This document shows, one piece after another, positions 1-63,736 of a DNA stretch of 63,736 nt; position 1 is the first letter of the stretch; every line of letters starts with the position of its first letter. Location: NCBI RefSeq assembly GCF_016433145.1, contig NC_058132.1, forward strand, positions 88,355,754 through 88,419,489, given 5' to 3'. Made by a program: the position numbers and the translations under genes. The notes beneath the pieces are model-generated. The model worked only from the letters and a program-made list of their open reading frames with translations, had not been told where the DNA came from and did not search any database. Origin of the DNA: Gracilinanus agilis. Taxonomy: Eukaryota.

Positions 1-207
1 GCAGCTCTGGGAAGATTAAAACATTCCAGCATTTTCTGTTATAGACTCATACCTCATTAATGACCTTTCAATACTCCTGAGGATATCCTGCCCAGTGGGT
101 GCTTTTTTTCCAGGAAAAGGGAGTTTCAGGTATCCAAGCTGAGTTCTCTACCTGTAGACTTGACCTCTTCGGCATAGGCCTTGCCAGGTGGGGGGAGGTC
201 TTCCCTT

Positions 208-1170
208 CTAATACCTTCTATCAGTGACTTTTTTTTGGAAGAGCATCTGGACCAATCCATGACGGATCTGCTTGGTCTTAATGCTATAGACAACTGGGTT
301 GACCACAGGGGGCACTAGGAGATAGACATTGGCTAGGAGGAGGCGGACAGCAGGAGCAGCATGTTTCACAAATCGATGCACCATGGCCACTCCAATCATA
401 GGCACATAGTATACAAGCACAGCACAGATGTGTGACACACATGTGTTGAGAGCCTTCCGCCTACCTTCCCCAGAGGCAATGCCTAGCACTGTATGGAGGA
501 TCAGCCCATAGGAGATGACGATGAGCAAGGAGTCCAATCCAAAGGTGGAGGTGACAATACACAGCCCCAGAATGCTATTGGGACGTGTGTTCCCGCAGGG
601 TAGCTGAATCAGGTCTGAATGAAGGCAGTAAGAGTGGGAGAGGGTGTTGTGACCACAGAAGGGCAGGCGCCTCAGGAGGAATGGCAGTGGAAACATGATC
701 ACCACACTCTTTAACCCAATAGCGATGCCTGTGCGGGCAATGCGGGGCAGAGTTAAGATGGTTGTATAGCGCAGTGGGCTGTAGATGGTTATGAAACGAT
801 CCACAGACATGGCCAGCAAGACAGCTGACTCCATGATGGAGAAGGAGTGGATGGAGAACATCTGGAACAAGCAGGCATCAAAATTGATCTCATTGGAGTT
901 AAAGAGAAAGATGCTTATCACAGTAGGTAGAGTGGAGGCTGAGACCCCAAGCTCAGAGAAAGCTAACATAGCCAGGAACAAGTACATGGGTTGGTGAAGA
1001 GGAGGACTGCCATGGATCACTAGTAGGATCAGGCTATTGCCAACAAGGGCCACGAGGTACATGGAGCAAAAGGGGATGGCGAGCCAAGGGTAGATAGCCT
1101 CCAGCCCAGGGAGGCCTGTGAGGAGGAAGGTCTCTGGTGTGAACTGGCTAATGTTGAATGTCATCCCCAT
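208..1170 (-). CDS. Class I olfactory receptor, family 51 (OR51J/OR51K-like clade), intact
   Basis: 7TM OR motifs [31 protein letters not shown] and PPVVNPVVYSIKT. The ORF track starts at 1224, but the likely start is Met at 1170 or 1164 (MGMTFNISQF, with N-glycosylation sequon NIS), just after a predicted acceptor ttctcAG at 1181-1182. Segments such as TSTFGLDSLLIVISYGLILHTVLGIA match recalled OR51J1/OR51K sequences. Confidence 0.95.
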   Translation of the reverse strand: MGMTFNISQFTPETFLLTGLPGLEAIYPWLAIPFCSMYLVALVGNSLILLVIHGSPPLHQPMYLFLAMLAFSELGVSASTLPTVISIFLFNSNEINFDACLFQMFSIHSFSIMESAVLLAMSVDRFITIYSPLRYTTILTLPRIARTGIAIGLKSVVIMFPLPFLLRRLPFCGHNTLSHSYCLHSDLIQLPCGNTRPNSILGLCIVTSTFGLDSLLIVISYGLILHTVLGIASGEGRRKALNTCVSHICAVLVYYVPMIGVAMVHRFVKHAAPAVRLLLANVYLLVPPVVNPVVYSIKTKQIRHGLVQMLFQKKVTDRRY

Positions 1171-2102
1171 TCCCAAGTCTCTGAGAAGGTGTTCAGGAAG
1201 GAACCTAGGATGTGATAGACACATTTAGGCATTATACATGCAACTTATGAAGCTGTCAATTGAATAGAAGTAGTAGAGCTTAACTTCATGGCCCAACCAG
1301 CTGAGCTATCCCAAGAAGTGGATAAATAAATCAAAGAGCACACTTAAGTTAATTGTTTTTCTCTATTCATTTTTTACAAAACATACATATGACTCAATCT
1401 TTAATATTTGTATTTGTTTAATGAATTTAAGGTAAAGTATAATTCAGTATAATATTTAGAGAAATATATAAATACTTGAGTAGATTATATCATTTTCCTT
1501 AGTAAACTTTAAAATTTATCAATCATTTTCAGTCTGGTCTTGGTTTTCTCAATCACGGCTAACTATATAACTCATCCTGATTCATGATGCTTAGATCTCA
1601 AAGACAGTGCCAGTGAAATGCAAACAGAGCTTACCAAGCTAAGAAAACATAGGGTCAGAGGGAGACAAATTCACAGGCTTAGATAACCATTTTTCTCCCC
1701 CTCTAAGGAACATCTTCAGTGCATTCTCTTCACACCTTCCAGCTTTTCTTTTTAGATCTTCCTCCTTACCCTTTCATTAACCTTAAAATTTCTCCCCAGG
1801 CTCTCTACCTATAAATACAGGTATCTTTATAGATGGATAACTACTTAGTTTCCTTTGTCATCCTTTATTTTATTTCATACATTGAAAAGACTACTCTGAG
1901 AAGGGGTCAATAGATTTTATCAGATTGCCAAAAGATGTTTATGACAGAAACAGAAAAGTGTATTGACTGAAATTCTCCAGAGGTAGTATTTCTTAATTTT
2001 AAAACAATTTTTTAGTTGGTCAGTCAAGAAATCCTAATCTGGTCAAGTGATTCTCTTGGAGGCAGTAGGAGTGGGAGAGGGTGTTGTGCCTGACCCCCAT
2101 TC

Positions 2103-2210
2103 ACCTGGTCCAGGTATCTATGCACACTTCAGGGAGGTCATTTTTCAGTTCCTCCCTTGAGCATCCCAAGACATCTCTCCCTTGAGCATCAGTTATTTAT
2201 ATCTAATTAG
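2103..2210 (-). promoter_or_regulatory. Predicted promoter and non-coding first exon of the OR at 208-1170
   Basis: On the minus strand: homeodomain-like CTAATTAG (2203-2210), GATATAAATA (2194-2203), two GCTCAAGGGAG O/E-like sites, then donor CAG|GTGAAT (GT at 2104-2103). Confidence 0.55.
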
Positions 2211-2626
2211 GAGGTAGTCCATCAAACTTTCAGAATTTCTCCACACCTACAGGTTATGATTATCACTTACAGAGAAAAATAATCACTATAAAATCTTCCT
2301 GTTAGCTAGATTTTGTGAAAGGATTACATTCCTTTGGATTCCTTAGAAACAAAAGAAATGTACAAACCTATAGTCTGGATGGTGCCTATGATTCAAAACC
2401 CTCGTATAGGAATCATCTCTAATATATGGGAATTGATGAGATCCTTTTAATCTAGGGTCCCAATATAAGAATTAATACAGTATATGAAAAATAAATTCTC
2501 ACAAAAGTTAAGAACCCCTCCTCCTAGCCAATCATAAGGTCTCCTTGGTGGCACAACAGTGCTGTTTCAATCTTATTTTCTGATATGTAGTCAATTATTT
2601 ACACCTCTCTCTTACCAAGAGGAAAT

Positions 2627-2629
2627 ATC

Positions 2630-2704
<75 letters not shown>

Positions 2705-2708
2705 ATCT
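2627..2708. repeat. (TCTA)n microsatellite
   Basis: Direct reading. Confidence 0.98.
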
Positions 2709-3289
2709 ATATACATATATCTATATCACTGTCTCATAAGCTTAGGGACACATGAAGACATGTTCTATGTGCTCATAGGGAGACTATAATAACTCGGCCA
2801 TTTGGAAACAGATTGAGTTAAATTGTGAAGGCTTCTTGGAAGAGGTAAATATGGAACAAGGTTTGGAAGGAATGAAAGCATCTGTCTGGATGAGAGGATG
2901 AGAAATATCTAGGGTTGGAAGAAGGTCATTGGGATGGCTGAGAGGGGGCATATGACCCATTTAGTTCCCTACCTTTATTCTCAGAAGTCAGTAGCTCCCA
3001 AAGATTTTTCCAGAGATATGACTTCTGGAGAAGAAATTTGACTTAGAGCCAATAGTTTCCATAGCTATTTTGGGCACCTGGAGGTAATGGTTCAATGATT
3101 CATGTATTGGCTAGTCCTATGTGCGGATTACCTTCATGATGTGATATGATGAGAGTGGAGAGGAACTCTCTGATCTCAAATCTCTCCAACTTGACATGTT
3201 CACAAAACTCTGCCAGTAAAGAAAAATTTCTTTGGGAGTGAGTAATTCTCTTTCTGGGTTCTCTTCACCTCAAGGTTTATGCATTTAAT

Positions 3290-4320
3290 TTCCTATATTT
3301 GTTATGTGCTCATTGGATGCCTTCTCTCCAATGACCTTGCCTCAGTCTACATTCATTTTTTTTTGAGCTCTCTGCAGCATCTGACACTGTTGATCACTCT
3401 TTTCTCTTCTATACTCTCTATGTTTTCTGATATTGCTTTCTCTTGGGTTCTCCACCTTCCTATCTGACCATTCCTTTGTCTCCTCTGTTGCCTTTTCATC
3501 GACATCATGACTGCTCTCTGTGAGTGTCCATCTGGGCTCTGTCCTGCACTCTCTTCTCCCTCTATACTGTTTAATTTGGTGATCTCTTCAGTTCTCATAT
3601 ATTCAGTGATCTCTTGGATCCACTGGTCTGGCCCTGACATCTCTCTTGATCTCCAGCCTTGCATCTCTGGCTGCCTATTGGATATCCAAACTGAATGTTC
3701 CATACACATCTTTATTGCAACATATCCAAAACTGAACTAATTATTTTCTCCCCAAACTTCTCTTTTTTCTAATCCAGGGGACCACCATTCTCTTAGTGAG
3801 TAGGTTCATGACCTCGGTGTCATCTTCTACTCTTCATTCTCTTACCTCATTCTACTTCTTTAACCAATTATTTGCTAAGTTCTATCATTTTTACCTTCAC
3901 ATTATCACTCATATATGCCTCTTTTTCTCCTCTGATGTTAATACTACCTTGGTGCAGGCCTTTAGAATTTCATGCCAGCAGGCTAATGCAATAGATTGCT
4001 GTAATAGGATATTGCAGTAGACTATTGGTCTTTTTGCCTTGTCTCTCCCTACTCCTCACTCATCTGGAAAACTAATCTCCCTAAGATATAGGTCTGACCA
4101 TACTATCTCATTCTTCACTTCTTTCAATAAAATCTTAATGACTCTCTATTGGTTCCAGGATTGAATATAAATGTTTTGCCTTTTAGAACTCTTTATAATT
4201 TGATCTTTTCCTACCTTTCCAGTCTTCTAATACCTTACTCTTCTCATATATTCTGTGATCTAGTGGTACTAGCTTTCTTGCTATTTTTCTTACCTGCCAT
4301 TCCATTACATGACTCCCAGT
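3290..4320 (+). mobile_element. L2 LINE fragment
   Basis: Pyrimidine-rich L2 ORF2/3' sequence homologous to 8660-9995. Confidence 0.75.
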
Positions 4321-4399
4321 GTTCTTACTGGCTCTCCCTCATCTCTGGAGTACTCTGCCTTTCTCTCTCTCTCTCTCTCTCTCACTTTCTTTTTTCTCT

Positions 4400-4581
4400 T
4401 TTTTTTTAAACCCTTAACTTCTGTGTATTAGTTCCTTGGTGGAAGAGCAGTAAGGGTAGGCAATGGGGGTTAAGTGACTTGCCCAGGGTCACACAGCTGG
4501 GAAGTGTCTGAGGCCAGATTTGAACCTCGGACCTCCCGTCTCTAGGCCTGGCTCTCAATCCACTGAGATACCCAGCTGCCC
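4400..4581 (-). mobile_element. SINE-1_MD-type tRNA/CORE SINE
   Basis: Full-length reverse copy with TSD CTCTCTCTCACTTTCTT. Confidence 0.9.
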
Positions 4582-6696
4582 CTCTCTCTCACTTTCTTTA
4601 AGTGTCAGCTAAAGCCTTCTATCCTACAAGAAATCTTTCCTTAATTTTAGTGCCTTCCTTCTGAGACTACCCCCAAATTTATCTTGCATATGAAATCATT
4701 TATACTTACTTTTTTGTGTGTTGTCTCCTTCATTGCACTGTGACCTCTTTGAGAGCAATATCTGTTTTTTGCTAATCTTTATATTCTCCAGAATTTAGTT
4801 CGGTGTTTGGTATATAATAGGTTCTTTATAAATGCTTTATAAAATAAAAAAATTATAAATAAATAAAATGATTTATAAATATTTATAAATGCCTGACCAG
4901 CCCATTTCTGGTCCAGGGATAAAAATCTAACAAATCTTATATTTACTTAATACTTATGCCTGCCTTTTTGCTCAGTCATTCAGTAGGAATTCATTCTCTC
5001 TCTTGAATTCTTTCTTCTAAAATTTTGAATAAGAGAATATCATTCCCTTGACCTGAAGGCTTCGCAGCTGTAGACATGGGGTACACAACTTAAAATAAAT
5101 AGGCTCTACCCCAATTGGCCATAGAATTTCTTCCCCTAAACTTCTTAAAGTTTACTTTAGCCCACCCTTTCCCTTCCTGCTCTCCTAGACTTTTGAAAAC
5201 CCACCTGCCTCTCTAAGGAGGTTAGTCCTGAGGTTAGGAAGGGTGGTCAGTGGTTTATTTATCCTGCTTTATGAGTCTGTCATCTCTGCCTTTCCTTCAT
5301 CATCTCCACCCCTTCAACCTGATGTCACCACATCAGCTAGCACAACTCCAATGGGAATACAAGATGAGCCAGTTGTAGAAGGAGGTTATGCTAGAGAATT
5401 CTTGAAAACACCAGAGATTATAACTTGGAGGAGATATTAGGGAACAGAAGGGAATAGGGAAGATGATAGGATCATAACAAATTGATCTTTTCTAGAGAGA
5501 CCTCAGAACCAAAGCAGAACAAGATGATGGTGTGTTTGTATATGTGTGCCTATGTCTGAGTTTATGTAGTAGAGAGCATATTGGACTTGGAGGCAGAAAA
5601 CATGGGTTCAAATTTCAGCTTTGCTACTTGCTTTATGTCATTCTAAACAAGTCTCTTAACCTCTCTGGGTCTCCCATTTCCCCACTTAAAAAGTGAGGAG
5701 CTAGGACTAGATGGATAAGGTCCCTTCTACTTCTAAATCTCTGATCTTGTAACACTGTGGATTAGTATGATTGGTCCTCTTTCAATGTTACAGCTTGGGA
5801 AACTTTTGGGCATAGGCATTCTAGGGATCTTTCATCAGACGAGAACTGTTCTGGAGATAGGAAAGATGTTGTGGTTATTTAATAAAGGGAGTTGGTTGAC
5901 TCCTAGTGCCGTATGATGCCTCCATCTGGGGTCCTTGTGATTGTTTCTGTGGTTGTCTATCTTGCAGGAGGGATGGTGGTACCGCTGTTAATCACATCTT
6001 CTTAGACAAAACGAATATTCTGAGTACTCAAGGCAGAGGTACAGCCTCCAACTAGGGCAGAGTACATCCAAGGGTAGGGTACTCCTACGGATATCTTGGG
6101 AACATCAGGAGATATGAGTAGAGCTGTCTTTAGCTTAGTGGATCCCTTCATTCATCCAGGAAACATTGTTATGAGCCTCCAATTTGCAATGTCTGGGTCT
6201 TCTTTTTCCTTGGATTTCTTGATTCTGATGTCCATATCCAACCCCCTGAAGTCAACACATACTTAATATATCGAACACAATAATAGCTAACATTAGAGAG
6301 CTTATTATGTGTCAGGCACTCTGTTAAGTGTTTTACAATTATTATCTTATTTAATCTTCAGAACAACTTTGACTAGGTGCTAATATTACCCCATTGTACA
6401 GTCGAGAAAACTGAGGCAAACATATTTTAAGTGTCTGAGTGGGATTCACTTAAACTAAAGTCTAAGTCCTAGTAGGACTAGAATAGCATTGGGCACGGGC
6501 AAATAATCAATAGAGTGAAATCTGCACAAGACTCCCTGTCCATGCCTGACGCTGCTCTATGTGTCCCCACAAAGCTTTCATTTCTGTTTTGATCAGCGAT
6601 TCCATGCAGTCATGTCCACCGCGGTGTGATCCTTCAGTGTCATCACCTGTTGAGGTTTCTGCTCTCATCTGTTCCTGAGCCATCTACTGCTTTCTT

Positions 6697-6712
6697 CTGC
6701 CACCTGCTGGTC
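6697..6712 (-). promoter_or_regulatory. Candidate CTCF-binding motif
   Basis: Minus strand reads GACCAGCAGGTGGCAG, a near-perfect match to CCASYAGRKGGCRS, in non-repetitive sequence that retains CpGs. Confidence 0.55.
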
Positions 6713-8084
6713 TTCCTTTGAAATGCAACTTCCATTTCTGTGCTATTACTTTCTCTTCAGTAACCCTTGGATTCATCATTTTCTTTTCATGCTCATTTAA
6801 CACCTGATCAGTAGCCAAAGTTCATTGATCCTATCTCGAAAATATATTTTATCCTTTTTTCTCCTCTCATACAGCTTCTTTCCTGGCTTAAATGATGACA
6901 ATGATTTCCTAATTGATTTCCTCATCTCTAGACTCCTCCTTCTCCAGTTTCCCACACGGATGTCAAATATGTGCTTAAAACGCAGATCTGACTGAACTAA
7001 CCCCCTCTACCCCAATAAAACAAAATTAAACTTCAATGGCACCATATTGTCTCTTAGAATAAAAAGTACAAATTCTCAGCATGATAAAACCCTGTTCATT
7101 CCAGTCGAAGTGTCCTGCTATCTTGTCTCCAGATGAGATAGTCCACTTTCTTTTGCTTTTCCTTGCATAAGTGCCTACAATGCACTGCTTTCTCATCTCA
7201 GACTTAATACAATCTCTAACCTTCAAAGCACCATTCAGGGAGACTTTTCCTGATCCCTCAGGTTATTTTCATTATCTCTTCTTCTGTAAATTACTTTCTA
7301 CATGCTTTATATTCATTCACTTGTCTATATGTTATGTCCAATATATTTCCCCTTGCCTTTTAAGCTCCTTGAGGACAAGGGTTGTTTTTATAAGCTTCCA
7401 AACATATTAGGATCTTAACAAATGTTTGTTGATTGGAATTTTCAACCTTCATATGGGAAAAAAATGATTTAATGGCAATTGGCAAAATGTTGCCACTGTT
7501 AACATATTTTATATTATTTAGGTGGAGCTATAAGATTCCTTCTAGCTTGATGATCCTCTGTTTTCTCAGAACTGAAGAACAAACTCTGATGTTCATTTGT
7601 TATGTGATCTTGGGCAAATCTCCTTTTCTCTCTGGACCTTAGTCTCCTCTGTTAAAAGGATAGCTAGGTTGTTATTGGTAGAAAGACTTATTTCCTCCCC
7701 TCTTATTTTGCTTCTTTCTTATGAAGGGCAAATCTTTGGATTGGGAAAGATGAAGCAAAAATGGTTAGCAGCGTCCCAAACTCTGGTTCCAAAGCCAATT
7801 GGTATAGGACTTTCTCCTCTTTGGAGGAGATGAATGTGCTTTCATGTGTGAGGCACAGGTAGGAGTTGGTGAGAGTTGGAGCTCCAATCTTCACCCATTG
7901 TCTTCCAACTTTGAGGAATTAATATCCAGCAGTGAGGGGAGTCTCATAAAAATGGGATTACCACAGAGAAAGGAAACCCAAGATCAGTCAAGAGATACTT
8001 AAGCATAACATTACCTTTAATGATATCATAAAAAAAAATAAGGTCATATAGAAGGAATTTCAGAGGTTATTTAGAGCAACCAAT

Positions 8085-8270
8085 ATCTAAATAAGAATCT
8101 TTTCTACACTAGGACTGAATGCAGGATTCCAGATGCTTTCTGATCAGGGAAGAGTATAAAGCACATCTATCAGATCCCTAATTCCATTCCTTTGGAATTT
8201 ATGCAACCCAACCATGAGTCAGTTTTTTTTGACTCCCACGTTGCCTCCCTGAACTTTTTTGAGCTAACAA
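8085..8270 (-). mobile_element. L3/CR1 fragment
   Basis: Minus-strand LGCIN... followed by CCCTGATCAGAAAGCATCTGGAATCCTGCATTCAG. Confidence 0.6.
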
Positions 8271-8659
8271 TCCACCAAGTTGTCCAAACATTTTCACTTG
8301 ATCTCCTTTCTAGCCATACCTCCCAAATCTGATACATATGCACTTGAGTTTTTGAGAGGAGTAAGAGATGTGAGGATAAGGGACAAAAGGAAAGAAAGAT
8401 GAAAAGTGGAGAAATTATGCTAAAAAAACTCCTTCCCCCATATACATGTTGTGCAAAATTTCTTGGAGTCATAGAATCTGAAAAGGAATTCAGAGGCTAT
8501 TTACTTTAATCTATACTTCACCAAGAATTTCCTCTCTAACCTGCCCACATGGTCATCTGGCCTTTGTTGGGATGAATTTCTTTAGTGAAGATGACCCATT
8601 GTCTCTAAGGTGGCCCATTCCACTTTTGCAAGGCTCATTCTGTTGAAATTTCTCTCTCT

Positions 8660-9995
8660 AAATTACTAATTACCTCTTAGTTGCCAAATCCTGTAACTTT
8701 TTTCCTATCCTCAATTCTCAGTCTCTATAGCCTTTGACTATTGCTCAGGTTTTCCTCCTTGATATTGTCTTCTCTGTGGATTTTTGGAACATCAAATTTT
8801 CCTGGTTCTCTCCCTATATATGTGACTGCTCCTTTTCTGTCTACTTTGCTGGATCCTCTTTCAGTTCATGACTTCTAACCACTGGTATCCCTCAGGGTTA
8901 AGTCTTGGGCCCTCTTCTTTTCTCTATCTTACCACTTCACTAGGTGATCTCATCAGTTCCCATTGATTTAATTACCAGTTCTATGCTGAAGATTTTCAGA
9001 TCTACCTATCTTGCCTAAGTCTCTCTGCTGACCTCCAGTCTTGCATCTCCAACTGCCTTTCAGATATCTTGAATTAAATGTCCATTAGACATCTTTAACT
9101 CAACACATCTCAAACTGGATTTATCTTTCCCCCAACCTCTCTCCTCCTCTTACTAACTCTTACTGTAGAGGACAACACTATTCTTCTAATTTCTCAGGCT
9201 CAAAATTAGGAGTCACCCTGAGCTCTTCACTCTCCCCCATTATCCAATTTCTTGCCAAGGGCAGTCAATTTCACTTTTGTATCATTTCTGGATTGTGCTC
9301 CCTTCTATTCTCTGACGTTTGCCACCATTCAGGTACAGGTCCTCATTGCCTCAGGCATAGACTAATCCAATAGCCTGCTGGTGATCCTGCCTGCCTCAAG
9401 TCTCTCCATTCCAACTCATTTTCCATTCAGCCATTAAAGTGTTTTTGGCAAATTGCAGGTCCAATCATGTCATCCTGGTACTCCATAAACACCAGTGGTT
9501 CCTTATTGCCTCCAGGATCAAATACAGAAAGCTCTGTCTGGCCTTCATTATCCTTTTCAACCTAGCCCCCTCCTACTTGTTCAGGCTTCTTACACCTTAC
9601 TCCTTAACTCTTCCATCCAGTGACACTGGTCTCCTGGCTATTCCACCAACAAGACATTCCACCTGTTAGCTCCAGGCATTTTCTCTGGCTGTCCCCCATG
9701 TCTGGAAAGTTGTCCCTCCTCTGCCTACTGACCTCCTTGACTTCCTTTAAGTCTCAATTAAAATCTCATCTGTTACTGGAACCTTTCTTCAAACTCTCTT
9801 AATTCTAGTGTCTTCTCTTTGTTAATTATTTTCTTTTTGTCCTATATATAGCTTGGTTTGTATGCGCGTTATCTTCTCCATTAGATTTTAAGTTCCTTCA
9901 AGCAGGGACTACCTTTGCCTCTTTTTGTATACCCAGCATGTAATATAATGCCTTGCGTGTAGCAGACACTTAAATGTTCATGGATTGATTGAATT
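8660..9995 (+). mobile_element. L2 LINE 3' fragment
   Basis: RT motifs GIPQG*VLGPLLFS and YAEDFQIY, ending in the L2 tail AATGTTCATGGATTGATTGAA. Confidence 0.9.
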
Positions 9996-10247
9996 CTACT
10001 CATCAGGAAGTCTTCCCTGACATCTAAGTCTACCTGTGCTGCTCATGGTGGCTCAGATATCAACTGATTACCTAAATATTAATTTAATACAACAAAGAAT
10101 TAAGAAGTTGAGAGTTGGGGTGCAACTAATATTGCTCTTGGTTTTTTTTTTTTTTTTTAGTTGGGGTGGGAATAGGGTATTGTGGTCTCAGGCTCCAACT
10201 ACAAGGAGATATAGAAATCTGTTGACCCGGGTTCTTATAGTGTAGAG

Positions 10248-10439
10248 CAGTGGTTCCCAAATTTTTTTGGCCTACCACCCCCTTTCCAGAAAAAATATTA
10301 TTTAGCATCCCCTGTCACATACTATCACCACCCCCTTACAGTTATTCACCACCCCCAAATGCACCTGTGGCTATCACCATCCTCCTAGATCGCTGCAGCA
10401 CCCACCAGGGGGCAGTGGGGCCCACTTTGGGAATCACTG
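10248..10439. mobile_element. Non-autonomous hAT (Charlie-type) MITE, 192 bp
   Basis: TIRs CAGTGGTTCCCAAA ... TTTGGGAATCACTG. Left flank GTGTAGAG resembles the Charlie nTCTAGAn target, but the right flank does not match it. Confidence 0.8.
10402..10417 (+). promoter_or_regulatory. Candidate CTCF-binding motif inside a hAT MITE
   Basis: CCACCAGGGGGCAGTG is a perfect core consensus match. Confidence 0.5.
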
Positions 10440-10749
10440 GAAATCAGATCACGAATGAGGGAAATTGATGTCATTGGTCCTTGTAAGCAGTATTATAGGA
10501 GAGGCATTGAAAGTCAAGGACTGTGGCTCAGTGTCTGCAGACTAACCTGGGGAAAGGGATGAATAAGGGAAAAGGAAAACAGAATAAGAATCATAAAAAA
10601 GAGTGGGAATGTAAGTGAGTGAGGAGGAAGGCAGGGGAGAAGAGGGAGAAATAATGAAAGAAGGGAAGTTAAATGGGTGGAGAGGGAAGAAAGAAAGAGT
10701 GACCTCGGTATCTCTGGTACTCTATGCTCAATTTACAACAGCTGAGCCC

Positions 10750-10919
10750 TGAATTTTCCCTGGGGATAGAAAAAGGAGAAGGATAAATATGCCCATAATA
10801 GACACTGGAATATGGTCTCTCAATGACTCAACTTTCTGCTGTCTGACTGCTGCTGTTTTCCTGCAGTGAGAACCAGTAGGGAGCAAACTTGGTCAGTTGG
10901 AGAATAGTCTGTGGTGAGT
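10750..10919 (+). promoter_or_regulatory. Predicted promoter and non-coding first exon of OR51M1
   Basis: O/E (EBF) palindrome TCCCTGGGGA (10757-10766), GATAAATATGCCC (10782-10794), TGACTCA (10824-10830) and donor GTG|GTGAGT (GT at 10914). Confidence 0.55.
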
Positions 10920-11837
10920 GTTTCATAGTTTAGATCTTTGCTTGATACTTTTAAGGATGGAGAGGGAAAGAGACTAGAGCAGGGCTATATGACATTTGGC
11001 TACAGTGGAAAATACCTTGAGCCTGGAATCAAGGGACTTGAATTTGACCCCCTGCTCTACCATTTCCTAACTCTGTGACCACGAACTCTTGAAGGCAGGG
11101 AATGACTTGTGCCTTTCTTTGTATTTCTAGCTCTTAGTCCAGTGCCTGGCATGTAGTAAGTGCTTAAAAATGTTTATTGACTGAGTAACTGTAACCCTTG
11201 GCAAGTGATTTTTCTTCTCTGGGTCTTGGTTTCCTTAATTTTTTTAAAAAATAAAGTAAGAGATTGGACTTCCCCATCTATGAAGGTTTTTATTTATTTA
11301 TTTTATTAAAAAATATTTTCCATGTTTCCATGTTTCATTTTCTTTCCCTCCCCTCTTCCTTCTTACCCTCCCAGATATCATAAGCATTTCCACTGAGTTA
11401 TACAAATATCATCACTTATACCCATTTCCATATTAATTATTTTTACAATAGAGCAATCTTCTACTCAGGTTTTCACATTCATAATTATGTGACAGGAAAA
11501 GTAGAAAAAAAAGAGGACAGGGTTGGAGCAGCATTATTCTAAGGAATCTTAACTGTGATCTTAAATATGTGGAATGTCAAAAGGAAGTCCTTATACTTCT
11601 ATAAGATCATAGTTGTAGAGCCAGAAGAAATTTCATAGATCATATCATCTAATTCAATTTTATAAATGAGGAAGATGAGGCATAGGGATGTTTAAATGGC
11701 TTGCCTAAAGCCATATACCAAGTACTTGTTAGAGATGAAATTTACCTAGGTTCTTTTATTCTACAGTTTTCCTGCTGCACCATGATACCCATTCATCTAC
11801 TAGCAGCCTACTGTCTAATGCTTTGGTTCCTGTCTGT

Positions 11838-12012
11838 CTTAGAATCAATTCTGTGTATTGATTCCAAGGCAGAAGAGTGGTAAGGGCTAGGTATTGGGGG
11901 TTAAGTGACTTGCCCAAGGTCACACTGCTGGGAAGTGTCTGAGGCCAGATTTGAACCCAGGACCTCCCATCTCTTTTCCTGCTTCTCAATCCGCTGAGTC
12001 ACCTAGCTGCCC
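11838..12012 (-). mobile_element. SINE-1/SINE-2_MD-type SINE
   Basis: Reverse CORE-SINE head (GGGGCAGCTAGGTGACTCAG) and the marsupial tail GTATTGATTCCAAGGCAGAAG. Confidence 0.85.
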
Positions 12013-13542
12013 CTAATGCTTGATCATTTTTTAAGAGTTTGATAAGTATACTGATTGGGACTCAGGATACCTGGGTTCCAGTCACTCAGCATTCAACCAA
12101 CAAATCCAGGGCCTTCTCTTTGTATTCATATGTTTCTCTTTGCCCCACCCTCTTCTTTCCTTTTTCCCCTCCTCTCTATCACACATGCATCTCTTCATGC
12201 TTAGATAGAGCATGGAGAATCTCCTTTGCTCTCTCTCTTCTTTCCCTATTCAGTCACGAAAACAATAAGCAACAAATAACAAAATAATTTTAAAATTCCT
12301 ACAATTAGCAAATGTGTTTTTGAGTCTGGATGTGTGTGTGTTCTATTGGAATTGTGAGTGTCTTGAGAAATCGTATTGCCCATGGGCTCACTTGTGCATG
12401 TAGAGAGCATTGCCTTAGCAAGGAGAAGGATCAGCTCTTCATGTGAAACAGGAATGAAGAAGGACATAGTGACAGAAGGAATTCATCTAAGTAACATAAA
12501 GCCAAAAACAAAGGAGGGAAGAGATCTCTTGGGGAAGGGCCTACATTTTTTTTCAGTGAGATACCAAACAATGTTCTCAGCTGGCAGGGTGGAAAAGGAG
12601 AAACTGTGAGAAGTTCAAGAAGGAATAAAAAAGTTTTAGGAAAGAAACATAACTAAAGGCAAAGCAGTTTGCAAACCTCAAAGCACTCTATTAGCATCAG
12701 TAAATAATAACAATAAAAAATTTGAGAGAATGTTACTTATTATCAGTCCATCAATTAACAGGTATTTAGTTGTGCATTCTGTGTGTCAAGCACTATATTA
12801 AGTACTTAGGATAAAAAGAAACAGCAAAAACTATTCCTGATCTCCTTTAAGCAGGTTATATTCCAATGGGGAAGACAATACATACATAAATCATTGGTAA
12901 ATACTAGTATTGTGTTAGATAGTCTATTGTGATTTTGCATCAAAAGATAAAAGCCAGACATCGAAGCATAAAATCTTAGCTCTGTTTTCCTGAGTCCAAA
13001 ATTAACCCCATACTCAGAGTTGTAGAGATTCAGGATGAAATAGGAAAAAAGAATGGGCTAAAAAAAGATACTTTTTTTTCTGACTAGATTTTTTGCTCTA
13101 CCTTCCCACTATATATCTATCACCCAAGTAACCTTATTATTTCTTTGCTCAAGAAGAAAATGTTTATTTATGAAACTTGAAATTCTGTGTATGGAAAATA
13201 AAAGCTCAAATCCACTCTAGCATTGGATGTTTTTGTTATTAGGATCTGGTGGCTAAAGTGATGAGTGAGTCTTATAAGATTTGCTTATACAGCTCACAGA
13301 TCTTACAGAGAGAAGGGGTGCATTTGAAGGAGCCAGATGGTCAGATGATATCAGTCCTGTAGAAGACATTGATTATTATTGATTGGTAGATGTTAAAGAG
13401 GAATTGTGATGGAAGTGTAAATGAAGACACAGAATGAGCTCTGATTCTGACATGCCTCTTGTTAATAAATAACCATATCTGGTGGTTTTCTTTTCAGTTT
13501 GTTCTCCAGAAAGAGTCCTGATTTTTCTTCATTTTTCACTTT

Positions 13543-14481
13543 ATGTCCCTGATCAATGCCACCCATTTCCGACCTTCTTTCTACCTTATTGGTTTCCCTG
13601 GTTTGGAGGCCATTCAACACTGGATCCTTATCCCCTTCTGCCTTATGTATCTGGTGGCCATCTTGGGCAACTGCTTCATCCTGTTCATCATTAAGACAAA
13701 CTCTCATCTCCATACCCCCATGTACTACCTCCTCTCACTGTTGGCCTTCAATGACCTTGGCCTCTCGGTGTCCACACTGCCCACCACATTGGTCACTTTC
13801 TGGTTTGGGACCCAGGACATCTATTTTGGCACCTGTCAGTTCCAGATGTTTTGTATCCACTCCTTCTCCTTCATGGAGTCTGCTGTACTCCTTGTTATGT
13901 CATTCGACCGTTTTGTGGCCATCTGTTGCCCATTGCGGTACTCAGTCATTGTCACAGGCCAGAGAGTGACTTGGACTGGCCTTGCCATCATCCTTAGGGG
14001 TCCTGTAGCCCTGCTCCCAATTGTTCTCCTCCTCCAAGCCTTTCCGTATTGTGGACGTCGGACTCTCTCACACTCTTTCTGTCTGCACCAGGATGTGATC
14101 CGCCTAGCCTGTGCAGATACCACCTTTAATAATCTGTATGGATTGAGCCTGGTGGTATTCACTGTGGTTCTTGATCTGGTCTTCATTGCCCTGTCCTATG
14201 CACTCATTCTTCACGCTGTGATGGGTCTGGCCTCCCGAGAAGAACAGCTACGAGCCTTTCAGACATGTACCTCACATCTCACTGCTGTATTGGTCTTCTT
14301 TGTGCCCATGGTGGGTCTGTCCTTAGTACACCGCTTCGGAAAGCATGCTTCACCTGTTGTCCACCTCCTCATGGCTAACATCTACCTGTTTGTGCCTCCC
14401 ATGCTCAACCCCATCATCTACAGCATCAAAACCAAGGAGATTCGCCGGGCAATTGTTAAACTTATGGTGCGACTAAAATAG
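13543..14481 (+). CDS. OR51M1: Class I olfactory receptor OR51M1 orthologue, intact (312 aa)
   Basis: Diagnostic segments [42 protein letters not shown] and RAFQTC closely match recalled human OR51M1. Predicted acceptor ttttcttttcAG ends at 13497. Confidence 0.93.
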
Positions 14482-15624
14482 AGTTCTAGATAATAGGGTC
14501 AATGGAAGCCTTCCTGGGAGTGGGGTGGATAATGATTTCTTTTCTATTTTGTTAAGTTTGACAAATATTTATTAAACTTCTATTGGTACTAGTCAATGAG
14601 TTCTATCCTGAGAGAATACAAATTTCATTTAATATACAATTTCTGGGGTAAAACACCAACACAGGTAACCATAAAACAAAATGTAATGCTCCATTGTAGA
14701 TAGATGGACCCATTGAAAACCCGAGACAGCAATCATGATATCATAGCTCACTTTCATTGAGATATATCTAGAAGCATTGAATTTGGAATATTTCTGATCT
14801 AGGTGTCTTCAGTTCACTTGTAAATATTTAAGTTTATATAGTATGGAACATAGAATAAGCTCAGGACAGACTTCATCCAGGACAGTCTCACAAAGAGAGA
14901 CACACACAGATATTAGCTATTTTCAACTCAAATAAGATTTATTTTGAAACCCTCTGACCTGGATTCCCTTCTGGTCTCTTCAGTACATTCCATTCCCTAC
15001 CCACCTTTCTTCTCTCTTTAGTTCTGTGTAACATTAATGATTTTCTTCCTCTCATTTGGCTACTACGTTCTTCTCAAGCTCTCTGGGCTACTGAAGAAAC
15101 TGTCCTTTTTTTCTCTCCCAATTCATTTTTTAATTCATGGTCCCCAGGCTCAGCTCTCTCAAGTCATGGTTCTATAAATGTCCCCTGACACCTAACTTAA
15201 AAAAACACATTTACACGAAGCAAGTAAATCTCTCTCAGGGGCTTGTCATCTTATTCCCCTTGATCACAACAACGTCTAGTTATTGAACTTGTCAAAGCAC
15301 AGAGCCTAGGCTATGGAGTGGATCAGAAATTCTTGTACTATAGGAGATTCATTGAGATAGTACAATGGAGAGAATTTTACACCTGCAATCCGAAAAACTT
15401 GAATTCAAGTCTCACAAGAGACATTTACTAGCTGGGTGACTTTAGTCAAGTTAACCCCTCGGTGTTTGTTACCTCATATGTAAAATGAAGGGATTGGGTT
15501 TGAGGCCCTCAATGATCCCTTCTAGCTCTAAATCTGTGATTCCTGCCAGAGGGCCAGATCAGGAAACTGGATGATCTCAGACTCAGCTGGGGTAGATTAG
15601 TGGGAACTGTATGTAGGTATGATA

Positions 15625-15885
15625 TGGTCAGCTAGGTGGCACAGTGGGTGTACACAGAGTGTAGGACCTGGATTCAAGAGGACTCATCTTCTTGTGAGTT
15701 CATATCTGACCTCAGACAATTGCTAGTTGTTGGACCCGGGGCAATTCACTTCACTATGTTTGCCTCAGTTTCCTCATCTGTAAAGAGATGGAGAAGTAAA
15801 TGACAAACAACTTCAATATCTTTGCCAAGGTAACCTCAAATGGGGTCAGAAAGAATCAGACACAATTGAAACAAGTAAACAACAA
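15625..15885 (+). mobile_element. MAR1-type SINE
   Basis: CORE head plus RTE-derived tail GGAGAAGTAAATGACAAAC...CTTTGCCAAG...AATGGGGTC. Confidence 0.8.
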
Positions 15886-16689
15886 TATGACTATGTTACT
15901 TTTATAACTAAATGTATAACATGTGACATAGTAAACTTTTAAATATTTCCTTGTGAGTAATGTGGGGTCTGGGAGGTGGAAGAACCAGAATGTCTATTAT
16001 CAGCCTCAGTATGTAAGACTGTGTGATGGGCTGGAGATACTGAGCAACTGGCAGCAGCTGACTTATGGGAGAGAAATCTTTCCAGGGTTACCAAAATCGA
16101 AATAAAACAAACTGACCATGACATGAACATTTCAATGAGGAGCTAGCTTCTGTGACAAAATATATGCCAAGCAAGGCAAAACCTTGCCAGGGGCACCCCT
16201 TGTCTCCCATACAATAAATAGCCTCTACTCTGTTGTCAGCACAAGCTGAAATGTGACTCAGAACCTCAGACCTCTTGTGTTCCTGGCTTCCAAAGCAAAC
16301 CAATTTAACTGTCATTTACCAACGTTTTACTGTGTTAGAGGCACTTAGGTGAGTGCTGGAGACACAAAGTACTACAATGGCTAAACACAAAGTCAGAACC
16401 ATCTCCTCTTCCCTCTTCCTAGATCCTTTGTTCTCAGCAGAAGCCAGGTCTGTTTCCCCTGTTCTATCATAGATTGAGCTGAGCCCCAAAGGACCAGCCT
16501 CATCCATAGGATTGTGTTTATATAGCTAATTTATCAGTTGTTCAGATTCACAGATAGGGGTCCCTTAACCCAAGGAGAAGCTAGGAAACTCCCCAAATTA
16601 GAATATGGACAGAGTATCTCAGGAGGAGAATTTTTTTGAGGAATCCATAACCCCTAAAGGCAATCAGGGTATGTATAAAGCCCCACAAG

Positions 16690-16860
16690 ACATTAGCGAT
16701 ATCACCCTGGACAATTTTCTTAACCTTGTTTGCCTCAGTTTCTCCAATTGTAAAATGAGCTGGAGAAGGAAATGGCAAACCACTCCAATATCTTTGCCAA
16801 GAAAAAACCCAAAGTGGAGTCATAAGGAGTCAGACACCAATAAAAAGACTGAACAACAAT
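16690..16860 (+). mobile_element. MAR1-type SINE (5' truncated)
   Basis: Tail GGAGAAGGAAATGGCAAACCACTCC...GAGTCAGACAC. Confidence 0.8.
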
Positions 16861-17058
16861 ATGATTAAATGTTATTTTTATGACTAAATGTTCCACATGT
16901 AAGATAAACAAGAATCAGTCAAAATTCAGGAGCAGAGCCCAAGACCTTCAGATGCCCAAGAATAGTGTAAATTAAAAGACATCTAAAATCTCTGCCTCTT
17001 AGTGGCTAGCTATTGGGACTGTATTATCCTTACTAGGCATGTAGCTGTTTAGTGTGTT

Positions 17059-17531
17059 CTCTTCCTTCCTTNNNNNNNNNNNNNNNNNNNNNNNNNNNNN
17101 NNNNNNNNNNNNNNNNNNNNNNNNNNNNNNNNNNNNNNNNNNNNNNNNNNNNNNNNNNNNNNNNNNNNNNNNNNNNNNNNNNNNNNNNNNNNNNNNNNNN
17201 NNNNNNNNNNNNNNNNNNNNNNNNNNNNNNNNNNNNNNNNNNNNNNNNNNNNNNNNNNNNNNNNNNNNNNNNNNNNNNNNNNNNNNNNNNNNNNNNNNNN
17301 NNNNNNNNNNNNNNNNNNNNNNNNNNNNNNNNNNNNNNNNNNNNNNNNNNNNNNNNNNNNNNNNNNNNNNNNNNNNNNNNNNNNNNNNNNNNNNNNNNNN
17401 NNNNNNNNNNNNNNNNNNNNNNNNNNNNNNNNNNNNNNNNCCTTCCTTCCTTCCTTCCTTCCTTCCTTCCTCCCTCCCTCCCTCCCTTCCTTCCTTCCTT
17501 CCTTCCTCCCTTCCTTCCTTCCTTCCTTCCT
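17059..17531. repeat. (CCTT)n polypyrimidine repeat spanning an assembly gap
   Basis: CCTT units on both sides of Ns 17072-17440. Confidence 0.9.
17072..17440. other. Assembly gap
   Basis: Run of N. Confidence 1.
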
Positions 17532-17559
17532 TGTTGAAAGGCCTCCATTCAACAGAAGA

Positions 17560-17995
17560 TTATTAAAGGCTAGGCAATTGGGTTTAAGTGACTTGCCCCA
17601 AAAATGTCTGAGATTGGATTTGAACCCAGGACCTCTTATCTCTTGGCCTTGCTCTCTAGCCACTGAGTTAATCTAGCTGCCCCTAGTTATATATTTTTTA
17701 TCAACAAATTTCTTAAATGCTGCTTCTGAGCCAGGGTCTGTGCTAGGAATTGGGGATAAAAAGACAGAAATGAAAATCTCTCTTCTCAAGGAATTTACAG
17801 TCTATAGGAGAGATAACCTGTATGGTAGAAGTGGCAAACAAAAGATCTAAGTGACTGTTGTGACCCACAGCATTTCTGGCTCAATGGATTGAGAGTCAGA
17901 CCTGGAGATGGTTTGTCCTGGGTTCAAATCTGGCCTCAGATACTTCCTAGCTGTGTGATGCTGGGCAATACACAGTATTGATTCCAAGGTAAGTG
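17560..17995. mobile_element. Two head-to-head degenerate marsupial SINEs (minus 17560-17682, plus about 17870-17995)
   Basis: CORE-SINE motifs (GATTTGAACCCAGG on one strand, GGGTTCAAATCTGGCCTCAGA on the other). Confidence 0.7.
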
Positions 17996-19059
17996 TTATA
18001 AAAATAGTAGAAGAAGAAACTGGACAGATTTGGATAGGGGTGAGAGTCACTTTTATTGTCAGGGTATTTTATTTCTTGGACACAGTACTCTTCTCTAATT
18101 TCCAGGTTCATTCATGCATTCAATTATTATTCACTTACTTTGTCTTGAGCATTGTGCTCAGTTCTGGAGGAGAATTAAATTTGTTATTATTATTATTTTT
18201 TAAATTTAAAATATAATTTTTATTTCAGTTCCAAATTCTCTCCCTCCCTCCAGTCCTTACTCTTACTCCCCACCGCAAACAGAGAAGGCAAGAAATAGGA
18301 CATCCAAGCAATCAAGTTTATTGATCTCTGGTAATAGTGTCTGTTCTTATAAAGGGAAAATTAAGAGATAAGACAATAACTACAGATTAAAGCAAAATTA
18401 AATGAAACTCCTAATTTTACAGAGGAGAAAACCAAAGCCCAGAAATGGATAATGATTTTGTCCATCATCACACAGATAGTAGCAAAGCCAAGATCTGAAC
18501 AAAGATCTTTGGACACCAAATCTAGTGTTTCTTGCTGAGACAACAATCCACTCTCCTCAGTTTCCTTTGAATTCTACTGAGAGACAAAGTTGTACAGCGG
18601 ATTAAGTCCTGATCTGAATTAAGAAAAGCCTGCATTCAAATTCTGCCAGAGTCATTTATTAACTGTGTGATCCTGGGCAAATCATATGATGTCTCCCTTT
18701 AAATTTCTCATCTGGAAAGTGGGGATAATGATAGCTCATCAAGTTATTGTTGAGGCTCAAGAGAGAAAATTAATTGGAAGGATTTTTATAAGATTTAAGG
18801 TGTTTCATAAACACCTTATAAATTCCCTTGCATTTCCCTACCTTGGTTCTCAGGATCCTCCTCTTTAAAATGGAGAAAAGTGGAATTTAAATTATATGAT
18901 CCCTAAGGTCTCTTTTAACTTCAAATCCTAGGAACGATATATGGTTTTGCTATAATTTCCTGAGAGGAGACAAGAGGACACTGGATCCGCAAACCTGTGA
19001 TGGATGCCAAGGGATCACTGGGTAGAAGTGCATCAGGGATTGAGAATCCCTGATGAGTT

Positions 19060-19237
19060 TGAAGTCCCAGGGATAATTTATGAAAAGGGAGATGATATAA
19101 ATAAATATCCTGGCAGGGGAGGGGTACTCACAGGCTCTTGGGTACTGGGGACAAGAACCTTAAAGGGAGGCAGTACACAAGTCTGGCTTTACAAGTGTTG
19201 GCATAGAAGTCCTAGCTGGCAGAGAGGACAGGTGAGT
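19060..19237 (+). promoter_or_regulatory. Predicted promoter and first exon of OR paralog A
   Basis: O/E-like TCCCAGGGA (19065-19073) abutting TAATTT, GATATAAATA (19094-19103) and donor CAG|GTGAGT (GT at 19232). Homologous to 26975-27153. Confidence 0.6.
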
Positions 19238-19730
19238 GAATGCCAAGGTGAATGCTTGGAGAGAGTTAAGGCTGGTGTACAGTTTAGGCTGGGTAGAAAT
19301 GATGCCTGGTGGCAGGAACAGAATTTTGTATTATTGGCCTTGGGGAGAGGGAGAGATTCAGGTGAAAGAAAACATAGAATCATCACAATACCTCTTCCTT
19401 ATCTTTGTACAGCTTGCTTATATTACTTTCACAAACTCACCTGATCTTCAGGACAGTCCTCTGAGGCAAGGAAGACAGACAATTGTTTTAATCCTGTCCT
19501 GTTCAGTCCACATCTGTACTTATGTGAATATTAAGTCACAAAGAAGTGAAGAGATTTTCCAAAGGTCACACAGCTATCCAGGAATAGAACCTGGAATCAT
19601 GGATCAAATTCAGTTCTCCTGATTGCATGTCCAGTGTCTTACCATTATTTTCAACTCTCACAGGCTAAATTTCAAGGACATGTAAGAATATGCAAGAAGG
19701 GGCTGGAACTGCATCAGGAGACATATAGGA

Positions 19731-19733
<3 letters not shown>

Positions 19734-19779
<46 letters not shown>
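19734..19779. repeat. (CA)n microsatellite
   Basis: Direct reading. Confidence 0.98.
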
Positions 19780-19969
19780 GGCAAACTTCCTGCCAGGGAA
19801 TGGGTAAGACATTAGCAATGCCAAGGTAGGCAGTCATTGGCATCTCCATTCCTGGGAGTCATGGAAGGTTGGATTGATTCACATCTCACCAAGGAGAGAT
19901 CCTGACAAGAGACAGAAGACTGGATGAGATGGCCTCAAGGAGAGATGCCTTTACAAGACCAGCATTTCT

Positions 19970-20130
19970 GGGGCAGCTAAGTAACTCAGTGGATAGACTG
20001 CCAGGCCTGGAGTTGGGAGGACCTGGATTCAAATCTGGCCTCAAGTAACACTTTCTAGATCTTGGGCAAGACACTTAACCCATTTGTTTAGCCTTTGCCC
20101 TTCTGCCTTAGAGTTGATACTAGGACAGAA
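19970..20130 (+). mobile_element. Marsupial CORE SINE
   Basis: GGGGCAGCTAAGTAACTCAGTGGATAGA head. Confidence 0.8.
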
Positions 20131-20240
20131 TATGAGTTTTTTTTTTTAATACCAGTATTTCTGCATCTTCCAGTTACAGAACTTTCATCACTTACTCTTC
20201 CCTCTCAGTATCATTCAACCTCCCAGGCTATGTTCCTTAG

Positions 20241-20508
20241 CCAGATATATGCTGGGAATGGCTCAAAATGTCTTTGGAGAGCTGGTTGTTAAATTTTCAT
20301 TGTGAGCATTTATACCTCAAAAATCAGCAAATTATCTAAATCTGGACTTGATTTATTATTCTGCTGGTTGTCTCAACTTAAGAAAGTGCTGGAGAAAATG
20401 TTAATACTGCAGATTAAACTGAAATATTGTTTGTGGGTACAACCTTTATTCCTGAGATGTTAAATATTTAATTTATCACCCCAGTTGATAAACATCTACC
20501 AGCACATT
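20241..20508 (+). mobile_element. MER63-like hAT-Blackjack DNA transposon remnant
   Basis: Contains GAGCTGGTTGTTAAATTTTCA and GACTTGATTTATT...CTTAAGAAAGTGCTGGAGAAAATGTTAATACTGCAGATTAAACT, which match recalled MER63. Confidence 0.6.
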
Positions 20509-21149
20509 CTTGCCCTTCCCTTCCTCTCTTTCTCAGTCTTCCTCCTTCTCCTCCTTTCTCTTCAAGCTAATATTACTCCGTTTTCCTCAGTCTCCTTCAT
20601 GGCTCTTAATATGTTCTTTTCTAAACCTTGGTCTTCACTTTTCCTATCCTCTGTACTAGAGTATCTATCTCTCTCGGCCCTCCATCTATGTACCTCCAAT
20701 GGGAGAAGGCAACTGAGTGGAAAGAGAAGAGCCTTCACTTTGAACTGAAAAATGAGCAGGAGCAGGGAGAAAAAAAAACCAGATATAGCTACTAAACCAG
20801 ATCCACAATAAACATTAGGTATTGCCTGGAGAAAGGATTTTTAATCTTTTTATTCTGTTGTAAATGCCTTTGTAAATATAACAAAGTTTGCAGACTACTC
20901 GGAAGAATATTTTTAAACAAACAAAAGAAAATAAATAATATTGCAAAAAGTAACCAATTATATTGAACTATAGGTATCAGAAAAAAAAAATTTAAGGTCA
21001 CAGACCTCATATAAAGAACTTCTGACCTAGAGAAGAGTAGAATCAAGGATGCTTGGTAATTTGTAGAGGCTATGGTGGGAAGACAGAAAAGAATTAAGGT
21101 TTATGGGAACAGATCATTCACTTCTGTGCAGAGAATGGGAAAGAAACCA

Positions 21150-22255
21150 TGCTAATTTTTTTAAATTTAAAATTTATTTGCATATTACATTAAAATTCCC
21201 AGATATCTTCCTCCCTTTTCCCCTCCCCTCTCCACACTAAAGAAAGCATCATTAGACAAAAAGATATATGTATATATAAAACTATGTCTTGCTCATTTTT
21301 ATTTATCAATTCTTTCTCTGGAGGTAGACATATAGAAGATATTTTTGAAATTATATTTCTGTTGTATATAATGTTCTCTTGGTTCAGCTTGTTTTGCTGC
21401 AATAATTTCNNNNNNNNNNNNNNNNNNNNNNNNNNNNNNNNNNNNNNNNNNNNNNNNNNNNNNNNNNNNNNNNNNNNNNNNNNNNNNNNNNNNNNNNNNN
21501 NNNNNNNNNNNNNNNNNNNNNNNNNNNNNNNNNNNNNNNNNNNNNNNNNNNNCTTATGGTAGAATTACATTGCAAACAGCTTGTCTAGCTATTCCCCATT
21601 TGATGGATATCCCTTCAATTTCCAGTCCTTTGCCATTACAGAAAGAATTGTCATAACTATTTTAGAACATAGAGCTTCTTTTCCTTTCTCCCTGATCACT
21701 TTAGAAAACAAACCTACTATTGGTATTCTTGTGTATAAAAAATTTTAAAACTTTTGGGCATAATTCCAAATTGCTCTCCAAAATGGTTGAATTAGTTCAC
21801 AGTTCAACCAATAGTGTATTAGTGTCCCCACGTTTTCATTTTGTCCTTTTATCCCTTTAGTCAATCTGATAGTTGTGAGATGATGACTCAGAGTTGTTTT
21901 GATTTTCATTTCTCTTATCAACAACAATTTAGAGGATTTTTTCATATGGTTAAAAATAGCTTTGATTTCTTCATTAAAAACGTCTGATCATATCTTTTGA
22001 CCATTTATTAACTGGGGAATGACTCATATTTTTATAAATTTAACAAAATTCTCTCCATATTTTACATGAGAGAGACCTCCGAGAAACTATAAAATTTCCT
22101 CTTAATTTTCTACTTTCCTTCCAATCTTAGCTATAAAACTTCTTGATTTAATGTAGTCAAAATTATACATTTTATACCCCTCAACGATTTCTGTCTCTTG
22201 TTTATCCATAAAATCTTCTCCTACCCATAAATCTGATATGTAATATGTTCAATTA
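21150..22255 (-). mobile_element. L1 3' fragment (ORF2 C-terminus plus 3' UTR), spanning a gap
   Basis: ORF 21745-21945 reads SKLLLIREMKIKTTL...GTLIHYW...ELIQPFWRAIW, the L1 ORF2 C-terminus. Confidence 0.9.
21410..21552. other. Assembly gap
   Basis: Run of N. Confidence 1.
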
Positions 22256-22261
22256 CAATTT

Positions 22262-22892
22262 TATAGGAGAAACACACCCAAGTTTGTAGCAGGGTCTTGC
22301 CTCAAGAATAGGAGACTCAAATTCTATTCAGAGAAGTAAGAAAAATAATTTCTTATGAAGAAGAGGTTTATAGTGGTATAATAGCCTAGTAGCTGGAGAA
22401 ATAGTCTGGGGCTAATCAGATAGTCTTCGGGCTGATGGATTAACCCAGGGGCTAATAGAGTAGTCTCTCTGGAGCTGATGGAATAGCAGCTCTCCAGATA
22501 TGGAATGGCAGCTCCAGCTGTGGAATTGTAGTCCCCAGCCGATGGAATAGCAGCTCCAAAGCCCTGGAATTGATCGGATAGTCTTGGGGTTGATGGATTA
22601 GTAGCAACTCCATCTGTGTAGTAGTAATCCATCCTTTGGCATAGCAACTCAAGGTGTGGATCAGGGTTTGCATATTTATTAGGGTCTGAGAGCTTGTCAT
22701 CTCTCAGTCTAGGGAAGTCTTCACCTTTCCTGAAAACTCTGGAAAATAGGGATGGCCAAATTTGGGTGGAGGTGTGTTTGGGGGTTTGAAATAGAAGAAT
22801 AGGGAGCACATGCAGTTTGGGGGGATCCTTTTGGAATGCCAGAGTCCTTGGTGATCATGCCCAATGTTCTCCCATTGTCCACCTTGTCATCA
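22262..22892 (-). mobile_element. Probable solo LTR in the predicted intron of paralog A
   Basis: Minus-strand AATAAATATGC TATA-like box, internal short tandem repeats (GATGGAATAGCAGCTC x2) and a TATAAACCTC poly(A)-like site. It abuts an L1 fragment. TSD not resolved. Confidence 0.55.
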
Positions 22893-23181
22893 TTTTTCAA
22901 TGTGGGCTAAATAATTATGGGATCTCATTCGGTCATTAAAGGAAACTCCTTCATTTTATAGATGAGAAAACTAAGGTTTGGTGATTGACAAAGGATACAG
23001 AAAAGAAGGGTAAAATTGAGGGGGTGGGAATGGAGACTTTAAGTGAAGCCTGTTTCAAAAGCAATGATCACGGAGATTCAGCCCAGGCCAGAATAGTCAG
23101 AAGGTAAGTAAGAGAACATTGACCTCTTTTTTATTCTATTGACTACTCAATCCCTAATTATCCCAGGAAGAATTTCCAAGG

Positions 23182-24126
23182 ATGCCTAACCTGCCCAGGA
23201 CCAACTTCAGCTTCACCACCTTCTTGCTGACTGGTTTCCCAGGCCTGGAGTGGGCTCACTGCTGGATCTCCCTGCCCATCTTTGCAGGCTATCTAGTAGC
23301 TCTTCTGGGCAACATCACCATCCTGCACCTGGTCCGCACAGAGAACTCCCTGCATCAGCCCATGTACTACTTCCTGGCAATCCTAGCAGTGACAGACCTG
23401 GGTCTCTGCATGTCAACTCTGCCCACAGTGCTGGGCGTGCTGTGGTTTGATGCACGGACCATTGGGCTGGTGTCTTGCATCCTGCAGCAGCATTTCCTCC
23501 ACTCCTTCTCTTTCGTGGAATCTGCTGTGCTCTTTGCCATGTCCCTGGACCGCCTGGTGGCCATTCGCTTCCCACTGCGCTATGCCACAATCCTCTCTGG
23601 CCCCCGTGTGGCACTGGCTGGGGCAATACTGGGTCTGAGGAGTGCTGTTATCACAGCAGCCCCCTCAATCCGCTTGTTCACCTTCCGGTACTGTCACCCT
23701 GGAGCCCTCTCTCATGCCTATTGTGTACACCAAGACATGATCCACCTGGCCTGCTCTGATACCCACTTCAATAGCATCTATGGGCTGTGCCTCATCATGC
23801 TGGCCATGGGCTCTGATGTTCTCTTCATTCTGGTCTCCTATACCATTATTCTCCACACTGTACTCTCTATTGCCTCTGCCAGGGAGAGACTTAAAGCCCT
23901 CAACACATGTGTGTCCCACATCCTGGCTGTGTTGTGTTTCTATGTACCTGTGCTTGGCTTATCCATTGTTCACCGCTTTGGACGCCATGCTTCCCCTGTT
24001 GTGCATGTGCTTATGGGCACAGTTTCAGTGCTTTTCCCACCTTTGATGAATCCTGTGATCTATAGTGTCAAGACACATCAGATCCGTCGAGCCATCCTCA
24101 AGGTGGTCTCTTTGGGGAAACACTGA
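23182..24126 (+). CDS. Class I olfactory receptor, family 51, paralog A (314 aa), intact
   Basis: OR motifs [32 protein letters not shown] and [13 protein letters not shown]. Near-identical to 35673-36620. Possibly related to mouse Or51ai2 (recalled, unverified). Confidence 0.95.
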   Translation: MPNLPRTNFSFTTFLLTGFPGLEWAHCWISLPIFAGYLVALLGNITILHLVRTENSLHQPMYYFLAILAVTDLGLCMSTLPTVLGVLWFDARTIGLVSCILQQHFLHSFSFVESAVLFAMSLDRLVAIRFPLRYATILSGPRVALAGAILGLRSAVITAAPSIRLFTFRYCHPGALSHAYCVHQDMIHLACSDTHFNSIYGLCLIMLAMGSDVLFILVSYTIILHTVLSIASARERLKALNTCVSHILAVLCFYVPVLGLSIVHRFGRHASPVVHVLMGTVSVLFPPLMNPVIYSVKTHQIRRAILKVVSLGKH

Positions 24127-26099
24127 TGATGGGTTTGGGGCATGTTAGAAGCTATTTGGCGATATCCTACATTCAAATAGTGATTTATTTAATAATATTA
24201 AGTTTTAAACAGAAGATGATACACATGAAGACTTCTTAAGAACTTTTGAATTTAGAGTTCAACAGTTTCAATAGATCTGGACAAACATGACAAAAGCACA
24301 TGGTATGGTAGTGACTGAATGAGTGGAGGGGAGAGAGGGACAAAAGAAATATTGTGCTCTTAAAAGTATCTGCTCTATGATGTTGATTAGATATGAAGGA
24401 AAAATTGAAGGTGACTCTCAGAATTGAGGCTGGAAATCTTGAAGGTGCATAGTATCATCAACTGATGACAGGAAGCAAGGCAGCATTCTTTATTTATTTT
24501 TTTTTGTGTATGGGGAATAAAGGAAAACAATGAAATGTTTTATAAATATGGAAATTGAAACCATTATGGAATAAACAAATGAGAATGTCATTTAGGACAT
24601 TAGAATTGTGTATCAGCTTAGGAATAGTCTGTGGTAGAGATGGATATTTAGAATTTATTCACTTAGTCTTCATCAATAAGGTTACATAAGTGAGTAAAGT
24701 CAACAAGAGAAAGAACATAATGAGAGAGAAGAGAAAAAGGGCAAAGGGAGAGTCTTTAGTAAAATCCATCCTTAGAAACCACCAGAAAAGGGAAGACTTG
24801 GCACGTCCAGAATGGTCTGAGTTCTATGTTTCTCACAAACAGAAGTGGTCTGGTCTTCATTGTTAACACAGATTAGGCACCAGGTTCATCATCATCAGTG
24901 GATGGAAACAGATAAGTAATTGAAAGGCAAGTAAAATTTAAATTCCTCTTTAGAATTAGGAATTGTCCAAATTGGCTTCAACTAATTTATTTTGGTTCAA
25001 TAAAATTATATTCAGCAACAAATATGTAAGTACTTATATTATGCTAAGCCATGGAATCCATAGAATTCATAAAATTAGAGCTAGAAGAAATCTTAGAGGC
25101 CATTGATTACACCTTCATCATTTTACATATGACAAAAAATGAGGGACAGAGAAATTCAGTATTGTCCAGATTCATACATCTTATGAATGTCTAAGGTTAG
25201 TTTTTCTTTTTGACTTCAAGTTCAGTGCTCTATCCACTTTGCCAAATGAAACATTGTCTCTGCCCTCAAGTAGTTTATTTCTTGTTAGATTCAGTTTTAT
25301 TCATCAAGCATCTTTTTAGAAGGAAGAAAAGAAAAAAAGTATAGAAACATTTAACTACTGATTATATACTAAGCATTTTTAAAATATTATTTCATTTGTT
25401 CTTCACAACAACCCTTGGAGGGAGGGGATATTTTTATATCCATATTACATTTTACATCAGAGGTTAAATGATTTTGCCAAGATTATCCAACTGGTCTGAT
25501 GGCAGATTTGAATTCAGGTCTTTCTAATTCTCAATATGTTAGGAATTCTGGTAGGCACTAAAATTACAATAAAAATGAAGCAATTCCTTCCTTTAAAGAA
25601 CATGCATTTGACTCAAATGAAAAAATTCATACAAAGAAAAAATAAGTGCAAAATACATTATGAAAATATGAAACAAATTATAAATGCAAAATGAAATACA
25701 TGCAGAATAATTATAAAATAATTTTGAAGTGTACAATAACTGAGAAAGTCAAGAGATGCCTCTTATTAGAGGGGGCACTTAGTCTGGAGAGGAATTAAGG
25801 AAATAGGAGAGCATTTAACACGAGAGATTTCTGGTGCAAAAGCATAGAGGTAGGAGATCAATTCAGAAATACAGATTTAGAAGATCATTCTGTTTGAAAG
25901 CAGAAGTAAGCGAACTTGTTCTAGAAATGTCAGTTGTAGTTAGACTTTGAAGAACCTTAAATTCCAAATCTAAGAGTTAATATTTTATCTTTGTGGCAGT
26001 AGGAAATCCTAGAAGCTTCCTGAGCACACAAGGGCTTCTCTCTCTCTCTCTCTCTCCCTCCCTCCCCCTCTTTTCCTCTCTCTCCCCCTCTCTCTTCTG

Positions 26100-26660
26100 T
26101 CTCCCCACTCTAATTCATTATCCAATCAACTGTCAGTTGTCTTCCTAAAATATTGGATGACTGTCTCCTCTCCCTAGTCCATAAATTCCAGTGAAATCTT
26201 TTAACTTCCAGGTCTTGTAAAACCGTGCTTTTAAAAAACCTTTCAAAACCTTGCCCCTTTTAACTTTTCCAGTATTTTTATACCACACTCTTCATCACCT
26301 GTTCTAAAATCCATTGATGCTGGTTTTTCTTCTTTTCCTCTCACAAGGCACTCCATCTCCCAACTCCAAGCATTTTGATCAACTGTTCCCCTGTGCCTGG
26401 GAGTTTCTCTCACCGTATTTCTACTTCTCATTTTCCTTGGCTTCCTTAAAATCTCAATCAAAATCCTACCTTCTGCAAAATGCTTTTACTATTCTCTTCT
26501 TAACCTCAATGTCTTCCCTTTGAGAATACTCTCATTTTATCCTGCATGTATCTTGTTTGTACATTTTTGTTTTCATTCAATTGTGAGCTCCTTGAGAGCA
26601 GGAACTATCTTTTGCCTTTCTTGCTATGCTCAGTGCTTCACATAGTGCTTGGCACAGAGG
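26100..26660 (+). mobile_element. L2 fragment
   Basis: L2 3' end (GTGAGCTCCTTGAGAGCAGGAAC...CAGTGCTTCACATAGTGCTTGGCAC). Confidence 0.7.
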
Positions 26661-26974
26661 ATTGACATATGGACTCACAAAGTTTGTTGGGAGACTCAAA
26701 AGAGAAAATGTATTTGAAAGGTTATATAAATGTTAAAGTATTATGATAATGTTAATAATCATTACATTTTTATTTCCCTTCTCTGGACCTCAGACATCTT
26801 TCTCTAAAATTCAGAAGTTGGAGTAGTTGATTCCTAAAGTCTCTTTTACTTTAAAACCTAGAAATCATCTTGATCCACTGGGAGAAGGAGGTGGGGAGCA
26901 CTACCTCACAAGCCTGTGGCACCAGGGACTCCCTGTAGAATTACAGGAGTCTCCTAAGAGTCACTACTGAGCCT

Positions 26975-27153
26975 GAAGCTCTAGGGGCACTGTCTCCATA
27001 AAAGGAGTTGATATAAATATCTCAGTAGGAGAGGGAGGCCCACAGGCTGTCAGCCATTGTGGGGAAGGACCTTGGTATACTAGGAAGGCAGAGCAAAGGC
27101 CTGGTTGTGCAGATGTGGGCAGAAGAAGCCCAGCTGACAGAAAGCAGGTGAGT
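26975..27153 (+). promoter_or_regulatory. Predicted promoter and first exon of OR paralog B
   Basis: GATATAAATA (27010-27019) and donor CAG|GTGAGT (GT at 27148). The box-to-donor spacing of 138 nt is the same as in paralog A. Confidence 0.6.
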
Positions 27154-29244
27154 GAATATAGAGATGTACTCTTGGTGGGGAGCATAAGGGTTAGAGTGGA
27201 GTTCAGCCTAGCCAGAAAATAGTTTCTAATAGAAGAGAATCTTGGATTTTTAATGTTAGAGAAGATGAGGGGATATGGAAGAAAGAATTTTAAGAATCAA
27301 CAATAGCAATTTCTCACATTTTTTCAATGTTTTATTTTCCAAAGATCTTTATTATCTATCAATTTTTGAGATTATGTCTCCTTGCCCAGGCTGGAAGTAC
27401 AGAGAACTCTCACTGGCCCCACCGCACTACTGATTAGGTCAGAAGATTTCGCCAGCTCTATTTCAGACCTGGGTCAGTTCACTCCTTCTTAAGTAATCTA
27501 CTGGCCTCCTATCCACAGAGTTTACATATTTTGATAAAAATAGTGCAGAGGCAAAGAGGCTCATTTAATTATAATCCAATTTGGTCCAAATCTCCAGGAG
27601 ATTGAGGCACAAGAAAATGAAGGATTTGCCCAATGTCATCCAGTTTTTCAGTAATAGCCTGGAAATACAGTTTCAAACCCAGGTCTCCTGACTGTGCATC
27701 CAGTACTCTTTCCACTATTTTCAAATTCTACAGAGTGACTTCCAAGAATAGCACCTAAGAGAAGAGAATGGATCTTCATCAGGAGAAATATAGGACGTTT
27801 TAAAAAGCTTGGCAATTGGGTGAGACATTGATGGTAGTGATGGAAGGTGACTACAGGGTTTCCATTCCTGGGGATCTTGAGAGATTAAACAGATTCACAT
27901 CTCACCAAAAAGGAAAGATCTTCTAAAAAGACAGGGTACTGACTGGGTGAAAGGACCTCAGGGAGATACCATTGAAGGGCCAGTATTTTCCATAGCTTTC
28001 CACTTTACTAAGTCTCATCCACCCAGTCTTTCTTCTCTCTATTGTCCAGCTTTCCCATCCTCTTGACCTTCCATTTCTCTGCACCTGAGTATTCATTCCC
28101 TTCCCTCTGTACCCCAGTCAGTTTCTTTGTCTCTCTGTCTCTCTTTGTTTCTCTTTCTCTTATCTTTCTATCTCCTCTCTTTGTCTTTTATCTCTGTTTT
28201 TCTGTCCCACCCCACTCACCCACAGTCTGCTCTGTCTCTTAGTATTTTCTTCTCTGACTCATTTTTCTCAAATCTCTCAATATGAATTATTTTCTTCTTG
28301 TTCTTGAATCTCTTTCTTAGCAAGTGTGAAAGCAATCTAGTCAAAGGAGATGCCATGCTTTAAAATTAAATGGAAAAGGAGGAGAAAGAGGGGAAGAAGG
28401 CTCTCAGATACAGAAATTAAACCAGATCAACAGAGAACAGGAGACATTGCTAAGAGTTTTTCTTTTCTTCCTGTTTTCTTTTTTTTTCATCACAGAACCA
28501 TTTGGTAGTCCAATGAAAACCATCCTTTTCAGAATAATATTTTGAAATGCCTAAAACATGTAGAATTAAAAAGAAAAACAATTATATTGATTGCAGTTGT
28601 CAAAATATTAACAAAAACCCAAGTTCTTTATGCCCAGGTTAGAAACCCTGGGCTTAGAGAGAAATGTAGCACTGGAGATTCCTAGTAATTCACAAGAGGT
28701 GATGATAGAGAATTAATATTTATGGGATCAGATTTTTATATACCAATGCATGGAGAATGGCAAAGAAACACAGTTAACTAGATATCTTGCCAAGAACAGG
28801 GATATTCAACTTCATAGCTAGTACTGAGAATTGTTGGTATGTGAATATTAGTAGGAAAGTGGCTGGAATCATAATTTCTTAGACAACCCTTACTTGTGGA
28901 AATTCTTTCTGCCGAAGCAGGTCAACAATCTCCTCTTCAATCCCTAGTCTTAGAGAGCTGTCTACCATCCTAAGAAGACTAAGGATTTTTCTAGGATCCT
29001 ATAATCAGTATGTAACAGAGGTTGGACTTCACACTAACTTATCTTGGCTTTAGAAAAAAGCTCTCTATCCATTGTGATCATAAGTTCATAATATCATTTC
29101 TGATTAGGGAGCTAATGGAAGGCTATTCTGCCTTGAAATGGAACAATTCAGAAGCTTAAAAAGGTGGGTGTCATCATCAATCAGGAAGATATTTACCTAT
29201 CTGAGAATATATATGCATGAAGTGAGATGTAGACATAAGATCAT

Positions 29245-29426
29245 TTTTTTAAAACCCTTGTACTTCGGTGTATTGTCTCATAGGTGGAAGATTGGTAAGG
29301 GTGGGCAATGGGGGTCAAGTGACCTGCCCAGGGTCACACAGCTGGGAAGTGGCTGAGGCCGGGTTTGAACCTAGGACTTCCTGTCTCTAGGCCTGACTCT
29401 CACTCCACTGAGCTACCCAGCTGCCC
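29245..29426 (-). mobile_element. Young SINE-1_MD
   Basis: Nearly identical to 46594-46774, with 16-bp TSD GACATAAGATCATTTT (29232-29247 and 29429-29444). Confidence 0.95.
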
Positions 29427-29764
29427 CTGACATAAGATCATTTTAATGAGGATCTGCAGACTCACCAAGGATACTGGGAATGAGGTAAAACTATACTTCT
29501 GGTGCTCTGTTACCCAGAAGAATGGGATAACGTGTAACTGTTGGAGTTCACCAAGCTGATGAGAAAGTAGAATATACTCATGCCTTGGCACTTCAATGGC
29601 CATCTGGACATCTGCTAAAGAGAGAATGGGCATAATAAAAAAATGGATTTCGGAACAGACAACATGAGTTTGGCTCCTGGCTTTCCTTCTCTCTAGTAAA
29701 GGAGGAGTCACTGATCTTCTCAGGGACTCAGTTTATTGATTGGTACATTAAGAATGTTGACCTA

Positions 29765-29894
29765 TTCAAATCCGGCCTCAGACACTTCCCAGCTGTGTGA
29801 TCCTGGGCAAGTCACTTGACCCCCACTGCCCACCCTTACCACTCTTCCACCAAGCAGCCAATACACAGAAGTTAAGGGTTTAATAATAAAAAAA
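29765..29894 (+). mobile_element. 5'-truncated SINE-1_MD
   Basis: 15-bp TSD AAGAATGTTGACCTA (29750-29764 and 29895-29909) and an A-tail. Confidence 0.9.
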
Positions 29895-30289
29895 AAGAAT
29901 GTTGACCTAGATAACTATGGGCTCTTAGACTGATAGCTGGAAGGGTAATTAAAGGCAGTCCCTTCTTTTAACAGATGAGGAAATCAAGATTAACTGACAT
30001 AGCAATAGACATATAAGCAATGAATGTTAGTTGCAGGATCTGAATGAACACCATTCTTCTTGACTCCTGATGATTATCCTATACCATATGTGTCTCAATA
30101 TTGATTGGTCTTATCATCCTATAAGATAATCAAGTTCACTCTGGACTGAAAGAGAAGTAGCTAATAAATTCCTGCCTTTTCCTTTCTGTTTGAGAAAAAT
30201 TATGAACCTACTTTCAACCTAAAAGAAGGAACTGTTTGTTGCAGTGTAAATAATAAGCATTTTGGGAGGCAATGGAAATTTGATCTTTT

Positions 30290-31250
30290 TTTGAGATTAA
30301 AAATTTTTAATTTTAATATCAAATTTTTACATGTTTCCAAAGCTACATAATCCAAATTGTCTCCCTACCTTTTCCTCTCACTCCTCCTGGAGCTAACAAG
30401 CAATTCAATCTGGGTTATACATGTATTATCTTGCAAAACTTGTTTCTATATTATTCATTTTTGTAAGTGAATAATCTTATAAAACCAAAATCTCAAAACA
30501 TATGCCCAAATAAATAAGTGATAAGCTATATGCTTCTATCTGCATTTTTACTCCAATAGTTCTTTCTCTGGAGGTGTATAGAATTATTCTTCATAAGTCC
30601 CTCAGAATTGTCCTGGGTCATTGTTTTGCTGTTAGCAACAAGGTCCATCACATTTGATCAGTCCACAATATTGCTGTTACTGTGTATAATGTTCTCCTGG
30701 TTCTGCTTATTTCACTCCACATGAGTTCATGTAGGTCTTTCCACCTTTTTCTGAAGTCATCCTGTTCATCATTTCTTATGGCACAATAGTATTCCATCAA
30801 CATCATATACCACAGTTTGTTCATCCATCCCCAATTAAGGGAGATCTTTTAGTTTCTTATCCTTTGCCATGACAAAAAGAGCAGCTATAAATATTTTTGT
30901 ACAAACATGCTCTTTCCCATTTTTTAATCTCTTTGGGATACAGGCCTAGTAGTGGTATTAATGGATCAAAGGGTATGCAGTCTTTAATAACCCTTTAGAC
31001 ATATTTACAAACTGCTCCCCAGAACAGTTGAATCAGTTCACAACTCCACCAGCAATGCATTAGTGTCTCAATTTTGCCACATCTCCTCCAGAATTTATCA
31101 TTTTCCTTTACTGTCATATTGGCTAATCTGATAGATGTGTGGTGGAACCTCAGAGTTGTTTTAATTTTATTTCTTTAATCAAGAGGAATTTAGAACATTT
31201 TTTCATAAGATTATCAATAACTGATTTCTTCATCTGAAAACTGAGCATCA
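30290..31250 (-). mobile_element. L1 3' fragment
   Basis: Reverse poly-T start and marsupial L1 3' UTR/ORF2 sequence homologous to 21150-22255. Confidence 0.85.
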
Positions 31251-31499
31251 ATTTAATCTTAAGAATTCCTGATCAGTGGAGAGATAGATATTAGGTATAA
31301 TTCTATATGTTCCTTATATTGAAGAATTATGACTTCAAAATGTTCAGAGAAAAGAGGACAGCTTAAGTATTGAGATCTTTTCTGAATTTAGTACATGATG
31401 AGTCTGAGAAATTTAGAATCATATAAAAGTCACCATCCTCATGAACCTCTTATTGTTTCAGAGGCAGCTGCAGAAAGCTACTTCCTATCATGGGAACAG

Positions 31500-32060
31500 T
31501 GCTCAGAGGTTATTGAACTTGCTTAACAGACTACAAGAAAAATCAATTAAGGAGAGATAGAAAACTGTCAAGTACAAATTTTCAGTACTACAATTTGATT
31601 CCAATAAGAAATACAAGTGACCAATGGAGATATCTTGGGAAGTCTGTGACCTGCTTAGATTACATAAAAGGATTTTATAGTCTTTAAAAAATTTATAATC
31701 TTTCAAAAGATAGAAGGATAGCATTTTTCATTATGAGTCCTTTGGGACTATAATCTCAAAAAAAATAAAATAAAATTGAATTAAGATGGAAAGAAGAACA
31801 GGTAACGAGTGATGAACAGAAAAGAGTGGCAAGAACCTAAGAGAATGGTGTTCAAAATTCTAAAGCCCATTAAGATCTGAATCTGGGTACAAATACTGAA
31901 ATATAACCAAAAGATCTTTTGATTCGATATTGGAGACAAAAGAAAGACAAGAGAGGACAGAGAAAGAGCCCCTGCTGGGGATGGATGGTACAATGATGTT
32001 AGCCAATAGAGAAAACACTAAAGAGCTCCTCTTTTGTTTTAGATATGTTCTTCCTCCCCC
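31500..32060 (+). mobile_element. L3/CR1 ORF2 fragment
   Basis: CCCCTGCTGGGGATGGATGGTACAATG...GAGCTCCTC...TTCTTCTC matches the CR1 ORF2 linker region. Confidence 0.55.
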
Positions 32061-32173
32061 CTGTTTAGGAGAATCATATTCAGAATAAAAAGGATAACAC
32101 CCAAATAGTTAATATGAAATTTAGGACTTTTCAAATGTAATAGCAACCATAATAAAAAAAAAAAACAATACTC

Positions 32174-32356
32174 GGGAAGGCAGGTGGCTCAGTTGATAGA
32201 GAACCAGGTCTGGAGATGGAAAGCCCTGGGTTCAAAAGTGGCTTCAGATATTTCCTAGTTGTGTGACCCTGGGAAAGTCAGTTTACCCAATTGACTACCC
32301 CTAATCACCCTTCTAATTAGTATTGATTCTAAGACACAAAGTAAGGGTTTAAGAAA
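32174..32356 (+). mobile_element. Marsupial CORE SINE
   Basis: Head GGCAGGTGGCTCAGTTGATAGAG and tail GTATTGATTCTAAGAC...GTAAGGGTTTAA. Confidence 0.8.
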
Positions 32357-32899
32357 AACACAGCAAAACTTCATTTATTTAGAAATGCCTGACTTCATAG
32401 CATAAATTTCCTCTGTTGATACAGACTGCCCTCCTTTCACAACTTAGTGGAGAGACTTTGAAATCTGATATCTTATCTATCAGTAGTAGCCAAACTGGTG
32501 ATGAAGTCTTTCTGAGCTGAGAAAAGCCTGTCCTTTGATAATAAATATAGAATCTATCCCTAGATACAGACATGAAGTAGAGACTCAACTACACTGACAT
32601 ACACAGACATCCCTCATAAACGAGGGAGTGCTTAGTGGAGGATAGGTCTGATGAGGCATTAGGGCAGAACTTTCAACATCGATTAGCACTTTATGATTTA
32701 TGCCTGGCTTTATCAAAAGTTCACAAAATGAATTTTGCTTAATATGCTCCATTTTACAATTAAGAAAACTGAAGCTCAGAGAAATTTAGTGACTTTCTTA
32801 CAGTCTAATACGTGTCAGAGCATGGATTTGAATCCAGAACTGCTAATTCTCTTGTCTTCCAACTTCAAGGGGAGTACTCTTACACTCTACTTCACTGGA

Positions 32900-33950
32900 G
32901 CAGAATAAGTAAGAGTTAAAAAAACATTTTGCTAAGAAAGGAAGGAAGGAATTTGAATTATGTTATGTCATGGAACCAAAGGAAGGAAAGATCTTAAATA
33001 AGAAGTGGATTGTTAAAAATGTAAATGTCAACAAATTTAGAGAGTTCCAGGAGAAAAAGAACTGAGAAAAGTCTTTGAATGACAAATAGGTCAATCTTAT
33101 TCTCTCTATTCCATGTTGGTGCCTTTAGAGAAAACATTTTTAGTAGAGGTTTGGGATCAAAAATCCATTTTTAATTTGTTAGTGCAAGAAAGAAGAAATG
33201 GGATAGTAGTTAAAGGAACATCTGGCTTAAGCAAGGCGTAAGTAAAATATTTTTCAGCTCAGGAGCTCAGCTTCATGGCTGAGGGGAGGGAACCATTGAA
33301 GAAGAGAGAATAGAGATATTAATAAGAGAAAGCACAATGGAAGCAGACTATCTCAGGGATCTAGTAGGGGATAGGAATCTAGTATATTAAAGGAGATATT
33401 AAATTTAGAGAGAAAGAGAGTTTCCTACCAAGGAGAGAATAAAATTTGGCAGTCAATTACTCAAGCATTTATGAAGTGCTTACTATTTCCAATGCACTGT
33501 ATACTGCAGACACAGAGATACAAAATCATAGTCCTTTCCTTCAAAGAGAGCACATAGGTGAGAAAATATGTAAATAATTTGGTACATACAAGATTTATAC
33601 AGTATAAATGGAAAGAATTGTAAAGAATGCTATAGTGGCAGTTGAGAGAACAAGGAAAATTCTTTTAATAAAGTAATATTTGAACTGATTCTTGAAGGAA
33701 GCCTAGGAAACTCAGAGGTGGAAGTGTGAAACAATAGACATGAAGTGTGGTGTGTGAAGAATAACTATTAGAGAAGTATTTCTGGATCATAGTGTGTGTA
33801 GGGGATGAAAGAGCTGAATGGTGAGGGCCTGGTTATAAAGAACATTATAGGCCAAATCTAAGACTTTATATTCCACACTGGAGGTAATAAGGAACAGAGA
33901 GATTTACTAGGCTGGGACTGACTTCAACAGACTTACACATTAGGAAAATC
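32900..33950 (-). mobile_element. Degenerate L2 fragments
   Basis: Purine-rich reverse L2 sequence including the CAATTACTCAAGCATTTATGAAGTGCTTACTA tail. Confidence 0.6.
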
Positions 33951-34284
33951 ATTTTAGCAACTAAGATGGGGATGAATTGGAGTTCAGAAGGATGTGAGTG
34001 GACAGGAATAGGTTGAGGAACGTGAAAGGGTGGGGACAATTTTCTGGAAAAGACGGAGAGGAAAAGAACACAGGTGAATATAGAAGTGTCAGTCTTTGCA
34101 AAAGAATGGCCACATATTTCTGTGAGAATAGATGATGGAGAAAATAGTAAGAAAAAATGGCTGAAAAGGAATGGAAAAGAGGGAGCTCTCTATGAATGGC
34201 CTGCATTTTTTTTTTCTGGAAATATATAATAAAGTCTTCAGCTGTTAGGGTAAGGGGGGAGATACATAAGAGTTGATGTATTGA

Positions 34285-34751
34285 TGTGAAACTTTAATTA
34301 CTTAGTGGTATAAGAGTTAAATTTAAAACACACAGGTCCTTAGAATTTTATAAAGTTTATTTGAATTACTTGGGATAGGTGAAAGATCAGAATCAGGTAA
34401 AAAAATTAAAAGTAAAATAGCCTAATCTAAACTACCATGTGGGTGGTCTCAGCTTGGCCACCCTAGCAGCTCCCCCAGTGCGGTCACCCAAGATAGAGAG
34501 CAAACACTTCCTGGATCACTTCTTTTTATATCTGGATCTATTTCAGAATCATGTCTGGATCAGGTATGTAGATCACCATCCTATGGCCCACACTTGGTGA
34601 TGCAGGTGACGCAAACTCATGCACATAGATGTATACTCAAGTGACCTAATTTACTCAATGATTTCTCTCACCCCATCCTGGCTTCTGGATCAAATATTTG
34701 GCAGGAGCTGCAGAAAAATGTGTGATCTCAGAAAAGTAAAATTCCTTCACA
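34285..34751 (-). mobile_element. Probable solo LTR in the predicted intron of paralog B
   Basis: TGTGAA...TTCACA termini. Minus-strand GATATAAAAAG TATA followed by AATAAAC. TSD not resolved. Confidence 0.6.
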
Positions 34752-35672
34752 TAATGGCATAACTGGCGATAACAGACTAGTATTCATCCCTGAAATTTGA
34801 TAGAAGTATATTTAGGTTGAAATGCCTTCTGCTTGTAAATAAACATTTTTTTGAAAAAAAAGTATAAATGTGTTTTTTTTTGGACACTTCCAAAACTTCC
34901 CAACATGGCTTCAGATACACATTTCATCTTCTCATTAAAAAAAAAAGTTGCCATCTGCTCATTTTGGGGGGAGTAGTAGGGGGAATCATTTAATTTTTAT
35001 GGTAAAAATGACCTTAGTTAATTTGTTTTACAAATAATACAATTGAGGCCAAAAGCTATAAAGTAACTTACCTAAGAAGAAACATTGGTTGGTAGCAAAT
35101 AAGTGAAAGAATTCATTGTAGATGATTTTAGTATGAATGCTTATTGGCAAAGGGCTAGGTATATATGGGGCTTTAAGGAATTTTTATTATTATTATTACT
35201 GTTGACTCCTTAGGAGCATAGGGCCGCAACCATCTCACGCCAGCGGACTTAAGGAATTACATGAAAGAAATATTTTAGGGAGTCACTTAGAGTATAATGG
35301 GAGGCAAAGGTATTGGTTTCTGAGAAGTGGGAATTCCCAGTGGTCAAAGATAAATGGATTTAATTGGAAAGACCAATTTTATCACAGTTCTACATTTTTC
35401 TCTGGCAGTAATATAGTCTGGGTATCAGAAGATATCCATAGTGCAGTTTACCTAGTTTTAGGGCTTGACAAGGGACAGAAAAGCATGGCATAATGGGTGA
35501 GAAGGATGGAAATTTTGGGTGAAGGCTGTCTCAAAAACAATGATCATGGAGATTCAGCCCAGGCCAGAATAATCAGAAGGTAAGTGATATTCCACAGTAA
35601 GAAAGAGAGATTGATCTTTTTTTGTTCTATTGACTTCTCAATCCCTAATTATCCCAGGAAGAATTTCCAAGG

Positions 35673-36620
35673 ATGCCTAACCTGCCCAGGACCAACTTCA
35701 GCTTCACCACCTTCTTGCTGACTGGTTTCCCAGGCTTGGAATGGGCTCACTGCTGGATCTCCCTGCCCATCTTTGCAGGCTATCTAGTAGCTCTTCTGGG
35801 CAACATCACCATCCTGCACCTGGTCCGCACAGAGAACTCCCTGCATCAGCCCATGTACTACTTCCTGGCAATCCTAGCAGTGACAGACCTGGGTCTCTGC
35901 ATGTCAACTCTGCCCACAGTGCTGGGCGTGCTGTGGTTTGATGCACGGACCATTGGGCTGGTGTCTTGCATCCTGCAGCAGCATTTCCTCCACTCCTTCT
36001 CTTTCATGGAATCTGCTGTGCTCTTTGCCATGTCCCTGGACCGCCTGGTGGCCATTCGCTTCCCACTGCGCTATGCCACAATCCTCTCTGGCCCCCGTGT
36101 GGCACTGGCTGGGGCAATACTGGGTCTGAGGAGTGCTGCTATTACAGCAGCCCCCTCTATCCACTTATTCACTTTCCAGTACTGCCGCCCTGGAGCCCTC
36201 TCTCATGCTTACTGCTTACATCAGGACATGATCCGCCTGGCCTGCTCTGACACACGCTTCAACAGCATCTATGGACTGTGCATTATCATGTTGGCCATGG
36301 GCTCTGATGTTCTCTTCATTCTGGTCTCCTATACCATTATTCTCCACACTGTACTCTCTATTGCCTCTGCCAGGGAGAGACTTAAAGCCCTCAACACATG
36401 TGTGTCCCACATCCTGGCTGTGTTGTGTTTCTATGTACCTGTGCTCGGCTTATCCATTGTTCACCGCTTTGGACGCCATGCTTCCCCTGTTGTGCATGTA
36501 CTTATGGGCACGGTTTCAGTACTTTTCCCACCTTTGATGAATCCTGTGATCTATAGTGTCAAGACACATCAGATCCGTCGAGCCATCCTCAAGGTGGTCT
36601 CTTTGGGAAAGCTCCGGTGA
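35673..36620 (+). CDS. Class I olfactory receptor, family 51, paralog B (315 aa), intact
   Basis: Same motifs as paralog A. About 9 internal amino-acid differences plus a different C-terminal end (GKLR vs GKH). Confidence 0.95.
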   Translation: MPNLPRTNFSFTTFLLTGFPGLEWAHCWISLPIFAGYLVALLGNITILHLVRTENSLHQPMYYFLAILAVTDLGLCMSTLPTVLGVLWFDARTIGLVSCILQQHFLHSFSFMESAVLFAMSLDRLVAIRFPLRYATILSGPRVALAGAILGLRSAAITAAPSIHLFTFQYCRPGALSHAYCLHQDMIRLACSDTRFNSIYGLCIIMLAMGSDVLFILVSYTIILHTVLSIASARERLKALNTCVSHILAVLCFYVPVLGLSIVHRFGRHASPVVHVLMGTVSVLFPPLMNPVIYSVKTHQIRRAILKVVSLGKLR

Positions 36621-37129
36621 GAAGCCAGGATTCTGCTACAGGCAAAATGTTGAAGGCTCATTAGTGATGATCCAAAACCAAGCAATGACTTAATTAATTA
36701 AGTTGTAAGTCAACAAGAACTTATTAAGGGAATACCACGTGCCAGCCACTAATAATGCTGGACGTGCAAAGAAAGACAACCACAGGGTTCCTATAGAAAA
36801 ACAGCTCTAAGTTATGAGGAGATACCAATGATGCATCAACAATAGTTTGTAGGCTTCTCTGGAACTCTATAAAGTCTGAGTAGATGTGAACAATTTAGGG
36901 TTTTTAGCAGAAAAAATGTTCAACAAATCTAACCTAATTCACATTTAATTATGTTTATAGTCATTACATTAATTTATAACATTTAGGTATAAAGATTTAA
37001 GGAACGGAGAGACAGAATGGTGTAGTTGATAGAGAATTGTCCTTAAAACCACCATAGATCTGAATTCAAGTCCTGCCTCTGACACATACTGGCAATGGGA
37101 CCAGGGAAAAGTCCCTTAATCTCTCTGTG

Positions 37130-37405
37130 NNNNNNNNNNNNNNNNNNNNNNNNNNNNNNNNNNNNNNNNNNNNNNNNNNNNNNNNNNNNNNNNNNNNNNN
37201 NNNNNNNNNNNNNNNNNNNNNNNNNNNNNNNNNNNNNNNNNNNNNNNNNNNNNNNNNNNNNNNNNNNNNNNNNNNNNNNNNNNNNNNNNNNNNNNNNNNN
37301 NNNNNNNNNNNNNNNNNNNNNNNNNNNNNNNNNNNNNNNNNNNNNNNNNNNNNNNNNNNNNNNNNNNNNNNNNNNNNNNNNNNNNNNNNNNNNNNNNNNN
37401 NNNNN
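37130..37405. other. Assembly gap
   Basis: Run of N. Confidence 1.
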
Positions 37406-39899
37406 ATAGAGGGAGTTTCCTTATCTGAGAGTTTCCTACACAAATGAAGTCATAAGTCGAGTCCCAGTCCAGTTAAGCAGCTGTGATTTTATTAGAAGAG
37501 GGAGTTTCCAGAAATGAAAATCTCACTTACCAATATAGATCAATACTTTAGATGCAGTTTTAGTCTTGTAGAGTTGCCTGAAGTGTAATTAGAGGCTTAG
37601 TGGATTAAATAACATCTCTCACATTATGGTAGGGGAAGGAATTAAACCCATGTCTTTCTAAAGAAGATCTTCTCTCCCATCTACCCTACCACATTGCTTT
37701 TCAGTAGGTCTGCAAATGACTATAATTTGCATCAGTTTATGTTCCAAGATGAACTTTCCTTACGTTTCTCATTGTACCATTGCATAGTGGATAGATAAAG
37801 AAATTGAGGTTCAGAGAGATTTTCTGTTGATCACACAGCTAATAAATATTGGCAAGAGTCAATTGAGGTCTTTCTGACTGACTGCAAGCCTATGATTCTA
37901 TGCATTGTATCATGTTGCCTCTGCATGAAATGGGCCTTATACTGGGTCACATAGCCCAACTTCTTCATTTTATATAGGGGAAAAAATGATAGATCTGAGG
38001 TCAGACAATTAGTTAATTATAAAGCTAGGTAATCTGTTGTCTCCTAGGACTATGCTTTTTGTACATAAGCAAACTATCTCCTGAAAACAAATTGAATTTA
38101 TTCAAGTTGCAGATGCACAGGGTGTTTCTGGAATATGCAGCATAGTGGAAAACATGCTGAACCAAGATTCAGATTCTTCCTCTGACACATTCTCTACTGG
38201 ATAACTTTCCATAAATCATGTGATTTCCCTAAATCTCCTTTACTCGAGGTAGTTGGACTAGATGACTTCTGAAGCCCCTTCTAGCTCTAAATTTATGTCC
38301 CTATGATTCTAATGAGAGAACTGAAAAACTCAGACAGATAAAGTCAAAAAATGGATAATTGTCACAGGTAAAAGAAAACTGAAATATAATGGGGATCCCT
38401 GAAGAGACTGCTTAGAGTGTGAGGGCATTGTAATCTATAAAGCTTTACATAGGATTGTACTAAATTTATTGTTTTAACTTCTTTAAATTCCCTTCTAGGG
38501 AGGAAGAGGTTGTTTTTTTTTTTTTAACAACAGAGGTGATCAATCTCTTTTGCCTATTTCCCATAATTTCATAATTAATGTTCTTCAAATGGATGATTAT
38601 GTAGTACATCAACCACCTCTCAAAGGAAGTAAAAGGCAGATCATCCACAAAACTTATATATAGGTAGTGAGATTAGGTCAAAGGTTTTTTAAATGGCTCT
38701 CTAGGGCCTTCAGGAAGGGAATAGAATGTCAAAGATCCAGTTATAGATTTTTCTTACAAGACCTTTAAGATGAAAGTGCATCTTGCTCTCAATCTGTGGA
38801 TCAGATTTCATTTCAACTATCTATGACAGATAAGCACCCCCATGCCCAGGTCTGATTGTGAGATATAGCAATTCAAAAGTAGTTTCCCAGTTTTATTTGG
38901 AAAGAATCCTGGCTCTAATATATGTTGGTTTCTTTATTTCCCAGAAATTCAAAAGCAATGATTGCTAAATAGTCAAGGTGCATCTGTTTCCTCCCATATC
39001 TATACTTTGGAAACTTTGAGTTTTATAATTAAGGAAAGGATAAAAGAAAAGGGAGAAGCAACAAGATCTGGCTCATTTCAAAAAATAATTATCCACTGCA
39101 TCAATATAGAAGTTAGTTCTCATGAGCTTGCCTGGGGACTGTAAAACAAATGTCCTTACCTAGTTATTCCCAGAGTTATGAGGAAGTGAATTTCCATGAA
39201 GAAAAGAACAAAGATAAGATGAAATTTGTACACACTCAAAATTTCTAACAGCCTTCACTTGTCTGAGCTATTTTCAGATTATAAATCAATTAATAAGTAT
39301 TTCTGAAGCATCCACATTTTATCAGACATGATGCTAGATGTTAGGGTCTTGATTATGAAAATAGTCCAGGTAATGGGTGATGTAGAGCTGATCAAAGGCA
39401 TTGTTTCTAAGAGCCATTAAAAAAGGTCAGAGATGGGATGTAATAGAGGCAGTGTGGACAATATTTGGCACCTGATTAGATATGGGATTCGAGGAAGTAT
39501 ACAGATTCAAAATGAGAGCAAGAATTTGACCCGAGGAGATTGGAAGAATAATGGTACTTTTATCAAAAATGAGAGCATTTGTTAGAAGTTGACTTTTTTA
39601 CCTATGCTAAGACCTTATTCTATCCTATTCTAGTAGAGGAACCAAAAATCTATCCATATAAACCCTTAAACTGAACCTACTATTCTAAGAAATTTAACTC
39701 TTGCAACATTCTACATATGTACATATGTATAATTATTTTTGTATAATTATTTTACAAATATCTACAGATTTTACAGATTTCTGTATAAAATTTACACTAT
39801 ATACAATTTTTGCATTATATAAAACTTCCCTAACCTATAACATACACAGATTATATTACAAAGTATGTGCTATATATATACATATATATATATACGAAA

Positions 39900-39939
39900 C
39901 ATAATGCATATAGTTGTACATACAACTATATGCATTATG
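39900..39939. repeat. Perfect inverted repeat, 19-bp arms with a 2-nt spacer
   Basis: CATAATGCATATAGTTGTA-CA-TACAACTATATGCATTATG. Confidence 0.97.
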
Positions 39940-40086
39940 CTTATAGGAGGAAGATAAACTTCCCCTCTTTTAGGGCTATATCAAATCATGAAGATTTTGG
40001 TTTTGCAAATACATTTTTGTGTTCCTTGAAGTTATCTTGGTGAAATACAACCAGATTTCAACTAAGGTAAGTTCTCATTGAGCTAC

Positions 40087-41965
40087 TGTGAACATTTATT
40101 GTAGTGTTTCTTCCATGATGATACCATCACCTGGATTAGATCTTAGAACAGTTTATGATACATGTATCCTATATGTGTGTGTGGCTTGCAAATACTTACC
40201 AGATCTTCACATCCTCCTCTTCTGCTGTTTTCTGTTGTCTCTATCTTCTGCCTTCATACTCCGTGGGAATACTATATGTAGTGTTGTTTGTGACTATAGT
40301 GAAAATGTGCAATGTCACCATGATGCAAAACCTCACAGTTTTCTGTCCATTATCTGTCTGTCTTCCTCTTCTGTGCTGGATTCTCTGCATAGCCTCTGTT
40401 ACCATCCACTCTGCTGTTCTCTCCTGTCCAATCCTGCTTTACTGTCTTCTGTTTTCAATCTTCTTCTCTTAGAATATTCTCTTCTCTGCAGACATCTTGC
40501 CTGATGAAAATTCTCTCAGCTATCTGTTGAAAATCTCTCAGCTATCTCTTCTTCTTCAGGAGTATTTTTTCTGTGTGAGCAATGGAACCACAAATCCTTC
40601 TCTAGTACTTTGATTGCTGTAGGTATAACTAATATGACTTTGAAAGGACCCATTCATGATTGTTGTGTTGCAGATGTTTCACTACAGTTTTTTATGTAAA
40701 CTGAGTCACCTGGCTGTATTTTATGGAGTGCATAGTCTAGAGGACCATCCTGCATTAATATTCCTGTCTTGAAGTTCTCTTATTCTATTTTGCAATGCAG
40801 TGATGTAAGGTGCTATTTGAATTTCTCCCCCAAGCATAGAAATATAAACTGTTTTAAACATTTTTGTTTGCAAAGGTGGATGTCCAAAAAGTATTTCATA
40901 AGGTGATATATGGACATCTGCTTAAGTCTAGTACAGTTATAGAACAATGCTAAAGGTAGTATTTCTGGCCATTTGAGATATGTCTACATACATAACTTCC
41001 CCACTATGGTTTTGATTTCTCTGTTTATACATGCAACTTGCTTTGAACTTTGTAGATGATATGGTAATGGAATTTTAATGTGATTCCCAAATTTTCATAG
41101 ACTTTAAAAAAAATGCAATCTTTGAAATGAGTACTTCTGTCTTAGTCCAATTTTAATGGTAGACAAAATCTTGGAATGATTTCCCTCAACAATATCTTAA
41201 CTACAAAGCTGGAAGTATTCTTGCTGGATGGGGATTCTTCTGGCCATCTAGTAAGTTGGTCAACTGTAATTAGACGGAATTTAAACTTCCCTGTTTTTGG
41301 CATGCTGATGAAATCAATTTGCAAGTTCTCAACAGGACTAAAAGCCAAACATCTTCCACCAAACACCTTTTGTTTAAATACACTCTGGTTGAACTTTTGA
41401 CAGGCTGAGCACAGAGAGCACACTTTGTTTGCATTTGTACTAATGCCTGGAGCAAGCCATTCATCTTTAACAGTATCAATCACAACTCTTGTCTCAAAAT
41501 GACCTTTGTTATGAATAGCCTGGCATATGTGATTCTAAAAAGCTTTTGGGAATATTGGCTTTCCCATAGCTGATAGCCAAATTCCATTCTCTTTTCTAGC
41601 TCCTAAATTCTGTTTCTATATTTGAATTTCTGGATCAGAGTATGCTTTTTTCCAAATTTGTTTCCTCTAACAAAGAAAGGCTCATTATATGAGCTGGTGC
41701 ATTTCTTGCAGTTTCTCTTGCAATGGCATCTGCCCTATGGTTTCCACGGGAGATAAGATTTTGCCCTAATGTATGAACTTGACAGTGGATTACAACCATC
41801 TCTTTTGTTTTTTGCAGAGCTGTCAGTAATGATTTTTATAATTCCAGTGTGAGAAGGCAAATGATACTGTCATTCTTGAGCTTCAGGAAGTATTATTAAT
41901 ACAGAATGAAATCACCTTTGGTTTTCTTTTTGTTGTAAATGACATTACCTGCTTGTTCTTGTGGA
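40087..41965 (-). mobile_element. Endogenous retrovirus pol fragment (RNase H plus integrase), degenerate, with an uncharacterised 3' segment
   Basis: ORF 41142-41483 gives C-x2-C ... LQIDFISMPK ... VDQLTRWPE ... EIIPRF-LP (integrase). Upstream, VIHCQVH...SRGNHRADAIA is RNase H. Downstream, LKWPEILPLAL, YEILFGHPP, IQPGDSVYIK and GPFKVIL are the integrase C-terminus. Frameshifts and stops are present. Confidence 0.9.
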
Positions 41966-41989
41966 ACTTATTGAGATAGTTTATAGCAA

Positions 41990-42190
41990 GAGGGCTGTAA
42001 CATTTCCCCTGTCCAAAGTGAGGTCACATCTGAAGTATTGTATTTAACTGGGAGTTTCAATTGCATAAAGGGAATTGACAAACTAGAGTGTGACTTGGGG
42101 GAGGTAGAACTCTTAGAGGACTGGAGACTATATTCTAACACTTCAGGGAAACTGGGATATTTAGCTTGAAGAAGAAAGTTAAGAAAAAAC
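41990..42190 (+). mobile_element. L3/CR1 3' fragment
   Basis: GTGAGGTCACATCTGAAGTATTG...ATTGACAAACTAGAG...GAAACTGGGATATTTAGCTTGAAGAAG. Confidence 0.7.
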
Positions 42191-43938
42191 ATTATTCATA
42201 TTTCCATGGATAGGAGAATAGGTAGTTTGGAAGTTGAGGAAGAATGGAGCAGATAAGATATTAGAAGGGAAATCTAGTATGTATGTATGGATAGTCCACA
42301 ATAGAAGAAGTCAAATTTCCTGTTGCCACTATTGTTGCTTGTGAGAATAAATTCTAATTCAAAGTTAGCAGAATTATACCATTCAATTATATTTATTGTT
42401 TGTTTATTTCCATCTACAAATACACTTGAGTTGTAACATATCAAATTCAATTAATAAGCCAAACAAATATTCATGAAATGCTTACCATATGCAGACTCTA
42501 TGCTAGGCATGAAGGATATGAGAACAAATATTGTAGAAATCTCTACTCACAATGAGCTTAAATTACTTTAGGGAAGATAACAATTACATATAAAAATATA
42601 TATGGCTTTTATATGGAATGAATACTTAGAAATATACATAAAATAGTTAAATGTTAGTTTGGGAAGGAGAGTACTAACAGTGAGAGATCAGGAAAAGCTT
42701 CATGCAGAAAATGGTGCTAAGCTACATCTTAAAATTTTCCAGGCATGGGGACAGACTAGTGCAAAGGTGTGGAGAAGGGAAATCAATGTTACGGGGGAGA
42801 AATAGAAAAAAGGTAGGTTTGATTATATTTCAGAATCCAGGAAGAGGAACAGTGTCCAACATATACCCATTTTCTCTGGACAACTTTTAACTTAAAACAA
42901 AAACAAAAGCAACTTTGAGGTTATATCAATTAAAATTTTCCATCAAGATGAGAAGAAAGCAATAGGTGTTTATTATAGAAGTGGTGAATTTCAAAGTTGT
43001 AAGGGCTCAGAGAGGTAATCTACTCAACTAAACCCCTTTAGAGTACTACAGATAATGGTAATCTATTTTCTGATTGAAGAACTTTAGTGTGGATAGGTTA
43101 ATATCTCACGAGGGATCTAATCATACTTTTTCACAGCTCTAATCATTAAGAAATTCTTTCTTTTAACTGACCCCAAAATAACTGCCCTTCAAATACCTTG
43201 TTTAATAGACTGGAAGTGGAAGAGATCTTAAGGATCATTTAATTCATTCTTCACTTTATATACAAAGAAATCTTAGATACAGAGAGTTTAAATGACTTGC
43301 TAAAGGTCATATAGGTTGGGATTTATTGGAATTTGAACTCATATCTTTGGATCCCAAATATAATGCCTTTTCCAGTGGACCAAACAAAGTATAAAAAGAA
43401 TTTAAAATGATATACATTAGGATCTACCATCCACTTAATTTCTCTATTTTCAAATAACTCAGTCTTAAATATGATGCATGGTCTTATACTCCTAGGTCTC
43501 CAATATTGATATTTTGGGGAAAATTTCTCAAACTTGGTTATTTAGCATACTTTTGCATGTTCAAAAATGTACCTTACATGTGGAGCACTTATATTTTTCT
43601 TCCTTCCTAACCTGATCCTAAATCTAATAAGCTATTTTCTAAAAATGTGTCTCTTGCCTTTATGCCTTCCTTTGTGGTTTTGAGAACATCCCTGTACATT
43701 TTTGGAGGGTTCATTGAGATTTCTTTCTCTTAAGAATGTTATGATCTTATACCTATTAGCTTTTTCTTCAGGATCAATTTGCTTGAATGGAAAACTCTTC
43801 CTAACATTTTCTTATACAACATAACCACATAAAATCATTACTTCCATATAATTACATTATTATTATATTGGAAATATTTGCTTCCAAGAACCCATCTCTG
43901 AAAAATATGTCTTAGGATTTCATAGTCTGGAGCAGAGA

Positions 43939-44880
43939 TCACACTCCAGCTTTGTTATGAGAAAACAAGCGGAGAAAACCAGTCTGTATTTGCTTAGTCT
44001 TGACACTATAGATAACAGGATTCATTAACGGAGGGAAAAGGAAGTAGACGTAGCTCATTGTGATATGGACCACATGTGGCACATGCTTTCCAAACCGATG
44101 GATGAACGTCAGGCCAACCACAGTGACATAGAAGACAAGGATGCAGCAGATGTGGGACACACAGGTATTGAGGGCCTTGGCTCGTTCCTCCCCAGAGGCA
44201 ATGCCCATGACTGTCTTGAGTATCAGAACATAAGAGAAGACAATAATCAAGAAGTCCATTAGAACCAGGGCAAACACAACTACTACAGGATACAGGCGAT
44301 TGAAGGTGATGTTGGCACAAGCCAACTTGATGACATCCTGGTGGAGGCAGAAGGCATGGGAGAGGATATGGGAATGGCAGTAAGGGAACCAATGAAGCCT
44401 CACAATTATGGGCATAATAGAGAAAGCAGCTCTCATCAGCACTCCAATGCCAATCTTCATCACCTGGGAATTGGTGAGGATAGTGGTATATCTGAGTGGG
44501 TTGCGAATGGCAACGAAACGGTCATAGGCCATGGCGAGCAAGACACCGGATTCCACGATAGAGAGAGTGTGGATGAAATAGGCCTGGGAGAAGCATATGC
44601 CATGGCCAATCTTCCTCTGATCTAGCCATAAGACCCCCAGAACAGTGGGCATTGTGGTAAGAGTTACGCCAAGGTCTGTGGCTGCCAGCATGGCCAGGAA
44701 ATAGTACATGGGTTCATGGAGGCTGTGGTCATTCTTGATGAGGAAGAGGAGACCACTATTGCCAAGAATAACAGAAAGATACACTACAAAGAAGGGGATG
44801 GAGATCCAGCGGTGAGCTGCCTCCAAGCCTGGGAAGCCAGTCAGCAAGAAGGGAGCTGTGCTGCTGCCGTTGGGCCACAT
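43939..44880 (-). CDS. OR51B6: Class I olfactory receptor OR51B6-like, intact (313 aa)
   Basis: MWPN...[14 protein letters not shown] start typical of OR51B. Segments [41 protein letters not shown] and [16 protein letters not shown] match recalled human OR51B6. Confidence 0.9.
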
Positions 44881-45470
44881 GTTGGAACAAGGGCTCTACA
44901 TGTAGAAACGCATTCCTTCTGGAGGCTGTGACTTATGCTCCTCAAGCCTTGGGGCTTCTTGAAGCAGAAGAATACCTATTTAAATGATGTCCATTTTCCC
45001 AGCACTGATTCAAGGAGAGCAAGGAAGGGAAAGATTTGTTCCTTCTCCAGAAAGCCTGAGGGATAGGAAGTAGATAGATGTATAAAATTATATGATCTTT
45101 GAACTTATTGAGAGGTCAGAAGTCATCAAATTCAACTCATGATTGTCCAGGGTCACATATTTAGGAAGTATCTGAGGTCAGCTCTGAACCCAGGAACTCC
45201 TTTGTCCAGGTTTGGTTCTCTATCCACTGAGCCACCTAACTACCCAGTTATCTTTCTTATATTATAAGATACTTCTTAACCTAATAAAACATTATCAGTT
45301 ATTGGACAAGGATTTCATGAATACTTATTAATTGCCAGACACTAGTATACAATGACAAAGAATTAAACAAAATTCATTTTCAAGGAACTTACATGCTAAG
45401 GAGAGAGACAAATAAGCACACATATGTAATGAATATGTGTACATGTAAGCATATTAAATATAAAGAAAAG

Positions 45471-45674
45471 GGGACAGCTGGGTGGCTCAGTGGATTGAGA
45501 GCCAGGCTTAGAGATGGGAGGTCCTGAGTTCAAATCTGGCTTCAGACACTTCCCAGCTATGTGATCCTGGGCAAGTCACTTGACCCCCATTGCCTAGCCC
45601 TTATCACTCTTCTGTCTTGGAACCAATACCCAGTATTGACTCCAAGACGGAAGATAAGGGTTTATTAAAAAAAA
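45471..45674 (+). mobile_element. SINE-1/2_MD-type SINE
   Basis: Full length with TSD AAATATAAAGAAAA. Confidence 0.9.
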
Positions 45675-46593
45675 TGAAGAAATATAAAGAAAACAATATC
45701 TATCTAATAGTTTCTATCAATCTGTCTAGCTCTATCCTAACACAACATAGTAGATAGGGAGTCAAGATTTTATAAAGATAGTTATGGAGAGAAGGAGGTA
45801 GCAATTGATTGTATCAGACAAGGATTAGAGTAAAGATGGAGCTTGGAGGAAGAAAGGGATTCTATGTAATGATCAGTTGAATTATGTATGAGGACACACA
45901 CATAACATGTAGGGTCAAGATGTGTCTATTCATAGACCCTCTGTCTTCCCTGTCAGGGTAGGGGTGGAACATGGAAAGATGCACAGAAAATGTTCCCTTC
46001 CCTGATGGGCTGAGCTCAGGGAAGACTTACTATGATTGGAGGCAGGCAGAGAGAGAGAGATTTCTTACTACCTAGTGTTGTTGAATATCCTACTGATGGA
46101 ATGTCATGATTGAAGAAAGGAATCTGATGTATGAACTCATCTATTAATTTCACTGATGACCCATAGACTGACTGATTGAAAAAGGGAATGGAGGGAGGTT
46201 GGTGAAGAGAAGGGCTGGGGGGATTAAAGACAGAAGAGGAGAGTAGAGAGAAGTGAAAAGATACAACAGATGTTGAGGAAATGGAAGGAGTGGGATAGAA
46301 AAGAACAAGAGAGGAGCAGGAGGAGAGGGCAGAGTTAGGAAAGGAGGGCATAGAGCAGGGATTGGGTAGGAGAAACAACGTAGAAGTAGAAAATATAGGT
46401 GAGATATAAGTCTCTAGATTCCTTCTGGGTCATGGTGATGGAGAATGAGTATCTGCATGTAAGTACTGTGAGCTTCTATCTATCTACCTATCTCTATCCT
46501 AACAAAACATAGTGGATAGAGAGTCAAGATGCTATAAAGATAGTTCTGGAGAGAAGGAGGTAGCCATTGATTACATCAATAAGGCTTAGAGTA

Positions 46594-46774
46594 GGGCAGC
46601 TGGGTAGCTCAGTGGAGTGAGAGTCAGGCCTAGAGACAGGAGGTCCTAGGCTCAAACCCGGCCTCAGCCACTTCCCAGCTGTGTGACCCTGGGCAAGTCA
46701 CTTGACCCCCATTGCCCACCCTTACCACTCTTCCACCTATGAGACAATACACCGAAGTACAAGGGTTTAAAAAA
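46594..46774 (+). mobile_element. Young SINE-1_MD
   Basis: 16-bp TSD AATAAGGCTTAGAGTA (46578-46593 and 46775-46790). Confidence 0.95.
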
Positions 46775-47019
46775 AATAAGGCTTAGAGTAAAGATGGAGC
46801 TTGGAGGAAGGAAGGGCTTCAGGAGCTTTCTGAGTAGAGTATGAGACTCTGGCAAACAAAAACTCTCCAGTTGAAAGAACTCAAATATAGCACTAATATG
46901 GGTTCCTTCCTGGGTTTTTCAGTGGTATGAAATCTTTAACTTAGTTCCCTGGAGCCCACTGACACCACTGAGAACTTTGTGACACAATTGGGGGGATGCA
47001 GCCTTGGTTTGTCCTTTCC

Positions 47020-47110
47020 CTTACCTTACATCCTTTTTCCTTCCCATTAATCATGGGAACCAACGTCACTTCAGATGCCTTGTGAGGTGGAAAGAGTAAT
47101 TATTTATATC
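47020..47110 (-). promoter_or_regulatory. Predicted promoter and first exon of OR51B6-like
   Basis: Minus-strand GATATAAATA (47101-47110) followed by perfect donor AAG|GTAAGG (GT at 47024-47023). O/E-like TCTCAGGGA further upstream at about 47260-47268. Confidence 0.55.
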
Positions 47111-49853
47111 ATTCACCAGGAGACACAAGTTCTGGGAGAGGCTTTCTTTAAAGGCTTAAAGGAAGTTGGCTAAAGAAGCTTTCACAAACTCAGAAATCTC
47201 GTTGTTCTGTATATCTCTGTTAATCTCCTGAATCTAGTCCATTTCCCTTGTTTTTGTCTCCCTGAGAAATGTCTTCTTAGACTTTTGCCCATAGGCCAGA
47301 CCAAACTTCCCCTGAACCTAACCCATTTTGGATCTTGAGACAAAAGGCTTTCGCCTTTTATTCTAGCCCAGGAGAACGGCTGTCTAAGCCTCCTTTTCTC
47401 CTGATTCTCCAAATAATGGGAATATAATTTGGTCTCCACTATCCAGAGAAAGCATCTAGGTGGCACAATGGATAGAATGCTGGCCCTCAGAAGAACTGAG
47501 TTCAAATTTGGCCTCAGACACTTACAAACTGTTTGACTCCCAGAAAATCATTTAGCCTGTTTATCTCAGTTTTTTTTTTAACTGTAAAATGGTGATAATA
47601 ATAACACCTACTTCAAAGGGTTTCCTCAGCTATAAAATGTGAATAATAATGGCTCCTACCTTACAGGGTTGTTGTGGGTATCAAATGAGATAATAATGAA
47701 AAAGGTGTTAACAGCCCCTGACTTGTAGTAAGTGTAATATAAATGCTGGCTTTTGTTATTATTTGTAGTAGATTTTTCTGTTTTTCTATACTTTCTCACA
47801 AAACATTTAAATCTCTTTGGGTAGTATTCTGTTATACCCTGGAATTGAGTATGTCATTGGGCACTCATATACTACAAATCACTTGACTAGGCAGAAGGGG
47901 TAAACTAAGTGGTAACCACTAAGCACTTGACATGGTGACACAAAGACTGACTCATCTTACTAATACACAGACCTAGCTGGAGTCAAGAGATCTGGATTCC
48001 AATCCTAGATTTGCCACTCACTACCTGTGTGACCTTGGGCAAATCACTTAATCTTTCCAGGCCACCATTTAATCATTTCTTCAGGAAAGAGGTTGGATTA
48101 AGTAAACTAATTTCATTTAGCTACAGTGGAAGTAGTAATGAAGTGGAAGCAGGCTCACTAGAATCCCAAAGTGTCAAGCTCCAGATTTCTATGAGGATTA
48201 GGAAAATCAGCCTTGGGTCTTTCCCTAGCCCTGTTCTGATGCATAGACAGAGTCTTTCCCTGAGAACTGAGGACCACTGAAGAGGGAATTTAACAGGAGG
48301 AAGGAGAAGAAAGTCAGTGAAAGTTATATCATACAGCCAATCCATCTCAGATGATCAAAACAACCTGAAGAAAGCAACCAGCATTCTCTGGACCTGGCTG
48401 GAGTCCTAAGAAATGCTTTGGGAGATCCCTATGGTTTCTACTATGGATATTCAGTGTGGAAAAGGGAGGAGAATTGAACACATGTGGAAATGGACATTAT
48501 ATGCCCAGGCTTCCATTTTCCTTTTCATCTTTTCTTTTCTAAATTCTGTCTTCTCTAGTCTAGAAATCTGTGGATTCTTAAGAAAGGGAATAATGGGGCC
48601 TCACTTTGCAGCTACCCAGCGAAATGCTCAAATTTAGATTTTGGAAAGGATCTCAGAGAACATCTACTCTGAATCTCTGATTTTATAGAAGAAACTGAGT
48701 TCCAGAGAATCTAAGTGATTTGTTTGAAATCAAACAGAGAGTGACAAGAATTCAACCCAGGTTATAGATTGAGAAGTAGGAACCTCAGAAACCCCTTAGA
48801 AATCCAGATTTAAAAAAATTAAATTGTTTGTCTAAAATCACATAGTAAGTGAATGGAAAAAGAAGCCTTTGACCTAGATCTTCTTAACTCCACAAAGCAA
48901 AGAACTTTCCATAATGTCAAAGAAAAGACTTGAAATTGAATGGATCCTTCTAGGTGTATGCTTAAATCAAAATTCTGTGGATCTGCTCTTCTAGGCTAGA
49001 TGGTGTCCATGCAGAACCCTTGGAATTCAGAGAATAAGATTCTTTGTTTGACCCACCTTCAAAGGAGATTCTTAAAAAAAGCAAATTTACTGTCAGCATC
49101 TCTTTTTCTAGTCAATCTCACTCACCGGAGCCAGAGCCACAGGGCTGGCGATAAATCTCTGGTCTTATCCAAGGGCTCATTTTTGCCATTGTCTCTTGAG
49201 TCTTTTCTGAGGCCCACGAAAGGGCATATTTATTTAAGAGAGCATCTCCCTAGGGTGATCTTTCCTTTTTGCCAGACTACTGAAGAATTTCTGTTTGGAT
49301 ATCTTCTGCTCCCTCAGCAATATCCTAAAGATCCCTAAGTCCCTGTCCTGGTGAGCAGTTGCTACAGCCTGAGAATTGAGATTTAGTCTTTCTGGCTCCA
49401 AATTTGGAGAAGAGTGATGGACCATGAGACACCATAAGGTGGCAGCAGGATCTAAGGAAGAGGAAACTGGCTTCTAAGTAGTGAGATCCAAGAATGAAGT
49501 GGTGTAGGCCCAAGGAGTGTATAGTAAAACTTTTCCCCCACCAAGCTGACCCTTAGTAGCTGAGAAGATGCCTTTTTGCCTCTCTCTTCTTCACTGGCTA
49601 CTTCTGTTATTGCCCTAACGAAGTTATTTGAGAAAATAGATGCAAAAACTAAATACCAAAGATCCCAATAAGAACTAGAATTAGGATAGAGCAAGTAGGA
49701 TTTTACCAAAGGATGCCAACATTTAGATGATCCTGATATTATTTTGTTCTTTATTTATTTCTTTTACATTAAAGACATTAATAGATGGCTTTTACTTTGT
49801 AAGAAGTGTTTTTTTTAATATTAAAATACAATAGTTAAGTAACGCTAATAATG

Positions 49854-50850
49854 GGCAGCCAGGTGGCACAATGAATAGAGTGCCAGGCCTAGAGTCAGTA
49901 CGAATCCAGCCTTAGACACTTAATGGCTGTGTGACCCTAGGCAAGTCACTTAACCCTGTTTGTCTCAGTTCCTCATCTGTAAAATGAGTTAGATAAAGAA
50001 ATGGCAAATTACTTAGTATTTTTGCCAAGAAAAACCCAAATGGGGTTGTGGAAAGTTGGATACAAGTGAAATAATTAAACAACAAAAACAATAATAAGAT
50101 AACCTTGTCCACAAATTGATGCAACATGTCTACAGTACTCTCACATCTTTCTATTTAAAAAAAAAGAAACATAAAGAGAAATACATTTATTTTCTCTTCT
50201 CACCCATATTACAACAAAGAGGAAAAAAAGCAAACTTTTGAAACAAATGTGTACAAACAAAATAAACTTACCCAGTGGCTCTACATAAAGCTACTCCTGG
50301 AATCAGAAAGGCCTGGCTTCAAATCTGGCTTCAGATACAGCAGCTATGTGACTCTGCTCGAGTCACTTAACTCGGTTTACCTCAGTTCCTCATCTATAAA
50401 AAGAACTGGAGAAGGAAAATTGCAAATTACTTCACCATCTTTGCCAAGAAAATCTCAAATGAGGTTACAAAGAGTTGGACATGACTGAAATGACTAAACT
50501 AATTACATACATATATGTACACTATATATGTGTTTTATATGTACATGTTTTATATGTATATGTTTACTCATATGCATGCATATAAATATGGTCCATGTGA
50601 TAAATAGGTATACATGTATGTGTAAATATTTGTTGTTGTCCCAGTTGAGTTCGACTCTTCATAACCCTATTTTGAGTTTTCACAAAAAGTGAATTTTTCC
50701 ATTTCCATTTGAGTGGTTTCCATTTCCTTCTCAAACTCATTTATAGATAAGGAATTGAGGGTTAAGTGATTTGTCCAGGTTCACACAACTACTAAGTGGC
50801 TATGGCCAGATTTGAACTTGGGAAGAAGAGTCTTGCTGACTCCAGGTCTA
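49854..50850. mobile_element. Cluster of three MAR1-type SINEs (+ 49854-50088, + about 50272-50490, - about 50628-50850)
   Basis: CORE heads and RTE-like tails (CTTTGCCAAGAAAA...GAGTTGGACATGACTGAA). Confidence 0.8.
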
Positions 50851-50999
50851 GCACTCCATCCACTGCCCATGTGTATGTATTCTGCACCATAAACCATCAC
50901 TTCTCAGTAAAGGATCACATATTTCATCATTGTTTCTCTGCAGTGTTAAATGGCTATTATTATATTATAGTATATAGCCTTCAAAGTTGGTCACTTTAC

Positions 51000-51605
51000 A
51001 GTGTTGGATAAACTATTCTGGTTCTATTCAACATATTCCTAATCAGTTTCAAAAGTTTTTTTTTAATTTGTTAATTTTTATAATATGGACTCCACAATAT
51101 AAATTATTATTCTGCTTCTGTTCACTTCACTCTACATACATTAGTTCCTATACATCTTTCCATATCTTTTTGAAGTTTATCTTCATTAATTATAATGTAA
51201 TAATCTGACATAGAGCACAACTTATCTAGTCATTCCTTAATTATTGGATATCCTCTTACTTTCCATGTTGTTTTTTGCATCATAAAAAGTGCTACCACAA
51301 ATACTTTCAAATGTATAAAACTTTTTCCTCTTTCTTTGATTTCTATCGGGTATAAACCTAGCATGGAATGACTGAGGCAGGAGAAAAAAGTAAAGTTTGG
51401 CAGCTTTTTGTGTATCACTAAATCACTTCTAGAGTGGTTGTGTCCATTTATCATTTTTCTTTGTTTAGTCATCTTTGCTACCCTGATGGATGTGGTAGGA
51501 TATATTAAGATTGCTTTATTTTTCATGTCTCTAATTAGTAGGGACTTGGAACATTCATAAGGCTAAAAATAGCCTGAGTACCCTCCCTTGAGTACTGCTT
51601 GTTCA
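51000..51605 (-). mobile_element. Old L1 fragment
   Basis: Degenerate ORF2 C-terminal frame (YPTTSIRVAKMTK...LGLYPIEIK...VVALF). Confidence 0.75.
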
Positions 51606-51615
51606 TATCCTTATT

Positions 51616-51822
51616 CAGTGATGCGCAAACTTTTTAAAGAGGGGGCCAAAGGAAAGGAAATGCTCATCTGTCAGTCTGTTTCTAAGGCAATTTTTTCGAA
51701 GTTTCATTGTATTGTATCCTACTCAGTATATTCATCAGATTAAGAATAATGTCACGTAGCCAGATAGAACATTTCAGGGGGCCACATCTGGCCCTCATCA
51801 GGCTGTAGTTTGCCCATCACTG
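51616..51822 (-). mobile_element. Non-autonomous hAT MITE (~200 bp), copy 1
   Basis: TIRs CAGTGATGCGCAAAC ... GTTTGCCCATCACTG. Reverse-complement homologue of 56572-56771. Strand is given relative to copy 2. Confidence 0.85.
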
Positions 51823-52431
51823 CCTTAGACTAACAATTGAAGAATGGTTCTTTTTCTGATTACAATTTGAATCAATGATGATATTATTTGTTCTCCAGTA
51901 GGTAGAAACAAGTGACAGGATTATCATCCCTATACACAGAAGTAGTTTCCTATGTCCTAGTATCTCTCCTATTATAAAGTATTGTCTTTGAAGTCTGAAA
52001 TCACTCAACTTCTATTGAATTTGTCTTTAAAATTGACTTGAAGGTCCTTACATGCCTACCCTTCACAAAGTTGAGGTGATTACCGGAATTACTTTAAAAT
52101 GTATATATTTAGCCCTCCTGCTAGCTGATTCCCAGATCTAACCTCTTTAGAGTTGTTATTCCTTTTAAGAGCCTCCAACTATAAAGTCAAAGGAATTCTA
52201 AGCTGGTAAATACCACAATTGGCTCCAACATGAACCTGAGGAAGATTCATTTCTCCACATACCCAACAAATCTCATCCAGTATTTACCTAATGACTTCAA
52301 GTGAGGAAATGTCTACCATCTACTGGGGCTGCCCATAGCTCTTTTGTATAGCTCTTATTATTATTAATCTCTCTTTAAATCTTTAAATCAATTTTAAATT
52401 TCCCTTTGTGTAATCTCTATCTATTCTTCCT

Positions 52432-53105
52432 GGGGTGTAAGAGGTGTTCAGAAACACTAGTATCTCTGATGTGAGGAATTGCTGAGCCTTTTTTTTCAGG
52501 GCTGTTTTATTCCATTGGTATCCACTTGCCAGTCAGCTATCACCTATGACTTTGAGAAGCTATAGAAGCACAGTGGTCACATCCCAGAAACATCCTGGAT
52601 AAACCAGATTGCGGGTAACTGACAGGACTCAAACCCATTGGTGAGTTAGGGGAATTTCTACCCCAAATATGTGAAGACTTTACCTGTTTCATATAAAAAC
52701 CAGTGGAATTGCGCATTGGTTATAGGAGGGGGATAGGAGGAGGGGAGGGAAAGATCTTAAATCATGTAACCATGGAAAAAATATTCTTACTTAATCAATA
52801 AAAAAATAAATAAGACTTTCCCTGTTTGAAGAAAAGAATGAGAACAATTTGTTCCAGTAGCCATGAAGGTGGCTGAAGTAGGCTCTATGGAACACTTAGA
52901 GCTTGGTTAGACCTCAAAAATGCCAAGCCTGGTCATCATAACTCATATTGAGTTTTGTCATGCCACTGCTCTTAGATGACTCTTGGAGAGTGAGGCTGAT
53001 GACTTTGTACAGCTCTGCTACACTCAATTCCAATTTACAGACAAGTCAAGATATAGCTCTGTGACGTCATTGGTCCTCGTCAAAAATGAAAGACTAACAA
53101 CAATC
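52432..53105 (+). mobile_element. RTE-mobilised marsupial SINE (WALLSI/RTESINE-like), split by an L1 3' tail
   Basis: Motifs GGTAACTGACAGGACTCAAACCCATTGGTGAGTTAGGGG, GAGAACAATTTGTTCC and GTGAGGCTGATGACTTTG match recalled marsupial RTE-SINEs. Confidence 0.65.
52690..52811 (+). mobile_element. Short L1 3' end
   Basis: G-rich L1 3' UTR plus A-tail, with 16-bp TSD AAGACTTT(A/C)CCTGTTT (52674-52689 and 52812-52827). Confidence 0.8.
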
Positions 53106-54079
53106 CATTCTTCCTGGTTTTACCCAATGAAGTACTGTAGGACAAGCCCAATACCACTTCCCGATCATAGCCTTCAGGTATTTGGAGCCCTCATAAGTTT
53201 GAAACTGGGGATGACTTCATACTTAATACTAGTTTCTTTCTATTTTCCTAATATCTTGGCAACTGATAGTCCTTAAATCAAATGGGGCTTGTGGAGAGAT
53301 GAGGAATATTCTTTCCCTATCCTTACCCAGAAAGAAGGTGGTTTTTCACATTTAATTATTGTTGTTATTTTCTGGAATATGAAGGGGGAAAGCAACAGAA
53401 GACTATAAATAGAGGCTTATGTGACTGAGACTGCTTAAACCCTTATTCTAGTATGATTTTCTGTAGCAGGAAAAGTCTGATCCCCATTGAGCAAAGCTCT
53501 GGGACAGAGCAGAAGTCTCCTAATCATACTCCCCCAACCTTCTCTCCCTTCTCCATGTAGGTCATCTTTGTATCTAAAAACCCCTAGAAACCCCAGAAGA
53601 TGTTGGTTTCTTGCTTGTACAAAGTATGAAGGAAGAATTTTGAATGTCAAGTAAAATAAAATCTAGACTTGAATTTTGCTTGTGTAGTTGTGTGGCCTTG
53701 GGTGAGTAAATTAATCTCTTTGGGCCTTCCCTATATCATCTTCATTACCGATATTCTTTAGGTGGGGCTACATAGGAAGCATGGAATACTTTAGGCTCCA
53801 AAGAAATGAGATTGACAAAGGGTAATGGAGAAACATAAATAAGAGTAGGCTGTGGTTTATCATCAACCAAGGATCAACCAAGAAACCAGGTAAAGGATAT
53901 TATCAAAGAAAATTAAACAGGGAATGTAGTTATAGAATCAAAATGTCAAATGTGGAATGCTAATGTAGAAAAAAGCAATGGGCCATTCAGGTACTGAGGA
54001 ATGAGGAATGGAAAGGCAATGCACTTTTGGTCTCACAAAAGTCAAGGGCAACAGAGTAAAGTCTCCAGCATATTAGATG

Positions 54080-55860
54080 AATCATTCTCAAATATATTTA
54101 TCCAATCCTAACTTCTTTGCTGATTTCTAGTCTATTTCCAACTGTCTATTATATATCCCCAACTGGGTTTCTCGTAGCTAACTTATTAACAAGTCCAAAA
54201 ATGAACTTGTTTTCTTTTCCCCTAACTCTTCTACTCTTCTTAATTTCCTTACTAATGTAAGGGGTAAAAACAGGTTTTGTTTGGGTGGATATTAAAAGGT
54301 TTGGTCACCAGGGAACTGAATAATTATCAACCCCCAATTAAAGAATAACCTCAAGTCAAAATGACTTTTATGGAAGTTTATTTACTAATGAGAAGAGGAA
54401 GAGAAATAAGAAAATCAGAGAGAGGATAGGATAGGATAAGTCATCTAACACACTAAATAATTTGCTCCAGCTTTTTCAACCCAGGCAGGTCTAATTAATC
54501 CTCAGTTGGAGGAGGCTTAGCCTTGAGCTTAAGGCTGGAGGGCTGGAGGTCCGAAGAGCGGGAGATGAATGAAGCAAAAGCTTCAGTTGCAGAATCTCTT
54601 TTGAAAGGGAAATTCCTTTAGAAAGGTCCAGGAAGATTTAGTCTTTACATTCACCATGTGTAATTCCAAGGGAGAGATTAATAGCAGTCTCATTACATCC
54701 AAGGTTTCAGCCAGTGGATAGAGCTCCTTCAAGTCCTAGTCCCCCACCACATGAAGAATCGAGCAGCCAAGAGCCAAGAGGGGCCAGCCCTGGAAGTTCT
54801 TTCAATTTATCCAGGCCATTTCTTTTATCATTTCCTGTGCTTCCTCTTAGTTTACATGCCCAATCACAACAGATGCTTTTCTTAGGACTGCCCTAGGGGC
54901 AGTTGGTCAATTCTGATTTGTCACCCATTCTTGCACACCTAGGTCACAGACCTCCCCACTTGAGAGTTAAGTGGAGTTGTTTACACTTTTGGTGATTAAC
55001 ATTTGAGAATGAGCAAGGTAGATTTAATCTCATTATCACATTACTCTCTAGAGTACTTCTATCCCCCCCAGGCCCATTCCTTTGCCCCCAAATCCAATCA
55101 GTTGTCCAAAACTATTGTTTCTACTTACATAACATCTCTTTCCTATGCTCCTGTCTCCTTTCTGATATTACAAACACCCTGGTACAAGTACTCATCACTT
55201 CATACTACAACTATTATAAAATAGTGCTGTTTGGTCTTCCTGCCTCAAGTGTCTTCCCATTCCATTCTACCCTCTGCTCAGCTGTCAAAATGATCTTCCT
55301 GAAATAAAGGCCTGACCATATCATTGTCCCTATGCAATAAACTCCTTGGATCCCCATTATCTCCACAATCACATATAAAATCCCCTATTTGGTTCTTAAA
55401 GTCCCTCATAACCTGGCCTCTTCTGCCTTATCCAGTCTTCTTATACCTTATTTTCCTCTGCATACTCGGAAATGAATAGTCTTTCTTACTGATCTTCATG
55501 CAGAATACACCATTTCCTAATTCCAAGCATTTATGTTGGCTCTCTCTTATGACTGGAACTCTCTCTCATCTCTGACTACTAGCTTCCATGGTTTCCTTTA
55601 AGTTTCAGCTAAAATTTTTTCTTGGGTTCTCCTTAACTTCTGTGCTTTCCCACTGAGGTCGTCCTGTGAAAATCTTATTTGTACATAGTTGTTTACATAC
55701 TATTTTCCCCATTAGTCTGTGCCTGAACCCCAATATCTGGAATGCTATTCCTTCTCTGCTCCAAATACTGACCTCTCTGACCTTTTTTGTCTCAACTAAA
55801 ATCTCACCTTCTTCAGGAAGCCTTTCCTAAACCCTCTTATTTCTATTGCTTTCCCTATGT
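54080..55860 (+). mobile_element. L2 fragment interrupted by a solo LTR and continuing 3'
   Basis: L2 sequence is colinear on both sides of 54256-55040. Confidence 0.7.
54256..55040 (-). mobile_element. Solo LTR inserted into an L2 fragment
   Basis: TG...CA termini and minus-strand AATAAAC near the left end. L2 sequence resumes on both sides, with TTACT repeated at both junctions. Confidence 0.75.
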
Positions 55861-55911
55861 TAATTATCCCATTTATAAATTGCTTTGTATATATTCCTTT
55901 TTTTTTCTTTT

Positions 55912-56086
55912 CTTTTTTTTTAAACTCTTAATTTCTGTGTATTGGCTCCTTGGCAGAAGAGTGGTAAGGGTAGGAAATGGGGGTCAAGTGACTTGCCCAG
56001 GGTCACACAGCTGGGAAGTGTCTGAGGTCAGATTTGAACCTAGGACCTTCCATCTCTAGGCCTGACTCTCAATCCACTGAGCCCCC
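55912..56086 (-). mobile_element. SINE-1_MD
   Basis: Reverse copy homologous to 4400-4581. Confidence 0.9.
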
Positions 56087-56571
56087 TGTATATATATTCC
56101 TATACATGTTGCTGCCTACCCCATTCCCCAATTAGATTATAAATTCTCTAAGAGTAGAGACCATTTTTTTTGCCTCTTTTTTATCTCCGGGACTTAACAC
56201 AAAGCTCATAATGGGTGCTTAAAGTTTATTACTTGATTGGTTGTCAGTTGATGTCTTCAGTGTCCTTTTAAAAGTAACCTAAGACACTCAGTTCCACATA
56301 ATCCTTTTCAAAATTCCCATTGAACTGAGTGTGTGGTTGGGAATATTAAACATGGACATCATTGAGTGAAGCAATTTTGTTAAAATTTTTTCTAAGAAGC
56401 ACTTACTCAAAGATGTTTTAATAAAATTCAACTTTCTGAGTTTTATAAATAAAAATGGATAGGATGAGAGAAGTTTTCTGGTAGAGATTTCAGTAGTCTT
56501 ACCTTTTTATGTTAATTATTCCATTTTATTTCCATAATCACAGTGTATAGAATACTAGTCTTGGATTAGGA

Positions 56572-56771
56572 TAGTGATGGGCAAACTACAGCCTGAGGGC
56601 CAGATGCAGCCCCCTGAATTCTATCTGGCTCTGAGACTTTATTCCTAATCTGACGAATACAATGAGTAGGATACAATACAATGAAATTTAGAGAGAGTTG
56701 CCTTAGAAGCAGACTGACAGATGAGCAATTCCTTTCCTTTGGCTCCTCTTTAAAAAATTTGCCCATCACTG
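56572..56771 (+). mobile_element. Non-autonomous hAT MITE (200 bp), copy 2
   Basis: TIRs TAGTGATGGGCAAA ... TTTGCCCATCACTG with a perfect 8-bp TSD GATTAGGA (56564-56571 and 56772-56779). Confidence 0.9.
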
Positions 56772-58130
56772 GATTAGGAGAAACTCATTTTCCAGTCTTC
56801 AAATCTGTGTAACCTTAGGCAAGTCACTTAACCTTGTTTGTCTTAGTTTCTTAATCTGTCAAATGACTTGGAGAAGAAAATGACAAATCACTCCAATTTC
56901 TTTGCCAAGAAAATGCCAAATGGGCTCCCAAAGAGTCCGGTGCAGCCTATGGAGCACTTCTCAGAATAATGTTTTTAAAATGAGCAAAATAAAATATATA
57001 GGGCTATCAAGGAATTCAATTATGTTGAAATATGATTATAAAATATTAAAAAAAAACAAGTTAGGAATCTCACAAAATGGGATTGGATAGTAGAAAAGGG
57101 AAGGCTGAGAATTTTTTGTTGACTTTCTCTGCTAACAAGTAGGGTTAATTTAGCTTTCAGGAAAATCAGCTCCCTTTGATTTACTCTGTTTGACTGGTGA
57201 TCTAAGGATAGTGTTACCTGTGGTCAAAGTACAAAGTATACTTCCTAGATGATTATTTAATTATGAATCAACCTGAATCTCTATAGGTGGCAGAAACTGG
57301 GGAAAATGAGCCAGGTGTGAACTGTTTCTTGCTGCAGTTACATCACTCAGTGTACACCTCACTCACATCAACTGTCATGGCACTAACTTGTAAGACAGTG
57401 GGATGAGTGGGCATTGTTGCTCCAGGGCTTCATGTTTCTTCTAACCACTGCTTTCCCATAAAGTGTATAGTACAAGGCTATCTTGGGAAAAAATAAGAAA
57501 AAGATCCAGTGTTCTATGAGGGTACTATTGGTAGTCTGTCCATCGAAACCTCCTGAGGGCATGAAAACCTTTCCATGCCTGAAAAAGATAAATTTCTAGT
57601 GCGTGAGAGCGATGTCCTTATAGTGGTTGCTAGTTAGTGAAGTGGACAGAACACAAAGCTTGGAGCCAGAAATACCTGAATTCATATCTGACCTCAAATA
57701 CCAATTGTATGACCTTGGTTGAGATATTTAGCCTCTGTCTGCCTCAGTTTCCTCATCTGTAAAATGGAGATAATAATAACACAGGGTGGTTATGAAGATC
57801 AAATGAGATAAAGATCTAATGCCTGGCATGTGATAGACACTAAAAAAGTTTGTTTTCATCCTTGTTTCTTTCTTTCCAATTAGTCCTGATGCCAATGTCC
57901 CAGGATGCCTTCAAAGGGCAGGCAGAAACTATGAGTGACTATGCTAAGATAGCAGCTAATAACACATTCCCCCACCTTCTTTGATGCACCTACTTGATGC
58001 CTGAATTACACTGAAAACACTTGCAATAAATCTGTCTTACTAACGGATATGATTGTTCTTCATGTCTTACTTCCAAAGAATGCTCAAACTCACTGTGTTC
58101 ATATAGCTGAGCTGAGGGCAGACCTATACC

Positions 58131-58610
58131 TGTGGCATATTGGACCTTAGCTACATGGCTGGGTCACTTAAGGAGAATCTGACTGCCCATTCACCCCATT
58201 ATACAACCAGGAACATGTGTGCAAGTACCACTTCCAGGCATCTTGCCATATTCCTTGGACGCTGGGACTTTTCTTGCTGGGATCATATTTTATCAGACTT
58301 GGACCCCAAGTACATCCTTATCAGAATACTCCCAAAAAGACATCTTTGGATGCCTGGTCCTATCATATATGCTTTTATTCATTTTTCCCTATAAAAGAGG
58401 GGCTCTTCGTGTAGGATGATTATGGGGATCCATATGTCTCTTAGCCATCACAGACTACTCATTTCCCATTTGTAATCCATTTAGAATGAACCTCTTTCTT
58501 TTTTTTTTTTTTTTTTTTTACTACCCTATCTTGTCTGGTCTCATTCTTTGGAAATCTTTTGGGCTTATGGGGAAGCTATTCTGTCAAGTTCCTCCTGTTA
58601 TCAACTAACA
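58131..58610 (+). mobile_element. Probable solo LTR with clustered GATA motifs
   Basis: Starts TG, has TATAAAA at 58390-58396 and an AATGAACCTC poly(A)-like site, and ends near CA. Boundaries uncertain. Confidence 0.45.
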
Positions 58611-59167
58611 CCACCCATTGACCACAATACATAATGATAGATGAAAAATGCATTAGAAAATTGCAAAATAAAACCTTAATAGGAAGCACTTGGGAAAATG
58701 GGCATTATGACTAAAGTCACTGCAGAGGACCATGGGACTTGGAAACAGGATACCCTGAGCTTGAGTACATGCTTTGACACTTCAGTTATCATTTAACGCA
58801 TAAGTACATCTAGGTAAGTCACAATAGCAGTCTTCTAGAAGAAAATGAGACAAGTAGGATGCAGATGAAATGGAAGGAAGGCTAGAGTAGGAAATTCCAG
58901 GCAGTGCATATGATGATAATGATGATGATTAACATTTATATATTACATTAAGCATCATATATTTAGCATTGTATATAATATGTTAAGTATTTACATATGC
59001 TATCTCATTTGATCCTCACAGTGGCCCTAGGAAGTAGGTCCTACTATTATTCTGATTTTGCCAATTAGGAAACCGAGGCAGAAAGGGGTGAAAGGACTTG
59101 CCCAGGGTCACACATTTAATAAGTCTCTGTGATTGAATATGAAGTCAGGTTTTTCTGAGTCCCGGAA

Positions 59168-59400
59168 GCTAGGTGGTACAGAGGGATAAAATGCTGGGTC
59201 TGGAGTCAAGAAGTCTCATGTTTCTGAATTCAAATCTGGCTTCAGACACTTACTAGCTGTGTTACCCTAGACAAACTGCCTCAGTTTCTTCATCTATAAA
59301 ATGAGTTGGAGAAGGAAAGGGGAAATCACTCTAGTATCTTTGTCAAGAAAACAGACCCTAAATTGGGTTGGGCACACTAAAAAATGACTGAACAACTGAA
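59168..59400 (+). mobile_element. MAR1-type SINE
   Basis: CORE head and GGAGAAGGAAAGGGGAAATCACTC tail. Confidence 0.8.
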
Positions 59401-61611
59401 TTTCCTGGGCCCAGGTCCCATTCTCTATCAATTATGGTGCCTGGTTGCCTACTTATGAATATCATGAGTAAGCTCATGTAGCACACACACACACAAATAT
59501 ATATGTATCTCTATCTAATCCATCTACTTACGTGGGCTTCACATGGTGGAAATATAGAGAGGAATGGTTGCAATTTAAGATTCATGACAGTTGAGTAATA
59601 GAAAACAAGATTGGATTCAGAGTAGGAATAGACTGTGAAGAACTTGAAATTCTAGACTGATTTGGAGCATTTTGAAGCATTTTGAAATTAAGATTTTGAG
59701 CAGATGCAGGAACATTTCACATTTTCTTAGTGCTTTCAAGTTTGCAAAGCTCTTTCTTCATAGCAATTATCTAAGGAAGGTAAAACAAGCATTATCTTCA
59801 CTTTTCAGAAGGGGTAATCAGAACTTAGAGAGATAAAATAAATTCTTAAAAGTATAGCTGGAAAGATTGGAGCTATAATTTGAATGCAGTTGCCCTAAAC
59901 CCAAGTCTAAGACTTTGCCCTATAGCAGAGTGCCTCTCTTTGCTCTAGGGAAGTTAATCTAAGAACTGAGTGATTAATTCTACTCTAATCCTTCCCTTTT
60001 CCACAGGAAAGAGGTTTGCAGATGCTCAACATGTGTCTCAAAGGGTCCAGATCCTTATAGATTATGAAAAAGGCTCTTGGGAAGGGAAGTTAAGGAAAGA
60101 TTGCCCAAGAGCTGTGTCTTGGAAGAGGAAAGGGCTCTAGGGAGCCAGTTTATAGTACAAATACCCTGCTGTCAGTTGAGATTCCAGGCAGAATCAGAGT
60201 CATCAGCCTACAAGTTCAGTGTTTAGCCAGGTCACAGTGATCTCCCACTCCAATCTCAGTATTTCAGCAGAGCCTTTGGTGAGCTGGGGGCAATAGAACT
60301 TCAGAAGAAGTGAAGGAGTTTCAGGGGTGATTTTCTTTCCTTTAAGTCTGAAAAAGGAAGTGATATGGATTGGAGAAGTCCTTTATCTGGAATTAATGAC
60401 TTTAGAAAGTAAGTACCCAACAAAGAGGATCACAGGACCCATGGGGACATAGCTATTTGTTCTTTTCCATCTCCGTGACTCAGTTTCCTCATCTCTATAG
60501 AATATATTGGATGTACTAATTTTTAAATTTCCTTCCAAATTTCCAAATTCTCTAACAATGAGCTTTTTATCCACTAACCTCCAAGAGATATCAGGGAATT
60601 GCATTTTCAAGTAATTTCCTAGTTAAGAATATGCTGCCTTGGATGGTTGAGTTTGTCTTATCTTCTGTTATGGGGCTAAGAAGCCATGTTTGAAATCCAA
60701 GACTTTTGAAGGGAATGGATGGAATGGAGGGAAGAGTGAGGTCCCTGTGGACTGTGAAAGAGTTAGGATTTTTTGTCTCCTAAATACCATTCTCATCCCC
60801 TATTTTTCTATCCTTGTTTCCTCTCTTATTCCCTTCTAATCTTTCCCTTATCCCCTAGAAATTTTCTCCCCAGAATCATCTCCCATGACCATACTCAGGA
60901 TCCTAGACATAATAAGGCTCTGAGGAACAAAGGAACAAAACTCAAGGAGTGATTTTTATAAAAGATGAGGCTCAGTTTGTGACACTCTATCTCAAAATGC
61001 CTATGCATCTTCTAGTGTGAGAAGTATAATGACAACATCTTAGGGCTGATCCAAAGTCATTAGGTCTGTAAAGATCAGAATCTTAGAGAGGTGGGACAGA
61101 ACTGATCAGAGAAGGTCATTAATATCCAATTTGGGTTTTTGGGAGGGAGCAGGGTTGAAGAAGCTATGACTAAAAGACTTTGATTAAGTTTTTTTCCTGC
61201 TCTGTGCATCAGTTTCCCAATTAAAAAACAAACGAAAAAACAACAAACAACTAAGATGTTGAGTGTAATATTTTTGACCTTTTTTTAGTCTTTTATTTTT
61301 TTTTTTTTGCCTGAAGAGTAAAAGGGTAGGTATCAGTGGAAAGAGATCTAGTGTTAGAGTCAAAGACCTGGCTTAAATTTCAAATTCTTACTTAATTTCT
61401 CTGTGGTTTTAGGAGAATATTTAATCTCCCTTGAGTTGCAAATTGGTTTTTTTTCTCTATGGAAATGACATAACACATGCCCCACTTACTCCAAAATGAT
61501 GTGGAATGTAAATGTTAAGATGAAAAACAAAATATTATTGGCAAGCTCATATATTTTGTGCTCACTCTTGGGTTAGTGGGTGATTCTCATTAGAGTTGCT
61601 ACTATGAAGAT

Positions 61612-61632
61612 ATATATACAAATATATGTGTG

Positions 61633-61665
<33 letters not shown>

Positions 61666-61677
61666 GTGATATATATA
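61612..61677. repeat. (TA)n-rich low-complexity repeat
   Basis: Direct reading. Confidence 0.9.
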
Positions 61678-62579
61678 AGGAGGCTGAGGTGAAAAAGGAA
61701 AATGGTAGGCAAAAGGAGAAGAGATGATTTAGGGTTCATTGTGAGCATTCAGAAAGGGAATATGGAAAGTTTTGCTATAAAACTCTATCTTTAGAATGAA
61801 GGTTGCTAAGATTTACAAAGCATTTTCAATTTGTTAGGATTAAATTTTTCCAGAGACTGGATATTAATTTACATATTTATTCATTTACTTTTTTATTTAT
61901 TATATTGTGAAAACAAATTGGAGAGAGTAAAGGCACATTATCATGTGCCTAGCTAATCTCAGTTCACTGCTCATTTCGAGTCTCAGTTTATTTAATCTGC
62001 TTCCTATCCAAGAGAGTGTAAACTTCCTTGATCCATAATTTATAATCCCGGTGATGTTACTCTTTCTGGGTCTCTCTGGTTAGACAGAATTGATTAAGTC
62101 TGAATCAGAGGTTAGTCTTCTGGATGCCAGGAGTCATGTGGGACAAAAGGCAAGCTCTCCTGCACTCCAGGCAGCCATGTGTCCTCTGGCATCTTCCCAC
62201 AGTATTTATGCACGCCTGATCAAAGGGTAGAGATGAGACCAAGATGGATTTTCAAAACTTTCCTTCCTAAAAGGAAAGGGGTACAAATTTATGTTAAACT
62301 CACACAAAATATTATCTCATTTTATCCTCAAGACAACCCTAGAGTTTAGAAGTTATCATTATCTCCATTTTATAAAAGAAGAGACTGAGGCAGACAGGGG
62401 AAAATGACTTACCCAGGGTCTTGAAGCTAGTAAGTATTTGAGGCTGGGTTGGAACTCAAATTTTGCTGCCTCTGGGTCTAGTGCTCTCCCCACTGACCAC
62501 CTAATTGAATCTCATTCTTGAAGGATCATTTTCATTGTGTGGTATCCAGGTTCTCCAAAACTCCAGGGATGCCAGGTAG

Positions 62580-63260
62580 CTAAAGCTTTGGATGAGATGA
62601 AATTTAATGGGATAAATGTAGCATCCTATACCAAATCAATTTTACAAGCCAGGAAACATTTGTCTAAAAGCAAGTTAATCTGAAAAAAAGTTCTCGAGTT
62701 TTTGAAATATGAAAACCTCAGTATGGGACCACAGAGGGATTTGGACATTGAAAAAGCTAATAAATACCAAGAGAGGTTTAGCATCCAGGAATGAGGAGGA
62801 GGTGATAATCCACCACCTGAGTCAGGTCATATCTGTAGCAGATTGATCAGTCATAGAGTTATCAGAGAAGGACAACTGATGCTGGAAGGCATTGAAATCA
62901 TGCCATATGAAGATCAGTCAGAAGACTGGAGATGGATGGCCTATAGAAAAGTTAGGGGAGATAAGGTAGCTATCCAGAAACTACTGAAGGGATATCATGA
63001 AGACTGTTCTACTTGCCAAGAGATGGTAGAAATAGTGGCAATATGTTGCAAATCCTAAGATGCATATTTAAATTTTATACAAGGGGAAAGATAATAACTT
63101 GTTAAGTAGAGTTGTCTCAAAGATAATGAGGTCCTTGGGAAATTGTAGTCTTTAAGGCAAGTCAAAATGCCTTTAAGGCAAATCTGGATGGTAATGTAGA
63201 AAGAATCTTCTCCCACCTCCATAAGGTGGTTTATGATTTACCTTCTAGCTCTTTAAATGG
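62580..63260 (+). mobile_element. L3/CR1 3' fragment
   Basis: GATGAAATTTAATGGGATAAATG, GAAATCATGCCATATGAAGATCAG and CCTTCTAGCTCT tail. Confidence 0.7.
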
Positions 63261-63736
63261 ATGATTCTTTGAGTTCATCTGAATAGGTAACAGGTGTATT
63301 CTCTTTGAGATCTAGTAGGTTCTGATTGTTAAAGACCTGCTGTAACAGAGGGGGCAGGTGATGTACATTGTCATGAAAATATGATGATGATTCACAAGTT
63401 GCCCTGTATGAGGATGGAATTGGACAGTCAGATGGGGTGAAGGCTGAAAAGGATCATCTCTTCCTCTTTACCAGAGACACAGATTTTCATTCAGGAACTG
63501 ATTCACCCTATTCAGCAGCAGGAGAGCAGAAATAAAATTTTTGAAGTGAGAAGTCAGAAAGAGATCATTGAAGAGGTGGCATCTCTAGTTAAGAAATGGA
63601 AGATGAGTGCCATGTATGAGCCAGAAGAAATGACAGGTTGGAAGAAAAAGAGTTGAGAAAACATGGGGAGTGAGGACAGTGGTATGGAAATTTATCTAGT
63701 CTAGTAGTTCTTCATTTATGGTCTGAGAACTTTAAA

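Follow-up and report, generated by a model that had tools for sequence, protein, structure and literature searches.

Evidence for interlocus gene conversion that spares an old island of divergence in an ancient tandem pair of marsupial OR51 olfactory receptors

The window, that is, the whole stretch of DNA analyzed, comprises 63,736 nt of Gracilinanus agilis (GCF_016433145.1, contig NC_058132.1, 88,355,754-88,419,489 of the forward strand). Two olfactory receptor (OR) genes, copy A and copy B (Table 1), are found in it. Both are single-exon ORFs without interruption, of 314 (A) and 315 aa (B), within the norm of the class (~310-320 aa), and they scored 348 and 354 bits against the Pfam model 7tm_4 (curated cut-off 27). 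The profile and structure matches of copy A were consOR51 (E 3.6e-115) and OR51E2 (E 4.6e-91). Their relatives carry the name OR51L1-like in the source databases, and mouse Or51ai2 is 83% identical. In the alignment with OR51E2, whose residue numbers are those of the G. agilis copies minus 3, R265, S261, Q184 and H107 correspond to R262, S258, Q181 and H104, and the class I carboxylate-binding R6.59 is retained in the pair. Judged by their sequences, A and B are vertebrate class I olfactory receptors of the OR51 family, for which a response to odorants is predicted.

Table 1. Position within the window of the two receptor genes, their neighbours and the segments discussed in the text.
Feature	Position	Strand	Description
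Upstream neighbour OR	13543..14481	+	ORF, 312 aa; synteny anchor
Copy A	23182..24126	+	Intact class I olfactory receptor ORF, 314 aa, OR51L1-like, end GKH*
5' homogenised tract, copy A	22974..23646	+	Counterpart of 35454-36137 in B; ~200 bp upstream plus codons 1-155; 3/465 coding nt differ
Divergence island, copy A	23647..23802	+	Codons 156-207; 24/156 nt differ from copy B; dS 0.69, dN 0.07
Island core, copy A	23718..23733	+	CDS nt 537-552; codon 182 GTA = Val
3' homogenised tract, copy A	23803..24117	+	Counterpart of 36294-36608 in B; codons 208-312; 4/312 nt differ
Copy B	35673..36620	+	Intact class I olfactory receptor ORF, 315 aa, end GKLR*
Divergence island, copy B	36138..36293	+	7/156 nt differ from Monodelphis copy B, 24 from its own copy A
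Island core, copy B	36209..36224	+	Codon 182 TTA = Leu
Downstream neighbour OR	43939..44880	-	ORF, 313 aa; synteny anchor

The gene order is conserved: the 312-aa OR, A, a spacer of ~12-14 kb, B and the 313-aa OR on the minus strand. In Monodelphis a 312-aa OR is located at the same place upstream of copy A, and copy B is followed by a 313-aa minus-strand OR in Sarcophilus, wombat, Monodelphis and Antechinus. Positional orthologs of copy A were identified as P0128 in Monodelphis, P0132 in Antechinus and P0004 in Sarcophilus, and those of copy B in the same three species (P0124, P0127 and P0002, respectively) and in wombat (P0003).

The base-by-base comparison of A and B gave 3 differences in codons 1-155 (CDS nt 64, 69 and 334), 24 in codons 156-207 (spanning nt 467-619) and 4 in codons 208-311 (nt 774, 828, 840 and 849), with dS values of 0.016, 0.69 and 0.05, respectively. 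Five more were found in the last 10 nt, where the similarity stops. An earlier note on this DNA had claimed a mosaic of 3, about 24 and 4 nt, which these counts confirm, and the nine amino acid replacements that it listed were all exact: V156A, R164H, R169Q, H172R, V182L, H188R, H195R and L204I within the island of divergence, plus V112M in TM3. The island, with 16 synonymous and 8 nonsynonymous differences, covers the top of TM4, the whole ECL2 and the start of TM5 when placed on the TM ranges of OR51E2. In 20,000 permutations of the 31 differences over 933 nt the maximum in any 156-nt window was 16, against the 24 observed, and the binomial tail for the clustering in the island was 1.8e-13. 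By BLAST, the similarity between the copies was confined to 22974-24119 versus 35454-36610, and the rest of the 12.5 kb separating and surrounding the two genes showed no collinearity.

The outer flanks tell the age of the pair. Those of A align with A, and those of B with B, in Monodelphis, Sarcophilus, Antechinus and Sminthopsis, and the 3' end of copy A (GKH*) is common to G. agilis, Monodelphis and Antechinus. The outer flanks of A and B did not align with each other; in each of the four species compared, the similarity between the copies breaks off at nt ~935, with no alignment downstream of that point. Such copy-specific orthologous flanks indicate that the tandem duplication behind A and B is ancient rather than recent, and that it predates the marsupial crown and the split between American and Australian marsupials.

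The coding sequences beside the island show a very different picture. In a tree of the 777 flank nt, A and B grouped together within G. agilis (support 96/93), Monodelphis (99/97), Antechinus (97/94) and Sminthopsis (96/92), and forcing G. agilis A with Monodelphis A cost 63 lnL units and was rejected (p-AU 4.6e-42). The flank dS between A and B was 0.016-0.051, against 0.10-0.18 between G. agilis and Monodelphis. In the island tree, on the other hand, G. agilis A grouped with Monodelphis A (95/94), a clade of G. agilis A and B was rejected (p-AU 0.036), and the terminal branch of copy A was long (0.11 substitutions per site). Site by site, the comparison with Monodelphis gave 22 positions grouping by species, all outside the island and on its 5' side all at nt 6-411, nine grouping by copy (nt 501, 540, 543, 544, 549, 552, 941, 943 and 945) and none with the crossed pattern. 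With Sarcophilus, the copy-grouping sites (nt 513, 537, 540, 543, 544 and 610) were all within the island, whose dS of 0.69 is at least as high as the flank dS between G. agilis and this species (0.31-0.58). The earlier note had expected the island to group by orthology and the flanks by species, and this is what we found between G. agilis and Monodelphis; for Sarcophilus it holds by the core sites only. For the Australian species, the tree of the complete island joins the copies by species, and only 3-6 core sites preserve the old signal. Altogether, 10 or 11 of the 24 differences in the island have counterparts, copy for copy, in Monodelphis, Sarcophilus or Antechinus. Seven are exclusive to copy A, somewhat more than the ~3 expected for the time since Monodelphis diverged (Poisson P 0.04), and given this excess some of the island may have changed recently and be no relic.

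The core of the island could be followed through the other marsupials. The A-type bases at nt 537, 540, 543, 544, 549 and 552 are common to copy A of Monodelphis and/or Sarcophilus, and the B-type ones to copy B of both species, to wombat and, at most sites, to bilby, in which the gene at the A position bears a B-type core. The numbers of differences in the 5' flank, island and 3' flank were 8, 9 and 3 in Monodelphis, 4, 12 and 6 in Sarcophilus and 10, 8 and 5 in Antechinus, all from independent assemblies. The only stretch that differs in all four island-bearing species is nt 537/540-544, with the V182L codon, although a point common to four independently eroded islands would arise by chance with P ~0.23; an L204I or L204V difference is present in three of the four. 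Copy A is broken in two dasyurids: it is frameshifted in Sarcophilus, with the A-type island kept, and in Sminthopsis, whose island has been fully erased, it carries a premature stop and a gap of 2 nt. Six species have a single annotated copy, with L182 in all six. In Antechinus it is copy B that has the A-type bases at 537, 543, 544 and 549, i.e. the core has been swapped between positions. This swap runs counter to the conversion history and is not produced by simple one-way conversion.

The great age of the island, the ancient duplication and the homogenisation within species are all observed. They are explained, with high confidence, by an ancient tandem OR pair homogenised by interlocus gene conversion that has spared an old island of divergence. 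The conversion between twin ORs proposed in the earlier note is upheld by the grouping of the flanks by species and by outer flanks that are orthologous in five marsupials. Within each species, repeated non-reciprocal copying between A and B would maintain near-identity over ~1.1 kb, starting ~200 bp before the ATG and reaching codon 312. The 156-nt island would not have been overwritten in this lineage and would represent a relic of the original divergence of A and B together with later changes in copy A. Since the island was left unconverted, conversion would act separately on the tracts at its two sides.

Regarding why the island was spared, dense mismatches would block the formation of heteroduplexes, and an unconverted patch could then persist and keep diverging while its edges are slowly nibbled. 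We give this self-reinforcing mismatch barrier a slightly better than even chance of being the cause; it is neutral, fits equally well as selection and would explain the sparing without it. A possibility that we rate somewhat below even is that selection removes the haplotypes that lose the V182/L182 difference (position 45.51, in ECL2), perhaps also L204/I204 (5.42), producing the 'peak of divergence' of Teshima and Innan. Both residues adjoin a known contact residue. Residue 182 comes after the ECL2 cysteine and two before Q184, whose equivalent Q181 hydrogen-bonds the ligand according to the OR51E2 paper, and 45.51 makes contacts linked to activation in OR52cs and class II ORs. The V182L codon lies in the only stretch different in all four island-bearing species, three of which also differ at 204, and the island has persisted even when reduced to the 9 differences of Monodelphis or the 8 of Antechinus, a weak physical barrier. 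Besides, Antechinus retains both variants despite the swap, the erased island of Sminthopsis coincides with a copy A carrying the stop and gap, and such peaks have been taken as a signature of selection in the review literature (PMC3924837).

Several data point in the opposite direction. The V/L and L/I swaps are conservative, 5 of the 8 replacements are G/A changes in CpG context that exchange R with H or Q, the broken copy A of Sarcophilus still bears its A-type island, and neither the B-type core at the A position of bilby nor the L182 of all six single-copy species is favourable to selection. The shared point is also weakened by the chance value given above for random intervals. The earlier note had combined conversion with selection for two specificity cassettes. 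Its conversion and its old island stand, but the selection of cassettes is not supported by the dN/dS of 0.10, by the absence of all eight island replacements (0/8) from the listed propionate contact residues of OR51E2, by the full erasure in Sminthopsis and by the damage to copy A in the two dasyurids. We can only tentatively suggest, from the sequences compared, that selection might have kept the V182/L182 pocket-rim variants, with or without L204/I204, since before the marsupial crown and against continuous conversion, and we consider it somewhat doubtful.

The island might instead hold no old relic and derive from a local burst of mutation or from positive selection after complete homogenisation. 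The excess of changes exclusive to copy A, several of which affect CpG sites, goes in this direction, but 16 of the 24 differences are synonymous (dN/dS 0.10), the core differences are common to the species copy by copy and the island is found at the same place in four species, making the burst very improbable. Slightly less credible still is that the copies are recent duplicates, or were recently homogenised in full, and that one of them then acquired its island through conversion, with a third and more remote paralog as donor. The long terminal branch of the copy A island and its seven unique differences would be in agreement, but the 10 or 11 differences shared copy by copy are older than the species. 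Moreover, a third close copy is absent from the window (the OR matches next in rank were 65-78% identical), and a search of 5.8 billion proteins retrieved no marsupial protein at 68%-93% identity, so that no annotated donor candidate is known. The least probable explanation, which we rate as very improbable, is an assembly artefact with near-identical stretches arising from collapse or cross-polishing of more divergent paralogs, since, in spite of the N runs near both genes (21410-21552 and 37130-37405), four other independently assembled marsupial genomes have the same mosaic with species-specific substitutions in both copies, both ORFs are intact at the expected syntenic places and, as weak support, 77% of the words sampled from 22700-24500 were present in one sequencing run, possibly of the source sample.

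Conversion around an old island is a known process, and the pair provides a new natural case of it, well controlled, in which concerted evolution has operated over a long term. The same pair has been homogenised independently, at the same place, in at least five marsupial lineages, and one short stretch is older than the lineages themselves. It is a compact system to weigh selection against the mechanics of mismatch rejection in divergence islands of converted paralogs. The two receptors differ at nine residues only, eight of them around ECL2, which offers a handle on the role of 45.51 and 5.42 in class I tuning; if selection does act on 182 and 204, one or two residues would be a minimal determinant of odorant tuning or activation. 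It is also a practical warning, as trees of the whole CDS would give a falsely recent date and make the duplication look specific to one species.

Escape from conversion through divergence is reportedly a property of the sequence-dependent models of Walsh (1987) and of Teshima and Innan (2004). They predict that a diverged segment suppresses conversion while its identical neighbours are still homogenised, giving a sharp mosaic without selection. These models are theoretical, and the small cores of Monodelphis and Antechinus may or may not be a sufficient barrier. Islands of divergence under conversion have been described in human RHD/RHCE (Innan 2003, as referenced in PMC3924837) and in the GOT1 paralogs of Tigriopus (PMC3728101). 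There too the divergence is low overall, with a local segment of high divergence that is a candidate target of selection; their duplications are much younger, and in A and B the orthology of the island can be demonstrated directly across species. Gene conversion in the OR cluster of human chromosome 17 (Sharon et al. 1999, as cited in the review PMC1995454) similarly involves neighbouring ORs and mosaic receptor sequences or homogenised coding regions. Those earlier cases concern class II ORs of primates on short time scales, unlike the class I pair, and the open-access text that we searched contained no description of two ORs undergoing parallel homogenisation throughout a mammalian infraclass while a single unconverted island is shared. 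The primate red/green (LW/MW) opsins have a peak of divergence at exon 5 between introns homogenised by conversion (Teshima and Innan 2008, as presented in PMC3924837). In both systems the GPCR paralogs are arranged in tandem at distances of up to tens of kb, with converted parts closer between paralogs of one species than between orthologs and a short stretch that groups by orthology and contains residues for spectral or ligand tuning, these being candidates in A and B. In the opsins two tuning substitutions have been functionally proven, whereas the V/L swap is conservative and its effect putative, and the opsin peak is an exon between homogenised introns while that of A and B lies inside one coding exon. 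The age of the marsupial crown makes the A/B pair roughly twice as old as the opsin pair.

Copies A and B, two OR genes of the window (see table), form a mosaic of nearly identical and strongly diverged stretches. Compared base by base along the coding sequence (CDS; its positions are given below as nt), they differ at 3 positions in nt 1-465, at 24 in nt 466-621 and at 4 in nt 622-933; the last ten bases hold 5 differences and there the similarity stops. This reproduced the nucleotide counts of the earlier note, whose nine amino-acid differences were all correct as well. The divergent stretch (codons 156-207, hereafter the island; the CDS on both sides is the flanks) contains 16 synonymous and 8 nonsynonymous differences. 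When the 31 differences were permuted 20,000 times, at most 16 fell in any 156-nt window (binomial tail 1.8e-13), and the clustering is not due to chance. The dS values were 0.016 in the 5' part, 0.69 in the island and 0.051 in the 3' part. Since synonymous sites diverge too, the island indicates a different history and not merely a faster protein evolution. Its dS equals or exceeds that of the flanks between the window species and Sarcophilus (0.31-0.58), although it comes from just 35 synonymous sites and has a wide error.

Features of the window discussed in the text
Feature	Position	Strand	Description
Further OR gene	208-1224	-	ORF
Further OR gene	13543-14481	+	ORF
N run	17033-17663		369 nt
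N run	21410-21552		143 nt
A/B similarity, A side	22974-24119		~200 bp upstream of ATG through codon 312
Upstream region, A	23090-23165		conserved stretch ending CAGAAG/GTAAGT, then diverged patch (see text)
Copy A	23182-24126	+	intact single-exon OR gene, 314 aa
A/B similarity, B side	35454-36610		~200 bp upstream of ATG through codon 312
Upstream region, B	35570-35655		conserved stretch ending CAGAAG/GTAAGT, then diverged patch (see text)
Copy B	35673-36620	+	intact single-exon OR gene, 315 aa
N run	37130-37405		276 nt
Further OR gene	43939-44880	-	ORF

Both copies matched the olfactory receptor profile 7tm_4 with the cut-off far exceeded. Among solved structures, consOR51 and human OR51E2 are nearest to them, for which reason we assign both to the class I receptors, family OR51. 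Their relatives are labelled 'OR51L1-like' in the source records, mouse Or51ai2 is 83% identical, and the database proteins of the pair (P0130, P0125) have two proteins of Monodelphis domestica as their nearest named relatives, at 95-96% identity, which places the window species near Monodelphis. The OR51E2 carboxylate-ligand residues R262, S258, Q181 and H104 are conserved in A and B as R265, S261, Q184 and H107. Similarity between the copies is confined to the block delimited in the table. Upstream of both ATGs, the conserved stretch gives way to a short patch that has diverged and contains a 15-nt indel; a T-rich run and ...CCCAG/GAAG come next, the latter 17 nt before the ATG. Judged by these motifs, the homogenised block seems to include a candidate 5' UTR exon, a splice acceptor and, between them, a very short intron. 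As to the assembly, the first N run is bordered by a GGAAGGAAGG-type simple repeat and the third starts just 510 nt 3' of copy B. In a search of sequencing runs, one run (X15) contained 0.77 of the sampled words.

The earlier note predicted that the flanks would group by species and the island by copy, and this is what trees and site patterns gave for the window species and Monodelphis. In the maximum likelihood tree built from the 777 nt of the flanks, A and B of the same species formed a clade in the window species (support 96/93), Monodelphis (99/97), Antechinus (97/94) and Sminthopsis (96/92), and forcing window A together with Monodelphis A was rejected (lnL difference 63, p-AU 4.6e-42). 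With the 156 island nt, Monodelphis A joined window A (95/94) and a clade of window A and B was rejected (p-AU 0.036). Four-sequence site patterns, a model-free counterpart of the trees, gave for window versus Monodelphis 22 sites grouping by species, which lay without exception in nt 6-411 or 633-858, and nine grouping by copy (nt 501, 540, 543, 544, 549 and 552, plus 941, 943 and 945 at the end), while no site in this comparison favoured the crossed grouping. Against Sarcophilus, the copy-grouping sites (nt 513, 537, 540, 543, 544 and 610) were all within the island.

The same mosaic is found in other marsupials. Differences between A and B in the 5' part, island and 3' part numbered 8, 9 and 3 in Monodelphis, 4, 12 and 6 in Sarcophilus, and 10, 8 and 5 in Antechinus, whereas Sminthopsis (copy A at L010:10001-10950 of its locus) had 6 over ~935 nt and none in the island. 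As independent assemblies show the mosaic, an assembly artefact in the window is unlikely. The edges of the island vary. The window has it at nt 467-619 and Monodelphis at 501-573; in Sarcophilus it spans 486-544, with 610 in addition, and in Antechinus 537-573, with 467 and 610 in addition. The only stretch differing in all four island-bearing species is nt 537/540-544, comprising codon 182, which encodes Val in A and Leu in B. In Antechinus (loci L007 and L008) the A-type bases 537C, 543T, 544G and 549C are in the B-position gene and the B-type ones in the A-position gene, with nt 540 keeping its usual assignment; an exchange that looks reciprocal, heteroduplex repair in patches or a swap in the assembly might account for this. 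In Sarcophilus, copy A has a frameshifting 7-nt deletion relative to all other copies (CDS nt 137-143, region L002:10137-10143 of its locus). The protein is flagged LOW QUALITY by NCBI, and in Ensembl the gene model of an older assembly (P0136) skips the deletion region by splicing; this copy is probably a pseudogene still exchanging sequence with copy B. A Monodelphis protein from an older assembly (P0122, UniRef) has the GKLR end of copy B, yet V156 and H172 as in window copy A, and is without residues 182-184, so the island of this species may be polymorphic or differ between assemblies. A wombat fragment (L004:11815-12056), considered as a copy-A relic, turned out to be a B-type, frameshifted partial copy; located ~870 bp downstream of the B-position gene and spanning CDS nt ~511-755, it is a small local partial gene duplication.

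The outer flanks of A and B cannot be aligned to each other, but each aligns with its own counterpart in other marsupials. Wherever the retrieved flanks extend to the neighbour genes, Monodelphis, Antechinus, Sarcophilus and Sminthopsis have the same gene order: a 312-aa OR comes before A, B follows 12-14 kb after A, and a minus-strand 313-aa OR lies beyond B. The copy-A C-terminal end GKH* is common to the window species, Monodelphis and Antechinus. By their downstream flanks, the single annotated gene is at the A position in bilby and at the B position in wombat. Copy-specific orthologous flanks and conserved gene order indicate that the duplication is older than the divergence between American and Australian marsupials, which took place ~70-80 million years ago.

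All this strongly supports interlocus gene conversion, as the earlier note had proposed, that spared an ancient island, and we hold it to be very probable. Repeated conversion would have homogenised two tracts, one between about -200 and nt ~466 and the other between nt ~620 and ~935, and the island between them would be a leftover of the original A/B divergence. Of its 24 differences, 10-11 are common, copy by copy, to other species and are thus older than the species splits; window copy B alone has 4-5, one or two are ambiguous, and seven are specific to window copy A, versus ~3 expected since the Monodelphis split (Poisson P 0.04). Some of these copy-A states may be old and erased in other lineages. 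Homogeneous neutral conversion cannot yield tracts that every lineage has renewed recently beside a stretch left untouched from the marsupial crown onwards; hence something lowers conversion in the island. A third donor was discarded, no closer copy being present in the window or among annotated proteins. GC3 was uninformative as a signature of GC-biased conversion (0.63-0.64 in the pair, slightly above the 0.60-0.61 of the neighbouring ORs, and low, 0.53, in the 3' tract).

Two explanations for the sparing of the island, not mutually exclusive, have to be considered. We are inclined, without much conviction, to a barrier, with heteroduplex being rejected in the diverged patch, further divergence within it and erosion at its edges; the same picture would be expected. 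Selection preserving the difference, which the earlier note had put forward in the form of two specificity cassettes, appears a serious but somewhat doubtful candidate. In its favour, small cores survive in Monodelphis and Antechinus, where a physical barrier should be weak, and Antechinus retained both variants despite the swap. The persistent core includes V182L, which is at ECL2 45.51, a position with activation-linked contacts in OR52cs and in class II ORs. It directly follows the conserved cysteine, and two residues further on comes Q184, which corresponds to the Q181 of OR51E2 that bonds the ligand. L204I, at 5.42, adjoins the contact residue 5.43. Against it, the island dN/dS is 0.10, the replacements that are shared are conservative, of the others five are G/A changes in CpG context, and none of the eight falls at a listed OR51E2 contact. 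Besides, Sarcophilus copy A still has an A-type island in spite of its deletion, the six species with a single annotated copy all have L182 (the bilby A-position gene with a B-type core), and four intervals placed at random have a point in common in 23% of cases. Sminthopsis bears on both sides: the island was erased, but in a species whose copy A carries a premature stop (codon 303) as well as a 2-nt gap near nt 925, and complete homogenisation coincides there with the onset of decay of this copy. Mouse was of no use as an outgroup for the core, having Leu at 182 and a mixed state at the synonymous sites, which were not polarised. From the sequences compared, selection for two specificity cassettes is plausible, although unproven.

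Knowledge of gene conversion among ORs dates back to Sharon et al. 1999 (cited in PMC1995454). What this case contributes is one OR pair homogenised in parallel across marsupials with a shared ECL2 island, of which we found no prior description in the open-access literature searched. A 'peak of divergence' is a described pattern in duplicated genes under conversion, for which the LW/MW opsins of primates are the textbook example (PMC3924837). The A/B pattern is likewise such a peak, and the pair offers a clean, testable natural experiment and not a surprise.
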